Positions 1-64,000 of a stretch of 64,000 bases of DNA are shown in pieces. The translations under genes were made by a program, and so were the position numbers. This stretch comes from an uncultured Chloroflexia bacterium. GTDB lineage: Bacteria; Chloroflexota; Limnocylindria; Limnocylindrales; CSP1-4. Numbering within the stretch: the stretch's first letter is position 1; every line of letters begins with the position of its first letter. A model generated the notes under the pieces. That model did not search any database. It was not told the DNA's origin and was given only the letters and a program-made list of their open reading frames with translations. Location: positions 736,001-800,000 of the forward strand of contig CAVPPB010000003.1 of NCBI GenBank assembly GCA_963707215.1, given 5' to 3'.

Positions 1-621
1 CTCAACGCCCGACATCTCCTCTACTCCGCCGCCATGGTCCCCTGGCTCGGCGGCGTGTCCCGATCCCGCCGGGCGGTGATGGCCCACGTGCTCACCGACG
101 AGGCCTTCGCGCTCTCGATCGCCCACTTCCGGCGGATCGGGCGAGTGGACCTGGGCGGCTACTGGTGGGCCGCCATCGTCGTCACCTTCATCCCCTGGAA
201 CCTGGCAACGCTCGCCGGGGTCCTGCTGGGCGGTGCCATCGCGGACCCGAGCCAGCTCGGGATCGACGTCATCTTCCCGGCCGCCATGGCCGGGCTGGCC
301 CTGGGTCTCGCGGTCGGGCGGCGCGAGATCGTCGCGGCCGGTGCCGGGGCCGTCATCGCGGTCGTCGCCTCGCTGGCCTGGGATCCGGCCGGCGGGATCA
401 TCGTCGGCGGGATCGCCGGGCCGGCGGCCGCCATGGCCCTGCCGAGGAGCCGGACCGCCCCGATGAACCCGGTCCCGCTGGGTACCCGTGCCGTGACCGA
501 TGCCATCGACGTCGAGTCCGCCGAGGAGGCCGGGCTGGCCGGTTCCGGGGAGGGCGTCGAGGCGTCGGCCGACGGCGGTGCGGACCTCCCTCCGGACCCG
601 GAGATCGGGGTCACGCCGTGA
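1..621 (+). CDS. azlC: AzlC family branched-chain amino acid export permease (5'-truncated by window edge)
   Basis: Frame +1 is open from base 1 (LNARHLLYS...AHVLTDEAFA). Both NxRHxxY and LTDE are AzlC motifs; hydrophobic; followed by an AzlD-like gene. Confidence 0.85.
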   Translation, partial: LNARHLLYSAAMVPWLGGVSRSRRAVMAHVLTDEAFALSIAHFRRIGRVDLGGYWWAAIVVTFIPWNLATLAGVLLGGAIADPSQLGIDVIFPAAMAGLALGLAVGRREIVAAGAGAVIAVVASLAWDPAGGIIVGGIAGPAAAMALPRSRTAPMNPVPLGTRAVTDAIDVESAEEAGLAGSGEGVEASADGGADLPPDPEIGVTP

Positions 622-950
622 GCCCCGACCTTGTCCTGCTGGCCCTGCTCATGGGTGCGGTGACCTACCCGTCGCGGGCCCTGCCGATGCTGGCGCCCGG
701 TGTCGAGCGACTCCCGCCGCGGGTCCTCGAATACCTCCGCCTCGTGGGCCCCGCGGTCCTGGCGGCCCTCGCCGCGACCAGCACGATGATCGCCGTCGAC
801 GCCGATCGGCAGGCGTCGCTCCACGTCGGCATCGAGTGGCTTGCGGTGCTGGCCTGCCTGGCCGTCGTCCGCTGGCGGGGCAACCTCTTCCTGGGTCTCG
901 CGGTCGCGGTCGCCATCGCGGTGGCGGCGAGAGCGACGGGCCTGGCCTAG
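618..950 (+). CDS. azlD: AzlD domain membrane protein
   Basis: GTG start overlaps the azlC stop (GTGA). MGAVTYPSRALP and YLRLVGPAVLAAL match the AzlD pattern. Confidence 0.8.
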   Translation: MSPDLVLLALLMGAVTYPSRALPMLAPGVERLPPRVLEYLRLVGPAVLAALAATSTMIAVDADRQASLHVGIEWLAVLACLAVVRWRGNLFLGLAVAVAIAVAARATGLA

Positions 951-1831
951 GGTCTCGCTCCCGGCGGAACGGCCGGGTCCAGGATCCACGCGGCCGCCGG
1001 CCCGGGGTCGAGGTAGGCGGCATGGCCGAGCCCATCGAGCGCGACGACGGTCCGTCCACCGGCTGCGGCGAGGTGCTCCGCGATGGTCCTGAAGACCGCC
1101 ACCGACCTCGTGCCGAACGCGAACCGGATGTCGACGGACGAGGAACGCAGCGCTGGCAGGTCGGGGTGCTCGGCCGTCAGGGCGAGGTCCTCCCGCACCA
1201 GGGCCTCGGCGTTCTCGTCGCCACGGGCGGCGTACCACTCGCGGCCCGGGAGCGGCTCGAAGAGGCCCCGCGACGAGGCCCCGGGACCGGCCGCCGCCCG
1301 GCCGAGCGCGGCGACAGCACCGACCCAGTCACCGGGACGATCCGCGAGGTGGGCCGCGACGGCCTCGTCGCCGCGCCGTCGGAGGGTGGCGCCCTCGGGG
1401 ACGAGCGCGAGGTAGCCAGGCTCGAAGACCAGGGCGCGCGCCACGATCGAGGGGTGCCGGAGCGCCAGCTCGAGCGCCACGATGCCGCCGGCACTGCCCC
1501 CGAAGACGGTGGCGCTCCCGAGACCCAGGGCGGCCAGGAGCGCGGCCGCGTCGTCGGCATGGATCGCGGAAGCGCCGGTCGGCCAGCCGTCCCGTCCGCT
1601 CCGGCGGGTCCCTCGGCGGTCGTAGGTCACGACCGTCCGGCCGGGCAGCCGCTCAGCCAGCGGGCGGAGGACCTCGGCGTCCTCGTCGGCCGCCCCGACC
1701 AGGAGCACGGCTGGGCCCGTCCCCCGGATCTCGGCATAGAGGCGGGTCCCGTTGACCGCGACCTCCGCCGGACGTGGCTGCTCGGCGCCGGGCAGGGCGT
1801 CCGGGTTCGGCCCGGTCATCGGGTGGCTCAC
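947..1831 (-). CDS. alpha/beta fold hydrolase
   Basis: YAEIRGTGPAVLLV, TYDRRG, GGSAGG nucleophile elbow, C-terminal GH motif. Confidence 0.85.
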   Translation of the reverse strand: MSHPMTGPNPDALPGAEQPRPAEVAVNGTRLYAEIRGTGPAVLLVGAADEDAEVLRPLAERLPGRTVVTYDRRGTRRSGRDGWPTGASAIHADDAAALLAALGLGSATVFGGSAGGIVALELALRHPSIVARALVFEPGYLALVPEGATLRRRGDEAVAAHLADRPGDWVGAVAALGRAAAGPGASSRGLFEPLPGREWYAARGDENAEALVREDLALTAEHPDLPALRSSSVDIRFAFGTRSVAVFRTIAEHLAAAGGRTVVALDGLGHAAYLDPGPAAAWILDPAVPPGARP

Positions 1832-3021
1832 CCTGGGTTCCCGTCGGTCGAGGCCAGCAGGCTCGTCGGGTCGCTGGTCGCCAGCACCTCGGCGAGGATG
1901 GCGCCCCAGAGCATGGGCTCGTCGGCGACGAAGAGCCCGGCCGTGCCCCGGTACGGGCGCAGGTCGTCGAGCGAAGCGGCGCCACCGTCGTAGACCTCGA
2001 TGACCGTCCGGTCGCGCTCGACGACGGCCCGGTAGGCCGCCTCCACGGCCGGTGCGTCGGGGGCCGCGACCCGCCGGCCCAGCCGCAGGTACATCGCCCC
2101 GAGCGAGGTCCAGATGGCGGTGCCCTGGTAGTCCGGCACCAGGCGCCGCTGGAGCGGATCCTCCGCCTCGGGGTCGCGGCGGCTCGCGTAGCGCAGCGGC
2201 AGGGGCGCCGCCAGGCCGGCCCGACGCGCGCCGGCCAGGGCCTCGCGGAGACCGTCGTCGTCGTCGAGCGCCCCCACCTGCCAGGGCAGGACCGCGGCAT
2301 CGCCGGTCGGCTCGTCGGTGTCGGCCCGATCGACCATCGTCCCGTCGGGCCGCCGGAAGCGGGCCAGGAAGCGGTCTCGGACGTCGGCGGTGGCCGGGCT
2401 GGCGAACCAGTCCGTCTCCCGGAGGACCCGGTCCAGCAGGACGAGCATCGTGTTGTTGGCGCCGTTCGAACGGGTCCGCAGGGTGTCCCGGTGGGACGAG
2501 TAGGCCCGCTCGTCGCGGACCAGGCCGGTGCCCGGGTCGACGACCTCGAGGGCGTAGCGCCGGATCTCGGCTCGAAGCCAGTCGCCATGCCGGGCGACCA
2601 GCCGGTCCCCTTCTGGGCCGACGACCTGGAGCGAGCGGAGGACCAGGGGCAGCGAGTCGGCGCCGAGGGTCCAGACGTCCCGGGGACGGCGACCGGGGAA
2701 GATCGTCGTCGTGACCCGGCCCTCGCGTGACCAGGCGTCGAGGGCCCAGGCCAGGCTGGCGACGGCACGCTCTCCCAGGTCCAGCGTCATGAGCGAGGGC
2801 ACGGCGTAGGCGAGGTCACGGGTCCAGAGCTGGACGAAATGACCGCCGGAGGCCGCCAGGTACTCGCCCGTCCAGCAGGCTTCCACGGCGGCCCGGGCGA
2901 TGGCCCCGGCGTCCGCGCCGGGGAGCCGCCGGGGCCCGCGCAGCCGACGCCGGACGATCCGGCCGGCGGAGGTCAGGTAGCTCGGCCAGAGGGCCGGGTC
3001 GAGCTGGGCACCGAGGCTCAT
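1828..3021 (-). CDS. (alpha/alpha)6-barrel glycoside hydrolase-like protein (GH100/GH133-like motifs)
   Basis: HFVQLWTRD (WxRD) and DYQGTAIW (Y-H/Q-x-G-x-x-W-like) motifs. Start placed at ATG 3021; stop overlaps the next start. Confidence 0.55.
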   Translation of the reverse strand: MSLGAQLDPALWPSYLTSAGRIVRRRLRGPRRLPGADAGAIARAAVEACWTGEYLAASGGHFVQLWTRDLAYAVPSLMTLDLGERAVASLAWALDAWSREGRVTTTIFPGRRPRDVWTLGADSLPLVLRSLQVVGPEGDRLVARHGDWLRAEIRRYALEVVDPGTGLVRDERAYSSHRDTLRTRSNGANNTMLVLLDRVLRETDWFASPATADVRDRFLARFRRPDGTMVDRADTDEPTGDAAVLPWQVGALDDDDGLREALAGARRAGLAAPLPLRYASRRDPEAEDPLQRRLVPDYQGTAIWTSLGAMYLRLGRRVAAPDAPAVEAAYRAVVERDRTVIEVYDGGAASLDDLRPYRGTAGLFVADEPMLWGAILAEVLATSDPTSLLASTDGNPG

Positions 3022-3031
3022 CGCGTCCGAC

Positions 3032-3406
3032 TCAGCGGGCGACCCGGCGGGCGTCGACCTCGATCTCGACACGCAGTGCCGGATCGATGAGGCCGGCCAC
3101 CACGACCAGCGTGGCAGCCGGCCGGATGGCGCCGAAGGCCTCGCCGTGGACCCGGAGCACGGTCGGGATGTCGGCCGGATCGACGACGAAGACGCGTGTC
3201 CGCACGACGTCGGCTAGGGTGAAGCCGCCCTCGGCGAGTGCCCGCTCGATGATCCCGAGCGCCGCCCGGGCCTGGGTCTCCGCGTCGCCCTCGGCCCCCC
3301 CGGTCGTCCCGGCCACCCAGCAGTCGTCGCCGTCCACGACGGCCCGGCTGTAGCCGGCCGGGCCCTCCCACGGCGCGCCGCTGGAGATCCGGCCGCGCTC
3401 GGTCAT
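3032..3406 (-). CDS. RidA/YjgF family protein
   Basis: SSGAPWE..GYSRAV, VAGTT, DVVRTR, RPAAT, VEIEVDA. Confidence 0.9.
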   Translation of the reverse strand: MTERGRISSGAPWEGPAGYSRAVVDGDDCWVAGTTGGAEGDAETQARAALGIIERALAEGGFTLADVVRTRVFVVDPADIPTVLRVHGEAFGAIRPAATLVVVAGLIDPALRVEIEVDARRVAR

Positions 3407-4668
3407 GTCCGGCGCCAGGCGGCGATGACGGGATCCCGTGCGATGGCCAGGAGGAGGGCCGTGAGGAGCGTGGTCCGCGGCACGATCGAGGCGACCTCGA
3501 GGTATTCCTCGGGCGAGTGGTCCATCCCGCCGATGGGACCCAGGCCGTCGAGGCTGGGGATCCCCATGTCGGCGGTCGTGTTGGCGTCGGAGGCCCCACC
3601 GGTCGCCGTGTCGCGGAGCTCGAAGCCCAGACGGCCGGCGAGGTCGACGGCCAGCTCGACGAGCCGTCCCGACCGCTCGAGCTTCTCCATGGGCCAGTGG
3701 CGGGCCACCTCCTCGAGCTCGATCGCCACGTCGGGCACGGCGGGCGCGGCGGCAAGGTCCCCGATCGCCGACTCGACGGCCTCGAGGGACTCACGGGTGA
3801 CCGCCCGGACGTCCACCTCGAGAACGGCCCGCTCGGCCACGACGTTGGGGCGGGTCCCGCCCTCCAGGACCCCGACGTTGACGGTCACGCCCGGCCAGCG
3901 GTCGTTGAGGGCATGAAGGGCGACGGTCAGGTGGGCCCCGGCGAGGGTCGCGCTCCGGCCCTTCTCCGGCTCGACCCCGGCATGGGCGGCGCGGCCGCGG
4001 ACCGTGACCCGGAGGTGAAGGTTGCCCTTGCGCGACGAGACGATGTCGCCGTTCGCCCGGGCGCATTCGAGGACGAGGCAGGCATCGGCGCCACTGGCCA
4101 CCTCGCGGATGATCGGCGTCGAGGACGGTGACCCGATCTCCTCGTCGGGATTGGCCACGAAGACGAGCTCCCGGAACGGCAGGAGCGGGACGCCGCTCTC
4201 TTCGCCCCCGCGCGAGACGCGCAGCGTACGGACGGCGTAGAGGCCGGCCAGCAGGCCCGACTTCATGTCGGTGACGCCGGGCCCTCGGGCGATGCCGTCC
4301 TCCATGCGGAACGGACGCTCGGCCACGGTCCCCTCGGGGAAGACGGTGTCCATGTGGCCGATGAGGACCAGGCGCGGACCGGATGGGTCGCCGACGATCC
4401 GGCCGACGACCGTGCCTCCCAGTCGGCTCGCGCCATCCGGATGGCGTACGACATCGGCTCCGAGACCGGCCAGGAACGCCTCGACGAAGTCACCGACCCG
4501 GTCGACACCCTCCGGCGTGAAGCTGCCACAGTCGATGTCTACGAGCCGGGCGAGGTCATCGAGGAAGGCTGGTTCGTCGGCCCGGACCGCCGCCTCGAGC
4601 ATGGCCAGCTCGGTCGGCTCGATGCCATGGACCGGCGGCAACCCGAGGTCGATCGCGGACGCTCCCAT
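3403..4668 (-). CDS. M20 family metallopeptidase, carboxypeptidase G2-like
   Basis: GHMDTV, GPGVTDMKSG, DEEIGS, LECAR, HAGVEPEKG, GGASDAN, HSPEE zinc-ligand motifs. ATG 4668 lies 8 nt after TAGACT. Confidence 0.9.
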   Translation of the reverse strand: MGASAIDLGLPPVHGIEPTELAMLEAAVRADEPAFLDDLARLVDIDCGSFTPEGVDRVGDFVEAFLAGLGADVVRHPDGASRLGGTVVGRIVGDPSGPRLVLIGHMDTVFPEGTVAERPFRMEDGIARGPGVTDMKSGLLAGLYAVRTLRVSRGGEESGVPLLPFRELVFVANPDEEIGSPSSTPIIREVASGADACLVLECARANGDIVSSRKGNLHLRVTVRGRAAHAGVEPEKGRSATLAGAHLTVALHALNDRWPGVTVNVGVLEGGTRPNVVAERAVLEVDVRAVTRESLEAVESAIGDLAAAPAVPDVAIELEEVARHWPMEKLERSGRLVELAVDLAGRLGFELRDTATGGASDANTTADMGIPSLDGLGPIGGMDHSPEEYLEVASIVPRTTLLTALLLAIARDPVIAAWRRT

Positions 4669-4722
4669 CGGGGCCGAGTCTACGGTCTGGAGCGCCCTGC
4701 GGCTTGCTATGCTGCGCCGACC

Positions 4723-6480
4723 GTGCGACTCGTCGAGATCCGCCTCCTCGAGGGGCCGAACGTCTACCGTCTGGACCCGACGGTCAAGATCGAGGTCGGC
4801 GTGGGGCGTCGGCGGACCTGGCGCGGGGACCGGACCGGCTCCCCGGGCGCCGGGCCGCGCCTGGGAGAGGTCGCCCCGACCCGTGACCTGCCCGACGAGG
4901 TGGTCGAGCTGGTGGCCTGGTGTCGGCGGCTCCGGACCGACGCGGGCGATGGCGTGGGCGGCGTGGCAGCGCACCGGGCTGCCGACCCGGGGCACTGGGT
5001 CGTGAGCTTCCCCTGGGCCGGGGCCGAGCGTGCCCGGGCGATCGCCGAAGCGGCCGTGGACCTGGTCGCCGCCGGCGTCGCCACCGGCCGCCGGGCCGTC
5101 CCGACCGGCGCCCAGGCCCGTCGGCTGGCGCGCTGGCAGGCGCGCATCGCGGATGCCCGGACGAGCCCGCCCGGCTGGTTCCGCGATGAGGACCGGCGGA
5201 TGCCGATCGTCTCGATCAGCGGCACGAACGGCAAGTCGACCGTCAGCCGGCTGATCGCCCACATCCTCCGCGGCTCCGGCCGGCGGGTCGGGATGACGAC
5301 CTCGGACGGCGTCTACGTGGGCGAGCGGCTCGTTGAGCCGGGTGACTGGACCGGGCCCGGCGGCGCCGCGATGCTCCTCTCGCGCTCCGACCTCGACCTG
5401 GCCGTGCTGGAGACCGCCCGCGGCGGCATCCTGCTTCGGGGTGTCGGCTACGAGTCGAACGACGCCAGCGTCCTCACGAACGTCGCCTCGGACCACCTCG
5501 ACCTCCAGGGCATCCATACGCTCGCCGAGCTCGCCGACGTCAAGGCCACCATCTGCCGGATCACCCGGCCCGACGGTTGGGTCGTCCTCAACGCCGACGA
5601 CCCGCTGGTCGCCGCGGTGGCCCGCCGGGTCACCGCCAGGGTCGCCCTCTTCTCGCTCCAGGGCGAGCGCTCCGGGCGGATCCGCCGCCACGTCGCCCGG
5701 GGCGGCCGCGCCTACCTGGTGATCGACGGGGCGATCGTCGAGGTGGAGAGCGGTGCGACACGGGCGATCGCCGGCGTCCGGGAACTGCCCATCGCCCTGG
5801 GCGGGCTGGCCCGCTACAACGTCGCCAATGCGCTCGCGGCCGCAGGCGGGGCTCGGGCGCTCGGAGCCACGCTCGATGAGGTCACCGAGGGCCTCCGGTC
5901 CTTCGAACCGTCGACCGATCGCTCCCCTGGCCGCCTCAACCTGTTCCGGCTCGGGTCGCGGGTCGTCCTCGTCGACTTCGCCCACAACGAGGCGGGCGTC
6001 GAGGCGATCCTCGAGGTGGCCGCCGAGATCGCCGGCGGGGCTGCCGGCCGAGCGTCGCCGATCACCGCCATCGTCGGGACCGCCGGCGACCGACCCGAGG
6101 ACAGCCTGATCGCCATCGGACGGGTCGCCGCCGAGCGGGCCGACCGGGTCGTGATCAAGGAGACCCTCGGCTACCTCCGCGGCAGGGAGCGCGGGGAGAT
6201 CGTCGCCCGTCTGCTGGACGGGGTGGCTGCCGGCGGTGGGGATCCGGACGCGGTGCCCGTCTACGTATCGGAGACGGCCGCCCTGCGATCGGAGCTGGCC
6301 CGCGCCGACGAGACCAGCGACGGCCGGCGCCAGCTCTCGGGCATCCTGGTCCTTCTCTGTCACGAGGAGCGTCCGGAGGTCCTGGGGCTCCTGGGCGAGC
6401 TCGGAGCCCGCGAGCTCGACGTGATGGCCGAGCTGCAGGACCTGGCGCCCAGGCTCGGAGATCGGTCCCGACACGACTGA
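4723..6480 (+). CDS. Cyanophycin synthetase-like Mur ligase (CphA N-domain + M-domain, lacking the ATP-grasp G domain)
   Basis: N-terminus VRLVEIRLLEGPNVY parallels CphA LRILETRVLRGANYW. Then ISGTNGKST, GMTTSDG, GDWTGP, ETARGGIL, TNVASDHL, VLNADDP, PGRLN, DFAHN. No ATP-grasp motifs. Confidence 0.85.
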   Translation: MRLVEIRLLEGPNVYRLDPTVKIEVGVGRRRTWRGDRTGSPGAGPRLGEVAPTRDLPDEVVELVAWCRRLRTDAGDGVGGVAAHRAADPGHWVVSFPWAGAERARAIAEAAVDLVAAGVATGRRAVPTGAQARRLARWQARIADARTSPPGWFRDEDRRMPIVSISGTNGKSTVSRLIAHILRGSGRRVGMTTSDGVYVGERLVEPGDWTGPGGAAMLLSRSDLDLAVLETARGGILLRGVGYESNDASVLTNVASDHLDLQGIHTLAELADVKATICRITRPDGWVVLNADDPLVAAVARRVTARVALFSLQGERSGRIRRHVARGGRAYLVIDGAIVEVESGATRAIAGVRELPIALGGLARYNVANALAAAGGARALGATLDEVTEGLRSFEPSTDRSPGRLNLFRLGSRVVLVDFAHNEAGVEAILEVAAEIAGGAAGRASPITAIVGTAGDRPEDSLIAIGRVAAERADRVVIKETLGYLRGRERGEIVARLLDGVAAGGGDPDAVPVYVSETAALRSELARADETSDGRRQLSGILVLLCHEERPEVLGLLGELGARELDVMAELQDLAPRLGDRSRHD

Positions 6481-6571
6481 CACCCGTCCGGGCAGCAGCC
6501 ACGCGCGCCGATCAGGCGCGCGCGGGCGGCCCCCGGGCCGACCGCGGCCCGGGTCGTTCAGGTACGCGTGA

Positions 6572-6973
6572 TCAGCCGGGCACCCGGCGGCGACCGCGGA
6601 GCATCCGAAGATGGCCCAGGAGCCCGATCAGAAGGATCGCCGTCGACCAGACGGGCAGCGTCCGGGCGACCGGGTCGGGCAGGAAGATGTCGGACACCCG
6701 CCCGTCGTCGGCGCCGAGATCCTCGGCGACCCCGGTCAGGGGACAGCGACCGCGGTTCGCCAGGAACACCCCGATCTCGACGGCGACGAGGCCGGCCGCG
6801 ACGGCTGTCGCCCGATCGAAGCGGCCACGAAGGCCGTCCCAGGTGAACCGAAGGATCGACCCGAGCAGCACGACGAAGATCGCGGAGTGGACGGTCTTGA
6901 TGGCGAAGAGCGCGATGCCCCGCGCCATTCCAGCGGCCCGCTGTCCCGTCTCCATCGCCGACTCGCTGGCCAT
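6572..6973 (-). CDS. small membrane protein with CPLT motif (DUF2784-like)
   Basis: Three hydrophobic segments, IKTVH and GRCPLT..AE motifs. ATG overlaps the cphA stop by 1 nt. Confidence 0.7.
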   Translation of the reverse strand: MASESAMETGQRAAGMARGIALFAIKTVHSAIFVVLLGSILRFTWDGLRGRFDRATAVAAGLVAVEIGVFLANRGRCPLTGVAEDLGADDGRVSDIFLPDPVARTLPVWSTAILLIGLLGHLRMLRGRRRVPG

Positions 6974-9921
6974 CAGCCCTCGGGCACCTCGAGCTCGCCC
7001 GGATCGGCGAACGCAGTCGTCCCGCGCTGGGCCCCGGCCAGCGACTGGGCCTCCTTGTAGACGCCGATCGCGTCGTCGACGCACATGACGACGAGGTCGC
7101 CGGGCACGGCCCGCCGCAGGGCTGCCCGGGCGGCCGTCAGCTCGTCGAGGATCGTCTCGGCTCGACTCGCCCGGGAAGTCCCGGCGTCGCGGGCCCGACG
7201 GGTCCCGGTCACCACGTTCCCGGCGCTCTCGCCCGGCTTGCGGCCCCGGAGGTTGCGGTCCTCGCGGACGACGATCTCGTCGAAGGCGCCCGCGGCGAGC
7301 TCGCCATAGGTGACCTGGTCGTCGTCGAGTCGGTCGCCGGGGATCCCGATGACGCCGATGGCCCGGCCCGTCCGACCCGGCTTCGCCTCGGCGACGCCCC
7401 GGGCGGTCGGCGGTCCGTCGGGCTCCTCCATCATCCGGGTCACGAAATCCGAGAGCTGGCGCATGCCGTCGACGTTGTGGCAGTAGTCGATGATCACGCG
7501 GACGCCGCCGACCTCGAGGAGGTTGAGCCGGCCCGGCGCCTGGAAGAACGACGTGGTGAAGGTTCGCAGCCCCTGGCGGATGTCGTGGAGGTGAGCGCCC
7601 GACGCCCAGGCGGCAGCCGCGGCCGCGAGGGCGTTGGCGACGTTCATCCGGGCCCGGCCGCCGAACGTCGCCGGGATCAGGTGGGTGTAGAGGACCGGCA
7701 TCGTGCGGGGGCCTAGGCGCAGGACGACGAGCTCGCCCTCGGGAGTCCGCTGGAGGCAGAACGCAGCGCCGCCCCGGCCGAGGTGCCCGTCCACGCGGTC
7801 ATAGCCGTCCTCGCCCTTCCCGGTCTGCATCGAGAAGAGGACGACCCGACCCGACGAGTGGCGGGCCATCCGGGCGACCAGCGGGTCGTCGGCGTTGAGG
7901 ACGGCCGTGCCCGAGCGCGGGACCGCTTCGACGATGACGGCCTTGACGTTGGCCAGCTGGCCGAGCGAGGTGATCCCGCCCAGGCCGAGGTGGTCGCCGG
8001 TGACATTCGTGACGACGGCCACGTCGTTGCGGTCGTAGCCCAGGCCCTCGCGGAGGATGCCGCCCCGGGCGACCTCGAAGACGGCCGTGTCCACGGTCGG
8101 GTTCTGGAGGACCATCTGGGCCGACTTCGGGCCCGACATGTCGCCGCGCTTGATCATCCGGCCGTCGACGACGATGCCATCGGTCGAGGTCATGCCGACC
8201 CGCCGGCCCATCAGCTTGAGGATGTGCGCGAGCATCCGGACGGTCGTGGTCTTGCCGTTCGTCCCGGTCACCGCAAGGATCGGGATGCGGGCCGGCTTCC
8301 CGGGCGGGAAGAGCAGATCCATGACCGGGCGGGCCACGTACTGCGGCTCGCCCTCGGTCGGGTGGGTGTGCATCCGGAAGCCGGGCGCGGCGTTGACCTC
8401 GACGATCGCGCCTCCGGTCTCGCGGACCGGCGTGGCGATGTCGGGGCAGATGAAGTCGATGCCGGCGACGTCGAGGCCCACGACCCTGGCCGCGGTCTCG
8501 GCGATCTCGACATTGTCGGGATGGGACTCCATCGTCCGGTCGATCGAGGTGCCGCCGGTCGACATGTTCCCGGTCAGGGCAAGCTTGATCCAGGCCTCCT
8601 TGGGCGGGATCCCGTCGATGGCGAAGCCCTGGGCGGCGACCAGCTCCTCGGCCCGCTCGTCGACGGCGATCTTCGTCAGGACCTTCTCGTGGCCGATGCC
8701 GCGACGGGGATCGGCATTGGCGATGTCGACGAGCTCCCGGACGGTGTGGATGCCGTCGCCGGTCACCGAAGCCGGGACACGCTCGGCCACGGCCGCCACC
8801 CTGCCCCCGATGACCAGGACCCGGTAGTCGGCACCGGCGACGTAGCTCTCGACGACGACGTCCCCGGAACGGCTCTGGCGGAGCGACTCCGGGAAGGCGG
8901 CCCGGACGTCGGCCTCGGAGCGCAGGTCGAGGGCCACCCCACGACCGTGGTTGCCGTCGAGCGGCTTGGTCACGCAGGGGTAGCCGATCCGCTCCGCCGC
9001 CGCGACGGCCTCGTCCGCCGTCTCCACGACGACGGCCCGCGGGACCGGCAGGCCGGCCGAGTCGAGAAGCTTGTTGGTCAGGCTCTTGTCGGAGGCGATG
9101 TCGACAGCGATCGCCGGCGTCCGCGAGGTCATCGTCGCCCGGATCCGCTGCTGGTGGACCCCCTGGCCGAGCTGCACCAGGCTGTAGCGATCGAGGCGGA
9201 TGTAGGGGATGTCGCGGCTGACGGCCTCGTCGATCAGGGCCTGGGTCGACGGGCCGAAGGCCTGCCGCTCGGCCAGCCGGATGAGGCGCTCGAGCTCGCT
9301 CCCGAAGTCGAAGTCGGAGGCCGACGGGTCCACCAGGTGGTTGACCAGGCCGACCGCCACCCTGCCAGCCTGCAGGCCGACGTTCTCCTCGCGGTACTCG
9401 TAGATGACGTTGTACTGGCCGGTCGGTCCGGCGCCGCGGGTCTTGCCGTGGCGGACGTCGGTCCCGGCGAGGTTCTGGAGCTCCAGAGCGACGTGCTCGG
9501 CGACGTGGCCGGCCCAGGTGCCGTCGCGGAGCCGGGTCAGGAAGCCGCCCCGCCGACCCAGCGAGCAGGCGTGGTCCTCGAGGCTCGGTAGGAGCTCGAC
9601 GAGGGTATCCACGAAGCCGGGGATCCGATCCGACGGGTACTCCTCCAGCGATCCGAGGTCGACGAGCATCCGGACCACCGGCTGGCGCGACCAGTAGTTG
9701 GCCCCGCGGAGGACCCGCGTCTCGAGGATCCGCAGGTCGGGCCGCGGACCGGCCGGGGCCTTGGGCCGCTTCGAGGCCCGGGAACGCGTCGCCGCCGGGG
9801 CCTTCGCCGCCCGTGCCTTGGGCGTCGCGCCCTTGCCGGCTGGCTCCCGCTCGGTGCCGCCGGTTCCCGCCTTGGCATCGGTCGACGCGGACCTGGATGA
9901 CCGGGCGGCGCGTTGGGCCAC
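6973..9921 (-). CDS. cphA: cyanophycin synthetase CphA1
   Basis: N domain with Cx19HxxEH; G domain FGPST, KPLDGNHGRGV, DPRRGIGHEKVLT, EVNAAPGFRMH; M domain VTGTNGKTT, EVARGGILREGL, PGRLN. Confidence 0.97.
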   Translation of the reverse strand: MAQRAARSSRSASTDAKAGTGGTEREPAGKGATPKARAAKAPAATRSRASKRPKAPAGPRPDLRILETRVLRGANYWSRQPVVRMLVDLGSLEEYPSDRIPGFVDTLVELLPSLEDHACSLGRRGGFLTRLRDGTWAGHVAEHVALELQNLAGTDVRHGKTRGAGPTGQYNVIYEYREENVGLQAGRVAVGLVNHLVDPSASDFDFGSELERLIRLAERQAFGPSTQALIDEAVSRDIPYIRLDRYSLVQLGQGVHQQRIRATMTSRTPAIAVDIASDKSLTNKLLDSAGLPVPRAVVVETADEAVAAAERIGYPCVTKPLDGNHGRGVALDLRSEADVRAAFPESLRQSRSGDVVVESYVAGADYRVLVIGGRVAAVAERVPASVTGDGIHTVRELVDIANADPRRGIGHEKVLTKIAVDERAEELVAAQGFAIDGIPPKEAWIKLALTGNMSTGGTSIDRTMESHPDNVEIAETAARVVGLDVAGIDFICPDIATPVRETGGAIVEVNAAPGFRMHTHPTEGEPQYVARPVMDLLFPPGKPARIPILAVTGTNGKTTTVRMLAHILKLMGRRVGMTSTDGIVVDGRMIKRGDMSGPKSAQMVLQNPTVDTAVFEVARGGILREGLGYDRNDVAVVTNVTGDHLGLGGITSLGQLANVKAVIVEAVPRSGTAVLNADDPLVARMARHSSGRVVLFSMQTGKGEDGYDRVDGHLGRGGAAFCLQRTPEGELVVLRLGPRTMPVLYTHLIPATFGGRARMNVANALAAAAAAWASGAHLHDIRQGLRTFTTSFFQAPGRLNLLEVGGVRVIIDYCHNVDGMRQLSDFVTRMMEEPDGPPTARGVAEAKPGRTGRAIGVIGIPGDRLDDDQVTYGELAAGAFDEIVVREDRNLRGRKPGESAGNVVTGTRRARDAGTSRASRAETILDELTAARAALRRAVPGDLVVMCVDDAIGVYKEAQSLAGAQRGTTAFADPGELEVPEG

Positions 9922-9962
9922 GGGCCTGCTCCCTCCTCGTCCGGCCGTCGGGGGCGGCCGGA

Positions 9963-10799
9963 TCAGCTCTCGGCGGCCTCCACCCCGGCCGCCGTCCGAA
10001 GAGTGGGGGTCGCGATCCGCTGGCGTCGGACCAGGTCGAAACGATAACCGGCCGGCAGCGAGTGGAGGACGACGTTGCTCACCATGACCGGCCGGTGCCC
10101 GCGGACGTCCCAGGCGTCGGTCTCGGAGGCCGACCCATCCACGACCGTGACGCTGCCCCGGCCGATGACCTCCAGGACATGGTCCGGGCCGACGACGCCG
10201 GCCGTGTCCTCGTCGACTCCCAGCCCCAGCAGGCTGGGGTTCTGGGCGATCAGGCTCAGCAACCGGCCCAGCCGGTTCCGCTGCTGGAAGTGCTGGTCGA
10301 CGATCACCCCGGGCAGCACCCCGAGCCCGACCGCGATCTGGGCCATCCGCTGCTTCGGCGTCCCGCCGGAGGTGCCGAAGGCGATCATGTGGCTGCTCAT
10401 CGCCGAGGCTCCCGCGGAGGTCCCCGCGACGACGTTGCCTGCTCGATGGGACTCCAGGATCGCCGCCGCGAGGCGGGTGGCGCCCAGCGTCGCCGAGAGC
10501 TTCAGCTGGTTGCCGCCGGTCAGGAAGACGCCGGTCGAGGCCCCGACCAGGGCGACGGCGGCCTCGTCGTCGGCCTCGGCTCGGGTCGTCGCGTGGATCG
10601 GATGGACACGACGGACACCGAGATCACCGAAGACCTCCCGGTAGCGCTCGGCCGCCTCGACCCCCAGCGACGAGGCCGTGCTGATGACCGCGATCTCGGC
10701 CCGCGGGCCACCGGCCAGCGCCACGAAGCGCTGGAGGATGACACGGTCGCGGAACCTGTCCTCCGCGCCCCCGATGACGATGACGGTGCCGTCGGCCAC
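9963..10799 (-). CDS. cphB: cyanophycinase (peptidase S51)
   Basis: IGGAED, TGGNQ, GTSAGA (catalytic Ser), DQHFQQRNRLGRL, GVDEDT; immediately upstream of cphA. Confidence 0.95.
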   Translation of the reverse strand: MADGTVIVIGGAEDRFRDRVILQRFVALAGGPRAEIAVISTASSLGVEAAERYREVFGDLGVRRVHPIHATTRAEADDEAAVALVGASTGVFLTGGNQLKLSATLGATRLAAAILESHRAGNVVAGTSAGASAMSSHMIAFGTSGGTPKQRMAQIAVGLGVLPGVIVDQHFQQRNRLGRLLSLIAQNPSLLGLGVDEDTAGVVGPDHVLEVIGRGSVTVVDGSASETDAWDVRGHRPVMVSNVVLHSLPAGYRFDLVRRQRIATPTLRTAAGVEAAES

Positions 10800-10926
10800 G
10801 ACCCGGCGAGCCCTCCCGAACGTTCGCGTGAGGATAGCAAACGGGCCGGAGCCCGCCGGCGAGGCCCCGCGGGGATGACCCGGCGGAGGCGGTCGCGCCC
10901 GGCAGGGTGGACCGCCGACGGCCGGT

Positions 10927-13017
10927 TCAGTGGATCGGGCCGACCGCCTGGTCCAGCGAGGCGCCCCGGAACTCCGACGTGTCCACGAGGCGATGGATCC
11001 TGCTGAGCAGCTCGCGGGCGCTGGCGGGCTTGACCAGGTAGTCGCTGCAGCCGATCGCCTCGGCCTCGGCGATGTCGGCCGCGCTCGAGTTGGCACTGAC
11101 GATCACGATAGGGACGTCGAGGCCGGCCGAGCGGACCTGGCGCGCCAGCTCCAGGCCGCTCCCATCGCCGAGGCCGACGTCGAGCACGATGATGCCGGGC
11201 GTGGACAGCTGGAGCGCCTCTTGGGCAGCCGCCAGGCTCGCCGCCTGCTGGACCTCGTAGCCGGCGCTCGAGAGGACATCGGTGACGAGCTCACGGGCCG
11301 TCGCGTCGTCTTCGACCACCAGGACCGGCACGGACCCCGGCGGCGGAGCGGGCGGCAGTGGCATGATCCGGATCGAGCGGTCGCGCGGCGACGCGATCCG
11401 GACCCCCGGCAGCGAGACGACGAAGGTGCTGCCGATCCCGTACGTGCTGGAAACGTCGATCGAGCCGCCGTGGAGCTCGCAGAGCCGCCGGGCGATCGCC
11501 AGACCCAGCCCCGTGCCGGAAGAGGTCGAGCCCAAACGCTCGAAGGGCTCGAAGACGCGGTCGAGGCTCTCAGCCGGGATGCCGACCCCGGTGTCGTGGA
11601 CGGCGATCCGGACGTCCGCTTCGTCGATGGACGAGTCGATCCAGACGCGCCCACCGGGGGCCGTGAACTTGATCGCGTTGGTCACTAGATTGAGCAGCAC
11701 CTGCCGGAGGCGGAGTGGATCCACCAGGACCCTGGCCTCGGTACGGTCCACCGCCGCCAGCTCGACGCCACGATCGCGAGCGACCGGGGCGGCGGCATCC
11801 ACGGCCTCGAGGATCAGGGCCTGGAGCTCGATCGGCTCGGGGTGCAGCTCAAGGTGGCCCGAGTTGATCCGGGCGAGGTCCACGACGTCGTCGATGAGGC
11901 CCAGGAGGTGCTTGCCGCTGGCGTGGATCTTGGTGCCCAGCTCGCGCATCCGATCCTCGGTCAGGGCGCCGAGCGCGGGATCGCTGACGAGCTCGGCCGC
12001 GATCAGGATCGAGTGCACCGGCGTGCGCAGCTCGTGGCTGACCGTGGCCAGGAATCGGAGGCGCTGCTGCGCCCCCTGCTCGAGCTCGGCGTTGAGGCGG
12101 TCGAGCTCCTCGACGAGGCGGGTCATCCGGCCGTGGATCCGGGCGTTGACCAGGGCGCCTGCGGCGTGCGCCGCGAGGGCGATGGCGAGCTCGCGATCCG
12201 CGTCATCGAACTCCGCCCGGCCGACCTTGTTGGCGAAGTAGAGCCTGGCCAGCATCTCGCCGTCCTTGACGACCGGGACCCCGAGGAACGACGTCATGAC
12301 CGGGTGGCCTCTCGGCACGCCGACGGATGCCTGGTGAGCCCGGAGGTCGGCCAGCATCACCGGACCGCTGTCGGCGGTGATCAGCCCGAGCACGCCCCTG
12401 CCGACCGGGAGCGGCCCCATCCGCTCGACGGTCTCGGGCTCGATGCCCTGGTGCAGGAACCGGTCGGTCGCCCCCTCGTCGCCGACGACGAGCATCGCGG
12501 CGTACTGGGCGCCCATGATCGACCGCGCCATCGTCAGGATGAGGTCGTGCACCTGCGCGGGCTCCCGGACGTCGGCCAGGGCGAGCATCGCCGAGCGGAT
12601 CCTGGATTCAGAGTCGCGGGCCCCGTCGATGACGGACTGCAGCGGGCCTCGATCGATGACGGTGACGAGCAGGGCGTCCGGTCCTGCGAGGGGCCGCTCC
12701 GGTCCGCCGGGCCGATCGTGCCACGGCCGCACGAGCAGACAGACGGGCATCGCGCGACCATCCGGGGCGACCATCCGGCACTCCACGTCGACGGCATCGG
12801 ACCGGCCGGCGAGGACCGCGCGCGCCCGTTCGACGATGCCAGGCGCGTCGCCGGGATCGAGCGCCCCGGCCAGGGACCGAACCTTGAGAACGCCAAGGTC
12901 CATGCCGACCAGCTCTCCGAACGGAGGGTTCGCGTGGACCCACCGGAGATCTCGGTCCAGCACCGCCATCGCCAGTGGGACGGCGTCGACCAGGTCGCGG
13001 ATGTGCTCGGATCCCAT
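10927..13017 (-). CDS. hybrid sensor histidine kinase (PAS-GAF-HisKA-HATPase-REC)
   Basis: PAS-like start; DosS-like GAF (GRGVLG...GHPVMTSFLGVP); SHELRTP H-box; NLVTNAIKFT, DTGVGI, GTGLGL; C-terminal receiver (VVEDD, LD, KP). Start uncertain (13017-13248). Confidence 0.9.
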   Translation of the reverse strand: MGSEHIRDLVDAVPLAMAVLDRDLRWVHANPPFGELVGMDLGVLKVRSLAGALDPGDAPGIVERARAVLAGRSDAVDVECRMVAPDGRAMPVCLLVRPWHDRPGGPERPLAGPDALLVTVIDRGPLQSVIDGARDSESRIRSAMLALADVREPAQVHDLILTMARSIMGAQYAAMLVVGDEGATDRFLHQGIEPETVERMGPLPVGRGVLGLITADSGPVMLADLRAHQASVGVPRGHPVMTSFLGVPVVKDGEMLARLYFANKVGRAEFDDADRELAIALAAHAAGALVNARIHGRMTRLVEELDRLNAELEQGAQQRLRFLATVSHELRTPVHSILIAAELVSDPALGALTEDRMRELGTKIHASGKHLLGLIDDVVDLARINSGHLELHPEPIELQALILEAVDAAAPVARDRGVELAAVDRTEARVLVDPLRLRQVLLNLVTNAIKFTAPGGRVWIDSSIDEADVRIAVHDTGVGIPAESLDRVFEPFERLGSTSSGTGLGLAIARRLCELHGGSIDVSSTYGIGSTFVVSLPGVRIASPRDRSIRIMPLPPAPPPGSVPVLVVEDDATARELVTDVLSSAGYEVQQAASLAAAQEALQLSTPGIIVLDVGLGDGSGLELARQVRSAGLDVPIVIVSANSSAADIAEAEAIGCSDYLVKPASARELLSRIHRLVDTSEFRGASLDQAVGPIH

Positions 13018-13365
13018 GTGCCGCCCAGGCCCTCTCCGCTCCAAGCCCGGCGGGATCGCCGGGGGACGCGCGCCGGTCGGGCGATTGTGCTCGTTGGAAC
13101 CGAGGGCGTCTACCCGCATCCGGGGGGTCTCCGGGCCGGGGTGCCGCTCCGGGTGCAGGGGACGGCCTGCTGCATTCGCGGGGCCGCTCCATCGGCTGCT
13201 GCGTGCGGCGCCCGTTGACGGCGCCGGTATGGTTGAGGCTCGGCTCACCGCTGCCGTGCCGGATGTGGTTCCCAGGGTACGTGCCCGCCCGGGGAGGACC
13301 GACCGGCGCTCGGGGAGGGGCGGGGTCGATCATGGGCCTGCGTCTTCCGGGGGAGGAGGACGAGG

Positions 13366-14163
13366 ATGGCAGGGGGTGTCTTCGGCCGACCCGAGATCGG
13401 CTCGACCGGTCCGCACGTAGAGGAGCGGGCCGCGCCGGTCCCGGGCGGGGCGCGCTCGAGCAGCGCCACCGGTCCGGTCCGCCCACCCGAGACGGCTCCG
13501 GCGAGCCCGATCCGGGTGATGGTGGTGGATGATCACCTGGCGTTCGCGGAGGCGCTGGCCATGGTCATCACCGCGCGCCCGGATCTCGACTGCCCGGTCA
13601 TCGCGACGTCGATCACCGACGGCCTGCGGGCCGCGGAGCGCGAGGCCCCGGACGTGATCCTGCTCGACGTGCTGCTCCCGGACGGCGACGGCGTCGACGC
13701 GATCGACCGGTTCCGCGACGCCGCGCCCGGTACCCGGATCCTGGTGCTGACCGGCCACATGGACCTCGACGTGCTGACGCGAGCCGCGGCCTCGGGGGCA
13801 AGCGGCTTCCTCCAGAAGGAGAGCAACGTCGAGGCGATCGTCCGGGCCATCCGGGCGGCACGGGACGGCACGATCCTCGTCGAGCAGGCGACGCTGACCT
13901 CGATCCTCGGCCGGGTCCGCCAGGGCGCCGCCTCGGCCGGGGCGGCGGACGACCGTCCCCACCTGACCGCCCGCGAGATGGACGTCCTCGCCCTGATGGG
14001 CGAGGGGCTCGACCCGCACGCCATCGCCCAGCTGCTCGAGATCAGCCTCAATACCTGTCGTGGCTACCAGAAGAGCCTCATGGCCAAGCTGGACGCCCAC
14101 AGCCAGCTCGAGGCCGTCGTGATCGCCACGCGCCGAGGGATCATCCAGCCGCCCAAGAGCTGA
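13366..14163 (+). CDS. NarL/FixJ family response regulator (REC + LuxR HTH)
   Basis: VVDDH, LLDVLLPDGDG, GASGFLQK, LTAREMDVL..G....IA..L.IS..T; GGAGGA RBS upstream. Confidence 0.92.
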   Translation: MAGGVFGRPEIGSTGPHVEERAAPVPGGARSSSATGPVRPPETAPASPIRVMVVDDHLAFAEALAMVITARPDLDCPVIATSITDGLRAAEREAPDVILLDVLLPDGDGVDAIDRFRDAAPGTRILVLTGHMDLDVLTRAAASGASGFLQKESNVEAIVRAIRAARDGTILVEQATLTSILGRVRQGAASAGAADDRPHLTAREMDVLALMGEGLDPHAIAQLLEISLNTCRGYQKSLMAKLDAHSQLEAVVIATRRGIIQPPKS

Positions 14164-14216
14164 CCCGGCACCGGCCGGTGACCCGGCCGTCGCGCCGGCG
14201 CCGGGCCGCCCGCGTC

Positions 14217-14236
14217 GACCCCCAAGACTGGGGGTC
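14217..14236. promoter_or_regulatory. perfect inverted repeat GACCCCCA-AGAC-TGGGGGTC, candidate response-regulator operator
   Basis: 8-bp perfect dyad with 4-nt spacer between the regulator and the oxidase gene; no U-tract follows. Confidence 0.45.
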
Positions 14237-14352
14237 TCGCCCCTCCAGTTGCGGGCTCGTCGCCCGGTCCATCGACCCCGACCATAGTCGCGTCCGCCCG
14301 TGGAGGGAACGTGGCGGTGGAGGATGACCGGTCCGGTCGAGGAGGGAAATCG

Positions 14353-17300
14353 ATGGACCGCTTGCGCGCTGTGCCTGTGCGCGCCGTGCGTGCACGAGCA
14401 CGGGCGGCCGCGCCGCCCGACCCCCGTCGTCGCCGGTCCGCCGCAACGGCTCCGATGTCACGGTCGATCCGGCCGCTGGCGTTCCTGGTGGCCGCCGTGG
14501 CGATCGCGCTCGGAGGGATCGGCACCGCCCACGAGTACCACCACGAGCTCCACGAGCACCACGAGCTGCCCCCCATCCTCCACTTCGGTCGTGACGCCGC
14601 GCTCGCCCTCCCGTTCGCGGTCGTCGCGGTCCTGGCCGCGACCGTCCTCTGCCTTGCCGTCCTCCGTCACGGCCGCAGCGCCGCCACCTCGATCGGTCTG
14701 CGCCTCCTCTGGGCGCTGAGCGCCGCCGGCGTCTTCGCCGCCCTCAGCATCCCGGGCAACGAGCTCCACGGGCGCCTGTTCGCCGCCGAGCACACCCTCG
14801 AGCTCGGCTGGCTGGAGCACGCCCTGCGTGATGCCGGCTTCGTCTTCGCCGGCTCCGCGATCGCCGCCGCCCTCGTCGCCGTGACGATCGGCCCACCGTG
14901 GCCGACCCGTCGCCTGGCGGCCTGGCCGCGCGCCTCGAGGCCCAGCGCCGGCCTCCTCGTCCCCGTCGCCCGGAGAGTGGGCGCGGCGTTCCTGGGCCTC
15001 GCGGTCCTGGCCTCGCCGATGCTGCCCTTCCCCACTCCCGCGTTCGTGCCGCCGGTCGAGGCGGTCGAGCCCGGGGTGGCGGCCGAGTGCGTCCGCACCG
15101 TCACGGCCGACGTCGTGGCGCTGGACCAGCCCTTCTACTACAACCGGCTGGGCGCCATCAACGCCAACGGCATGATCTACGCGCTCGCCCGGGACGTGGT
15201 CGTGAACGCCGGCGTCGCCGGCCTCGCCGGTCGCCCGCTGAGCGAGCTGACCGATGCCGAGCGGGAGACCGTAGACGGCCAGGTCTCGCTCCGAGCGGAC
15301 AAGCGACCTCGGCCGCTGACCCTCCGGGTGAATGAGGGGGACTGCCTGGCGATCCACTTCACGAACCTGCTGGACCCCGTCGGGTTCATCTTCGACCTGC
15401 CGGCCGACTTCCCGACGGACCCGATCCTGGGCCTCGGCGTACCGATCAACCAGCAGGTCGACAACCAGCCGCTCACCCGCGTGGCGTCGATCCATGTCGA
15501 CGGCCTGGAGCTGGTGAACGGCATCGCCGACGACGGTTCGCGCGTGGGCCGGAACCCCGCTGGCAGCAGTGTCGTCGCGCCCGGCTTCAGCACCGACTAC
15601 ACCTACTACGCCCCGGACAAGGGCACCCACCTGCTCTACAGCATGGGCACGACCCTCGGCGCGGAAGGCGACGGCGGGACTCGCTCCTACGGGCTGTTCG
15701 GAGCGGTCAACGTCGAGCCAGGCCCGACGGGCACCTTCCCCGGCTCGCTCTGGTACCGCAGCCAGTTGACCCGCCAGGAGATGGACTGGGCCACGCCTCC
15801 CGAGACGTTCACCGACTGGAACGCCAACGGGACCTGGGACGCCGGCATCGCCGAGCCCCTGACCGACTGGAACGAGAACGGGGTCCAGGACAACGGCATC
15901 GCCGAGCCCCTGACCGACTGGAACGAGAACGGGGTCCAGGACAACGGCATCGCCGAGCCCCTGACCGACTGGAACGAGAACGGGGTCCAGGACAACGGCA
16001 TCGCCGAGCCCTTCACCGACGTCGATGGCGGCACCCCTGGCGTGTACGACCTGGGCGAGCCGTTCACCGACTGGAACGAGAGCGGGGCCTGGGACGCCAG
16101 CGTCGACGAGCCGTTCACCGACTGGAACGAGAGCGGGGCCTGGGACGCCAGCGTCGACGAGCCGTTCACCGACTGGAACGAGAGCGGGGCCTGGGACGCC
16201 AGCGTCGACGAGCCGTTCACCGACTGGAACGAGAGCGGGGCCTGGGACGCCAGCGTCGACGAGCCGCTCGTCGACACGAACGGCGACGGGATCTGGAACG
16301 CCCACCAGGCGACCCCGGGCGGCCAGCCGATCCTCGACTACTTCGCGACGTACCCGCTGGAGGCCGGGCCGGCGAAGGCGGGCCTGCCGATCCTCAGCAT
16401 CCTCACGCCCGACCTGGAGATCATCCACTCGGACCTCAACGCGATCGTCGACGACCGCGGCTTCCCGTACCCGGACAACCAGGCCTACCCCAACCGCGGC
16501 GAGGAGCCGTTCCGCGAGTTCACGGTGATCTTCCACGACGAAGGCGTGGGGGTTCAGGCGTTCCCCGGCTTCTACAACGACCCGGTCCTGCGCCACACCC
16601 TCCACGGCGTCGTGGACGCCTTCCCGATCAACTACGGGTCGGGCGGCATCGGTTCGGAGATCATCGCCAACCGGCTCGGCGTGGGTCCGATGTGGGACTG
16701 CGCCGAGTGCAAGTACGAGGAGTTCTTCCTCACCTCGTTCACGGTCGGCGACCCGGCCATGATCGTCGACGTCCCGGCGAACACGACCGACGCCGCGGGC
16801 GCCATCATCCCCGGCCCCAAGGCCACCAAGGCCCTCTTCCCCGACGATCCGTCGAACGTCCACCACGCTTACCTGGGCGACCGGGTGGTGTTCCGCAACC
16901 TGCACGCCGGGCCCAAGGAGCACCACATCTTCCACCTGCACGCCCACCAGTGGCAGTTCAACCCGGACGACCCACAGTCGAACTACCTCGACGGCCAGGC
17001 GGTCGGGCCGGGCTCCGGCTACACCTACGAGATCGCCTATGGCGGGTCGGGCAACCGGAACCTCACCCCGGGCGACTCGATCTTCCACTGCCACTTCTAC
17101 CCGCACTTCGCCCAGGGCATGTGGGAGCTCTGGCGGGTCCACGACACCTTCGAGCCCGGGACGCTCATGGAGACCGACCCGACCGACGGCCTGCCGTGGC
17201 CGGCTGATGGCGCGCGCGCCCTGCCGGACGGGGAGATCGTCCGCGGTACGCCCATCCCGGGCGTGGTCCCGATGCCCGGGACGCCGATGGCGCCGATCCC

Positions 17301-20300
17301 CGACCCGGCTGCGACGATCGTGGCCCACGACCTCGACGGGGACGGCGCCCCCGACTCCAGCCAGTTCGACGCGAACGGCGACGGCATCGCCGACATCCTC
17401 CAGCCCGACGACCCGACCGCCGAGCCGGCGACGAACCCCGGCTACCCATGGTTCACCCCGGGCCTGGTCGGCCACCGGCCGCCCACGCCGGCGCTGGACC
17501 TCATCGACGACGGCGGCCTGCCACGCCACGTGGTCGCGAGTGGCCCGCTCGAGGACAACCCCGGCCACGCGGGGCCGCCCGTCGATACGTACGTCTCGCG
17601 GCTCGACTTCAACAAGGTCCTCCACGAGGCCTCGGCGATCCAGCTCCCGGAGGACGGCACCCCGGCGGAGCAGGTCGCCATGGCCTTCCACGCCGGCCCC
17701 GGCGGAGGCGACCCGACCTACGACAGCTTCTTCCCCGACGGTGCACCGGCCACGGGCCCGGACGGGTTCGAGGTGAACGGCTTGCCACCGGTCCGTGGCG
17801 CGCCCTTCGCCGATCCGTGCCGTGCCTTCAACGGCTCAGGGCCCTGGACCCTCGACTACCCCAACGGGACGGTGCGGACGATCAAGGGCGCCAACATCGA
17901 GATGCCGATCGTCCTCAACAAGGTGGGCTGGCACTTCCAGCAGCAGCGCTTCGAGGCGCTCTGGGAGGACGTCGTCCCGACGTTGACGAACGCCCGTGCC
18001 CCGCAGCCGATGATCATGCGGCTCAACAGCACCGACTGTGCCGAGTTCCACCATGCCAACCTGGTGCCGAACGTCTACCAGCTCGACGACTACCAGGTCC
18101 GCACGCCGACCGACATCATCGGCCAGCACATCCACTTGGTGAAGTTCGACGTCATGAGCGCCGACGGGTCGGCCAACGGCTGGAACTACGAGGACGGGAC
18201 CCTCAGCCCGGACGAGGTCCGCGAGCGCATCGACGCTTTCAACAACGGCGGCGGCCTGGTCCAGCTCGACGGCACCACGACGACGGCGCTCGCGCCGGAG
18301 GCCCATCCGTACTTCGGAGCGACCGGCCCGGACGACCAGGACTGGCGCGGCGCCCGGACCACCGTCCAGCGCTGGTACGCCGACCCGCTCCTCGAGCGAG
18401 CCTGGGACGGTGGCGTGGGCACCGTCTTCACCCACGACCACTACGGCCCGTCCACGCACCAGCAGGTGGGCCTCTACTCGACCCTGCTCGTCGAGCCGAA
18501 GGGCTCGACCTGGCGCCACAACGAGACGGGCCAGGCCCTCGGGACCAGGGCGGACGGAGGTCCCACGACCTGGCAGGCGATCATCCAGCCGGGGACCGGA
18601 GCGAGTGACGCCAGGTTCAAGCCCCACCGCGAGTTCTACTTCGAGTTCGCCGACTTCCAGCACGCCTACGAGCGGAACGGCGGCGCCCTGGGAGCCCAGC
18701 CGAACGAGGCCGTCCTCGGCCCGGCCGAGACGATCCCGTCGTACGCGGACTTCGACGACGCCATCAACCCATCGTTCCGGCTGCCGCCGCCGGACCCGGC
18801 CGACATCTACATCCACCCGAACTACTGCCCAGGCACGACCTTCGACGCGGCCGGCAACCCCCTCAACGTCGTGGCCCGACCATGCCCCGAGGCGATCTCG
18901 GCCGACGACCCGGGCACGTATGCCCTGAACTTCCGCAACGAGCCGATCGGCCTGCGGGTCTTCAACGGCCAGGTCGGCCCGGGCGCCGGCCAGTCGCCCG
19001 GCCTCGCCGGCGACATCGCCCACGCCTACCAGTCACGGACGGACCGGGCGATCCCCGAGCTGAACGTCCAGCCCGAGACGAACGGCATCTCCCCATACCC
19101 GCCGCTGACCGCCGACGTCCAGCCCGGCGATCCGTGGACCCCGATGCTCCGGGTCTACATGGGCGACGACGTCCGGATCCGGGTCCAGGTGGGCGCCCAC
19201 GAGGAGGAGCACAACTTCACCATCCCCGGGCTCAAGTGGAAGCAGGAGCCCAACAGCGAGAACTCGGGCTGGAAGAACAGCGAGTTCTTCGGCATCGACG
19301 AGTACTTCAACCTCGACGTGCCGATCGTCCCCGACACCGGCTCCGGCACCCCGGCCCGGGTCGACTACATCTACACGGTCGGCGCCGAGCTCGAGGGCAT
19401 GTGGAACGGCGTCTGGGGCGTCCTCCGCAGCTACAGCAGCCAGCGAAACGACCTGGTGGAGCTGCCGAGCAACGACGTGGGCCGCAACGGCTACGTCATC
19501 ACCAACGACGCAGACTTCGACGGGATCTGTCCGACGACGGCACCGGTGGCCTCGTTCGACGTGACGGCCGTCCGGGCCGTCGACGTCCTGGACCCGGTCC
19601 AGGGCCTCGTCTACAACGAGCGGCTGACGACGCTCCGCGCACCGCTCGGCGGCGTCAACGGACAGGGCCCGCTCATCGACCCGACAGCGCTGATGTACGT
19701 GCTCGACCAGGACCTGGTCCGCGACGCGACCGGGGCCCCGACGGGCTTGAAGCCGGGCACTCCGATCGAGCCGCTCATCCTGCGGGTGAACGCGGGCGAC
19801 TGCGTCCTCGTGGACCTCACGAACGCGCTCCCGCCTGACCTGTCCGGGACCGAGATGCCCGGCCTCAACGCCCTGCCGCCCATCGTCCAGAAGGACGTCG
19901 ACGTGGCGGTCCCCGGCGTCGGCGGGATCCTGACCTTCAACAGCAATGACCTCACCCCCTCGAGCAAGGTCGGCCTGACACCGCAGCTGCTCGCCTTCGA
20001 CCCGCGGACCGACGGCGGGTTCAGCACGGGACTCACCACCGGCCGGCTCGTCGAGCCGGGTGCCACCGGCCGCTACCGCTGGTACGCCGGTGACGTGACG
20101 GTGGCCAACGCCGGTGTCCAGGGCAACCGAACCAGGTTCACCCTGTCGGCCAGCCCGGTCGAGTTCGGGGCCACCGGCCTCATGCCCGCCGACCGGATCA
20201 AGGGCGACGAGAACGGCTTCGTCGGCGCGCTCATCGTCGAGCCGCAGGATTCGTGCTGGATCGCCGACCCGGGCACCCGGGCCCAGGCCACGGTCTGGAA

Positions 20301-23181
20301 GGGGGCCAGGGACGGAGGTGGCGGGACCCTGACCGACGCGTGCCCCGCCCCACCGGCCAGCTCCACGGACAGCTTCCGTGACTTCGTCACGATCATGCAG
20401 AACGGCATCAACCTGCGCTACGGCGGGACGGTGGAGGTCCTCGACGCGCTCGGCAACGTCGTCCAGACGATCGACTGCGCCGCGGACCCGTCCCCGATGC
20501 AGTGCGCCGTCCCGATGATCGCCGCCGAGGGCCCGCTCGGGCCGACCGAGGACCCGCAGGACTCCGGCCAGAAGGCGATCAACTACGGCGCCGACCCGCC
20601 CTGGTTCCGCCTGGGCATCACCCCGGACACCCCGTTCGGGGCGATCCATCGCGACCCGGCGCTCAAGGACACCATCCCGGAGGTCTTCTCCAGCTTCCTC
20701 GACATCGGGGACGGCCTGGGCCAGGCCGGCGATCCACAGACCGAGGTCTTCCGGGCCAGCCCGAACGGGCCGGAGTACGGCCGGTTCCGGGTCGTCATGC
20801 CCGGCGGCCACGCTCGCGGCGTCACCTATACGCTGCACGGCCACCAGTGGCAGCGCCAGCCGTACCTCAACGGCTCCAGCGAGATCGGCCACAGCCCTGT
20901 CTCCGAGTACTACGGGACCCAGGAGGGCATCAACCCGACCGGCCACTGGGACTTCGTGGCCGACCTCGGCGGCGGGTTCGACGTCGCCGGCGACTACCTC
21001 TGGCGGGACCAGGCATCGTTCGGCAGCTTCCAGGGCCTCTGGGGCCTGCTCCGCTTCGACCAGACCGAACCCGTCGCGCCCGACACGGGTGTCACGCTGC
21101 CCAAGTACACGTTCGTCGACCTCGACCTCCTCGCGGGGGCGTTCGACCTCGACGGGCTCATCGGGGCCAGCGTCCAGATCGTCGGCGGGCCGTCGTTCGG
21201 CGCCCTCGTCGACCCGGAGGGCGATGGCACCTACCGCTACACGTCCACGGACTGGCCGGCCTGCGCCGACGCGTTCGCCTGCCAGGACAGCTTCACCTAC
21301 ACCATCACGGACGGGACCGGGTCGGTCTCGGCTGCCGGCACCGTGGTGCTCACCATCACGAACACCGCCCCCGTGGCGAACAACGACACCATCATCATCA
21401 AGGCACCGTTCACCGGCGGCTCCGTGGACGTGCTCCTCAACGACCTCGACGCCGAGGGCGATCTCGACCCGGCTCGCGACCCGGTCGTGGAGCCGTTCGG
21501 CCAGCCGGTCGATCGGCGCGGCAACCCCGTCGGCTCGATCGCCGACGCGGTCGTCGACGCGGACGGCCGAACGGTCACCTACACGCCGCCGGCTGGATGG
21601 TCGGGCGTCGCCCTGATCCAGTACAAGGTCACCGACGAGTCCGGAGCGGTCTCGAACACGGCCCTCATCCGGGCGGCCGTGAACGTCGACGACATCACCA
21701 TCACGAGCGCCCGCTACCAGCCCGCCAACCAGCGCTGGTCGATCTCGGGCACCTGCAACACGCCGTTCGAGCCGGGCACCAGCACGCCCACGACGATCGA
21801 GATCTTCTCCGGTCCCACGATCGAAGGGACGCCCCCGGTGATCGGGACGGCCACCTGCATCCCGGGCGACCCGGTCGGGACCTGGAGCTTCAGCGGCACG
21901 TCGACCGTGCCGGCGCCGGACCCGAACGCCTTCAACTACGTGAGCGCCGAATCCGCCCTCCAGGGTTTCTACGAGGGCTTCCCGCTCACCTTCGCCGGCC
22001 AGAACAACGCGCCGGTCGCCACGAACGACGTCTACACCACGGACGAGGACACGACGCTCACCGGGAACGTCCTCGCCAACGACAGCGACGCGGACTTCGA
22101 CCCGCTGACCGCGGCCCTGGTCACCGGGCCCGCGCACGGGACGCTGGCGCTCGCCCCGACCGGAGGCTTCACGTACGAACCCGACCCGGACTACGCGGGC
22201 ACCGACAGCTTCACCTACCAGGCCAGCGACGGGCAGGACCAGTCGGCCGTCGCCTCGGTCGACATCACGATCACCGCCGTCAACGACGCGCCACGGGCCG
22301 TCGACGACACGTACGTCACCGATGCCGGGGTGCCGCTGAGCGTCCCCGCCCCCGGCATCCTATCCAACGACAGCGACGTCGAGGGCGACCCGTTCACGCT
22401 CGACACGACGCCGCTGAGCGATCCGGCCAACGGGATCGTCGCCCTGAACGGCGACGGCTCGTTCACCTACACCCCGGCGGTGGGCTTCAGCGGCACCGAC
22501 TCCTTCGTGTACCGCATCTGCGAAGACCTCGGCGGTCCGAGCGAGCTCTGCGGCACGGCGACGGTCACGATCGCCGTCGGGGTGAACAGCGCCCCCACGG
22601 CGAACGACGACGCCGGCTACACGACCGCGCAGAACACGACCCTGAACGTCGGCGGTCCGGGCGTGCTCGGCAACGACACCGATCCCGACAACGACCCCCT
22701 CGTCGTCGCATCGGTCAATGGCGTCGCGACCAACGTCGGCGCCGCCGTGGCCCTGCCCTCGGGCAGCACCGTCACCGTCCAGGCGAACGGGTCGTTCACC
22801 TACGTCCCGCGCTTCAACTTCGTCGGCAACGACTCCTTCACGTACGTCGCCGGCGATGTCCCGGCCGGCGCCCTCTCGCACACGGCCACCGTGACCGTCG
22901 CCGTGAAGGACACGGTGACGATCACCAGCGCCAGCTACCGGCAACGCCAGGGCCGCTGGCAGGTCCAGGGCACGGTCTCGAACACGACCAGTCGCGTGGA
23001 CGTGTACCTGAACCGCGTCGCGCCGGCGGACCTGCTCGGGGCGGCGAATGTCGACGCGATCGACGGGAGCTGGTCGCTCAGCGGCGTGCTCGGGAAGACC
23101 CCAGGGGTGGGCGACACGGTCATCGCCGTCTCCTCCGGCCGGGGCGAATCGGCTCCATTCCCGGTGTCGATCAGACGGTAG
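14353..23181 (+). CDS. giant MnxG-type multicopper oxidase with N-terminal His-rich membrane domain, acidic 17-aa repeats and C-terminal Ig-like (Big_9/tandem-95) repeats
   Basis: HHIFHLHAH (16921), HCHFYPHFAQGM (17086), HIH (18127), HDH (18433) in the permuted MnxG order. Repeats of AP.A.ND...VL.NDSD...G.FTY.P...G.DSFTY. GGAGG RBS before ATG 14353. Confidence 0.88.
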   Translation: MDRLRAVPVRAVRARARAAAPPDPRRRRSAATAPMSRSIRPLAFLVAAVAIALGGIGTAHEYHHELHEHHELPPILHFGRDAALALPFAVVAVLAATVLCLAVLRHGRSAATSIGLRLLWALSAAGVFAALSIPGNELHGRLFAAEHTLELGWLEHALRDAGFVFAGSAIAAALVAVTIGPPWPTRRLAAWPRASRPSAGLLVPVARRVGAAFLGLAVLASPMLPFPTPAFVPPVEAVEPGVAAECVRTVTADVVALDQPFYYNRLGAINANGMIYALARDVVVNAGVAGLAGRPLSELTDAERETVDGQVSLRADKRPRPLTLRVNEGDCLAIHFTNLLDPVGFIFDLPADFPTDPILGLGVPINQQVDNQPLTRVASIHVDGLELVNGIADDGSRVGRNPAGSSVVAPGFSTDYTYYAPDKGTHLLYSMGTTLGAEGDGGTRSYGLFGAVNVEPGPTGTFPGSLWYRSQLTRQEMDWATPPETFTDWNANGTWDAGIAEPLTDWNENGVQDNGIAEPLTDWNENGVQDNGIAEPLTDWNENGVQDNGIAEPFTDVDGGTPGVYDLGEPFTDWNESGAWDASVDEPFTDWNESGAWDASVDEPFTDWNESGAWDASVDEPFTDWNESGAWDASVDEPLVDTNGDGIWNAHQATPGGQPILDYFATYPLEAGPAKAGLPILSILTPDLEIIHSDLNAIVDDRGFPYPDNQAYPNRGEEPFREFTVIFHDEGVGVQAFPGFYNDPVLRHTLHGVVDAFPINYGSGGIGSEIIANRLGVGPMWDCAECKYEEFFLTSFTVGDPAMIVDVPANTTDAAGAIIPGPKATKALFPDDPSNVHHAYLGDRVVFRNLHAGPKEHHIFHLHAHQWQFNPDDPQSNYLDGQAVGPGSGYTYEIAYGGSGNRNLTPGDSIFHCHFYPHFAQGMWELWRVHDTFEPGTLMETDPTDGLPWPADGARALPDGEIVRGTPIPGVVPMPGTPMAPIPDPAATIVAHDLDGDGAPDSSQFDANGDGIADILQPDDPTAEPATNPGYPWFTPGLVGHRPPTPALDLIDDGGLPRHVVASGPLEDNPGHAGPPVDTYVSRLDFNKVLHEASAIQLPEDGTPAEQVAMAFHAGPGGGDPTYDSFFPDGAPATGPDGFEVNGLPPVRGAPFADPCRAFNGSGPWTLDYPNGTVRTIKGANIEMPIVLNKVGWHFQQQRFEALWEDVVPTLTNARAPQPMIMRLNSTDCAEFHHANLVPNVYQLDDYQVRTPTDIIGQHIHLVKFDVMSADGSANGWNYEDGTLSPDEVRERIDAFNNGGGLVQLDGTTTTALAPEAHPYFGATGPDDQDWRGARTTVQRWYADPLLERAWDGGVGTVFTHDHYGPSTHQQVGLYSTLLVEPKGSTWRHNETGQALGTRADGGPTTWQAIIQPGTGASDARFKPHREFYFEFADFQHAYERNGGALGAQPNEAVLGPAETIPSYADFDDAINPSFRLPPPDPADIYIHPNYCPGTTFDAAGNPLNVVARPCPEAISADDPGTYALNFRNEPIGLRVFNGQVGPGAGQSPGLAGDIAHAYQSRTDRAIPELNVQPETNGISPYPPLTADVQPGDPWTPMLRVYMGDDVRIRVQVGAHEEEHNFTIPGLKWKQEPNSENSGWKNSEFFGIDEYFNLDVPIVPDTGSGTPARVDYIYTVGAELEGMWNGVWGVLRSYSSQRNDLVELPSNDVGRNGYVITNDADFDGICPTTAPVASFDVTAVRAVDVLDPVQGLVYNERLTTLRAPLGGVNGQGPLIDPTALMYVLDQDLVRDATGAPTGLKPGTPIEPLILRVNAGDCVLVDLTNALPPDLSGTEMPGLNALPPIVQKDVDVAVPGVGGILTFNSNDLTPSSKVGLTPQLLAFDPRTDGGFSTGLTTGRLVEPGATGRYRWYAGDVTVANAGVQGNRTRFTLSASPVEFGATGLMPADRIKGDENGFVGALIVEPQDSCWIADPGTRAQATVWKGARDGGGGTLTDACPAPPASSTDSFRDFVTIMQNGINLRYGGTVEVLDALGNVVQTIDCAADPSPMQCAVPMIAAEGPLGPTEDPQDSGQKAINYGADPPWFRLGITPDTPFGAIHRDPALKDTIPEVFSSFLDIGDGLGQAGDPQTEVFRASPNGPEYGRFRVVMPGGHARGVTYTLHGHQWQRQPYLNGSSEIGHSPVSEYYGTQEGINPTGHWDFVADLGGGFDVAGDYLWRDQASFGSFQGLWGLLRFDQTEPVAPDTGVTLPKYTFVDLDLLAGAFDLDGLIGASVQIVGGPSFGALVDPEGDGTYRYTSTDWPACADAFACQDSFTYTITDGTGSVSAAGTVVLTITNTAPVANNDTIIIKAPFTGGSVDVLLNDLDAEGDLDPARDPVVEPFGQPVDRRGNPVGSIADAVVDADGRTVTYTPPAGWSGVALIQYKVTDESGAVSNTALIRAAVNVDDITITSARYQPANQRWSISGTCNTPFEPGTSTPTTIEIFSGPTIEGTPPVIGTATCIPGDPVGTWSFSGTSTVPAPDPNAFNYVSAESALQGFYEGFPLTFAGQNNAPVATNDVYTTDEDTTLTGNVLANDSDADFDPLTAALVTGPAHGTLALAPTGGFTYEPDPDYAGTDSFTYQASDGQDQSAVASVDITITAVNDAPRAVDDTYVTDAGVPLSVPAPGILSNDSDVEGDPFTLDTTPLSDPANGIVALNGDGSFTYTPAVGFSGTDSFVYRICEDLGGPSELCGTATVTIAVGVNSAPTANDDAGYTTAQNTTLNVGGPGVLGNDTDPDNDPLVVASVNGVATNVGAAVALPSGSTVTVQANGSFTYVPRFNFVGNDSFTYVAGDVPAGALSHTATVTVAVKDTVTITSASYRQRQGRWQVQGTVSNTTSRVDVYLNRVAPADLLGAANVDAIDGSWSLSGVLGKTPGVGDTVIAVSSGRGESAPFPVSIRR
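15802..16300 (+). repeat. in-frame 51-bp tandem repeats (3x GIAEPLTDWNENGVQDN at 15844-15996; 4x EPFTDWNESGAWDASVD at 16057-16260, plus degenerate flanking units)
   Basis: Copies within each block are identical at nucleotide level; period 51 = 17 codons. Confidence 0.95.
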
Positions 23182-23275
23182 CGACTGTGCGAACCTAGGC
23201 GGGACGGACGTGGGCCGCGTCGAGAGACCGGCCCACGTCACTGCCCTTGGGGCACGCGAGCGAGTGGGAGGACGC

Positions 23276-25303
23276 ATGCAGGCGACGGGCGAACGGCATC
23301 CGGGCTGGCTTCTGCCGGTCCTGGCCGCCCTCGCCCTGGTCCTCTCCGGCTGCTCGATCCTGTCGGGCACCGTGCCGGCGGAGCATGCCCACGAGCCCGG
23401 CACCGAGGACGTGGAGCACACCCACGGCCCCGGGACCGACGAGGGTGAGCACGCCGGTGAGGGCGCCGTGGACCTGGACCATCACGGCAACCCGGTCTAC
23501 GGGGAGGACGAGCGCGTCTACGAGACGGTGACCACCGGCGGCGTGACCGTCGAATTCACCGTCGAGAACTTCATCGGCGTCGGCGGCCGGGGTGGCGAGG
23601 TGGCACCGAGGCTCGTCGAGGGCGAGCACGCCAACCTCCAGTTCCACGTGACCGATGCCTCGACCGGCGCCCCCGTTCCGGATCTGGCGCCCGCCGTCTG
23701 GGTCGACGTCGCCGGTGGCGACGCGGACTGCTCGGCGCGGGTGGCCGGCTATCGGTCCGGGGCGCTGGACCGGCGACCGTTGGTCGACCTCAACAGCTAC
23801 TTCATCCTGGCCATGAACCGGGACAACACCATCTCGGTCCTCGATCCGACGGTCGACGTCGCCGGGATGACCAACCTCTTCTCGGTGATCCTGCTGCAGG
23901 CGGACCCGGGGGACTGGGCGCTGGACCCCGAAGGTGACCGGCTGTTCGTGACGCTGCCGTCGCTCGACAAGATCGCCGTCATCGACACGGAAGGGTTCAT
24001 GGTCGAGGACCACGTCGACCTGCCGGGCACCCCGACCCACATCGCCATGGAACCCGGCGGGGCACGGGCCTGGGTCAGCCTCGCCGGCGATGACGGGCTG
24101 GCCATCATCGATGTCGGGACGCTGGCGAGCGAGCGGCTCGAGGGAGCGGTCGCCACGGCTGCGGCCTTCGGGAGCGATGGGCGAGCCCTGGTCGGCACAC
24201 CTCGTGGCGTGTCCATCCGGGACATCGGGACCCTGGCCGAGCTCGGCCGGGTCGACCTGCCCGGGACTCCGGCGACCATCGCGGTCGGTCCGACCGGCGA
24301 CGCGTACGTCGCCCAGCCCGATGCCGGGCTCGTCTCGGTCCTCGGGCCGGACGGGACGGAGCGGGCGCGTATCGCGACCGGCCGGGGGGTGACCGCGGTG
24401 GCCATCTCGCCCGACGGACGCTGGGCCGTCGCCGCCGATCCCAGCGCCGATGCGGTGTACCTCATCGAGACCGCGACGGACCGGATGACCCACGTGATCC
24501 CGGTCAGGGGCTCGCCCGACCTGGTGACCTTCACCTCGACGTCCGCTTACGTGCACACCCCCGACTCACCGTCGATCACCGTCATCCCGCTGGCCGAGAT
24601 CGACCCGACCGGCGACGTGGGGGTCCTCACCGTCCCGATCGGGGACCGGCCCGCCGGCTCCACGGGCGCTCCGACCATCGGCGGGGCGCTCGCGCCGACG
24701 CCGAACGGGGCAGCCATGCTCATCCCAAACCCGGCCGACGACACCGTCTACTTCTACACCGAGGGGTCGAAGTCGGCCCTCGGGGGCTTCCAGGGTCACA
24801 CGCTGGAGCCGCGTGCGGTCCAGGTCGTCGACCGGAGCCTCCGCCAGCCCTCACCGGGCGTCTACACCGGCAGCATCCGGATCCCCCAGGGCAAGGACTT
24901 CGTCGTGGCCTTCCAGCTCGCGGACCGGAAGCTGACCCATTGCTTCGAGTTCTCGGCCCGGGCGACCGAACGACCGCTCGACGACCCGGCAGCCCGGCCG
25001 GAGATCGAGGTCCTCACGGCCGACGGATCGTTCGTCGCCGGCTCCCCGGTCGCCTATCGGTTCCGGCTGGCGACGGCCGACGGACGACCGATCGCGGAGC
25101 TGAGCGACCTCAGCACCCTGGCCGTCGGCACGGCCACCGGGTGGAGGGATCGCTTCGCGGCCGTCCACGTCGGCGACGGCGTCTACGAGGCCACCCTCCA
25201 GCTGCCGGCACCCGGCTACTACCAGCTCTTCTTCGCGGTGCCGTCCATCGGGGTCGGCTACGCCGACCTGCCGTCGCGATCGGTCAAGGTGGCTCCGGGC
25301 TGA
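23276..25303 (+). CDS. lipoprotein with YncE/cytochrome-D1-type beta-propeller and C-terminal YtkA/FixH-like domain (Mnx accessory-like)
   Basis: Lipobox LVLSGC; His-rich N-terminus; DLNSYFILAMNRDNTISVLDP; propeller blades (AISPDGRW); GVYEATL..PAPGYY; directly follows the oxidase. Confidence 0.78.
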   Translation: MQATGERHPGWLLPVLAALALVLSGCSILSGTVPAEHAHEPGTEDVEHTHGPGTDEGEHAGEGAVDLDHHGNPVYGEDERVYETVTTGGVTVEFTVENFIGVGGRGGEVAPRLVEGEHANLQFHVTDASTGAPVPDLAPAVWVDVAGGDADCSARVAGYRSGALDRRPLVDLNSYFILAMNRDNTISVLDPTVDVAGMTNLFSVILLQADPGDWALDPEGDRLFVTLPSLDKIAVIDTEGFMVEDHVDLPGTPTHIAMEPGGARAWVSLAGDDGLAIIDVGTLASERLEGAVATAAAFGSDGRALVGTPRGVSIRDIGTLAELGRVDLPGTPATIAVGPTGDAYVAQPDAGLVSVLGPDGTERARIATGRGVTAVAISPDGRWAVAADPSADAVYLIETATDRMTHVIPVRGSPDLVTFTSTSAYVHTPDSPSITVIPLAEIDPTGDVGVLTVPIGDRPAGSTGAPTIGGALAPTPNGAAMLIPNPADDTVYFYTEGSKSALGGFQGHTLEPRAVQVVDRSLRQPSPGVYTGSIRIPQGKDFVVAFQLADRKLTHCFEFSARATERPLDDPAARPEIEVLTADGSFVAGSPVAYRFRLATADGRPIAELSDLSTLAVGTATGWRDRFAAVHVGDGVYEATLQLPAPGYYQLFFAVPSIGVGYADLPSRSVKVAPG

Positions 25304-25437
25304 CCCGCCCAGGGCAGGACAGCCGGATCCGCGGGTCCAGCCGCGACCGAGCGCACCGGGGCCCGTCATCGCTGCTCCGGAGGCGATCCCCGGTCGAGGC
25401 TGGCGCAGCCAGGCCGGCCCGTGCGACGATGCGGGAT

Positions 25438-26388
25438 ATGGCGATGACCGCCCGGATCTCGCGACGGTCCCACCGACACGGGGAGGTCTTCCGGCGAGCG
25501 CTGCAGCGGGAGGTCGCCCGGCTGCGTGAGCCCAGGCGGATCGTCGCGATGGTCCTGCTCGTGCTGGCCTTCGCGGTGGCGATGGCCGGGCTGTACGCCC
25601 GCGGCGAGCAGGCAGGGGCGGACGCACGGGCATACTGGGCCGGGGTCCGACTCTGGCTCGGGGGTGGCGATCCGTACGATCCCACGGGGCCGTTCCTGCC
25701 CTACGTCTACGCGCCCTGGATGCTGCCGCTCTTCCTCCCCTGGGCCCTGCTGCCGTGGGAGGTCGCCTGGTTCGCGTGGCGAGTCGGCACGATCCTGGCC
25801 CTGCTCTGGACCGTCGAGTGGGCGTACCGCCGGCGGCCTCTGGCGACCGCCGTCGTCATCGCGCTGCTGCTGATCCCGTTCATGGCCAACCTCGACACCG
25901 GCAACATCAACCTCCAGCTGACCCTGGCCCTCTGGGCCGCCCAGTTCGCCGGGCCGGTCACAGCCGGCGCGCTGTGGGCCCTGGCGACCTGGATGAAGTG
26001 GGTGCCGGCGCCCTTCTGGCTGATCCTCGCGCCGCGGGCCCGCGGATGGGGCCTGATCTGGCTCGCCCTGGCCGCGGTCCTGAGCCTGATCATGCTGCCG
26101 CTCACGATCCTCCAGCTCCAGGCCATCTTCGGCTTCGGTCCGCGGCCGCTCCGTCTCGACTACCTGGTCTTCCTATGGGCGCTGGTGCCCTGGGTCTGGC
26201 GCCATCCCGATCCGCTCTGGTGGCTGCGGCCGTCGAGCTGGCCCGGCCTGCGCGACCGGGTGGCGACGAACCTGCGGACCTGGCGCTGGCGCCTTGCCGA
26301 CGATCGCCGGGGCGCGCTCAGGATCGCCGCCGGCGATCTGCGAACGGGCTTCCGTCGGCTCGTCGGCCTGGATGTAGAGGACCGCTAG
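25438..26388 (+). CDS. GT87-like (GT-C) polyprenol-phosphate glycosyltransferase
   Basis: DARAYW..G.DPY...PYVYAP motif, GNIN, MKWVP; multiple TM segments. Start uncertain (25429/25438/25444). Confidence 0.75.
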   Translation: MAMTARISRRSHRHGEVFRRALQREVARLREPRRIVAMVLLVLAFAVAMAGLYARGEQAGADARAYWAGVRLWLGGGDPYDPTGPFLPYVYAPWMLPLFLPWALLPWEVAWFAWRVGTILALLWTVEWAYRRRPLATAVVIALLLIPFMANLDTGNINLQLTLALWAAQFAGPVTAGALWALATWMKWVPAPFWLILAPRARGWGLIWLALAAVLSLIMLPLTILQLQAIFGFGPRPLRLDYLVFLWALVPWVWRHPDPLWWLRPSSWPGLRDRVATNLRTWRWRLADDRRGALRIAAGDLRTGFRRLVGLDVEDR

Positions 26389-27731
26389 GAGGGGGCCGGG
26401 ATCCGCTCAGGCGGCGGCACCGGGCGGTCATCCGGAGCCGGCAATTCCTCCCGCCGGGTCGGATCCACCGGGACCAGCATGACGGCCCCGATGACGTAGC
26501 AGATGGCGCCCACGACGAGCGCCGCACGCGGGCCGACCCCTTCGCCGTAGGCGACATTGACAGGATCCATGACCAACGAGCCGGCGACGGCGATCGCGAC
26601 GAGCCCCGAGGACGCGGTCGCGACGTTGCTGAGGCCCATGTACCGGCCGGATGCTGCCTTGGGGATGATATCGGTCATCAGGGCCCAGTCGACGGCCACG
26701 AAGGCGCCGCTCCCGACCCCCATGAGCACGGCGCCGATGAGGGCCACCGGGACGACCTCGGCGGCCGCGAGAACGGCCAGGCCAGCGGCTCCCAGCGCGC
26801 AGGCGCCGTAGATGACCCGCTTCCGGCCGATCCGGTCAGAGAGACGCGCGGCGGGGACGACAGCGAGACCCGTGGCGACCAGCGCAGCAGCGAGGATGCC
26901 GATCGTGACGGCGCCGGTGGCCGTGCTATCGAGCCCGAGGCTCTGGGGGATGTAGAAGTCCTTCAGGCCGAGAAGCACGCCGCCACCCATGAGGACGAAG
27001 AACCGCGAGAGGACGAGGAAGAGGAAGCTCCGCTCGCGAAGGATGTCCGCGCCCCAGGCTTCGCGGGCGATGGCCACCCACGAGCGACCGCCGCGATCAC
27101 GGGCGGGTCTACCGTCGTCGACACGGATCACGACGCTGAGCATCGTCAGCAGCTCGAGGGCACCGAGCGAGATCGTCGCCCAGAAGAAGGCGTCGGGCGT
27201 CGTCGCCCACAGGGCGATCGCCAGCGCGGCGATGCCGTAGCCAGCGACATTGCCGATGATCTGGAACAGGCCCACGAGGGAGGATGCGAGGCCGACCTGG
27301 GGCGCCGGAACGAGGTCCGGCACGTAGCCCTGGAACGGACCCTGGGCGAAGTTCGAGCTCACCTGGAGCAGGGCGACGAACGCGGCGATGGAGACGACGG
27401 TGTTCGAGCTGGCGATGCCGACGAGGAAGACGACGTCGAGCACGGTGCCGATGACGATGTACGGCTTGCGCCGGCCCCAGCGCGTGATCGTGTAGTCGCT
27501 GAGCGTGCCGACCGTCGGCTGGATGACCATGGCGATGACGACCCCGAGCGCGGTCATCCGGAACAACGCGCCAGCCTGGTCTCCGACCGGGGCAAGCTCC
27601 TCCCACTGGATCCGACCGGCAAGGATCCCGGAGATGCCGGACATGACCGCGACCAGGCCCAACCAGTAGAGCGACAGGCGGATCAGCTGGAGCACGGGCA
27701 GCGGCTTCGTCGGGCGGCCGTCTCCCGCCAT
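26385..27731 (-). CDS. MFS transporter
   Basis: GTLSDYTITRWGRRKPY and LSDRIGRK motif-A copies; about 12 TM segments. Confidence 0.9.
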   Translation of the reverse strand: MAGDGRPTKPLPVLQLIRLSLYWLGLVAVMSGISGILAGRIQWEELAPVGDQAGALFRMTALGVVIAMVIQPTVGTLSDYTITRWGRRKPYIVIGTVLDVVFLVGIASSNTVVSIAAFVALLQVSSNFAQGPFQGYVPDLVPAPQVGLASSLVGLFQIIGNVAGYGIAALAIALWATTPDAFFWATISLGALELLTMLSVVIRVDDGRPARDRGGRSWVAIAREAWGADILRERSFLFLVLSRFFVLMGGGVLLGLKDFYIPQSLGLDSTATGAVTIGILAAALVATGLAVVPAARLSDRIGRKRVIYGACALGAAGLAVLAAAEVVPVALIGAVLMGVGSGAFVAVDWALMTDIIPKAASGRYMGLSNVATASSGLVAIAVAGSLVMDPVNVAYGEGVGPRAALVVGAICYVIGAVMLVPVDPTRREELPAPDDRPVPPPERIPAPS

Positions 27732-27822
27732 CGTCGCTCCGGCCTCGCTCAACTCGGCATCCCCTCTGGCCCTCTGACGCAGCGGCTCGGGTGGCGTTGC
27801 AGCACGACGCGGTACGGGCTCG

Positions 27823-28518
27823 TCAGGCGGCCACGGTTCGACGGAGCGGCACGAGCCGGCGGTCCCGGGCCCCGGGCGCCGCGAAACGGAACAGCGACCG
27901 ATCCAGCGAATAGAGCCCGGTCGAGACGACCCGGATGCCGCCGAGGCGGAAGCTGAAGACGGGGTTCTCGCCGTTGCCGGCGTACGTCCAGGGGATCCCG
28001 TCGGCCGCCAGCAGGGCGAAGTTGGCCTGCCCGCCGAACGTGTCGTGGAGGGCGCCAAGGAGGTGCGGCACGGGCTCGTCGAACGACCAGGCGTCCTCGA
28101 GCCAGCGGGCGCCGACCTCCGAATCGGCCCGACCGACGATCCGGCCCTGGGCCTGGTAGCGGCGCCGCCAGGCGCGCCAGTCGCCCAGGTCGCCGTTGTG
28201 GCCGAAGACGAACCGCCTGGCCGGATCCACGAACGGTTGCGTGTCCGCCTCGCCGAGCGTGGACAGCCGGGACGGCCGCCGGAGATGGACGAGGAGGGCG
28301 GTCGTCTCGGTCGCCCCGACGGCGTCGCGACCGGCGGCGTCGTCGCGGAACGCCCCGACATCGCGGTGGACGGCCAGCGGGGCGGACGGGTCGCCGGTCA
28401 GCCAGGCCGCGCCCCAGCCGAACCCGGCCAGGCCCCAGCGCTCGACCCGCTCGGCGAACGGCCAGAGCTCGTCGACCCGGAAGGGCTCGTCGGCGCGGGC
28501 GACGAAGTGCTCGCACAT
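27823..28518 (-). CDS. stand-alone class II glutamine amidotransferase (EgtC/YafJ-like Ntn hydrolase)
   Basis: N-terminal Met-Cys, GWG, HLR, QPF, FGHNG, DSE. Confidence 0.8.
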   Translation of the reverse strand: MCEHFVARADEPFRVDELWPFAERVERWGLAGFGWGAAWLTGDPSAPLAVHRDVGAFRDDAAGRDAVGATETTALLVHLRRPSRLSTLGEADTQPFVDPARRFVFGHNGDLGDWRAWRRRYQAQGRIVGRADSEVGARWLEDAWSFDEPVPHLLGALHDTFGGQANFALLAADGIPWTYAGNGENPVFSFRLGGIRVVSTGLYSLDRSLFRFAAPGARDRRLVPLRRTVAA

Positions 28519-28537
28519 CGCCGGCGATGATACGGCC

Positions 28538-28812
28538 TCAGCTGCGCCGGACGACGCGCTCCCACTCCGGGAAGTAGCGCCCGATGTCCGGCAGGTCGAA
28601 GGCCCGCAGGATCGACTCCTTCGGCTCGCGCTGGAGCAGGAACTCGAACGAACGACGGACCAGGGCGGTCGGGTCGGCCGAGCCCGGCTCCAGCCGGGCC
28701 ACCTCGCCGGGGTCGACGCCGACGACGTGCTCGGTGGTGGTCGCTCCCTCGGTCACGGTCACCCGGCAGACCCAGCGGGTCCCCTCCGGTTCGCAGCGGA
28801 CGTCGATCCCGG

Positions 28813-28816
<4 letters not shown>
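28538..28816 (-). CDS. small hypothetical protein (SFEFLLxREP...SIL..FDL..I.RYFP)
   Basis: ATGA overlap with the metH stop; natural-looking 92-aa globular sequence. Confidence 0.75.
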
Positions 28817-32528
<3,712 letters not shown>

Positions 32529-32532
<4 letters not shown>

Positions 32533-34469
32533 CGCTCGGCCACCACGGCCACGGGCACGGTAGCCCGGATCCGCCGGACCACCTCGGCCGCCTGCTCGTA
32601 GCGACCGAAGCTCGGCATGAGATACGTCCCGGCGACCTCGCCGCGGACCGCCTCGACGAGGTCGAGGGCCAGCTCGACGCCGACGGCCGCCCCGCGATCG
32701 CCCGCCCCGGCCATGGCGACCCGGGCCGCCTCGGGGACCGTGATCCCCGGCACCTCGTTGTGGAGGAACTCGGCGTGGCGGGCGCTCTGCAGGGGGAGGA
32801 TCCCCAGCAGGACCGGCACCGGGATCCCGCCCGGCCCGAAGCGCCGCCGGGCCTCGGCCAGCATCGCCTCCACCTGGGCGACGTCGTAGAGCGGCTGGGT
32901 CATGACGAGGTGGGCGCCGGCGGCCAGCTTGCGCTCGAGGCGGTCCCACTCGGTCGCCGCGTCGGCGGCCGTCGGGTCCAGGGCGCAGGCGATCGTGAAG
33001 CCGGCCCGCTGGCCGATCGGCGTGCCGGCCTGGTCCTCCCCGGCGTCGAGGCGGGCCAGGATCTCGATGAGGCCGATCGAGTCGACGTCCCAGACGCCGG
33101 TCCCGGTCGGGTAGTCGCCGACGTGGGGCGGATCGCCGGTCAGCGCCAGGATGTTGCGGACGCCGAGCGCATGAGCGCCGAGGAGCTCCGATTCGAGGGC
33201 CATCAGGTTGCGATCGCGGGTGGTCACGTGGACGACGGTCTCGAGCCCGACGTCCCGCTGGATCGCGAAGGCCACGGCCAGGGCGCCCATCCGGACCCGG
33301 GCCATCGCCGAGTCGCTGATGTTGACCACGTCCGCGCCGGCGTCCCGGAGGAGGCGGGCCGCCTCCAGCGTCCGGTCCATGCGGATCGAGCGTGGCGGGT
33401 CGATCTCCACGGACACCACGAAGCGCCCGTCGGCGAGGGCGCTGGCCAGCTTCGTCGGTGGCGGTGGGGCCCCGGTCCCGTCCTCGACCGGTTCGACCGG
33501 GGTGGCCCGCGGCGGCGGAGAGCCGACCGACGCCGGGTGGGCCCCTGTGACCTCTGCTGCGGCGGCCACCGGCGCGGCGGCCCCGGACCGGTCGGCGTCG
33601 AGGGCGGCGCGCATGGCCGCCACGTGAGCCGGCGTCGTCCCGCAGCAGCCGCCGACGAGGGCCGCGCCGGCCGCCACGAAGGTCCCGGTCATCGAGGCGA
33701 GGTACTCCGGGCCGGCGGCGTAGAGGAAGCGGCCCTCGACCCGCTGGGGAAGACCGGCGTTCGGCATGATCGAGCGGGCCAGGCCAGGCCCGGCCATCCG
33801 GTCCAGCGCGTCGAGGCAGGCGATCGGCCCGACCCCGCAGTTGACGCCGATGACGTCGACGTCGGCGCCAGCCAGGGCGGCGGCGGCGACCTCGGGCGTC
33901 GAGCCGTCACCGGCGACCAGCTCCTCGCCGAACGTCATCTCGGCCACGATCGGCAGCGCGCAGGCCGCCCGGATCTCGGCGATCGCCGCCAGCAGGTGCC
34001 CCAGATCGAAGAACGTCTCGACGACGAACAGGTCGACCCCGCCCTCCAGCAGGCCCTCGACCTGCTCGCGATAGGTGGCCCGGACGTCGGTCTCGGCGAG
34101 GTGGGCAAGCTCCCGGGTCGGCGCCCCGAGCGGCCCCACGGAGCCGGCCACCAGGACGTCGCGCCCACTGACCTCGCGGGCGTCCCGGGCCAGGCGCGCG
34201 GCTCGGCGGTTGAGCCGTCCTGCTTCGGTGCCCAGGCCCCAGCCGTCCAGCCGATGCCGGTTGGCCCCGAAGCTGAGGGTCTCGATGAGCTCGGCGCCGG
34301 CCTCGAGGTACTCGCGGTGGAGGGTCGACACCAGCTCGGGGCGCGAGGAGACGAGCTCGTCGAGGCAGGCCCGCTGGGGGATGCCACGGCTGAACAGGAG
34401 CGTGCCCATGCCGCCGTCGGCGAGCAGCGGCCCCCGGCCCAGTCGCGCTGCGAATGCCGCCCGTTCCAT
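32529..34469 (-). CDS. yitJ: bifunctional homocysteine S-methyltransferase / methylenetetrahydrofolate reductase
   Basis: ADGGMGT, GVNC, GGCCGT, then MTHFR motifs [29 protein letters not shown]. Confidence 0.92.
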
Positions 34470-34501
34470 ACCCGACAGGGTAGCCCTCCGGGCGTGCCCG
34501 G

Positions 34502-35314
34502 TCACCGGTGCTGGCAGCCCGGGCACCAGGTCGTGACGCGCGGCAGGTCCCCGTGCCTCCGGCTCACCAGGCGGCTGTCGCAGCGTCGGCACGGTCGACC
34601 GGTCCTGCCGTACACCCACAGGGGGCCCACCCGGCGGCGGGCGGCCCCGGTGGTCACCCGCTCGGGACCTGCGGCCCGGCTGGCGTAGGCGACGAGCAGC
34701 GAGCGGGCGGTCGCGACCAGTCGCTCCAGCGTCGCATCGTCGAGCTCCCCGACCGCTGCGAACGGGTGGACCCGCTCGATGAACAGGACCTCGCTCTTGT
34801 AGACGTTGCCGATCCCGGCCAGGGCCCGCTGATCCACGATAGCCTCGGCGATGGGCAAGCCGGTCCGCGAGGGCGCCCGGAAGCGTCGGATCGCCTCCCC
34901 GGGGTCGAAGGCCGGATCGAGGAGATCCGGACCCAGGGCCGCGAGGACCGGATGGAGCGGCTCGGTCCGGGACTCCAGCAGCTCGACGACGGGCGCGTCG
35001 AAGCAGACCGCGATGGCGCCCGGGACCTCGATGACGAGGCGAGCGCGAGCGGGCGCCCGACGCCATCGCTCGCCCGGTCGGTAGCGGTGCCACGAGCCGT
35101 GCATCCCCAGGTGGGTCCGCAGCTCCAGGCCCGAGTCGAACCGGATGAGCAGGTGCTTGCCGCGCGTCTCGACGGACTCGACCCGGGCGCCGACGAGGCC
35201 GTCGACCCGCGGCAGGGCACCGGGCCCGGCAGCCCGGGCTGCGAGCACCTCTCGGCCGACGAGGTGCGGCCGGAGTCCGGCCGCCGTCCGGGCGAGGGTG
35301 TCGCCCTCGGGCAC
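34502..35314 (-). CDS. nei: Fpg/Nei family DNA glycosylase/AP lyase
   Basis: N-terminal PEG, GKHL, HLGMHG, H2TH AGIGNVY, zinc finger CRRC...WCPGCQ. Confidence 0.93.
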   Translation of the reverse strand: MPEGDTLARTAAGLRPHLVGREVLAARAAGPGALPRVDGLVGARVESVETRGKHLLIRFDSGLELRTHLGMHGSWHRYRPGERWRRAPARARLVIEVPGAIAVCFDAPVVELLESRTEPLHPVLAALGPDLLDPAFDPGEAIRRFRAPSRTGLPIAEAIVDQRALAGIGNVYKSEVLFIERVHPFAAVGELDDATLERLVATARSLLVAYASRAAGPERVTTGAARRRVGPLWVYGRTGRPCRRCDSRLVSRRHGDLPRVTTWCPGCQHR

Positions 35315-35316
35315 GA

Positions 35317-38300
35317 TCAGGTCCGGCCGGTGGCGCCCGGTCGGTCCGAGCGGACGGGACCGGTGCGGCCCGGAGCGCGGGCACCGCCGAGGACCAGCCC
35401 GCGGTACCCGGCGGCGAAGCCTGCCGCCAGCAGGGCGGGCCGCCAGGAAGTGATCGCCACCGGCTCCCCGTCGACGCGGACGATGACCAGCTCCCGCACC
35501 CGCGAGGACGTCACCAGCTCACCGAGGGCGCGCAGCGCGAGGTCGGCGGCACCGGCATCAGCCGCGGCCGGCAGCATCCGCAGCGAGCGTCCCCCGCGCT
35601 CGAGATAGGCGACCGGCTGTCCCTCGACGAGCGCGACGTACGCACCGGCTGCCCGGGCCAGGGGATGTCGGTCGGCCTCGCCGTTGCGCGGCCACGGGAC
35701 CGCCGAGCCGTAGGCGTTGGCCGGGTCGGTGGCGGCCAGGAGGTCGACCCGAGCCTCACCAGGCACCGGCTCGCGCAGGCTCCGGAGCCGATCGAGGGCC
35801 CCGGGCAGGGCGAACTGGGCGGCTCCCAGGCCGTCGACGAAGTACCCGCGGCGGATGCGACCGGCCTCCTCCATCGAGCGGAGCACGGTGTAGGCGGCCG
35901 TGAAACCGCCCTCGACCCCCTCGGCGACGACCGCGTCGCGGGTCACGACGCCGTGCCGTTCCAGCAGGGTCGTCGCGATGAGATGGGCATGCTCCGTGGC
36001 GGCCCGCAGGGCATCGCGGGCCGTTGCCTGGTCCGGGCGGTCGACGAGCGACCAGCGGCCGGCGGCCTCGGGCGGACCGAGCCCGGTCAGTCGCCCCGGG
36101 CGCGGCCGTCGGTCGCGCCGCGGTGGGCGCTTCCAGCGCAGGGCGCGGAGCGGCGCGAAGGTGTCGTTGGAGACCTCTCCGGCCCAGACCAGGTCCCAGA
36201 GCGCGTCGAGGACCTCCCGGTCCGCTCCCCCCAGGCCCGAGGCAAGGTCGCGGTAGAACGAGGCTCCGCGACGGGCCAGCCGGTCGCGTAGCGCTTCATG
36301 GAGCACGCCGTCGGGTCCGTCGTCCGTCGGACGCGCCCCGAGGGCCTCCCGTCCCGGACGGACCAGGACGACCCGGCCGTCGTCGCGGCCCAGGCTCCCC
36401 CGCCCCACCCAGGCGACCTCGCCCATCGCGCCCAGCTCGTCGAGGAGCCTCGGCTGGTAGCCCGGGACCCGGACCGGCAGGACGTCGCGCTCCAGGACCG
36501 AGGCCGGGATCGGCAGGCCGACCAGCTGATCGACCACTTCGGCCAGCCGCTCGAGGGCGCCCAGATCCCGCATCGGCGGTCGGGCGACGCCGACAGCGGC
36601 TACCCCGTGCCACTCTGGAAGGAAGCGGGCCAGCGCGCTCGGATCGACCGGCTCGACCTCGCGGCGGAGGCGAGCGAGCGAGCGGCGGCGGAGCCGCCGG
36701 AGGACGTCCTGGTCACACCACTCCCGCTCGGCACCGCCGGGGCGGAACTCACCCCGCAGGATCGCCCCGCGCTCCATCAGGCGCTCGAGGGCGGTCTCGA
36801 CGACGCCGGAGGGCAGGTTCCAGCGACGGGCCGGCTCCTCGGCCAGGAACGGCCCGTGCGACCGGGCCCAGCGGGCGAGCAGGCCACCCAGCGGATCGGC
36901 GACGGGGACCAGGAACGCGGCCGGCGTACCGACCGGGGGCTGCACCCCGACCGCGTCCCGATAGCGGGCGACATCCTCGATGGCGATCCATCGCTCGTCG
37001 CCGGCGATCCGGACGCGGACCGCCCGGCGGCCTTCCTCCAGCGCAGCAGCCCATCCAGCGGCATCGGCCGGCGCGCCATCGCAGCGGGCCACGAGCTCGT
37101 CGGCCGACAGGTCGCCGAGCCGGCGCAGGAGATCGTGGACGCCGTCGACCCCGCTCGCCCGCCGGTCCTCGTCCAGCGCCTGGAGCGACAGCTCCAGGTC
37201 GGCCAGGGCTTCCGGGTCGAGCAGCTCGCGGAGCTCCTCCTGGCCCAGCAGCTCCCGCAGGAGATCACGGTCGAGGGTCAGCGCCTGGGCCCGCCGCTCC
37301 GCCAGCGGCGCGTCCCCGTCGTACATGTACGCCGCGACGTAGTCGAAGAGGAGGGAGCTGGCGAACGGCGACGCCCGGGGCGTCTCCACCGAGTGGACGG
37401 CGATCTCGCGTCGACCGATGCCACCGAGGACCTCGCGCAGCGCCGGCAGGTCGAAGACGTCGGCCAGGCACTCGCGATACGTCTCCACGAGGATCGGGAA
37501 GCTCCCGTACCTGCTGGCCACGGCCAGCAGGTCGGCGGCCCGCTGGCGCTGCTGCCAGAGCGGCGTCCGGGTGCCCGGACGACGGCGCGGCAGGAGCAGC
37601 GCCCGAGCGGCGTTCTCGCGGAACCGGGCCGCGAAGAGGGCGCTGTCGGCAACCTGGCCGACGACCAGGTCCTCGATCTCGTCGGGGTCGGGGAAGAGCA
37701 ACGCCTCCACGCCGTCGACATCGCCCTCCGGAAGGCGGACGGCGATCCCGTCGTCGGACCAGATCGTCTGGACCTCGGTACCCAGGTGCTCGGCCAGGCG
37801 GCGCTCGATGGCCAGCGTCCACGGCGCGTGGACACGCCCGCCGAAGGGCGTCAGGAGCGTCAACCGCCAGTCGCCGAGCTCGTCGCGGAACCGCTCGACG
37901 ACGATCCGCCGGTCGGTCGGCAGGGCCCCCGTGGCCTCGCGCTCGTCCTCCAGGTAGGCGACCAGGTTCTCGGCCGCCAGCTCGTCGAGGTCGTGACGCT
38001 CGCGCAGCCGTCGGAGGGTCGCGGTCCGGCCGCGAGCTCCACGGCCGAGATCGTCCTCGACCTCGCGCACGAAGCCGCCGATCGCTCGACCCAGCTCGAT
38101 CGGCCGGCCGACAGCGTCGCCGTGCCAGAACGGCAGCTTGCCGGGTTGGCCGGGCGCCGGGCTGACGATCACCCGGTCGTGGGTGATCTCCTCGATCCGC
38201 CAGGCGCTCGCGCCGAGGGTGATCACCTCGCCGGCCCGGCTCTCGTAGACCATCTCCTCGTCGAGCTCGCCCACCCGTCGACCGGGCGTGCCGGGCTCGC

Positions 38301-39936
38301 CGACCATGAAGACCCCGTAGAGGCCTCTGTCGGGGATGGTCCCGCCGCTCGTGACCGCGACGACCCGGGCGTCGCGGCGGCCCTCGACGACGTCGGTCAC
38401 CCGGTCCCAGACGACCCGGGGCCTGAGCTCGGCGAACTCGTCGGACGGGTAGGCCCCGGCCAGCATCCCCAGGACCCCGACCAGGACGTCGCGCGAGAGG
38501 GTCTCGAAGGGTGCAGCCCGGGTCACCGTCCCGAGCAGCTCGTCGACGGTCCAGCGGTCCATGACGGTCATCGCGACGAGCTGCTGGGCCAGCACGTCGA
38601 GGGGGTTCCGAGGGACGACGGTCTCCTCGACCGCGCCGGCGTGCATGCGCTCGGCGACCACCGCCGCCTCGAGGAGGTCGCCGCGGTATTTGGGGAAGAC
38701 GACGCCCTTCGACGGGGCGCCGACCTGGTGACCGGCCCGGCCGATGCGCTGGAGCCCCGACGCGACCGAGGTCGGCGCCTCGACCTGGATGACGAGGTCG
38801 ACGGCGCCCATGTCGATGCCCAGCTCGAGACTCGAGGTCGCCACGAGGGCCGGCAGCCGGCCCGCCTTGAGCTCCTCCTCGATGGCGAGGCGCTGCTCAC
38901 GGGCGATCGAGCCGTGATGGGCCCGGACCAGCTCCTCCCCGGCCAGCTCGTTGAGCCGCTGGGCGAGCCGCTCGGCAAGCCGGCGACTGTTCGTGAAGAC
39001 GATCGTGCTCCGATGGCCCCGGATCAGCTCGAGGATCCGGGGATGGATCGCCGGCCAGATGCTGGTCCGCGGCTCTCCCGCGGTGGCGGGACCCCCGGGC
39101 TGCTCCTCGAGGGGGATCGGTTCTCCGATCCGCGAAAGGTCCTCGACCGGAACGATGACCCGAAGGTCCAGTTCCTTGCGCGTGCCGGCGTCGACGATCT
39201 CCACCTCGCGCCCCGGGCCGACGCCGCCGAGGAACCGGGCGATCGTCTCGAGGGGGCGCTGGGTCGCCGACAGGCCGATCCGCTGCGGCGGCCGCGCGCC
39301 GTCAGGCCGGAGCCGCTCGAGCCGCTCGAGGCTCAGGGCCAGGTGGGAACCGCGCTTCGTCCCGGCGATGGCATGCACTTCGTCGACGACGACCTGCTCA
39401 ACCCCGGCCAGGATCGACCGGGCCTGGCTGGTCAGGAGGAGGTACAGCGATTCCGGCGTCGTGACCAGGATGTCGGGGGGACGGCGGGCGAGCTGGCGGC
39501 GATCCTCGGCCGGGGTGTCGCCGGTCCTCGAGCCGATGGTGATGACCGGGACGGGCTCGCCCAGGCGCTCCGCCGCGAGGGCGATGCCGGCCAGTGGCGC
39601 TCGGAGGTTCCGCTCGACGTCGTAGGCCAGGGCCTTCAGCGGCGAGACGTAGAGGACGCGGACCGATCCGGGCTGACCCCGGCCGGGCGTCGGCGACGGC
39701 GAGCCGGCGAGGCGGTCGAGACACCAGAGGAAGGCGGCGAGGGTCTTGCCGCTGCCGGTCGGCGCGTGGATCAGCGTGTGGCGACCGTCAGCGATCGCCG
39801 CCCAGCCGCGCGCCTGCGCCTCGGTGGGCTCGTGGAACGACGCCTCGAACCAGGCCCGGACCGGCGGCGAGAAGCGGGCCAGGGGATCGGTCGGGCGGGA
39901 TGGCCGCGAGTGGCGATCGGACGGGTCGGCGGTCAC
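35317..39936 (-). CDS. lhr: full-length Lhr helicase with C-terminal glycosylase-like domain
   Basis: APTGSGKT, DEVH, SAT, HHGS, SSLELGID, QRIGRAGH, GGTIPDRG, GELDEEMVYE; CTD RRGYFV.GLG..QFA and DPAN.YG. Confidence 0.95.
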   Translation of the reverse strand: MTADPSDRHSRPSRPTDPLARFSPPVRAWFEASFHEPTEAQARGWAAIADGRHTLIHAPTGSGKTLAAFLWCLDRLAGSPSPTPGRGQPGSVRVLYVSPLKALAYDVERNLRAPLAGIALAAERLGEPVPVITIGSRTGDTPAEDRRQLARRPPDILVTTPESLYLLLTSQARSILAGVEQVVVDEVHAIAGTKRGSHLALSLERLERLRPDGARPPQRIGLSATQRPLETIARFLGGVGPGREVEIVDAGTRKELDLRVIVPVEDLSRIGEPIPLEEQPGGPATAGEPRTSIWPAIHPRILELIRGHRSTIVFTNSRRLAERLAQRLNELAGEELVRAHHGSIAREQRLAIEEELKAGRLPALVATSSLELGIDMGAVDLVIQVEAPTSVASGLQRIGRAGHQVGAPSKGVVFPKYRGDLLEAAVVAERMHAGAVEETVVPRNPLDVLAQQLVAMTVMDRWTVDELLGTVTRAAPFETLSRDVLVGVLGMLAGAYPSDEFAELRPRVVWDRVTDVVEGRRDARVVAVTSGGTIPDRGLYGVFMVGEPGTPGRRVGELDEEMVYESRAGEVITLGASAWRIEEITHDRVIVSPAPGQPGKLPFWHGDAVGRPIELGRAIGGFVREVEDDLGRGARGRTATLRRLRERHDLDELAAENLVAYLEDEREATGALPTDRRIVVERFRDELGDWRLTLLTPFGGRVHAPWTLAIERRLAEHLGTEVQTIWSDDGIAVRLPEGDVDGVEALLFPDPDEIEDLVVGQVADSALFAARFRENAARALLLPRRRPGTRTPLWQQRQRAADLLAVASRYGSFPILVETYRECLADVFDLPALREVLGGIGRREIAVHSVETPRASPFASSLLFDYVAAYMYDGDAPLAERRAQALTLDRDLLRELLGQEELRELLDPEALADLELSLQALDEDRRASGVDGVHDLLRRLGDLSADELVARCDGAPADAAGWAAALEEGRRAVRVRIAGDERWIAIEDVARYRDAVGVQPPVGTPAAFLVPVADPLGGLLARWARSHGPFLAEEPARRWNLPSGVVETALERLMERGAILRGEFRPGGAEREWCDQDVLRRLRRRSLARLRREVEPVDPSALARFLPEWHGVAAVGVARPPMRDLGALERLAEVVDQLVGLPIPASVLERDVLPVRVPGYQPRLLDELGAMGEVAWVGRGSLGRDDGRVVLVRPGREALGARPTDDGPDGVLHEALRDRLARRGASFYRDLASGLGGADREVLDALWDLVWAGEVSNDTFAPLRALRWKRPPRRDRRPRPGRLTGLGPPEAAGRWSLVDRPDQATARDALRAATEHAHLIATTLLERHGVVTRDAVVAEGVEGGFTAAYTVLRSMEEAGRIRRGYFVDGLGAAQFALPGALDRLRSLREPVPGEARVDLLAATDPANAYGSAVPWPRNGEADRHPLARAAGAYVALVEGQPVAYLERGGRSLRMLPAAADAGAADLALRALGELVTSSRVRELVIVRVDGEPVAITSWRPALLAAGFAAGYRGLVLGGARAPGRTGPVRSDRPGATGRT

Positions 39937-39968
39937 GGGACCGCGAGTATAGGCCCGTCGGCTGAATC

Positions 39969-39982
39969 AGAACAGATGGTCG
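39969..39982. promoter_or_regulatory. candidate LexA (SOS) box AGAAC-AGAT-GGTCG overlapping the -35 region of the lhr promoter
   Basis: One mismatch to the GAAC-N4-GTTC core; 17 nt from the minus-strand -10 TATACT (39946-39951). Confidence 0.55.
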
Positions 39983-40054
39983 ATATCGCAGGCCCAGGCC
40001 CACCTCAGGGCAGGCGCGGCGCGATCGCACCGGCGCGCAGGCCCCCCTGACGCG

Positions 40055-40092
40055 CGTTGCCCGTCCACGCAAGTCTTGCGCAGACGGGCAAC
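40055..40092. terminator. strong hairpin (terminator or REP-like) downstream of the DoxX gene
   Basis: GTTGCCCGTC..CGCAAG-T-CTTGCG..GACGGGCAAC inverted repeat. Confidence 0.5.
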
Positions 40093-40142
40093 CGTATGCG
40101 GGGCCCGGGAGCCCCAGGGAGGGCGCGGGCTGCCCCCGGACG

Positions 40143-40733
40143 TCAGGCGGCCGGGGTGGCCGAAGCGGTCGGGATGAGACCTTCCGGGGTGGCCGGATCA
40201 CCGGACATCAGGTACCGCCGGACGGAGCCCGGACCGATCTGCTCGGCCAGGATGCCGTCGATGCCGAAGTACTTCCCGGCGCCCAAGCCGGCGATCGTCG
40301 CGCAGATCAGGGCGTAGGTCAGGTGCTGGTTCGCGACGCCGTAGGCGAAGTCCCAGGCCGCGACGAAGAAGAACAGCATCATCACCGTGCCCATCGCCGC
40401 CCCGAACCGGGTGAGCAGGCCCAGGATGAGCGAAACGCCGATGCCGATCTGGCCGAGCGGCACGAGCCAGTCGATGACCGTGCTCGCCGCCTCGTTGCCG
40501 GCCAGCGCGACCCAGAAGCCCTGCGTCGGGTTGAAGCACTGGCCCTCGGCCACCTCGGACACGAACGGCCAGCCCAGCGAGCCGCAGGTGCCGAACTCCA
40601 GGAAACCGGCGGCACTCCAGGTCCCCAGGCCGACGCCGATGGCCTTCTCCAGACCGGCCCACAGGAAGACGATGCCGACGACGACCCGGAGCAGCGCGAC
40701 GCCGATCCGGTGGTAGCGCTTGTAGATGATCAT
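40143..40733 (-). CDS. DoxX family membrane protein (TQO small-subunit-like)
   Basis: LLRVVVG..FLWAGLEK, IGVSLILGLLTR, GAGKYFGID. Confidence 0.85.
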   Translation of the reverse strand: MIIYKRYHRIGVALLRVVVGIVFLWAGLEKAIGVGLGTWSAAGFLEFGTCGSLGWPFVSEVAEGQCFNPTQGFWVALAGNEAASTVIDWLVPLGQIGIGVSLILGLLTRFGAAMGTVMMLFFFVAAWDFAYGVANQHLTYALICATIAGLGAGKYFGIDGILAEQIGPGSVRRYLMSGDPATPEGLIPTASATPAA

Positions 40734-40961
40734 CTAGGGTGGTTCTCCTGCTCTGATCAGACCACGACCGCTCGGGCGGGTCGTGCCGGCGGCGTTCGCC
40801 GGGCATGCGAAAGGGCGACGCCCGCTCCCCCCAAGGGCGATCGCCATGATCCGTCCGGGACGTTCGGATGAACGTCCGGGGTTCCTTCGAGCCCCGAACC
40901 GGCCTCCATCCGGTCGTGCTGCCCGATCGAAATGGGACGCCGGATCGGGCCGTCGGCACGC

Positions 40962-42710
40962 CTAGATGGTACGGACGAACGCAAGGGCCGTCGGGTCGGC
41001 CGCGCGAACGTCCGACGGCAGGGCATCGTCACGGAAGCCGGCCGCCTCCAGGACCCTCCTGGCGGTCGCCCGGCGGTCCTCGACCGGGATGGGATCGATC
41101 GGGTCGCGCTCGGCCACGGTGACCTCGGCGCGGACGACCGCGTCCCCTGGTCGCAGGGTCGCCAGGTGCTCCGAGAGCAGCCGGCGGCCCAGGCCGGATC
41201 GCCGGGCAGCTGGCGCGATCCCGAGCGCGAGGATGTCCCGGCGACCCGGCGCCTCGTGGCCCACCGACGAGACCACGAGGCCGACGACCGTCGTCCCGTC
41301 GATCGCCGCGCTGACCTGCGTCCCGGGACTCGAGCGCAGCGCGGCCACGAGGAGGGCACGGACGGCCCCGGGGTCGCTCGGCGCGACGACGCGCGGCGCG
41401 ACCGTCAGCCGCTCGAGCGCTGCGGCATCGACCGTCGGCAGGAGCGCGGGTCGGCCGCGCAGCGGGAGCTCGGCGCCGCCCGGGGCCGCCGCGGCGGCGA
41501 CTGCCGTCACCGAAGGCTGCAGCGGATCCCACCAGCCCCTGTCAGCGGCCTCCCGCACGAGCCTGGGCACGGTGATCCGTCGCGAGAGTTCGCCCGTGAC
41601 CGCTGAGCGGCGCTCGGCGTCTTCCTGGAGGCTCGTCCGCTCGAGCCCGGCGTTCGGCGGGTCGTCGAAAGCCTCGGGAAGCGGCACCTGCCCGTAGCGG
41701 GCCGCCTCCGCCGACCATCGCTCGCGCCAGGCGGACGGGATCGACGCCGGAGGCTCCCGGTGGGCCCCGGCCAGCCAGGTGAGGGCCCACGCCCTCGGGA
41801 CGACCCGGTAGGCGTCGTAGCCCCCTCCGCCCGTCGCCAGCCACCGCCCGGAGGCCCAGCGGTGAGCGACGGCATCGACGATCCGGGCCGCCGCGCCCAT
41901 GGCCGTCGTCGTGACCCGGAGGTGGGCCAGCGGATCGAAGGCATGGCTGTCGGCTCCGTGCTGGCTGACCACCAGGTCCGGGCCGAAGGCGGCCGCCAGC
42001 TCGGGTACCAGGCGGCTGACGACCTCGAGCCAGACCGTCTCCCCCGTCGGTGGCTCGAGCGGCACGTTCACGCTCGTGCCGGCCGCCGCTCCGCCACCGA
42101 GCTCGTCGACGAAACCGGTCCCGGGGAAGAGGTGGCGACCCGATTCGTGGATCGAGAACGTCAGCACACCGGGGTCGGCGCCATGGATCGCCTGGACGCC
42201 ATCACCGTGATGGACGTCGAGGTCCACGTAGAGAACGCGCATCCCGGCCGCGCGGGCCCGGGCGATCGCCAGGGCCGGGTCGTCGTAGACGCAGAAACCG
42301 GAGCCCCGGGCCCGCATGGCGTGATGCAGGCCGCCGCCCGGGTGATGGGCGTGCTCGACGTCCCCCCGGAGGATGGCCTCCACCGCCCGGAGCGAACCCC
42401 CGGCGACGGCCGCCGACGCATCGTGCATGCCCGCGAAGGCCGGGGTGTCGCCGGGCCCGATCCCGAACGCGGGCTCGGCGTCCGGATCGAGCGCGAACCG
42501 CTGGACCGCCTGGACGTACTCGATGGCGTGGCAGGCGAGCAGCTCGTCGACCCGGGCTGGCTCCGGAGCCAGCCCGGGCTCGGCTCCCACGGCACGCAGC
42601 AGGTCGATGCCGGGCCCGAAGCGCCGGGGCGTGAGCGGATGCCCCGGTCCGAAGTCGTACGTCGTCGAACGGGGGCCGAAGACGAGGAGCGGCCGGGACG
42701 GTCCGGTCAT
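40962..42710 (-). CDS. acuC: AcuC-like Zn-dependent deacetylase fused to a C-terminal AcuA-like GNAT domain
   Basis: GHPL.P.R, GGGLHHA, GFC, DLDVHHGDG, FPGTG, NVPL, GADSH..DPL, GGGGY; then acetyl-CoA motif RRSGLGRRLL. Confidence 0.88.
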   Translation of the reverse strand: MTGPSRPLLVFGPRSTTYDFGPGHPLTPRRFGPGIDLLRAVGAEPGLAPEPARVDELLACHAIEYVQAVQRFALDPDAEPAFGIGPGDTPAFAGMHDASAAVAGGSLRAVEAILRGDVEHAHHPGGGLHHAMRARGSGFCVYDDPALAIARARAAGMRVLYVDLDVHHGDGVQAIHGADPGVLTFSIHESGRHLFPGTGFVDELGGGAAAGTSVNVPLEPPTGETVWLEVVSRLVPELAAAFGPDLVVSQHGADSHAFDPLAHLRVTTTAMGAAARIVDAVAHRWASGRWLATGGGGYDAYRVVPRAWALTWLAGAHREPPASIPSAWRERWSAEAARYGQVPLPEAFDDPPNAGLERTSLQEDAERRSAVTGELSRRITVPRLVREAADRGWWDPLQPSVTAVAAAAAPGGAELPLRGRPALLPTVDAAALERLTVAPRVVAPSDPGAVRALLVAALRSSPGTQVSAAIDGTTVVGLVVSSVGHEAPGRRDILALGIAPAARRSGLGRRLLSEHLATLRPGDAVVRAEVTVAERDPIDPIPVEDRRATARRVLEAAGFRDDALPSDVRAADPTALAFVRTI

Positions 42711-42772
42711 GGCCGCACGATAGCGTGAGGCGCCATCCGCCCGGCCGGTCCCCGACCCGCTACCATGCGGGC

Positions 42773-42973
42773 ATGCCCGTCGACCTGATCGTCGTCCTCC
42801 TCGTCATCCTGGCCATCGTGCTGATCTGGCGCGGCCCCAAGACGTTGCCGAAGCTCGGCGAGGCGCTCGGGCGCGGGGTCAAGGAAGCGCGCAAGGAAGC
42901 GTCCGAGATCCAGGACGACCTGTCCAAGAAGCAGGACGGGCCGGACGACACGCAGGGCTCCGCGTCGAGCTGA
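42773..42973 (+). CDS. tatA: twin-arginine translocase TatA/E subunit
   Basis: Single TM followed by GPKTLPKLGEALGRGVKEAR amphipathic helix. Confidence 0.85.
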   Translation: MPVDLIVVLLVILAIVLIWRGPKTLPKLGEALGRGVKEARKEASEIQDDLSKKQDGPDDTQGSASS

Positions 42974-42993
42974 GGCCGCCGCCTCGATCCGAC

Positions 42994-43332
42994 TCAGTCC
43001 GTGGCGGCCGAGACCTCACCCGCGACCCACTCCAGGTAGCCGGCGCTGCCCTCCTGGACCGGGACGGCGATGAGCTCCGGCTCGTCGTACGGATGGCCCT
43101 CGCGGATCGCCTGCTCGACGCGCGGCCAGGCGGCGGCGGTCGTCTTGACCAGCAGGAGCCATTCCTCGGCCAATTCGATGACGCCGCGCCAGCGGTAGCG
43201 ACTTCGGACGGGCCCGATCACCTGTGCGCAGGCTGCCAGGCCGCCATCGACAAGGAGCTCGGCCAGGCGGTCCGCGTCGGCAGGGTCACCGACGGTCGTC
43301 TGGACCTGGAGGACCAGGGGGACATCACTCAT
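42994..43332 (-). CDS. cutA: divalent-cation tolerance protein CutA
   Basis: LAACAQ, SRYRWRG, KTT, HPYDEPE, YLEW. Confidence 0.92.
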   Translation of the reverse strand: MSDVPLVLQVQTTVGDPADADRLAELLVDGGLAACAQVIGPVRSRYRWRGVIELAEEWLLLVKTTAAAWPRVEQAIREGHPYDEPELIAVPVQEGSAGYLEWVAGEVSAATD

Positions 43333-43342
43333 CGGACCGAGT

Positions 43343-44716
43343 CTAGTCGACCGGCAGCCTGATCTCGGCAGCCGAGATCGACCGCTCCACGGCGGCTCCC
43401 TCGACCGGCTCGCCGTGCGCCGGCAGGAGCCGACGCGGCTCGAGGGCCCGAAGTCGAGCGAGCGACCGGCGCCAGGCGACCGGGTCATGCGGACCCCGGA
43501 CCGATCGCGACGGGGGCGGCCCGACCAGGTCGCCGACGATCGCCGAAGCGGAGGCGGGGACCCACAGGATCAGGTGCTCCGGACGCGGCCCAGGGGCTGC
43601 CACCGCGACGATGCGGACGTCACCCGACGGCACCATGGCCCCATCGGCGAGGGGCTCGACGGGGAACGGCAGCCACCGGCCCGCACCGTCGGCTCCATGG
43701 ACCAGCAGCTCGAGGCCGTCGCGGAGGGACTCCGCGCCGCCGGCGTGGTCGGGATCGGGAGCCGTGAGGGCGATGGCTCCGATCGTCGCCCCGTCGGCGG
43801 CCGTGGCCTCGACCAGGGCAAGCAGTGACTCCTCGGACGGATCGCCAGGATCGACGACGACGCGCTCGCGCCCGCCGACGACGTACGTCCGGACCTCGAG
43901 CCCGTCGACGCCGGCAGCCCCGGGCATCGTCACCCCGACGATGTCCGGGGCGACCTCGGCGACCGTCGGCAGCCCCGCCGGCCCCGGCACCAGCTCCAGG
44001 ACGTCGGCCGGGCCCCGGACATGCTCGAGCCGCTGGAGGTTCGCCGACGTCGGCAGCCACATCGGGATCGAGCGGTCGGCTGATCCGCGGAGCGCCGCGC
44101 CGGGCCGGATCCAGCGGTGGGCAGCGACCTCCTCGCCGAGGAGACTGGGCTCGGCAGCGTCCGGCAGCCAGGCGGCGAAGAACCTGGCGTCGTAGCGCCT
44201 CGGCAGGACGGGCGGCGTGACCCAGCGGGAGAGCGGGACCAGCAGGTCGGTCCGAAGCTCCAGGTCCCACTCGGCCACCAGGGTCGCGAACGGCTCCCCG
44301 GCCAGTGCTCGCTCTCGCAGCCGGGCCACCCGAGCCGGATCGACGGTCACGGCCGCGCCCCCGGGCCGCTGCGTCCCGGTCGGCTCGGCCAGCAGGACTC
44401 CGGCTTCCTCGACGAGCTCACGGATCGCGGCGACGTGGAGGGCCAGTGCCGCCTCGGCCGGCGACGAGCCTCCGAGACGCTCGGCCGCGTCGGACGCTGA
44501 GAGCCGGGAACGCCGCAGCAGCGCCGGATCGGCATCGTCGGGATCGACGGCTCCGCCGGGGAACACGTGGACGTCCGGAGCGAAGGCCATCGAGGACGGG
44601 CGATGGGCGAGCAGCACCTCGGGGCCACCGCGGCCCGCGCGCAGCAGCACGACGGTCGCCGCCGCCCGAGGCACGACGTGTGCGAATGAGCCCAGCGACC
44701 GCTCGGGAAACGTCAC
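43343..44716 (-). CDS. Nudix hydrolase / metallo-beta-lactamase-fold fusion protein (MBL metal site degenerate)
   Basis: AATVVL, FPGG.VD, AAIRELVEEAG, WVTP...RRYDARFF; then VVVDPG, DHAGG, GD, LPAHG. Confidence 0.82.
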   Translation of the reverse strand: MTFPERSLGSFAHVVPRAAATVVLLRAGRGGPEVLLAHRPSSMAFAPDVHVFPGGAVDPDDADPALLRRSRLSASDAAERLGGSSPAEAALALHVAAIRELVEEAGVLLAEPTGTQRPGGAAVTVDPARVARLRERALAGEPFATLVAEWDLELRTDLLVPLSRWVTPPVLPRRYDARFFAAWLPDAAEPSLLGEEVAAHRWIRPGAALRGSADRSIPMWLPTSANLQRLEHVRGPADVLELVPGPAGLPTVAEVAPDIVGVTMPGAAGVDGLEVRTYVVGGRERVVVDPGDPSEESLLALVEATAADGATIGAIALTAPDPDHAGGAESLRDGLELLVHGADGAGRWLPFPVEPLADGAMVPSGDVRIVAVAAPGPRPEHLILWVPASASAIVGDLVGPPPSRSVRGPHDPVAWRRSLARLRALEPRRLLPAHGEPVEGAAVERSISAAEIRLPVD

Positions 44717-44732
44717 GGCTCGAGGGCCACGC

Positions 44733-45230
44733 TCAGGACCCGAGCTCCATCGAGAAGCCCCAGAGCCACCGGCCGGGCTCGAACTCCCAGTCGTTGACCT
44801 CGTCGCGCACGAACCCGGTCCCAGCGTAGAGGGCATGGGCCGCGGTCATCGTCGGCAGGGTCAGCAGGACCAGCCGCCGCTTGCCGGCCAGCCGGGCTCG
44901 CTCGATGCAGGCCTCGACGAGCGCCCGACCGACCCCGCGGCCCTGGGCTTCGGGCGCCACCGCCAGCATCCGAAAGCCCGCCTCGTCCTCGCGCTCCCCC
45001 TCGGCGAGCGGACCTGGACCCGGCACGTAGGCCACGCCCCCGAGGACCCGTCGATCGGTCGCATCGACGGCGACGAGCACCGGCACCAGGGCGGCCCGTC
45101 CGGCCACGTCGGCCAGTTCCTCGAGGTAGTCGGCGTGCTCACCGGCTCCTGGCACCTGGAGGTACGCGTCGAGGGTGATCCGCGCGAGCGCCTCGTGCTC
45201 ATCGGGCAAGATCTCGCGGACCTCGATCAC
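44733..45230 (-). CDS. GNAT family N-acetyltransferase
   Basis: [22 protein letters not shown]. Confidence 0.9.
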
Positions 45231-47404
45231 CCGGCGCCGCCCCCGACGAGCAACGCCTCCAGGGCCTCCGGCTCGTTGACGGGCTGGCGACAGGCGAAGT
45301 CCCGGCAGACGAACGCCGTGGGCCGATCGTTGAGGGTGAAGCGACCGCCCATCAGCGGGACCTGGCTCGCGGCCGGGAGCGCCGCGCAGGCGACCACCCG
45401 GCGCGGCCGGAAGCCCTCGAAGACCGGCGCCAGGAGTCGGGCCGTGGCGGGATCGGCCGGATCACCGACCACCGCGACCTCCTGGAGGCCGGCACTGGCA
45501 AGGTCCGCCGCGATCAGCCACTGGGCGAACGCGGACGGATGGCGCCCCAGGTACGGGCCGACCGATCGCAGGGCTGCCTCGGCCGCCTCTCGGTAGGACG
45601 GATCGCCGGTCAGCGCGGCGAGCTTCAGGAGGACCGTCGTCGCCATGGCTCCCCCGGACGGGGTCGCGTTGTCCTGGATGTCGCGGGGTCGCGCAACGAG
45701 CCGTTCGTGATCGTCGGCGACATCGAAGAAACCGCCCGCTGGGTCGGCGAAGTGGCGCATGACGGTGTGGATCAGCTCGCGCGCGGTGACGAACCAGCGT
45801 TCCTCGAACGTCGCCTCGTACAGGGCGAGCAGACCCTCGGCGAGATCGGCGTGATCCTCGAGGACGCCCGGCGCGCTGGCCCGCCCATCCTTCCAGGACC
45901 GCCGCAGGCGCCCGTCCCCGTCGAGGAGACCGTCGGTGATGACCTCGGCCGCTCGGACCGCCGCGACCCGGAGACCATCCGCGAGGCTGGCGATCTCGGG
46001 CTCCGGCTCGAGTTCGACCGCCCGGGCGGCCTCGGCGAAGGCGGCGATCGCGAGGCCGTTCCAGGCGGCGATGGCCTTGTCGTCGCGGGCCGGCTGGGGC
46101 CGTCTGCTGCGGGCCTCGAGAAGGACCGACCGGGCGCGGGACAGGCGGGCGTCGATCTCGTCGGGGTCCAGGTGAAACCGCTCAGCGAGCACGTCGCTGT
46201 CGAGCACCCTGGCCAGGATCGTGCGTCCCTCCCAGTTGCCATGGGGCGTCACCCCGTAGGCCTCGACCGCGAGCGGGACGTCGTCCCCGAGTCCGGCCTC
46301 CGTGAGGACCGAGATGAGCTCGACGGCGTCCCAGGTGAAGGTCGCGCCCTCGACGCCGTCGGTGTCGGCATCCTGGCTGGCCGCGAACGCCCCATCGGCG
46401 GTGGTCAGCTCTCGACGCAGGTAGCCCAGAGCGCCCAGGGCGACGTCGAGGTAGCGGCGGTCGCCGGTCACCTGCCAGGCATGCAGGTAGGCGCGAGCGA
46501 GCTGGGCGTTGTCGTAGAGCATCTGCTCGAAGTGCGGCACCAGCCAGACCGCGTCGGTCGAGTAGCGGTGGAACCCGCCGCCGAGCTGGTCGCGGACCCC
46601 GCCGTCGGCCATCCTGTCGAGGCTGCGGCGGGCGATGGCAAGCGCTCGATCGTCGCCACCGATGGCCCGCCGGAGGAGGAAGTCGATCGCCATCGGCTGG
46701 GGGAACTTGGGCGCGCTCCCCCACCCGCCGTTGGCGAGGTCGAAGCTCGACTCGAGACCGGCGACCGCGGTGAGCAGAGTCAGCGCATCCGGCAGCGGCG
46801 CCCCGTCGTCGGCCGCGGCCACTTGCTGGGCGATGAGCGCCTCGACGAGCCGGGAGCCGGCCCGCTCGACCTCGTCGCGCTGCTCGTCCCAGGCCCTCCG
46901 AACGCCGGCCAGGACCTGCCGGAAGCTGGGCATCCCGTGGCGGGGCTGGTCGGGGAAGTAGGTCCCCCCGAAGAACGGCCTGCCATCGGGGGTCAGGAAG
47001 ACGGACATCGGCCAGCCACCCTGGCCGGTCATCGCGACCACGGCCGTCATGTAGAGCTGGTCGATGTCGGGCCGCTCCTCGCGGTCGACCTTGATAGCGA
47101 CGAACCCCTCGTTCAGGTCGGCGGCGGTCGCCTCGTCCTCGAAGCTCTCTCGCTCCATGACATGACACCAGTGGCAGGCCGCGTAGCCGATCGAGAGGAA
47201 GATCGGCTTGCCTTCGTCGCGGGCCCGTTCCAGCGCTTCGTCGCCCCAGGGGTACCAGTCGACCGGGTTGTGGGCGTGCTGGAGGAGGTACGGGCTCGTC
47301 TCGCCGATCAGCCGGTTGGCACTCTGCCCGACCCGGGCCTCGACGAGGGGATGTCCCGTCGGAGCCTGGGCCGGCGGATCCTCCGGGCGATCGCTGGCAG
47401 GCAC
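45227..47404 (-). CDS. thioredoxin-domain protein YyaL/SPATA20 family
   Basis: [54 protein letters not shown]. Confidence 0.93.
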
Positions 47405-47776
47405 AGCCGGATGGTACCGCGCCCCACGATGGCCGGCGGTCAGCGGATACCGAACCTGCCGTCCTCGGGGGCACGACCTGGGTCGGCGAGCCCGGCCGGA
47501 CCGTCGGAGGGACCGACGAAGTCCCGGCGGTCCGGCCAGCTCGCCCGGGGCCCCGGAGACCGACGGGCCGTTCGGCCGCGGCCGGGTCACTCGCGACCCC
47601 GATCTCGTGGACCACCGACGCGGCCGGTTCCCCCCATCCGCGACGGTGGTCCGCCATGGACGACGCGGGTCGCCGCGCGGCGTTGCAGGTTCTCGCCGAT
47701 GCCGGTTCACGGCCGTGGCCACGCGTCGCCGCCGGATCCGCCGTGATCCGCGGTGATCCGCGGTACGCTCCGCGCG

Positions 47777-48447
47777 ATGAGCGCCGACGTCACGGTTCCC
47801 GGATTCCTGCCCTCGGCGCAGGGCCTGCGGTTCCCCAATCGCTACGCCGACGCCCCCGCGGTCCGGCTTCCCCTCGGGCCGCTGGGCTCCCTGGCCCTCG
47901 GCAACGCCGGCGACGGGCTCTGTGGCGGGATGTGCCGGGTCGTCGTCGCTCGCTGGGAGCGCGGTGAGCCGGCCCCGTCCGAGACCGCCCCTCCCGCGCC
48001 CGGACGCCGCTGTTCCGGGCCATCGTCCGAGCTCAGGTCGAGTCACTCGAGCGGTTCCGGGTGCCGCTGCGCTTCTACTCGCTCCAGGCCTTCCGGCCCG
48101 AGCGCCCCGACCCGCTGGCCCGTCTCTTCGGCCGTCGGACCCGGACCCACGAGACGGTCCTGGCCTGGCGATCCATCCGGGCCTCCATCGACGCGGGCCG
48201 CCCGGCCATCGTCGGCCTGGTCCGTGCGATCGGTGCGGATCCACGGCTGCTGCCCCGGCACCACCAGGTCGTCGCATGGGGCTATGTCGTGGAGCGGGAC
48301 CGGCTCCGCCTGCGGATCTACGATCCAAACCACCCGGGCCGCGACGACGTCGAGCTCCGGATGCGGCTGGCCGTGGACCGGCGTTGGCCGGCGACGATGC
48401 TCCAGACGACCGGCGAGCCCCTGGAGGCCTTCACCCACCTGGCCTGA
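47777..48447 (+). pseudogene. papain-fold (Cys-His-Asp/Asn) hypothetical protein split by a single-base frameshift near 48003
   Basis: GLCGGM in one frame. [11 protein letters not shown]...HHQVVAWGY...IYDPNHP continues in another frame; one base is missing at ccc-gg-acg-ccg. Confidence 0.65.
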
Positions 48448-48465
48448 CTGCTACGCTCGCCCGAC

Positions 48466-50352
48466 ATGGCCGACCTCGACCGCGCCCTTGCCGCGATCGT
48501 CGACACCTTCGTCCCGGGTGGCGACGGCCTGCCGTCCGGCAGCGAGCTCGGGATCCCCGCTCGACTCCGGGCCGAGGTCGAGGCGCTCGGCCGGCCGACC
48601 TTGCGGCGGCAGCTCGACCTGCTCCTCCGTGCCGTGGATAACCCGGCCGCCGCTCTTGTCCTCGCGGGACGCCCCGCCGCCTTCTCGCGACGCTCGCAGG
48701 TCGATCGAGAGGCGTACCTGCGCCGCCTCGCGGTGAGCCCGATCCCGCTCAAGCGCACCGCCTTCCAGGACCTCAAGCGGCTCACCATGCTCCTCGCCTA
48801 TGGGCTGGAGTCGTCGCCCTACCGGGCGCTGACGGGCTTCCGGGCGACGCCGCCGGACGATCCGGTGCCGACGTCCGTCGTGCCCCGCACCCCGCGACCG
48901 GGCGAGACGATCGAGGCCGACGCCTGCGTCGTGGGCTCAGGGGCCGGGGGCTCGGTCGCCGCCGCCGTCCTGGCCGCCGCGGGCCTCCGGGTCGTCGTCC
49001 TGGAGCGCGCCCGCCACGTGGCCGAGGATCGGTTCGGCGGGCCCGAGCTGGAGGGTCTGGCCGACCTCTTCCTCGACCGCGGTCTCAGCGCGACCGACGA
49101 TCGCTGGATCGCCATCAGGGCCGGCAGCGCTGTCGGCGGGGGCACGGTGATCAACTGGAGCAGCTCGCTGCGGGCGCCCGACGTCGTCCGCGAGGAGTGG
49201 GCCGCCGCCGGCATCGGCCCGGAGCTCGATGACCACTACGAGGCCATCGAAGCGGCGATGGGTGTGACGACCGACGAGAGCCACCGCAACGGCCCCAACG
49301 CGCTCCTCGAGCGCGGGCTCGAGGCCCTGGACCTGCCGGCGCAGACCATCCCCCGGAACGTCGCCGGGTGCGGGGAGTGCGGCCCGTGCGCGGTCGGCTG
49401 CCGACGGGGCGCCAAGCGCTCGGCGCTCCGGACCTTCCTGGCCGATGCCGGCCGTGACGGGGCCGAGGTACTCGACGCGACCGACGTCCGGCGGATCCTG
49501 GTCCGCGACGACCGGGTCGAGGGCGTCGAGGCATCCGTCCCCGGCGGGACCATCACCGTCCGGACGCCCCGAGTGGCCCTGGCCGGCGGATCCATCCTCT
49601 CACCGGCGGTCCTGCTTCGCTCCGGCATCGCCCGGTCGACCGCCGGGCGCAACCTGCTCATCCACCCGGTCGCGGCCGTCGTCGGCATCTACGAGGAACC
49701 GGTCGACCCGTGGAGCGGCGTTCCCCAGTCGGTGATGAGCGACGCCTTCGCGACCGTCGACGACCGCTGGGGCTTCCGCCTCGAGGCTGCGCCCACCCAT
49801 CCGGGCCTCATCGCGTCGGGTCATCCCTGGTGGTCCGCGGCGCAGCATCGCGAGGGGATGGCCGAGGCATCCCGGCTCGCTCCGTTCCTCGCCATCGTCC
49901 GGGACCGGATGCCAGGGCGGGTCGACCTCCACCGCGACGGTGCCGTTCGGATCCGCTACGCCGTCGGCCGACCCGAACGTGCTCTCCTGACCCGCTCGAT
50001 GGTCGAGCTCGCCCGGATCCACCGGGCCGCCGGAGCTCGCGGGATCAAGACGCTCCACACGCCGCCGCTCGACTGGCGGGCCGAGGGCGGAGCCTTCGAC
50101 GCCTACGCGGCCGAGATCGGGCGCCGCGGTGTCAGCCCGAACCGGGTCCTCCTGTTCACCGCCCACCAGATGGGGAGCTGCCGGATCGGGACGGATCGGC
50201 GGGCGAGCGTGGCGGACCCTGACGGGCAAGCCTGGGACGTCCGCGGCCTGTGGATCACCGACGCGAGCGCCTTCCCGACCGCATCGGGCGTCAATCCGAT
50301 GCTCTCGATCATGGCCCTGGCCCGCCGGACCGCCCAGCGGATGATCGACTGA
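48466..50352 (+). CDS. GMC family oxidoreductase (long-chain alcohol oxidase-like)
   Basis: VGSGAGG, GGGTVINW, CxxCxxCxxGC, AHQMGSC, DASAFPTASGVNP. Confidence 0.9.
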   Translation: MADLDRALAAIVDTFVPGGDGLPSGSELGIPARLRAEVEALGRPTLRRQLDLLLRAVDNPAAALVLAGRPAAFSRRSQVDREAYLRRLAVSPIPLKRTAFQDLKRLTMLLAYGLESSPYRALTGFRATPPDDPVPTSVVPRTPRPGETIEADACVVGSGAGGSVAAAVLAAAGLRVVVLERARHVAEDRFGGPELEGLADLFLDRGLSATDDRWIAIRAGSAVGGGTVINWSSSLRAPDVVREEWAAAGIGPELDDHYEAIEAAMGVTTDESHRNGPNALLERGLEALDLPAQTIPRNVAGCGECGPCAVGCRRGAKRSALRTFLADAGRDGAEVLDATDVRRILVRDDRVEGVEASVPGGTITVRTPRVALAGGSILSPAVLLRSGIARSTAGRNLLIHPVAAVVGIYEEPVDPWSGVPQSVMSDAFATVDDRWGFRLEAAPTHPGLIASGHPWWSAAQHREGMAEASRLAPFLAIVRDRMPGRVDLHRDGAVRIRYAVGRPERALLTRSMVELARIHRAAGARGIKTLHTPPLDWRAEGGAFDAYAAEIGRRGVSPNRVLLFTAHQMGSCRIGTDRRASVADPDGQAWDVRGLWITDASAFPTASGVNPMLSIMALARRTAQRMID

Positions 50353-50529
50353 CCGGCCGCACGGGGAGCCCGCCGCACGGACGGGCGGTCCGGCTCTCGC
50401 CGATGGTGACACCGGCGAGTATCGTGGGGAGGCAACGCGATCCGCCCGCGGATACGCCGGGCACGACCACGCGTCCGGCCGACCTCGCCAGCGGGCGGTC
50501 CATCGCCGACCGAGCCGGAGGTCCGCCCC

Positions 50530-51681
50530 ATGCCCCTCCTGACCCGCTCCGACATCGCCCGCATGGCCGCCGACGGCCACCACGACCAGGTGTCGATCTA
50601 CCTGCCGACCCATCCGGTCGGCGTGGACGCCGCCCAGGACCCGATCCGCTTCCGCAACCTGCTCGACTGCGCCGAGGAAGCGCTCGAGGCGCACGGCGCC
50701 TCGTCCGCTCGGGTGAGCAGGATCCTCGGGCCGGCCCGCCCGCTCCTCGGCGACCCGTGGTTCTGGCAGCACCAGGCCGATGGACTCGCCGTGTTCCTCG
50801 CCGACGGCGCGATCGAGACGTACCGACTGCCGCTCCGCTTCGACGAGCTCGTCGTCGTGGGGGATCGGCGCCACGTCAAGCCGCTCCTGCCGCTGCTCGA
50901 AACGGACGGTCGCTTCCACATCCTGGCCCTCAGCCAGGCGAGCGTGCGGCTGTTCGAGGCGACCCGCGACGCCATCCGCGAGGTCGACCTCGAGGACGTC
51001 CCAGACAGCCTTCGCGACGTCGTCGGCTACGACTTCGAGCAGCGCACCCTGCAGTTCCACACGGGGACCGGGGGAGGCCGGGGCATGCGGAGCGCGATGT
51101 TCCACGGGCACGGGCAGGTCCAGGACTCCCGCAAGGCGGAGATCGGCCGGTTCCTGCGCGCGGTCGACGAAGGGATCGTCGGACTCCTGGGGCCCGATCC
51201 GGCGCCGCTCGTCCTGGCCGGTGTCGGCTACGTCACCGCGATGTACCGCGACCTCTCGCGGCACCCGGACATCGTCGCTGCCACCATCGAGAGCAATCCC
51301 GACCGGCTGGACGCCCGCGAGCTCCACGCCCTCGCGGTCGGGATCGTCGAGCCCCGGTTCGCCGAGCGCCTTGAGCGAGTCCTCGAGCGGTACCGGGAAG
51401 CCGCCGGGACGGGTCGGGCGACGGCTGACCTCGAGACCGCCCTGGCGGCCGCCGAGGATGGCCGGATCGCCGCCCTGGTCGTCGCGACCGGGGTCCGCCG
51501 CTGGGGCCGCTGGGACCCCCAGGCCAGGAGCGCGGAGCTCCACGATGCGCGCCGGCCGGGCGACCGGGACCTGCTCGACGCGGCGGCCGTCGCCGCGCTC
51601 GGGACGGGCGCGGTGATCCACGCCTGTCCGGCGGAGCGGGTGCCCGGGACCCAGGGGATCGCGGCGATCATGCGCTACTGA
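50530..51681 (+). CDS. bacterial archaeo-eukaryotic release factor family protein (baeRF7/baeRF3-like)
   Basis: VSIYLPTH...QDPIRFRNLL, GLAVF, HVKPLLP, PLVLAG, A..GRI..L, DLLD, IAAIMRY C-terminus; no GGQ. Confidence 0.85.
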   Translation: MPLLTRSDIARMAADGHHDQVSIYLPTHPVGVDAAQDPIRFRNLLDCAEEALEAHGASSARVSRILGPARPLLGDPWFWQHQADGLAVFLADGAIETYRLPLRFDELVVVGDRRHVKPLLPLLETDGRFHILALSQASVRLFEATRDAIREVDLEDVPDSLRDVVGYDFEQRTLQFHTGTGGGRGMRSAMFHGHGQVQDSRKAEIGRFLRAVDEGIVGLLGPDPAPLVLAGVGYVTAMYRDLSRHPDIVAATIESNPDRLDARELHALAVGIVEPRFAERLERVLERYREAAGTGRATADLETALAAAEDGRIAALVVATGVRRWGRWDPQARSAELHDARRPGDRDLLDAAAVAALGTGAVIHACPAERVPGTQGIAAIMRY

Positions 51682-51757
51682 GGCCTCGCGGCCCGGGTGG
51701 ACCGTCGGCCGGGCACCGCCCGGCGAGGTGCGCCTGCGCGTGTAGGCAGCGGCCCGG

Positions 51758-51978
51758 GGTGGCCGACGTCGCTCGGTCCGACCTGATCCCTGCGCGCCGA
51801 CGGTACTACCCTCCGGGGCCCGCGGCTTTCGCTCGCGGGCACTCACGCGGGCCGTGGTCGCGGCGCATCCGTCACCCCGGACCGGGCAGGATGGTGCGCC
51901 ACGTCACCGGGTCCCCGCCAGAGCCGAACGGCTCACGACCCCGCTTGAGCGGGGGCCGCCCACGTGTAGCCGGCCACC
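51758..51978 (-). ncRNA. candidate structured RNA of unknown family
   Basis: 10-bp closing stem GGUGGCCGGC/GUCGGCCACC and several internal hairpins including a GAAA tetraloop, in a ~390-bp intergenic gap. Confidence 0.3.
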
Positions 51979-52075
51979 ACCATCGGGCGTCCGCGTCGCG
52001 GCACGCGAACCGCCCGGCACGGCCCCAGCTGGCACGGCATCATGAGGGCGGGTCGCTCCGTGAGGAAGGAACGCG

Positions 52076-52573
52076 ATGATCGAGGTCGAGCGTCGGATCC
52101 GGATCGCCAGGTCGCCGGAGCAGGTCTTCGTCCACCTGTCGCGACCCGAGGGCTACCCGGTCTGGCTGCCCGGCGTCCGTCGGGTGGTGGTCGCCGATGA
52201 GGGCCCGGTGGGACCCGGCACACCGGTCTCGCTCGAGTTCGACGGACCGGCCGGGCGCATCCTCGCCGAAGGACGGCTGACCGACGTGGAGCACGATCGT
52301 CGGGTGGCCCTCGAGGCGGCCGCCCAGCAGCTCCGCTTCGATGCCCGGATCGACCTCCGGCCGGTCGACGGCCTCGAGCCGGTGGGCGACGTCGACGTTC
52401 CGGCGCGTCCCGGCGAGGATCCGCCGGTCGACGGGCTCGCCACCGAGCTGACCCTCGCCGTCCGCCTCGAGCTGCGCGGCGGGCTCAGGTTCCTCGAGGG
52501 ACTGGCCCGGGCCCAGGCGATCGGCGAGGTCGGCAAAGCCCTCGAGCGACTCCGGGCCGAGATCGAGACCTAG
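52076..52573 (+). CDS. SRPBCC family protein
   Basis: I.IARSPEQVF..L..PE..P.W.PG START-like N-terminus; GAGGAAGGA RBS. Confidence 0.8.
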   Translation: MIEVERRIRIARSPEQVFVHLSRPEGYPVWLPGVRRVVVADEGPVGPGTPVSLEFDGPAGRILAEGRLTDVEHDRRVALEAAAQQLRFDARIDLRPVDGLEPVGDVDVPARPGEDPPVDGLATELTLAVRLELRGGLRFLEGLARAQAIGEVGKALERLRAEIET

Positions 52574-52604
52574 GCCGTCGGGACCGCGCGACCACCACCG
52601 AGCC

Positions 52605-54083
52605 TCAACTGAGGTGGCGCAGCTCCGGCCAGATCTCGGCCCAGCCGCGTGGCGGCGGACCGCAGAGCAGCACCGGTAGCCCCTGCTCCTCGTTCGAGAC
52701 CCCGAGCCCGTTGTCGATGGTGGCGAGCGTCCGGCAGGCATGGAACACGTCGCTGAGCCACGCTGCGCCGATCCCGACGACGATGACGGGCGCGGCGTCG
52801 TCGGAAGGCGGGCCCCAGTCGTGGAAGCCCTGGTGGCCCGAGTAGGCCGGCGGCAGGCCCCGCTCCTCGCCCAGCACGACGAGTGCGCCGGCCTCACCGT
52901 AGTTGCCGGTGAACAGGATGGCCCGGGCACGTTCCTCCGGCGTCAGCTCGCCGGCGACCGTTTCGACCGTGTCCACGAGCTCCGGCCAGCCGACCTGCTC
53001 GACCGACTCCGCGTTGAGCTCCGAAACGGCTGCGACCACGGGGGAATCGGCGGGGAGGACGGGCAGCGTGAGCAGGGCCGCGACGACCGCCGAGCCTGCC
53101 GCCAGCGCCGCCGCGGCGACGACGCGAGCCCGTCCCAGGGTCACCCAGGCGGCGACGGGTCCCGCGCCGGCAGCGACGAGGACCGGCAGGTAGCCGACCG
53201 CGTAGTAGCCCTTGCCGCCGGTCACCAGCAGGAGTCCGAGCACCGCCACGTACCCGATGCCGATGGCCCGCCAGGGTCGTCCCTCGGGTCTGACCAGGAG
53301 CCGTTGCAGGCCCACGATGAAGACGGGAGCGACGAGCCCGGCGAGGAGCAGCTGCATGGGGAGCAGGAGGATCCGGTTCTCCGCCCCGTCGCGCTCGCTG
53401 ATGACGCGGCCCATCTCCAACTGCGGCCAGCCGTTGGCCGCCTGCCAGGCGAGGTTCGGAAGCCAGATCACGACCGCGATCCCCACCGCGATCCATACCT
53501 CGGGCCGCCGGAGGACATCCCGCCGCGCCAGCAGCAGCCCGACCGCGAGGCTCGCGCCCAGGAAGACGACGAGATGCTTGTTGAGCAGCCCGATCCCGGC
53601 GACCAGCCCGACCAGGAGCCAGAGGCGGGGATCCGCGCCTCCGAGCAGCCGGACGACCAGCCAGAGGATGACGCTCCAGGCCAGAGCGTCCAGGGTGGCC
53701 GTCGCCAGCAGGTGTCCCCCCAGCAGGACAGCCGGCGAGACCGCCATGGCCACGGCGGCGACCACCTGGGCCGTCCGGCCACCCCCGAGATCGCGGGCCA
53801 TCAACGCGGCGATCACCGTGATCAGGAGCGCGGCCGCTCCGGAGATCAGGCGCAGGCCGACCGGGGTCGGGCCGGTGATCGACTCGGCCAGCGCCGCGAG
53901 GAGCGGCGTGAGAGGTGGCTGGTCCGGGTAGCCCCAGGCCGGATGGCGACCAGCGACGATGAAGTACAGCTCGTCCCGGTGGAAGCCGTACTGCTCGGCG
54001 GTGACCAGGAGGACGGCACCCAGGACGGCCGTGACGGCGAGGACCGGGAGCACCGCGAGTGGTGGACGCTGACGCTCGTTCAC
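52605..54083 (-). CDS. glycosyltransferase family 39 (PMT/ArnT-like)
   Basis: YGFHRDELY, GYPDQPPL, GLLNK, PNLAWQ..NGWP, NYGEAG. Confidence 0.88.
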   Translation of the reverse strand: MNERQRPPLAVLPVLAVTAVLGAVLLVTAEQYGFHRDELYFIVAGRHPAWGYPDQPPLTPLLAALAESITGPTPVGLRLISGAAALLITVIAALMARDLGGGRTAQVVAAVAMAVSPAVLLGGHLLATATLDALAWSVILWLVVRLLGGADPRLWLLVGLVAGIGLLNKHLVVFLGASLAVGLLLARRDVLRRPEVWIAVGIAVVIWLPNLAWQAANGWPQLEMGRVISERDGAENRILLLPMQLLLAGLVAPVFIVGLQRLLVRPEGRPWRAIGIGYVAVLGLLLVTGGKGYYAVGYLPVLVAAGAGPVAAWVTLGRARVVAAAALAAGSAVVAALLTLPVLPADSPVVAAVSELNAESVEQVGWPELVDTVETVAGELTPEERARAILFTGNYGEAGALVVLGEERGLPPAYSGHQGFHDWGPPSDDAAPVIVVGIGAAWLSDVFHACRTLATIDNGLGVSNEEQGLPVLLCGPPPRGWAEIWPELRHLS

Positions 54084-54230
54084 GGCTACCTCCCGATCCC
54101 CGCGTGCCCGACCGTGGCAGGCGAGATACGACCAGTCTGACCGCTTTGTCGAGGTGCCCAGGGGCACGCCACCAGCCGTCCGCACACGGGACCACTGGCG
54201 GGTTCGCGCTCCAGGGTGTACCGTGCCCAC

Positions 54231-54326
54231 GTCCCCGCGCTGTGTGGGGATGCTCCGCGTGGTCGACCGACTTCTCGAACAGACCGTGCGCCGGCGTATG
54301 AGTTCGAGAAGACGAAAGGGTCAACC
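54231..54326 (+). promoter_or_regulatory. structured 5' UTR of cold-shock gene
   Basis: -10-like TACCGT at 54219-54224; perfect 10-bp stem CTTCTCGAAC (54271-54280)/GTTCGAGAAG (54302-54311). Confidence 0.5.
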
Positions 54327-54530
54327 ATGGCCACCGGAACCATCAAGAAGATCGTCGCGGACCGCGGCTTCGGTTTCATCACCGGAGAGGACGGCAAGGA
54401 CTACTTCTTCCATCGCGACGGACTCGACAGCTCCCTCGACTTCGACCGCCTGGTCGGCGGCGAGCGCGTCGACTTCCAGATCGAGCAGAGCCCCAAGGGC
54501 CCGCGCGCCGCTCAGGTGCGCTCCGCCTAG
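54327..54530 (+). CDS. cold-shock domain protein
   Basis: RNP1 RGFGFI, RNP2 YFFH, KGPRA..V; 67 aa. Confidence 0.95.
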   Translation: MATGTIKKIVADRGFGFITGEDGKDYFFHRDGLDSSLDFDRLVGGERVDFQIEQSPKGPRAAQVRSA

Positions 54531-54664
54531 TCGGCTCCCGCGGCCTCCGGGCCGCGAGACGCTCGCGTCGGCTCCGGCCGACGACCGATCCGGCCCCCGG
54601 TCATCCGGGGGCCGTTCGATTCCCTGCCCTGGGCAGCACTCGAGGCACGCTCCGACCCGTGTGG

Positions 54665-54684
54665 TGGTATCGATGTGATATCAT
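54665..54684 (+). promoter_or_regulatory. tandem TGGTATCG/TGATATCA boxes overlapping -10 TATCAT; candidate ribbon-helix-helix operator
   Basis: Palindromic 8-mers 11 bp apart upstream of an operon that contains an Arc-like gene. Confidence 0.5.
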
Positions 54685-54709
54685 GTGGTCGCCGAAAGGA
54701 GGCCATTCG

Positions 54710-55594
54710 ATGGTCAAGGAGCGCACCACGTTCTCACTTCCCGGGCTACCGATTGCGGTCATCAGCATCGCGGCCGGCATCGCCCTCGTCGCCTGGCCCG
54801 CGTGGCTCGTCTGGCAGATGATCGAGACCCAGGCGTTCGACCTGGCCATCGTCTTCCCGCTGCTGCTCTGGGTCCCGGTGGTCGTCGTGGCCGCGGGCCT
54901 GACGGTCGTGAACCCCAACGAGGCCCGGGCGATCGTCTTCCTGGGCCACTACGCCGGAACCGTCCGCCGCCAGGGCTTCTGGTGGGTCAACCCGTTCACG
55001 CTGCGGCCCAAGATCTCCGTCCGGGTCCGCAACTTCGAGACCGGTCGGCTCAAGGTCAACGACCGCAGCGGCAACCCGATCGAGATCGCCGCCGTCGTCG
55101 TCTGGAGGGTCACCGACACCGCCGAGGCGCTCTTCGAGGTCGATGACTACGAGGGCTTCGTGCACGTCCAGTCCGAGGCCGCCCTCCGCGGGCTGGCCAT
55201 GGCCTACCCGTACGACGCCCATGACGACGAGGTGATGTCGCTCCGCTCCAGCCCGGCCGAGATCTCCGAGCAGCTCAAGACCGAGGTCCAGGACCGTCTC
55301 GAGAAGGCCGGCGTCGAGGTCCTCGAGACGCGCATCAGCCACCTCGCCTACGCGCCCGAGATCGCCAGCGTCATGCTCCGCCGCCAGCAGGCCGAGGCGG
55401 TCATCGCCGCCCGGACCCGCATCGTCGAGGGTGCGGTCGGGATGGTCGAGATGGCCCTCGCGCAGCTCTCGGAGAAGCGCCTCGTCGACCTCGACGAGGA
55501 GCGCAAGGCGACGATGGTCAGCAACCTGCTCGTGGTGCTCTGCAGCGAGCAGCAGACCCAGCCCGTCGTCAACACCGGGACGCTCTACGCGTGA
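54710..55594 (+). CDS. SPFH/band 7 domain membrane protein
   Basis: [52 protein letters not shown]; AGGAGG RBS. Confidence 0.93.
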
Positions 55595-55605
55595 CGCGCT
55601 GACCC

Positions 55606-55794
55606 ATGGCCGGGCGGAAAGCGTTCCTCCTCCGCCTCGATCCGGCGGTCCACGAGGCCCTCGCTCGCTGGGCCGCCGACGACCTGCGAAGCGTCAACGG
55701 CCAGGTCGAGTTCCTGCTCCGGCGGGCGCTCCGCGAGGCGGGGCGCCTGCCGCGGTCACGCGACCGACGGGCGCGCCGACCACCGTCGAGCTAG
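55606..55794 (+). CDS. Arc-like ribbon-helix-helix DNA-binding protein
   Basis: RKAFLLRLDP...WAADDLRSVNGQVEFLL. Confidence 0.88.
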   Translation: MAGRKAFLLRLDPAVHEALARWAADDLRSVNGQVEFLLRRALREAGRLPRSRDRRARRPPSS

Positions 55795-55846
55795 GACGCC
55801 TGCAACGGCCGAGGCGATCGCGCGTCTCCCACGTCGGAGGCAAGCG

Positions 55847-56347
55847 ATGAGCGCGACCCAGCCGATCAGCACGCCGCACCCGACCGCCGGCGTCGACCGC
55901 AGGATCCTCGTGATCGGCGTCGGGCTGGCCGTCGTGTTCGTCGCCATCCTGGCCCTCGCCCTGGCCCTTGGTGGCCGCCCCGCCTCCTACCCGGCCGGGT
56001 CGCCGGAGGCGGCCTTCCAGGCATTCCTCCAGGCCTCGGAGGGCGGCGACACGGAGACCGCCTACGCGGCGCTCTCGCCGCAGGTCCGCGCGAGGTGGAC
56101 GTATGCAGCCTTCGACCAGCAGCACCGGATGTACCGGAGCGGCGATGAGCGCACGCTCGTCTACATCGACCGGGTCGACGTCGCCGGCGATCGGGCGACC
56201 CTTCGCTTGACCGTCGAGCACCTCTACGGCGAGGGGCTGACCAGCGACCGCTGGACGGAGCACGACGTGCCGGTCCGAATGCTCCTCGTCGACGGGAACT
56301 GGTACGTGGACCAGGCGCTCACCGGGACCCAGGAGATGTACAAGTGA
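55847..56347 (+). CDS. membrane-anchored hypothetical protein (NTF2-like pattern)
   Basis: GGAGG RBS, one TM, SPE....F..A...GD...AY..LS and DG.W.V pattern. Confidence 0.7.
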   Translation: MSATQPISTPHPTAGVDRRILVIGVGLAVVFVAILALALALGGRPASYPAGSPEAAFQAFLQASEGGDTETAYAALSPQVRARWTYAAFDQQHRMYRSGDERTLVYIDRVDVAGDRATLRLTVEHLYGEGLTSDRWTEHDVPVRMLLVDGNWYVDQALTGTQEMYK

Positions 56348-56376
56348 CGGCGGTCTGACCGCGGGAGGCGATCGAG

Positions 56377-58035
56377 ATGTCCACCATCCGACGGCTATAC
56401 CTCTATGGCGTCTCGGCCATCGCCCTTGCGCTGCTGGCCGTCGGCGCCGCGAGCCTCCTTGAGCTCGCTTTCGAGCGGATCGGGCGAGCGATCGCGGGCT
56501 CCAGCATCATCGACATCGGGCTGGACCGCGAGCTGCTTGCCCTCTCCGTCGCGCTCCTGCTCGTCGGCCTGCCGCTCTGGCTCGTCCACTGGTGGCTCGC
56601 CGAGCGGTCCGTCCGCCGTGACACCGCCGAGGCCGACGCGGAGCGTCGCTCGGTCGTCCGGGCGGTCTACCTGGCCGGGGTCTGCGCGGTCGGCCTCGGC
56701 TACCTGGCGACGGGGGGCACGGCGCTCGTCGAGACGTTGATCCGCGCCCCGGCCTCCTGGCCGGCCGACCTCGCCGGGCCGCTGGCCCGCACCCTGGTCG
56801 CGCTCGCCGTCCTGGCGTTCCACGTCCGGGCCCGGATCAAGGACACGGCGACCGGCCCGCTCGGCGGGGCAGCGGCATGGCTCGGCCGCCTCTACCTCTA
56901 CGGCGGCGTGGTCGGCGGAGCGTTCGTCGGCCTCTGGGGGGTCTCCCGGACCATCGAGATCGTCGGCAACGAGGTCCTGGGCACCGCCGCCCTGGGTTCC
57001 GGCAACGCCCTCCGGTTCGAGATGGCCAACGCGGTCGCGCTGGTGGTCGTCGGCGGGCTCATCTGCCTCGCCCACGCCTGGTATGCCCGGCGGCTGCCGG
57101 CATTCGCGGGCTGGCGCGGCGAGGCCGAGCGGACCTCGCTCGTCCGGGCGGCGCACGGCGTCATCGCGGTCGGCATCGCGACCGTGATCTCGATCTTCGC
57201 CGCGGCCTCGACCCTCGGCTGGCTCTTCGCCCAGGCCCTGGGGGTGGGCGGATCGGCCGACACGGCACGCGCGATCCAGCAGACCGCCGGTCCGCTCGCC
57301 GCGATGTTGCCGTTCCTCGTCGGCGGCGTCCTCTTCGGGCTCGTCACGGTCCGTGAAGCGGGCGTCTTCCGCGGCCCGGAGGCGGCTGTCGCCGCCCGCA
57401 GGTCGCTGCGGCTGAGTATCGCCGGCATCGGGCTGGCGATCGGATCGGTCGGCCTGGCCCGGGCGCTCGGTATCACCGTCGAGGCCGCCCTCGGGCCGGC
57501 GGTGATCGGTGGGGTCGCCTACCAGGACGAGATCGCCTGGATGCTGCCCTACGCCATCACGGGGCTGTTCACCTGGCTCGTCGCCTGGGCGCTGGTCCTG
57601 CGCGACGGCGCCGCGGACCGACTCGTCGAGGCGCGCTCGCTCGTCCGCCGCGTCTACCTGTACCTCGTCGCAGGGAGCTCGGTGACCGCGGCCGGCCTCG
57701 CGCTGGCCTTCCTGATCTACCAGGGCCTGCGGGTCGCCCTCGACATCGGCTTCGTCGAGGCCTGGGAGCTGAGCCAACCGTTCGTCGTCGTCGGCGTCGG
57801 CGGCACGGTGCTCCTCTACCACCTCTGGGTCCTGCGCGGCGACCTGGCGACACGAACGGCGGCCGAGCCTGCCGAGGTCCCAGCGTCCGCAGGCGTCACG
57901 GCGGTCGTCGAGGAGCTGGTCCTGGAAGGGCCGGCCGGCAGCGACGTCGAGCCGGTCAACCAGGTCCTCCGCCAGCACCTGCCGAGCGGCTGGAGCCTGC
58001 GGGTGGTCCATCACGGGGCAGGCGCGGGGCACTAG
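56377..58035 (+). CDS. polytopic membrane protein with repeated RR.YLY units (DUF5671-like)
   Basis: Repeated IRRLYLY / VRAVYL / GRLYLY / VRRVYLY units followed by helices ending in W..H. Confidence 0.78.
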   Translation: MSTIRRLYLYGVSAIALALLAVGAASLLELAFERIGRAIAGSSIIDIGLDRELLALSVALLLVGLPLWLVHWWLAERSVRRDTAEADAERRSVVRAVYLAGVCAVGLGYLATGGTALVETLIRAPASWPADLAGPLARTLVALAVLAFHVRARIKDTATGPLGGAAAWLGRLYLYGGVVGGAFVGLWGVSRTIEIVGNEVLGTAALGSGNALRFEMANAVALVVVGGLICLAHAWYARRLPAFAGWRGEAERTSLVRAAHGVIAVGIATVISIFAAASTLGWLFAQALGVGGSADTARAIQQTAGPLAAMLPFLVGGVLFGLVTVREAGVFRGPEAAVAARRSLRLSIAGIGLAIGSVGLARALGITVEAALGPAVIGGVAYQDEIAWMLPYAITGLFTWLVAWALVLRDGAADRLVEARSLVRRVYLYLVAGSSVTAAGLALAFLIYQGLRVALDIGFVEAWELSQPFVVVGVGGTVLLYHLWVLRGDLATRTAAEPAEVPASAGVTAVVEELVLEGPAGSDVEPVNQVLRQHLPSGWSLRVVHHGAGAGH

Positions 58036-58147
58036 GCGAGGAGCGCGGCGGCGGCTCCGCCAGGTGGCTTGGCAGCACGCCCCACATCCGGCACGATGCC
58101 CGGGCCGGCGGTCGTCGGCCGCGTCCTGCACCACGGAGAGCACCCAG

Positions 58148-58465
58148 ATGGCCAAGTACCTGCTCGCGTACCACGGCGGCAGCAACCCCGAGTCGGAGGA
58201 GGAAGGAGCCCGGGTCATGGCGGCCTGGACCTCCTGGTTCGAGCGGCTTGGCGCCGCGGTCATCGACGGGGGCGATCCCGTCGGCGCGACGATGACCCTC
58301 GCTGCGGACGGCACGACCCGCGAGGGCGCCACCGACCCGGTCACCGGCTACAGCCTCGTCGAGGCACCGGACATGGCGGCGGCGATCGAGCTGGCCAGGG
58401 GCTGCCCGATCCTGGAGGACCCCTCGGGCTCCATCGAGATCTGCGAGACGTTCCAGGTCATGTAG
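58148..58465 (+). CDS. YciI/DGPF-like protein
   Basis: KYLLAYHGG, W..W...LG, GYSLVEA.D...A..LA.GCP. Confidence 0.82.
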   Translation: MAKYLLAYHGGSNPESEEEGARVMAAWTSWFERLGAAVIDGGDPVGATMTLAADGTTREGATDPVTGYSLVEAPDMAAAIELARGCPILEDPSGSIEICETFQVM

Positions 58466-58560
58466 CGGGCGGCGCGCGCACGCGCCCGAGCCCGCGTCCT
58501 TCGACCCTTGCCGCCCATCGGCCCTTGCCGCCGCGTTGCCCGTCCACGCACCATCGGCGC

Positions 58561-59601
58561 ATGGCCGACTGGCGCGCGCGGCTGAACGCCGATCCCCTGC
58601 CCTGGCTGCTCGACGAGGCAGACCCGGCGGTCCGCCATCGGGCGCTCCGGGAGCTGCTCGACCGGCCGGTCGACGACCCGGAGGTGGTCGCCACCCGAGA
58701 GTCCTCCATGACGACCGACCCGATCGCCGCGATCCTGGCCGCCCAGGACCCCGAGGGCTGGTGGATCAAGCCGGGTGGCGGCTACTCCCCCAAGTACAGC
58801 GGCACCGTCTGGTCGCTCGTCTTCCTCGACCAGCTCGGGGCCGACGGCGCCGACCCCCGCATCCGGCGCGGCTGCACGTACCTGCTGGAGCACACGAGCG
58901 CGCCCGGCGGCGGCTTCGGCTGGTCCGGCGGGGTCAAGCGGCCGGCCGACTCGACCGTCGCCCACTGCCTCAACGGGAACCTGCTGCGGGCGCTGCTCGC
59001 CTTCGGCTGGCTGGACGACGAGCGGGTCCAGCGCTCCCTTGCCTGGCAGGCGGCGTCGATCACCGGCGAGGGCGAGATCCGCTGGTACCGCTCGGCCACC
59101 TCGGGGCCCGGTTTCGAGTGCGCCGTCAACGAGCATCTGCCCTGCGGCTGGGGCGCGGCCAAGGCTGTCCTCGCGCTCGCTCGCGTGCCCACGGAGGCGC
59201 GGACGCCGAAGATCGAGCGCGCGCTGGACGCCGGCGTCGAGTTCCTGCTCTCGGTGGACCCCGCGACCGCCATGTACCCGATGGGCTGGGGCAACATCAA
59301 GCCGAACGCGAGCTGGTGGAAGCTCGGCTTCCCCAGCGGCTACGTCGCCGACGTGCTCCAGGTCATGGAGGCGGTGGCCGAGGCGGGCGCGGCCGGCGAC
59401 CCGCGCCTGGCGCCCGCGATCGAGTGGCTGCTGGGCCGACAGGACGCCGAGGGCCGCTGGAAGAACCGCTACGACTACCGCGGCAAGATGAACATCGACA
59501 TCGACACCGGCGGACAACCGAGCCGCTGGGTCACGCTCCGCGCCTGCCGGGTCCTGAAGATGGCGGCGGAGGCGGTCGACACCACGGAACGCGGTCCATG
59601 A
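58561..59601 (+). CDS. prenyltransferase/squalene-cyclase-like alpha/alpha-barrel protein
   Basis: PWLL...DPAVR, QDPEGWW, YSPKY.GT.W, QDAEGRW QW-like repeats, PSRWVTL. Confidence 0.75.
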   Translation: MADWRARLNADPLPWLLDEADPAVRHRALRELLDRPVDDPEVVATRESSMTTDPIAAILAAQDPEGWWIKPGGGYSPKYSGTVWSLVFLDQLGADGADPRIRRGCTYLLEHTSAPGGGFGWSGGVKRPADSTVAHCLNGNLLRALLAFGWLDDERVQRSLAWQAASITGEGEIRWYRSATSGPGFECAVNEHLPCGWGAAKAVLALARVPTEARTPKIERALDAGVEFLLSVDPATAMYPMGWGNIKPNASWWKLGFPSGYVADVLQVMEAVAEAGAAGDPRLAPAIEWLLGRQDAEGRWKNRYDYRGKMNIDIDTGGQPSRWVTLRACRVLKMAAEAVDTTERGP

Positions 59602-60590
59602 TCGTCGAGCCCGTCGGGCCCCCCGCCAGGGGCCGGCTTCGCCGCCTGGCCAACGCGACGGCCTTGGCCGTGCCGATCCTGATCCTGGGCGCCGTCCTGG
59701 CTGTCGGGCTGCTTGGACGAGTCGGTCAGGAGCCCGCGACCCTGCCGACCCCGGACGACCCGTCGGGTTCCCCAGGGATGTCGGACCCCGTTGCGCGAGC
59801 GGCGGAGCGGGCGTCGTTCCCGGCCGCCATCGACGGCCTGCCCGTCCGCAACGTGGGGGCCACCGTCAGACGCCAGGACGGTGGGCTTGGCTCGGGGATC
59901 CGGGCGGTCCGGGGCTACCTCAGCCTCGGTGAGATCCCGCTCGCCTGCGCGGACGAGATCCTCGGCCCGGCCGGGGCTCTCTGCTGGCGCCACGGCCTCC
60001 TGCTCGACGAGCTCGAGTCCCCGTGGGCCGCCGGCGCGGCCCCGCGGATGGCGGACGCCCCGGTCCTTCGCCCGCAGTTCCCGCCGGCGGTCCGCCTGCC
60101 GGCCGACGTGGCCGGGACCATCGCCGAGGCGGATGGGCGGCCGCTCCCGGTCGTCCTGCTCGGCCGGTTCGAGGAGCCCGTGTCCGGCGTCTGCCTGGGG
60201 GCCGGGTGCCCGGCCGCGTTCATCGTGCGGGGCGTCGCCTGGTATGACGGTCACGTCTGGCGGCGACCCACCGTCCTCCAGCCCACGCTCGACTTCGACA
60301 TCGTCGACGACCCCTGGCCAGAGCGCCGCGCGGTTGCCCGCGACGCCCTGGGCGAGGTCGAGCGCGTCCTCGTCATCGCCCTGGTCAGCCCCTTGCGGCT
60401 CGCCACGATCGATCGGGTCGCCGCGCTCGCGTTGCCCAGGCCTGCCCCTGAGCGCGTCTGGTACGTCCTCGGCCTCGAGGTGACGCCGACAGCCGATCCG
60501 ACCGAGCCGATCGGGACGACACGCTGGGTGGTCGTGGACGACGCCACTGGCGAGGTCCTCGCCTCGGGAGGTGACCCGGCCGGGGGGTAG
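59598..60590 (+). CDS. hypothetical membrane-anchored protein
   Basis: ATGA overlap with the upstream stop; N-terminal TM; Cys pairs; C-terminal PepSY-like VVDDATGEVL. Confidence 0.65.
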   Translation: MIVEPVGPPARGRLRRLANATALAVPILILGAVLAVGLLGRVGQEPATLPTPDDPSGSPGMSDPVARAAERASFPAAIDGLPVRNVGATVRRQDGGLGSGIRAVRGYLSLGEIPLACADEILGPAGALCWRHGLLLDELESPWAAGAAPRMADAPVLRPQFPPAVRLPADVAGTIAEADGRPLPVVLLGRFEEPVSGVCLGAGCPAAFIVRGVAWYDGHVWRRPTVLQPTLDFDIVDDPWPERRAVARDALGEVERVLVIALVSPLRLATIDRVAALALPRPAPERVWYVLGLEVTPTADPTEPIGTTRWVVVDDATGEVLASGGDPAGG

Positions 60591-60616
60591 TAGCGGGAGG
60601 CCGGGTGGAGGTCGGG

Positions 60617-61719
60617 CTAGTCGAGCAGCGACGGCGGTCCTTTGAAGATCTGGTTGTGATGGAACCGCAGCTGGGCGGCGCTTGCCTGCAGGTCCGTCTG
60701 GGCTGGCTCGAACGCCATCAGCCCGTCCGCGAGCGGTAGCCGAAACGATCCGTCTGGTGCCTCGATCATGGTTGGCTCGAGACGAGGAGACCTCACCACG
60801 ACGGAGCCGGTTGCGTTCCCGCTTGAGCGTGAATAGCCCTTGTCGAACATCCGGTGAAGAGTCGGGTAAGCGACAGTCCGTTGGGCACGACATCCGGTCC
60901 GTGGTAGGCAACGGGGCGGATATGGGCGAGCTTCGATCAGGCGGGTCGCACGACCCCGGGGTGGGGAAGCGACTCCCGAGATCCCGAAGCCACTGATGGC
61001 ACAGCGATACTCATAGGCCGAATGACGGAGCGGCGAAAGCTGGCATCCCGCTCGGCGGCAGTGCACCAATCGCCTTGACCGTTCGCGCAAGAGGCAGTTG
61101 CAGAGGCCGCTGTGGGCCCCAGACGGCGGGATTTCCCCGGACATCGGGAGCTGGCCCGCATAACCCAGACTCAGAATGTCAGCTGCGCCTCGGGCTCCGA
61201 CAGCGGGCGCACCGAGGCCCCTGAAGTTCGGATGGCTTCGGTCGCGTGGCGCCATAACGTTCCTCGGAGCCATGCCTCGATCGGCTCACCGGCAACGTCG
61301 CGTGGCACCGGGCTTGGTCCTCGAACTCACGTCAGGTCGAGCCGCTCAAGCACGCACAGGCCGTGAACGGCAGACCGGTGCCTCGCTTCGAGAAATGGAG
61401 GACGGCGGGACGAGGCCACGTCGGTTGTCGATCAACGGTCCTCAGGCGAGCTTCAGCGCTTGGTTCCCAGCGAGCTCGTAACAGGCGCGGTGTCGAACCG
61501 CACACCGACGTAGGCCATGCGCCCGTGAGAAGATCGCGGGTCATCCTTGGTCGCGCGGTTCGGGGATGATCGTGTCGGCGAGCATCGCCTCGCCAGACGT
61601 CAGAGGCGCGAACCACTTCCGGTATCGCGCCATGTCCGGATGGCTGCGTAGGATTCACCCGGCGAAACTGGTTCGGTGTATGCACTGACGGACTTCGAGG
61701 TCAGCACGAGACACTTCAT
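60617..61719 (-). pseudogene. HNH restriction-endonuclease-like gene with multiple frameshifts, in a lower-GC patch
   Basis: Stitching frames gives RDASFRRSVIR-AYEYRCAISG...LIEA-AHIRPV....DVVPNGLSL-PTLHRMFDKG-LFTL. Confidence 0.7.
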
Positions 61720-61776
61720 GTGCCCAGGCTTAGCCGTCACTGAGCGGCAGAGCTAGGCCCCCTCACCATCCGACCC

Positions 61777-62052
61777 TTGACGATCGAGGCCCGATCCGAT
61801 CAGGCTGCGATCGTGCGATACGAGCTCGAGATCCGGTTGGCGGTCAACGACGCGATGGCGCCGACGCCTGAGCGCGCCACGACGTCGATGCGCTTCAATC
61901 TCGGCCGCGGCGCTCGGCCTATCCCCACCGATCTCGCCCGCATCGAGAACGACGTCCACAACGCGATCCTCGACCTGCTGAGCAAGCGCCGGACCTTCGA
62001 GCTGCCGCAGGTCGATGGATGCGGCGTCATGGACTCGGACGCCAATCGCTAG
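61777..62052 (+). CDS. small hypothetical protein
   Basis: ORF with GC3-rich codons and natural composition, convergent on ligD; start uncertain. Confidence 0.45.
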   Translation: MTIEARSDQAAIVRYELEIRLAVNDAMAPTPERATTSMRFNLGRGARPIPTDLARIENDVHNAILDLLSKRRTFELPQVDGCGVMDSDANR

Positions 62053-62069
62053 CGGCGCCCTGCCCCGCC

Positions 62070-64000
62070 CTAGCCCAGCTTCGGCAGGACCTGCAGGTCC
62101 GTCTGCGCTCCGGCGAACAGGTCGCCCAGCTCGGCGACCCGGGCCGGCAGCGTCCGGATCGTCCAGGCGTCGGGTCGCAGCGTAGCGTCGTCCAGCTCGT
62201 CCCAGGCGATCGGGGCCGAGACGGGCGCCCCGGGCCGAGGCCGCACGGCGTACGGCGCGGCGAGCGTCTTGATCGGCACGTTCTGGGTGAAGTCGAGGCG
62301 AGCCCGACCCTCGCGCCGATCCTTGGCCCACTCCCAGCTGACCAGGTCCGGCACGATCGCCGCCGACGGCCCGCGAGAGCCCCTCGACCCAGGCGCTCGT
62401 TTCCTCGAACGTGTAGCGGGGCTCGATCGGCACCCAGATGTGGACGCCCCGCCCGCCGGTGAGCTTGGGGTAGCCGCGCACACCCAGATGCTCCAGGGCG
62501 GTCCGGAAGAGCCGCGCCAGGACCAGCGTTTCCTCCCAGGTCGTCCGTTCGCCGGGGTCGATGTCGATGAGCGCAAAGGTCGGCGTGAACGGCGCCTCGA
62601 GGCGACCGGTCCAGGCGTGGATCTCGAAGGCTGCCTGGTTGCCGAGCCAGCACAGCGTCGCCGTCCGATCCGCCACCAGGTGCTCGTTGGCGTCGCGCCG
62701 CTCGACCCCGACCTCGCGCCACCGCCGCAGCCACGTGGGATCCGTCGGGCGGAGGGCCTTCTGCCAGAAGCCGGGCTTCTGGGCGCCGTCGGGGAAGCGC
62801 TGGAGGTTGAGTGGCCGGTCGGCCAGGTGCGGCAGCATCGCCGGACCGATCCTGGCGAAGTAGCCGATGAGCTCGCGCTTGGTGATGGGGGGCTCGGGTC
62901 GGGCGCCCTCCTTGGAGCCCTGCACCCCCGGGCGCCCCGGGAACAGCACCTTGTCGAGGTTCGTCAGCTTCAGCTCCTGGCCCCCGACGACCCAGCGCCC
63001 TTCCCGCCCCAGCGCGTCGAGGGCAGCCAGCTCGTCCGACGTGGCAGCCGCCCACTCCGCGTGCTCGGCAGCCATAGGTCGGGCGGTGGGGCGCGACCGC
63101 GATGGTGACTCGGTCGGGGCCGGACCAGCCGCAGCCTCGGCATCGGCCGACGCGACCGCCGATGACACCGCCGACTCGCGAACCACGTTCGCCGGCTCCC
63201 GCCCCTCCTCCAGCCCCTTGAAGGCCGCCTGGCGGACGAGACCGTCCCGCGACCAACCTCCGAGCTCGGCACGGATGACGACCCTGGGCTCGACCCAGGT
63301 CACGCCGCGCAGGTCCGCCCGGCGGCCGGGGTCGGGGTCGAACGGGCACCGATCGGTCGCCAGCTCGTCGAGGCGCTCGCGAAGGCGTCGCCGGGATCGC
63401 TCGTCGAAGCCCGAGCCGACCTTGCCGGCGAAGCGCAGCCGCCCCTCCTCCATGACCCCGACGACGACCGCCCCGAGCCCCCTGGCGCTCCCCTCCCCCG
63501 GCGTCCAGCCGGCCACGACGAGCTCCTGGGCCGGTCGGAGCTTGAGCTTGAGCCAGGCGTTCGAGCGCCGCCCCGGCTCGTAGCGGCTTCGGCGTAGCTT
63601 GGCCACGATCCCCTCGAGGCCCTGGCCGGCGGCCGCCCGGTGGAAGGCGACGCCGTCACCGACGACGTGGCCACTGAAGCGGACCCGTCGGCCGTCGGTC
63701 AGCACCGAGCGGAGCAGGCGCTTGCGATCCTCCAGCGGGACCCGGAGCAGCGAGCGGCCGTTGTGGCGGAGCAGGTCGAAGGCCTGGTAGACGAGCGGTG
63801 CCCGGCCCGCCTCCTCGTCGGCCTCGGCGGTCTCCGCGTCGCCTCCCTCCGGTGAGCGCTGGGGGCGCCCGCCGCCGTCCGACCCCCGACCCCACTGGCC
63901 CGGCACCCGCCCGCCGGTCGCCTGGGAGATGCGGGCCTGGAGCAGCGAGAAGTCCGGTCGGCCTTCGGCATCGAGCGCGACCACCTCGCCGTCGAGGATC
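62070..64000 (-). CDS. ligD: LigD NHEJ protein (ligase + primase-polymerase domains), 5'-truncated, with a one-base frameshift near 62360
   Basis: DGEVV, AFDLL, EGIVAK...Y.PG.RS..WLK, G.VGSGF; Pol domain LTNLDKVLFP, RFPDG, DIDP, KLTGGRG.H. C-terminus (LDFTQN, APYAVR, VSAPIAWDEL) is in a shifted frame. Confidence 0.9.

Follow-up and report, generated by a model that had tools for sequence, protein, structure and literature searches.

A divergently transcribed M20 metallo-amidohydrolase gene as a tentative cyanophycin dipeptidase candidate in the cph cluster of Limnocylindrales-type Chloroflexota

The window, i.e. the whole stretch of DNA that was analysed, is 64,000 nucleotides long and comes from a genome of Limnocylindrales (Chloroflexota). 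The G+C content of the source DNA is 74%. Table 1 summarizes the features of the locus under study. A gene for an M20 family metallo-amidohydrolase (called M20 below) lies head to head with a gene for a paralogue of cyanophycin synthetase that has no ATP-grasp (G) domain (G-less CphA), and the genes of a full-length CphA1 and of the cyanophycinase CphB follow on the ligase side, while a RidA gene lies on the far side of M20. Reading of the sequence gives ATG at 4668 as the start of the minus-strand M20 gene and GTG at 4723 as the start of the plus-strand ligase gene.

Table 1. Coordinates and basis of assignment of the features at the M20/cph locus, in positions of the window.
Feature	Coordinates	Strand	Basis
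RidA/L-PSP family protein, 124 aa	3032..3406	-	Pfam PF01042
M20 family metallo-amidohydrolase P0001, 421 aa	3403..4668	-	open frame; Pfam PF01546 and PF07687
Divergent control region, 54 bp	4669..4722	.	sequence read; -10-like hexamers kept across orthologous loci
CphA paralogue without ATP-grasp (G) domain, 585 aa	4723..6480	+	TIGR02068 partial match; Mur_ligase_M/C (Pfam)
Cyanophycin synthetase CphA1, full length	6973..9735	-	TIGR02068, 1122 bits > cut-off 850
Cyanophycinase CphB (S51)	9963..10790	-	TIGR02069, 249 bits > cut-off 126.6; Peptidase_S51 (Pfam)

The control region between the divergent genes contains two -10-like elements that are 25 bp apart. On the minus strand, TAGACT (4682-4677) precedes the M20 ATG by 8 nt; on the plus strand, TATGCT (4708-4713) precedes the ligase GTG by 9 nt. 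An earlier note on this DNA had described the head-to-head arrangement, the 54-bp gap and the positions of both hexamers, and all of these were found exactly as described. We then consider the orthologous loci of two families, f1, which is the family of the source genome (81 genomes, 49 genera), and f4, which is the second family of the class. Among 15 f1 loci, all have TANNNT 6-9 nt ahead of the ligase start, and 12 have a TAGACT-like hexamer 6-8 nt ahead of the M20 start. This conservation is above chance and points to transcripts with very short or absent leaders. In f4, both hexamers overlap as the single palindrome AGTATACT in 14 of 19 loci. From 4400 to 5000, the sigma-70 consensus scan gave no full -35/-10 promoter (0.0 expected), and the terminator scan gave no terminator. 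For 3000-7000, no RNA data set was listed, and the DNA data sets that were listed had small shares.

The M20 protein contains the catalytic domain Peptidase_M20 (PF01546, 89.5 bits, cut-off 24.6) and the lid domain M20_dimer (PF07687, 73.8 bits, cut-off 21), according to Pfam. Its best NCBIfam match is PRK06133 (NF004788), annotated as 'glutamate carboxypeptidase', but the score of 266.4 bits is lower than the cut-off of 349 and places the protein outside this subfamily. The nearest solved protein is CPG2 (1CG2, E 6e-44). The structure model has the two-domain fold (pLDDT 91.6, pTM 0.89), and its top Foldseek matches are M20 enzymes throughout, with CPG2 matched at E 7e-35, TM 0.81-0.88 and 30% identity. 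Based on the Pfam domains, the best NCBIfam match and the nearest solved protein, the label 'CPG2-like M20' given in the earlier note is a fair description. When compared to the known families of cyanophycin dipeptide hydrolases, i.e. IadA (TIGR01975), IaaA (PF01112) and CphZ (M14, AstE/AspA), the protein belongs to none of them and matches M20 families only. The N-terminus of the translated sequence has no signal-peptide-like character. About seven further M20 paralogues are found in the same genome.

In the M20 protein, the two-metal ligands (His, bridging Asp, Glu, Glu, His) and the adjacent general-base Glu are H105, D134, E176/E177, E201 and H384; they correspond to the motifs of CPG2 and are invariant in 31 orthologues and 26 wider homologues. 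The lid residues of the carboxylate clamp, equivalent to CPG2 H229, N275 and R288, are also invariant in the alignment of the 31 orthologues. The Arg324 of CPG2, presumably the binder of the glutamate side chain, aligns to W325, and this column is W, P or R among the 31 orthologues. It is directly followed by an invariant P-M-E328; outside the cph-linked clade, E328 is carried by 7 of 19 other M20 homologues. Nine residues (S49, L66, P174, A203, A205, D208, R257, W258 and D383) never vary within the cph-linked clade and are seldom found in the other homologues, a pattern that is suggestive only.

The G-less CphA is matched by TIGR02068 only at model positions 474-840, with 380 bits against the cut-off of 850. 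Its N-terminal CphA-like segment scores below the Pfam N-domain model and precedes a Mur-ligase-type M domain in which the GTNGKST loop is intact, with P-loop residues that are invariant among the orthologues; Pfam detects no ATP-grasp domain. The neighbouring CphA1 has the Cyanophycin_syn N domain, the ATP-grasp domain and the Mur ligase domains (Pfam), and the identity between the two proteins is about 43%; it is the M domain of CphA1 that the G-less CphA resembles most. Of the 51 f1 genomes concerned, 50 have matches to both the G-less CphA and cphA1, and the decayed locus of genome G067 is the exception. The homologue search with the G-less CphA gave close orthologues only (63-100% identity), whose source names point to Limnocylindrales of Chloroflexota and not to Actinomycetota, and did not reach other phyla; the G-less CphA paralogues of other phyla likewise adjoin cphA1. 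Our survey of the open literature, whose coverage leaves out subscription journals, found no account of a G-less CphA, no M20 peptidase acting on cyanophycin (by titles and abstracts) and no paper that joins cyanophycin with Limnocylindria.

As the earlier note had proposed a comparison of synteny, the M20/G-less CphA adjacency was followed across genomes, and two families of the class were seen to have kept it. M20 is present in all 51 f1 genomes with a match to the G-less CphA or CphA1. In 47 of these genomes it is adjacent and divergent on the same contig, and the remaining 4 are split at contig ends; tblastn on 20 f1 loci found M20 adjacent in 15. The f4 loci have the same four-gene core, with M20 adjacent in 19 of 20 and the other one cut by a contig end, and the adjacency also exists in 12 named Limnocylindrales-type loci. 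From these counts (47/51, 19/20 and the 12 named loci), the clustering of M20 with cphA1 and cyanophycinase is beyond chance. The Limnocylindrales M20 proteins form one clade in the tree with support 100/98, and so the linkage with cph arose once and the loci are not independent events.

The association is asymmetric. No cph-bearing f1 genome lacks M20 (0/51), and all 10 of the 10 f1 genomes without M20 are also without cph. Families that lack cph are likewise without M20 (f2 0/16; f3 0/2 and 0/5). On the other hand, 20 of the 30 cph-less f1 genomes retain an M20 orthologue, although in G023 and G073 merely as a split or partial match. The completeness is at least 90% in 14 of these 20 genomes, and cphB was found over its cut-off in none of the 20. 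Therefore, M20 has a role without endogenous cyanophycin.

The outer flanks of the locus differ between the two families. In the window, the ATG of the RidA gene overlaps the M20 stop codon (ATGA, 3406-3403), and so RidA is regarded as an operon partner of M20, in f1 only. RidA is downstream of M20 in 12 of 20 f1 loci compared with none of 20 f4 loci. The far side of M20 contains RidA and AzlCD, the amino-acid exporter genes, in f1. In f4, this side holds a thioesterase gene and an operon for a 2-oxoacid dehydrogenase instead, and the cph genes are the sole neighbours of M20 that both families share. Beyond these families, M20 homologues with about 40-47% identity were collected from 11 other Chloroflexota families, and none of 20 has a cph gene within about 8 kb. 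Their contexts across the phylum include aminotransferases, an aldehyde dehydrogenase and an arginase-family gene. Four of the 20 distant homologues adjoin an IaaA-type gene together with an aminotransferase, which is a link between them and aspartyl-peptide metabolism. In cph loci of other phyla, an M20-family ORF was found within 5 kb in none of 20, and 7 of these 20 carry a G-less paralogue.

The earlier note had also reported that no iadA, iaaA or cphZ-type gene is recognisable in the window. Pfam on its roughly 40 ORFs agrees, and the result extends to the whole source assembly (84.8% complete), which contains no IadA over the cut-off, no Asparaginase_2 and no AstE_AspA. For the families, IadA was found in 0 of 81 genomes of both f1 and f4, and IaaA in 5 of 81 f1 and 0 of 81 f4 genomes. 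AstE_AspA_cat, the CphZ-type domain, was found in 4 of 60 f1 and 2 of 66 f4 genomes, compared to 49 of 66 in f3. The known hydrolases are thus near-absent from the cph-bearing f1 and f4 genomes, which is the anti-correlation that the note had suggested looking for. According to Sharon and Schmeing, many cyanophycin-encoding genomes are without IadA and IaaA, and the dipeptidases of some cyanophycin clades are still undiscovered. PMC10206079 states that all cphA1-bearing Actinomycetota have IadA/IaaA; this does not apply here because the source genome belongs to Limnocylindrales of Chloroflexota.

Our preferred explanation, held tentatively and given somewhat less than even weight, is that M20 is a cytoplasmic hydrolase of the N-acyl-amino-acid type that was recruited as a cyanophycin dipeptidase. 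The protein would be a cytoplasmic, dimeric, two-metal amidohydrolase of the N-acyl-L-amino-acid or carboxypeptidase type. CphB would release beta-Asp-Arg, and M20 would most likely cut the bond between the Asp beta-carboxyl and the Arg alpha-amino group to give free Asp and Arg, as the last step of cyanophycin use in f1 and f4. In this scheme, H229, N275 and R288 of the lid would clamp the free alpha-carboxylate as in its relatives, and the invariant acidic residues E328, in the loop that carries Arg324 in CPG2, and D383, beside the last metal ligand, may bind either the guanidinium or the amino group of Asp, judging from the alignment. The chemistry is sound, and beta-Asp-Arg is a plausible substrate. 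The earlier proposal of a new beta-Asp-Arg hydrolase is therefore upheld in part. The lineage-wide adjacency to cph, the near-absence of the known dipeptidases and the precedent of PahZ2 (see below) speak for it; an exclusive tie to cyanophycin did not stand, given the 20 of 30 cph-less f1 genomes with M20 and the lack of linkage in the distant homologues (0/20) and the loci of other phyla (0/20). Since cph-less genomes keep M20, it probably acts on other substrates or on scavenged dipeptides as well. A separate, unlinked and unrecognised dipeptidase may also exist elsewhere in the source genome, in view of the further M20 paralogues and the incomplete assembly.

Unlikely, but a serious competitor, is that M20 works in amino-acid salvage or supply as a general amidohydrolase of N-acyl-amino acids or dipeptides, which for example deacylates an N-acyl basic amino acid, and that its position beside cph reflects inherited gene order or loose nitrogen co-regulation. 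This agrees with the persistence of M20 in the 20 cph-less genomes, its translational coupling to the RidA-family gene and proximity to AzlCD in f1, the varied amino-acid contexts of its homologues across the phylum, and the single origin of the cph linkage. However, the M20/G-less CphA junction outlived the rearrangement of both outer flanks between f1 and f4, no cph-bearing f1 genome has lost M20, and such genomes have no other recognisable beta-Asp-Arg hydrolase.

The earlier note had considered a role of M20 on the polymer itself. As a side-chain trimmer, M20 would strip the Asp side chains of the polymer or its oligomers of their Arg (or other residue) and oppose the side-chain-adding G-less CphA, the two genes forming an editing pair under a single divergent control region. 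The scissile bond would be the same as in the dipeptide, with the alpha-carboxylate of the side-chain Arg free on the polymer; both genes are always head to head, and their hexamers are fused in the f4 palindrome. CPG2 accepts bulky acyl parts. PahZ2 accepts oligomeric ones, according to PMC13017698. Nevertheless, we regard this role as rather improbable. The G-less ligase needs no M20 partner, since no M20 lies within 5 kb in the 7 loci of other phyla with a G-less CphA beside cphA1; 20 genomes keep M20 in the absence of cph genes; and M20 active sites, which have open and closed states, close over small substrates according to PMC9169645. A fully reversible version is improbable enough to be called speculative: the ligase would add and M20 would remove the side chains of a poly-Asp backbone, and polymerase binding one way in the leaderless divergent region could exclude the other, so that the cell would alternate between loading the polymer and stripping it.

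Both genes may instead make and break another small amide conjugate that is not derived from cyanophycin, and would then be merely neighbours of cphA1-cphB. Mur-ligase-type enzymes and M20 hydrolases do share a bond type in other pathways, such as folylpolyglutamate synthase and CPG2, and the N-terminal segment of the ligase is below the Pfam N-domain model. We find this distinctly improbable, as the ligase is most similar to the CphA1 M domain in both its TIGR02068 match and its identity, and it accompanies cphA1 in nearly all the f1 genomes (50/51) and lies beside it in other phyla too. That M20 is a true CPG2-type glutamate carboxypeptidase for folates or other N-acyl-glutamates is extremely improbable: CPG2 is its nearest solved relative and PRK06133 its best NCBIfam match, but the score is below that cut-off, the identity is about 30%, the Arg324 presumed to bind glutamate is not conserved, and the N-terminus is unlike a signal peptide whereas CPG2 is periplasmic.

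A cell can benefit from cyanophycin only when it is able to split beta-Asp-Arg. The organisms considered here, a whole class of uncultured Chloroflexota that are abundant in soil and freshwater, have cphA1 and cphB and hardly any member of the three known dipeptidase families, with one hydrolase gene, M20, fixed to the cph cluster. If M20 is the dipeptidase, it would be a fourth, unrelated enzyme family for the beta-Asp-Arg step, and also a marker for cyanophycin use in genomes with a seemingly incomplete pathway. Together with a CphA without the backbone-building domain, M20 may reveal a side-chain remodelling of the polymer.

When compared with known enzymes, the closest is CPG2 of Pseudomonas sp. 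RS-16 (PDB 1CG2 and 6XJ5; peptidase family M20). Both have the M20 fold of two domains, one of which is the lid (dimerisation) domain, and they share all the metal-ligand motifs, the Glu-Glu general-base motif and the equivalents of the three lid residues. The differences are the low identity and sub-threshold glutamate carboxypeptidase score (266 vs 349), the replacement of Arg324 with an invariant Glu three residues on, the lack of a signal-peptide-like N-terminus, and a context of cyanophycin rather than folate. DapE (N-succinyl-diaminopimelate desuccinylase) and ArgE (N-acetylornithine deacetylase) are fold neighbours with the same family and mechanism, and they act on N-acyl amino acids whose alpha-carboxylate is free; the N-succinyl group is near beta-aspartyl in shape. 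M20 is nevertheless far under their NCBIfam cut-offs (TIGR01892, 87.5 vs 297.7), and its context differs.

For the proposed reaction, beta-Asp-Arg to Asp and Arg, the counterparts are CphZ (M14, AstE/AspA-like; PMC9974463), IadA and IaaA (PMC10206079). Their genes also cluster with cphA1 and cyanophycinase, IadA and IaaA are promiscuous isoaspartyl dipeptidases, and CphZ occurs in scavenger genomes without a synthetase, as the M20 type does in cph-less genomes. Their folds are unrelated (M14, amidohydrolase and Ntn-hydrolase as against M20), and M20 is a candidate for the reaction. Finally, PahZ2 of Sphingomonas sp. KT-1 (PDB 7LJH) is an M20-type fold neighbour (Foldseek E 9e-24, TM 0.74-0.78). 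According to PMC13017698, it degrades oligo-aspartate to Asp by cutting both alpha- and beta-amide links, and so there is already a known enzyme of M20 fold that acts on beta-aspartyl bonds. It differs from the M20 of the window in its identity of 21%, its periplasmic location, its synthetic poly-Asp oligomer substrates and its lack of a cyanophycin gene link.

The most telling result is an asymmetry: in the sample of the window's own family (f1; 81 genomes from 49 genera), the M20 amidohydrolase gene occurs without the cph genes (cphA1, cphB and the gene for the CphA paralogue lacking the ATP-grasp domain, here called the G-less ligase), and the cph genes never occur without M20. An M20 orthologue (E <= 1e-40) was found in 71 of the 81 genomes and a G-less ligase or CphA1 match in 51; both were present in 51 genomes, cph alone in 0, M20 alone in 20 and neither in 10. 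By the match coordinates, 47 of the 51 cph-bearing genomes have M20 and the ligase side by side on a single contig in divergent orientation; in the other four (G024, G045, G080 and G093) each of the two genes is at a contig end, and none is clearly separated. In a tblastn search of 20 fetched f1 loci, 15 had the two genes adjacent, one was truncated at the end of a contig and the remaining four came from cph-less genomes. In the second cph-bearing family of the class (f4), the ligase was found in 143 of 153 genomes (this tally, like those for IadA and IaaA in f4 and for AstE_AspA_cat in the class below, includes a few unpublished genomes; the fetched loci include none), and M20 was its divergent neighbour in 19 of 20 fetched loci, the last being cut by a contig end. 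The adjacency, whose conservation the earlier note had proposed to check, is thus conserved in both families.

The coordinates in the window are summarized in the table. The G+C content is about 74%. The best NCBIfam matches of M20, PRK06133 'glutamate carboxypeptidase' (266 bits, cut-off 349) and PRK07338 'hydrolase' (253, cut-off 357), both fall below their cut-offs, so that the protein belongs to no curated equivalog. Downstream of M20, with its ATG overlapping the M20 stop codon, is a RidA/L-PSP gene, followed by an ORF without Pfam match and an alpha/beta hydrolase gene; further on, AzlC/AzlD genes on the plus strand converge with this minus-strand run. RidA and AzlCD also form the outer flanks in f1. 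In f4 the M20 side has a thioesterase gene and a 2-oxoacid dehydrogenase operon instead, and past cphB there are M16 peptidases; the genes common to the loci of both families are limited to cphB, cphA1, the G-less ligase and M20. The kinase and regulator pair had no tblastn match beside cphB in the other f1 loci. The giant ORF, whose product is probably a surface adhesin, is part of the 4.7-25.7 kb stretch that separates M20 from a GT87 glycosyltransferase gene about 21 kb away, and a GT87 gene is directly upstream of M20 in two cph-less relatives (L044 and L046). Fpg/Nei glycosylase and Lhr helicase genes share the strand of the methionine synthase genes.

Positions of features in the window
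Feature	Position	Strand	Remarks
M20 gene	3403-4668	-	Open 421-aa frame; Pfam Peptidase_M20 89.5 bits, M20_dimer 73.8 bits
G-less ligase gene	4723-6480	+	GTG start; 585 aa; opposite strand, 54 bp upstream of M20
cphA1	6973-9735	-	Full length, 1122 bits; converges with G-less ligase
cphB	9963-10790	-	249 bits; next after cphA1
Kinase and regulator genes	10927-14163		Hybrid PAS-GAF histidine kinase with receiver domain and divergent LuxR-type response regulator; directly past cphB
Giant ORF	14311-23181		2956 aa; repeated Big_9 and cadherin-like domains
Methionine synthase genes	28813-35384		B12-dependent methionine synthase, then homocysteine S-methyltransferase/MTHFR fusion
Release-factor-like gene	50530-51681		Bacterial archaeo-eukaryotic release-factor-like protein (baeRF family 3/7); adjoins GMC oxidoreductase

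The same M20/ligase pair occurs in 12 further Limnocylindrales-type loci from named records, one of them labelled Methylomirabilota although it resembles f4. M20 was absent from the cph-less families of the class, f2 (0/16) and f3 (0/2 at E 1e-70, 0/5 at E 1e-20). Two clusters under other-phylum labels, L098 (labelled Methylomirabilota) and L099 (Thermohalobaculum), have identities to the window as in f4 (M20 55%, CphA1 about 64%) and may reflect mis-binning or recent transfer. In the f1 locus G067:C24:179939-182074, an M20 match (residues 17-347) and a ligase match (34-422, one internal TGA) overlap at their 5' ends, and cphA1 and cphB were not found; the entire locus appears to have decayed, a deletion spanning the control region that the two genes share.

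Three hydrolases of beta-Asp-Arg are known, IadA, IaaA and CphZ, the last being of the M14 AstE/AspA type and not M20 (PMC9974463). The earlier note had recognized none of these genes in the window, and profile searches of the whole assembly (84.8% complete) agree: the best IadA-model match scored 22.9 bits (cut-off 331), and there was no Asparaginase_2 or AstE_AspA match. The anti-correlation suggested at the same time was borne out within the lineage. IadA exceeded its cut-off in 0 of 81 f1 genomes (one match below it, 255 bits) and IaaA was present in 5 of 81; neither IadA nor IaaA was found in f4 (0/81 each), and AstE_AspA_cat was rare in both families (f1 4/60, f4 2/66, among 201 genomes sampled from the class). 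Among the cph-less families, such M14 genes are frequent in f3 (49/66) and were found in 4/7 genomes of f2.

The M20/ligase pair has stayed together while its surroundings changed, in genomes without the three known dipeptidase families. Together with the asymmetry, this pattern fits a reading to which we give slightly less than an even chance: an amidohydrolase of broader ancestral role would have been recruited once, at the base of f1 and f4, as a cyanophycin dipeptidase. Our literature search found no published account of an M20 cyanophycin dipeptidase, and Sharon and Schmeing name S9, M14 and cocaine-esterase-like proteins as cph-cluster neighbours, M20 not being among them (PMC10206079).

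The main rival, to which we give a lower probability, is that M20 acts as a general hydrolase of N-acyl amino acids and inherited its position. The M20 proteins of f1 and f4, one from a cph-less genome included, form one clade (support 100/98), so the association with cph had one origin and was then kept, and the loci do not count as independent cases. Among the 20 cph-less f1 genomes with M20, 14 are at least 90% complete, and cphB exceeded the cut-off in none of the 20 (it did in 51 of all 81). Across the phylum, 99 of 401 genomes contain homologues (E <= 1e-70), with 39-51% identity outside the class, and no cph gene lay within about 8 kb of them in 20 loci from 11 other families. Four such homologues (L074, L075 and L076 of family f25, L079 of f47; 41-43% identity) are directly beside a class I/II aminotransferase gene, with an Asparaginase_2 (IaaA-type) gene 0.3-3 kb away and, in two of the loci, a family III CoA-transferase gene; this is a recurrent aspartyl-linked context.

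Two other readings involve the ligase. M20 could be a side-chain trimmer working against it, which is possible at a low probability, or the two could form a separate small-molecule ligase/hydrolase pair, possible at a probability lower again. The ligase comprises a CphA-like N-terminal segment and Mur-ligase M/C domains with an intact P-loop, has no ATP-grasp domain, and its match to the cyanophycin synthetase model is confined to positions 474-840. In f1, ligase and cphA1 matches occur together in 50 of 51 genomes; only the decayed G067 locus departs from this. Close relatives are annotated 'Mur ligase family protein' [Candidatus Limnocylindrales bacterium] or [Chloroflexota bacterium], and the named records that share the locus come from Chloroflexia or Limnocylindrales MAGs, which speaks for Chloroflexota and against an assignment to Actinomycetota; a literature search found no published description of a G-less CphA. 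A similar second gene after cphA1 is present in 7 of 20 cph loci of other phyla (L103-L122), namely those of Polaribacter (Bacteroidota), two Lysobacterales, a gammaproteobacterium, Rhodothermales, Planctomycetaceae and Thermomicrobiales. None of the 20 has an M20-family ORF within 5 kb (HMM from the M20 subfamily alignment, E <= 1e-5), so the ligase needs no M20 partner.

The two hexamers claimed earlier for the divergent control region, TAGACT (4677-4682, minus strand) and TATGCT (4708-4713, plus strand), are present in the window, and a simple consensus scan found no full promoter in this region. A TANNNT hexamer stands 6-9 nt before the ligase start in all 15 f1 loci examined, and a TAGACT-like hexamer 6-8 nt before the chosen M20 start in 12; in the remaining three it is further off or missing, possibly because the start codon was wrongly chosen. 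In f4 (L048-L067) the gap narrows to about 24 bp and contains a single palindrome, AGTATACT, giving TATACT whichever strand is read; the M20 ATG is 8-9 nt away from it and a ligase ATG about 7 nt away. The palindrome was found in 14 of 19 computed intergenic stretches, and several of the other five have a plainly mis-set start. The spacing suggests near-leaderless divergent transcripts and shared control of the two genes, and the f4 palindrome resembles a pair of overlapping, opposed promoters that would give leaderless transcripts.

As for the enzyme, the M20 N-terminus has no signal-peptide-like stretch, and the protein is therefore probably cytoplasmic. A confident AlphaFold model built on 31 orthologues (pLDDT 91.6, pTM 0.89) has CPG2 as its best structural neighbour (E ~1e-35, TM ~0.8); the other best matches are PepT-like tripeptidases, a putative acetylornithine deacetylase, DapE, carnosinases, ArgE and also PahZ2 (7LJH, E 9e-24), an M20-fold enzyme able to cleave beta-aspartyl amide bonds (PMC13017698). 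In a residue-level alignment to CPG2, every metal-ligand motif and the Glu-Glu motif are kept, and H105, D134, E176/E177, E201 and H384 are invariant in the 31 orthologues. Likewise invariant are H229, N275 and R288, which we take to be the M20-acylase lid residues that bind the free alpha-carboxylate of the substrate and stabilize the transition state. D208 and D383 do not vary within the cph-linked clade and are rare outside it. CPG2 Arg324, which presumably binds the glutamate side chain, is replaced by W325 at a position variable among orthologues, and a true folate-type CPG2 is unlikely. W325 is followed by an invariant Pro-Met-Glu328, and 7 of the 19 non-linked homologues have E328 too, including all four beside an IaaA-type gene. 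These features would fit a substrate of the N-acyl amino acid type whose carboxylate is free and whose side chain is basic.

Follow-up and report, generated by a model that had tools for sequence, protein, structure and literature searches.

In the 64,000-nucleotide stretch of Chloroflexota DNA that was analysed (the window), a gene that lies next to a complete cphA1 was found to encode a CphA paralogue in which a shortened CphA-type N domain (N') is joined to a complete M domain and from which the G domain is missing. This protein belongs to a large family, referred to here as N'-M, with members in Chloroflexota, Actinomycetota and Planctomycetota as well as in a few further phyla. We estimate a probability of roughly 50% that N'-M acts in cyanophycin metabolism as a separate, catalytically competent enzyme, namely an ATP-dependent amide ligase like the M domain of CphA, with an incoming substrate that is probably not arginine.

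To our knowledge, published accounts credit cyanophycin biosynthesis to CphA1 or CphA2 and to no other enzyme. A further, widespread architecture that, in two large soil phyla, accompanies cphA1 in almost all sampled genomes with cphA would mean that a step of the pathway has gone unrecognized, which could be editing, capping or the use of a third monomer, and which would be relevant to cyanophycin as a biopolymer. We found no functional study or description of the N'-M architecture in the literature, and the words "ligase" and "truncated" are absent from a bioinformatics paper on cyanophycin (PMC10206079); the supplementary material of PMC3646047 or Fuser and Steinbuchel 2007 may list the family. 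Furthermore, cyanophycin is proposed in a passage of PMC12455942 as a storage compound of the actinobacterial phosphate accumulators of wastewater plants.

Translation of N'-M was assigned to a GTG start codon at position 4723, with the stop codon at 6478-6480. A longer frame, open from 4354, would overlap the M20 gene on the opposite strand, and homologues of N'-M, some of which start with ATG, share their first aligned residue with the 4723 start. The features of the locus are listed in Table 1.

Table 1. Features of the N'-M locus, with positions numbered from the first nucleotide of the window.
Feature	Position	Strand	Evidence
N'-M gene (CphA paralogue without G domain), 585 aa	4723..6480	+	ORF, translation, domain scans, homologue starts
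N' region (residues 1-150), shortened CphA-type N domain	4723..5172	+	hhalign, alignments, dN/dS
Mcore module (about residues 155-395)	5185..5907	+	residue alignment to SuCphA1 and TeCphA1 chains
Mlid module (about residues 396-530)	5908..6312	+	alignment; hhalign to the genome's own MurE
M20 peptidase, divergently paired with the N'-M gene	3403..4602	-	Pfam, NCBIfam, PDB 1cg2
Complete cphA1 (N-G-M), convergent with the N'-M gene	6973..9921	-	TIGR02068; alignment to 7lg5
Cyanophycinase cphB (peptidase S51)	9963..11096	-	TIGR02069, 249 bits (cut-off 127); Pfam S51

A Pfam scan of the protein placed Mur_ligase_M (PF08245, 68.2 bits against a cut-off of 24) on residues 165-375 and Mur_ligase_C (PF02875, 33.0 bits against 28.4) on residues 403-529, which assigns N'-M to the Mur ligase superfamily. 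Both domains were matched in 46/46 family members (E ≤ 0.01), and at the same threshold neither an ATP-grasp family nor PF18921 was matched in the protein itself or in any of these 46 members. TIGR02068, the model of CphA1, aligned only over its positions 474-840 of 862 and scored 379.7 bits, below its cut-off of 850. The best MurE model scored 111.8 bits (cut-off 373), and the other MurC/D/E/F, FolC, MurT and PgsB NCBIfam models all fell below this score and under their cut-offs. By profile scores and alignment, the M domain resembles CphA far more than it does MurE, MurF or FolC, so that closer similarity to these three, which the initial annotation had named as a refutation, was not borne out. 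The motifs that it had quoted (GTNGKST, ETARGG, TNVASDHL, LNADD, PGRLN and DFAHNE) are all present, and Pfam, TIGR02068 and hhalign bore out its description of a CphA-type N domain joined to a complete M domain, with both the G domain and the Cx19HxxEH motif missing. N'-M has no ATP-grasp G domain and so cannot extend the poly-Asp backbone of cyanophycin.

By BLAST, N' gave a weak match to the neighbouring CphA (residues 1-89 on CphA residues 63-145, E 5e-4). When the N' profile was compared with CphA1 N domains using hhalign, the match reached 96.2% (E 2.7e-9, 103 columns), and its best PDB match was the N terminus of cyanophycin synthase (E 0.036). The best-conserved stretch of N' comprises its first 22 residues (E5, R7, L9, G11, P12, N13, P19 and K22). 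The stretch that corresponds to Cx19HxxEH of CphA1 is shortened and devoid of the His/Glu motif, which is invariant in the N domains of 33/33 sampled partner CphA1 proteins. No polymer-binding residues were recognizable in N', and its net charge varied across the family from -16 to +13 (mean +4, sd 8). As in CphA1, N' would most likely pack on Mcore, and it may help to hold the polymer.

In TeCphA1, passages of PMC9427784 and PMC9262961 assign K499, T500, T522 and E558 to ATP and Mg, and F692 and N497 to adenine. By alignment, the first four correspond to K171, S172, S194 and E230 of N'-M and the latter two to Y365 and N169, while TeCphA1 R731 and H748 fall on R404 and H421. Mcore of N'-M accordingly displays a P-loop at G167-T173 (nt 5221-5241), the Mg ligands S172, S194 and E230, and K274. 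The D585-H586 pair of SuCphA1, whose double mutant is the M-inactivating construct described in passages of the same two papers, aligns with D257-H258 (nt 5491-5496). Mlid contains R404, H421 and G455-D456-R457, as well as a family-specific Y484-L485-R486-G487-R488 (nt 6172-6186). All mapped features of the M domain (P-loop, Mg ligands, D-H pair, Mlid Arg and His) are therefore present, and K171, E230, D257, H258, R404 and H421 are invariant in 46/46 family members. Furthermore, CphA1 M domains (n = 61) have 66 columns that are at least 85% conserved, and in 57 of these the identical residue occupies at least 85% of the family sequences (n = 28). The M domain of N'-M is 41% identical to that of the neighbouring CphA1 and 40-45% identical to the solved CphA1 M domains. 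In 18 pairs, dN/dS ranged from 0.13 to 0.30 for M and from 0.12 to 0.36 for N', indicating purifying selection on both.

CphA2 works on cyanophycin-derived material alongside CphA1. Like N'-M, CphA2 (7TA5, 8FXH) is a reduced CphA paralogue in which one catalytic domain is kept, but the reduction is opposite, since N'-M has a full M domain and no G domain and falls outside CphA2. Moreover, CphA2 is described as cyanobacterial, in contrast to the phyla that carry N'-M. The initial annotation aptly called N'-M the mirror image of CphA2: according to passages of PMC10273328 and PMC9427784, the G domain of CphA2 is active, and its M domain is truncated, has neither P-loop nor Mlid and is inactive.

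This loss of P-loop and Mlid from an idle M domain argues against the possibility that N'-M is a structural or regulatory subunit, which would form a hetero-oligomer with CphA1 and affect chain length or activity by binding and not by catalysis of its own. Such a role would be in keeping with the near-obligate co-occurrence of N'-M with one CphA1 clade, with the mirrored trees of the two proteins and with their correlated pairwise distances (Mantel r 0.90, a value reached by none of 2000 permutations, 22 loci). The partner CphA1 clade also has conserved insertions of its own, such as a 4-residue insert with a Gly invariant in 27/27 sequences, and Mcore of CphA1 touches the G domains of other protomers, as stated in a passage of PMC9427784. 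However, any pair of linked genes should show such a correlation of distances, a purely structural role would not lead one to expect that 46/46 members retain the residues for ATP, Mg and catalysis, and planctomycete variants in genomes without cphA have lost the motifs. We consider a subunit role very unlikely.

In the phylogenetic analysis, the M domains of the family fell into a single clade that excludes every sampled CphA1 M domain (SH-aLRT 99), and the family was still one clade (99) when MurE and MurF, with branches longer than 5 changes per column, were used as outgroups. The best outgroup-rooted tree placed the family beside the Bacillota CphA1 clade (SH-aLRT 86), and monophyly of CphA1 was not rejected in the outgroup-rooted test (AU p 0.178). 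Therefore, the tree fits an ancestral N-M form and a form derived by loss of G alike. The architecture, the cph linkage and the CphA-type M domain proposed in the initial annotation stood, but "ATP-grasp domain deleted", in the sense of a recent derivative of the neighbour, did not, as the old and separate clade rules out a recent deletion copy of the neighbouring cphA1. Complementation of a dead CphA1 M domain was also ruled out, since the partner CphA1 proteins keep the catalytic residues and show clade-specific changes only; the neighbouring CphA1 retains an apparently active M domain.

N'-M and CphA1 (TIGR02068; 7LG5, 7LGJ, 7LGQ, 7WAC) share homologous M (Mcore and Mlid) and N domains and the same neighbourhood, yet four motifs around the substrate sites distinguish the family from CphA1. 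Where CphA1 has [RK]-E-D-x-[DN]-x-RGR, the family has [KA]-E-x-x-x-[YF]-L-RGR, and GDRRD[ED]D of CphA1 is GDR[TPS]D[DE][ISTL] in the family. The loop that reads GDWTGPGGA in N'-M and GDMSGPKSA in the neighbouring CphA, a difference already pointed out from the two proteins, proved diagnostic of the family. The conserved acidic residues of CphA1, with D in 58/61 sequences at the site equivalent to DNPR of MurE and in 52/61 after GDR, are not kept in the family, and position -2 of the DNPR-equivalent site is Tyr or Phe in 28/28 members.

Mur ligases form an acyl-phosphate intermediate and then an amide. N'-M belongs to the same fold family and reaction type as MurE and the other Mur ligases, with which its P-loop, Mg-binding Glu, DH-type and PGR/DxAHN elements align, but it lacks the Mur-type N-terminal UDP-binding domain and has [YF]-L-R as the equivalent of DNPR. 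Y484-L485-R486 of N'-M fall on N-P-R of this motif in an hhalign comparison with the genome's own MurE (99.8%), and in MurE, according to a passage of PMC3829189, it is this motif that holds the side chain of the amino acid to be added. Because the pocket has lost the acidic residues of CphA1 and gained Tyr/Phe-Leu, homology with MurE suggests that the incoming substrate is probably not arginine.

These motif differences bear on a second alternative, in which N'-M would carry out the same chemistry as the CphA1 M domain, with arginine or lysine, on substrates that CphA1 handles poorly. Examples would be internal bare Asp, for repair or re-arginylation, or free Asp and short fragments, which would be turned into beta-Asp-Arg-type primers that speed initiation. 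The degree of identity to solved CphA1 M domains and the complete set of catalytic residues are consistent with this view. In addition, passages of PMC9427784 state that the CphA1 M site takes only C-terminal unmodified Asp, which would leave a niche for a second enzyme, and the minimal CphA1 primer is given in PMC9262961 as (beta-Asp-Arg)-Asp. The absence of the CphA1 acidic residues and the uniform Tyr/Phe at position -2 argue against it, and a primer maker seems unneeded since the partner CphA1 proteins keep the Cx19HxxEH primer-making site. On balance, we regard shared chemistry as unlikely.

In the reading that we favour, N'-M would act as a partner of the adjacently encoded CphA1 in cyanophycin metabolism. 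Like the M domain of CphA1, it would first activate a carboxylate, either on the polymer itself or on a fragment of it, by phosphorylation and would then attach an amine there as an isopeptide. With an incoming substrate other than arginine, the resulting cyanophycin would be edited, capped or made up of three components.

The neighbouring gene encodes a complete CphA, as first annotated, with a TIGR02068 score of 1122 bits, an alignment to 7lg5 that spans residues 63-947, and intact C-x19-HVAEH and D-H motifs. Because CphA1 homology begins at residue 63, cphA1 may in truth start downstream of 9921. The cphB gene immediately precedes cphA in the same orientation and is therefore probably co-transcribed with it; where cphB starts is uncertain, as homology sets in only near residue 105. 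In the window, the N'-M and cphA1 genes are convergent (tail to tail) and do not form one operon. Neither a sigma-70-like promoter nor an intrinsic terminator consensus was found in 4300-7200, and no Rfam match in 3000-11500.

The M20 peptidase gene starts with ATG at 4602 or 4668. Its nearest solved relative is carboxypeptidase G2 (1CG2, E 1e-43), with which the protein shares M20 catalytic and dimerisation domains. It differs in that the cut-offs of the named NCBIfam models were not reached and in its partnership with a ligase in cyanophycin loci. Neither IaaA nor IadA was seen in the source genome (85% complete), and one candidate for the "missing" isoaspartyl dipeptidase is the M20 enzyme paired with N'-M. 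A more speculative and doubtful scenario is that the cyanophycin in Actinomycetota, Chloroflexota and Planctomycetota differs from plain Asp-Arg polymer. N'-M would place a non-basic residue on the side chains of backbone Asp, or would cap the C-terminal Asp with it, and M20 would remove this residue again. If true, such an add/remove switch could control how long or how soluble the chains are, or protect their ends from exo-acting cyanophycinase.

N'-M was present in 25/26 cphA-bearing Chloroflexota genomes (201 searched), in 32/33 cphA-bearing Actinomycetota genomes (301 searched, one ambiguous; the count of 32 takes in one unpublished genome, G293) and in 10/13 cphA-bearing Planctomycetota genomes. 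The similar genes at actinobacterial cph loci that the initial annotation mentions are thus confirmed. N'-M was recognized in none of 96 cphA-bearing Bacillota genomes and was not seen in five named cultured genomes or in the complete Chloroflexota genome G108. As cphA-bearing genomes without N'-M exist, cyanophycin synthesis clearly does not require N'-M.

A neighbourhood survey revealed that the expected linkage of homologues to cph genes is tight: cphA1 occurs at 38/41 N'-M loci (35 convergent, 3 co-directional), cphB at 30/41 and M20 at 23/41, and M20 was found at none of 39 cphA loci devoid of N'-M. All-against-all clustering of the neighbours at N'-M loci yielded no other neighbour common to several clades. 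The correlated distances of N'-M and its partner CphA1 further point to co-inheritance, which favours a role in cyanophycin metabolism. Since the N'-M and cphA1 genes are convergent at most loci, this linkage does not imply co-transcription. In all planctomycete genomes that have both genes (10/10), N'-M immediately follows cphB-cphA in the same orientation.

N'-M and cphA are on separate contigs in 7/25 Chloroflexota genomes, six of them in one family, and in 3/32 Actinomycetota genomes. In these six genomes N'-M adjoins a membrane protein, proC and proS, and at locus L060 its neighbours are MFS and ABC transporters. Such surroundings, along with a donor-site loop and an amine site that are both unlike those of CphA1, would suit a Mur-type ligase of another pathway, with a cell-envelope or small-molecule product, that descends from CphA and whose cph linkage is historical. 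We find this improbable in view of the uniform planctomycete arrangement and of the persistence of cphA1 in the genome where N'-M is unlinked (all six genomes of the Chloroflexota family, L060 and L069). Furthermore, N'-M without cphA was encountered only in one fragmentary MAG (L058), and in the two planctomycete genomes that carry an N'-M look-alike and no cphA, the look-alike has decayed and lost DH, ETARGG, GDR and YLRGR.

The 585-aa protein encoded head-to-head with the M20 peptidase gene matched only Mur_ligase_M (residues 165-375) and Mur_ligase_C (403-529) in Pfam. All 46 aligned members of its family, termed N'-M for a shortened N domain (N') joined to a Mur-ligase M domain, gave the same two-domain result, with no match at E<=0.01 to any ATP-grasp family or to PF18921, the family of the CphA N domain. 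The cyanophycin synthetase model TIGR02068 scored 380 bits, over model positions 474-840 only, against 112 bits for the best MurE model. Likewise, the five top PDB matches were all chains of cyanophycin synthetase 1 (CphA1), of which 7lg5 reached 271 bits (residues 149-530 on 481-848), whereas the first non-CphA1 match, a MurE-like protein, scored 69 bits. These scores support the initial annotation, which had assigned the M domain to the CphA type rather than to MurE, MurF or FolC.

Residues 1-150 showed a faint BLAST likeness to the CphA1 N domain (E 5e-4). Comparison of profiles of 38 N' regions and 33 CphA1 N domains with hhalign gave a probability of 96.2% (E 2.7e-9, 103 columns), and the best PDB match of the N' profile was the N terminus of cyanophycin synthase (E 0.036). 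The most conserved part of N' is its first strand and loop (E5, R7, L9, G11, P12, N13, P19, K22), the counterpart of a CphA1 loop packed against the M domain (Y14 and I17 in SuCphA1; PMC9262961). The Cx19HxxEH motif, invariant in all 33 sampled CphA1 N domains including the neighbouring one, is missing from N', where the stretch that carries it in CphA1 is shortened. Domain scans and alignment with CphA1 N domains thus bear out the earlier observation that the protein lacks both the ATP-grasp (G) domain and this motif.

In this DNA of ~74% G+C, the N'-M frame is open upstream as far as 4354, an extension that overlaps the M20 peptidase gene on the opposite strand. The first residue of the homologues aligns exactly with the GTG, replaced by ATG in several, so the start originally chosen is right. 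The gap between the N'-M gene and cphA ranges from 19 bp to 3.8 kb across related loci, and its content is therefore not conserved. Synteny upstream of the N'-M gene is partly common to Limnocylindria loci, and to those only.

Features of the N'-M locus, in window positions
Feature	Position	Strand	Remark
AzlD-type branched-chain amino-acid transport protein	3-950	+	
Alpha/beta hydrolase	947-1831	-	
ORF, 414 aa	1828-3072	-	no family match
M20 peptidase	3403-4602	-	head-to-head with N'-M gene
N'-M gene	4723-6480	+	GTG start at 4723, 585-codon frame
Possible hydrophobic ORF, 118 aa	6572-6928	-	in 490-bp gap between N'-M and cphA stop codons; no Pfam or NCBIfam match
cphA1, complete	6973-9921	-	tail-to-tail with N'-M gene
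One of several signature sites of the partner CphA1 clade, in cphA	7732-7743	-	
Start of cphA frame	9742-9921	-	~60 Ala/Lys/Arg/Pro-rich residues before CphA1 homology (from residue 63); true start codon uncertain
cphB (cyanophycinase)	9963-11096	-	directly upstream of cphA
Hybrid PAS-GAF histidine kinase with receiver domain	10927-13248	-	adjoins cphB
LuxR-type response regulator, also beside cphB	13366-14163	+	

When 8000 candidates were scored in a word-index search, 5093 proteins passed E<=0.001. All of the 120 best matches listed were 579-624 aa long and at least 63% identical over 99-100% coverage; they bear the name 'Mur ligase family protein' or, from JGI automatic annotation, 'cyanophycin synthetase'. 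With only the N' region as a profile, 506 cluster representatives reached E<=0.001; many were fragments, and the best 150 included no CphA1-length protein.

One rival reading takes the N'-M protein for a ligase that has departed from cyanophycin metabolism. Linkage of the homologues to cph genes, expected under the initial annotation, was borne out by a scan of one genome per species, from which 80 loci were kept (41 with the N'-M gene, 39 with CphA1). The 41 came from MAGs named Chloroflexota/Limnocylindrales, Thermomicrobiales, Actinomycetota, Methylomirabilota and Planctomycetota, plus a few probable mis-binnings. cphA1 was present in 38 of them (35 convergent, two gene-cphB-cphA, one cphB-cphA-gene), the other three being two short contigs and locus L060; in the genomes of L060 and L069 cphA1 lies on a different contig, and it was not found in the L058 MAG. 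cphB occurred in 30/41, and the M20 gene in 23/41 compared to 0/39 CphA1-only loci. Clustering of all neighbouring ORFs revealed no additional partner common across clades.

Genome samples agreed with this linkage. Among 201 Chloroflexota genomes, 26 had a CphA-type M domain and 25 had both genes (18 adjacent, 7 on separate contigs); the complete genome G108 had cphA only. In Actinomycetota the figures were 33 of 301 and 32, with both genes on one contig in 29; G433 was ambiguous, and G293 is an unpublished genome. cphA was found in 13 of 201 Planctomycetota genomes, ten with both genes, always cphA then the N'-M gene on one strand, and three with cphA only. Bacillota, chosen as the phylum of a Bacillota locus, had a CphA-type M domain in 96 of 301 genomes, and both genes were recognised in none; 96 of the 98 matched stretches belonged to frames 714 aa or longer, and the remaining two were fragments. 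Five named cultured cphA-bearing genomes from four phyla yielded cphA only, with no N'-M gene found. Two planctomycete genomes without cphA had only a 35%-identical look-alike (L120 4180-5931(+), L121 8065-9597(-)), decayed in that the P-loop is kept and DH, ETARGG, GDR and YLRGR are lost. These look-alikes follow a 743-753-aa ChaN/Tiki-superfamily gene, near BlaR1/BlaI-like genes. The N'-M gene is separated from cphA in one Chloroflexota family of lower GC content (loci L117, L118 and L119), with proC and proS upstream and its stop codon overlapped by a 417-aa membrane protein (L117 8019-9272(-)) that weakly matches an archaemetzincin-type metalloprotease (E 2e-6, far below cut-off).

An M-domain tree was built from 28 N'-M and 61 CphA1 sequences (89 of 120 instances kept, 17 near-redundant loci dropped). 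A single branch (SH-aLRT 99) separated the N'-M family from the CphA1 sequences, and the sub-clades of the family mirrored those of the partner CphA1s, which form one CphA1 clade. Pairwise distances of the two were correlated (Mantel r 0.90, 22 loci), the N'-M family evolving somewhat faster (mean p-distance 0.50 vs 0.41). MurE and MurF as outgroups left the root unfixed. Together, the separate branch, mirrored sub-clades and correlated distances show that the N'-M gene has long accompanied a single CphA1 lineage. The description of a CphA paralogue with its ATP-grasp domain deleted therefore holds for the absence of the G domain in Pfam, but a recent deletion copy of the neighbouring cphA is contradicted by the separate clade and mirrored sub-clades. 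The partner CphA1 clade itself has mostly FEVARGG for LETARGG, a 4-residue M-domain insert with an invariant Gly (27/27 members), a G-domain Lys changed to Asn and further small inserts, its catalytic residues being kept.

A second rival, that the N'-M protein is a binding partner of CphA1, has to be weighed with the state of its active site. Alignment to solved CphA1 placed the TeCphA1 residues for ATP and Mg (K499, T500, T522, E558), adenine (N497, F692) and Mlid, the lid part of the M domain (R731, H748) (PMC9427784), on K171, S172, S194, E230, N169, Y365, R404 and H421, respectively. D257-H258 matches D585-H586 of SuCphA1, joint mutation of which inactivated the M domain (PMC9262961). K171, E230, D257, H258, R404 and H421 are invariant in 46/46 members. 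K274 is also invariant and aligns with a MurE lysine that is presumably the carbamylated one. Across 61 CphA1 M domains, 66 columns are conserved at >=85%, and at 57 of these the 28 N'-M members share the CphA1 residue. For 18 pairs of relatives at least 72% identical, dN/dS was 0.13-0.30 in M and 0.12-0.36 in N', some dS values being near saturation; given these low ratios, both halves are under purifying selection.

As a ligase, the N'-M protein would use ATP-Mg bound between Mcore and Mlid to phosphorylate a carboxylate group of cyanophycin or one of its fragments, and its N'-Mcore cleft would hold this substrate in the way that CphA1 holds its primer (PMC9427784). The acyl group would then be passed to an amine, probably not Arg. 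Because the G domain is absent, the protein would act in trans on chains built by the neighbouring CphA1.

The remaining rival, an Arg-adding repair or primer enzyme, turns on the incoming substrate. Four motifs set 28 N'-M members apart from 61 CphA1 sequences, one being the loop already flagged as different (GD[WYF][TS]G[PFY]xGA; GDx[TS]GPxSA in CphA1). The others follow the Mg-binding Glu (GG-I-L-L-R-G; CphA1 GG-I-L-R-x-G), follow GDR in Mlid (GDR[TPS]D[DE][ISTL]; CphA1 GDRRD[ED]D) or lie at the DNPR equivalent of Mlid ([KA]-E-x-x-x-[YF]-L-RGR; CphA1 [RK]-E-D-x-[DN]-x-RGR). Alignment with the genome's own MurE (hhalign, 99.8%) placed Y484-L485-R486 on N-P-R of DNPR. In MurE this motif recognises the incoming amino acid by its side chain, and in the S. 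aureus enzyme an Asp at the first position binds the amine of lysine (PMC3829189). The acidic residues of CphA1 therefore occupy positions where a basic side chain would be expected, and they are lost in the N'-M family, a loss from which we infer, by homology, a probable non-arginine substrate.

We found no description of the N'-M architecture among the papers that our literature searches listed, nor a mention in the principal survey of cyanophycin genes by bioinformatics. The family may already appear, without study, among the 'cyanophycin ligase-like proteins' of a supplementary tree in a 2013 genome paper. Neither IaaA nor IadA was found in the source genome (85% complete). The nearest solved relative of the M20 peptidase is carboxypeptidase G2 (E 1e-43), and the M20 enzyme is a candidate beta-Asp-Arg dipeptidase or could be the remover of whatever the N'-M ligase adds.
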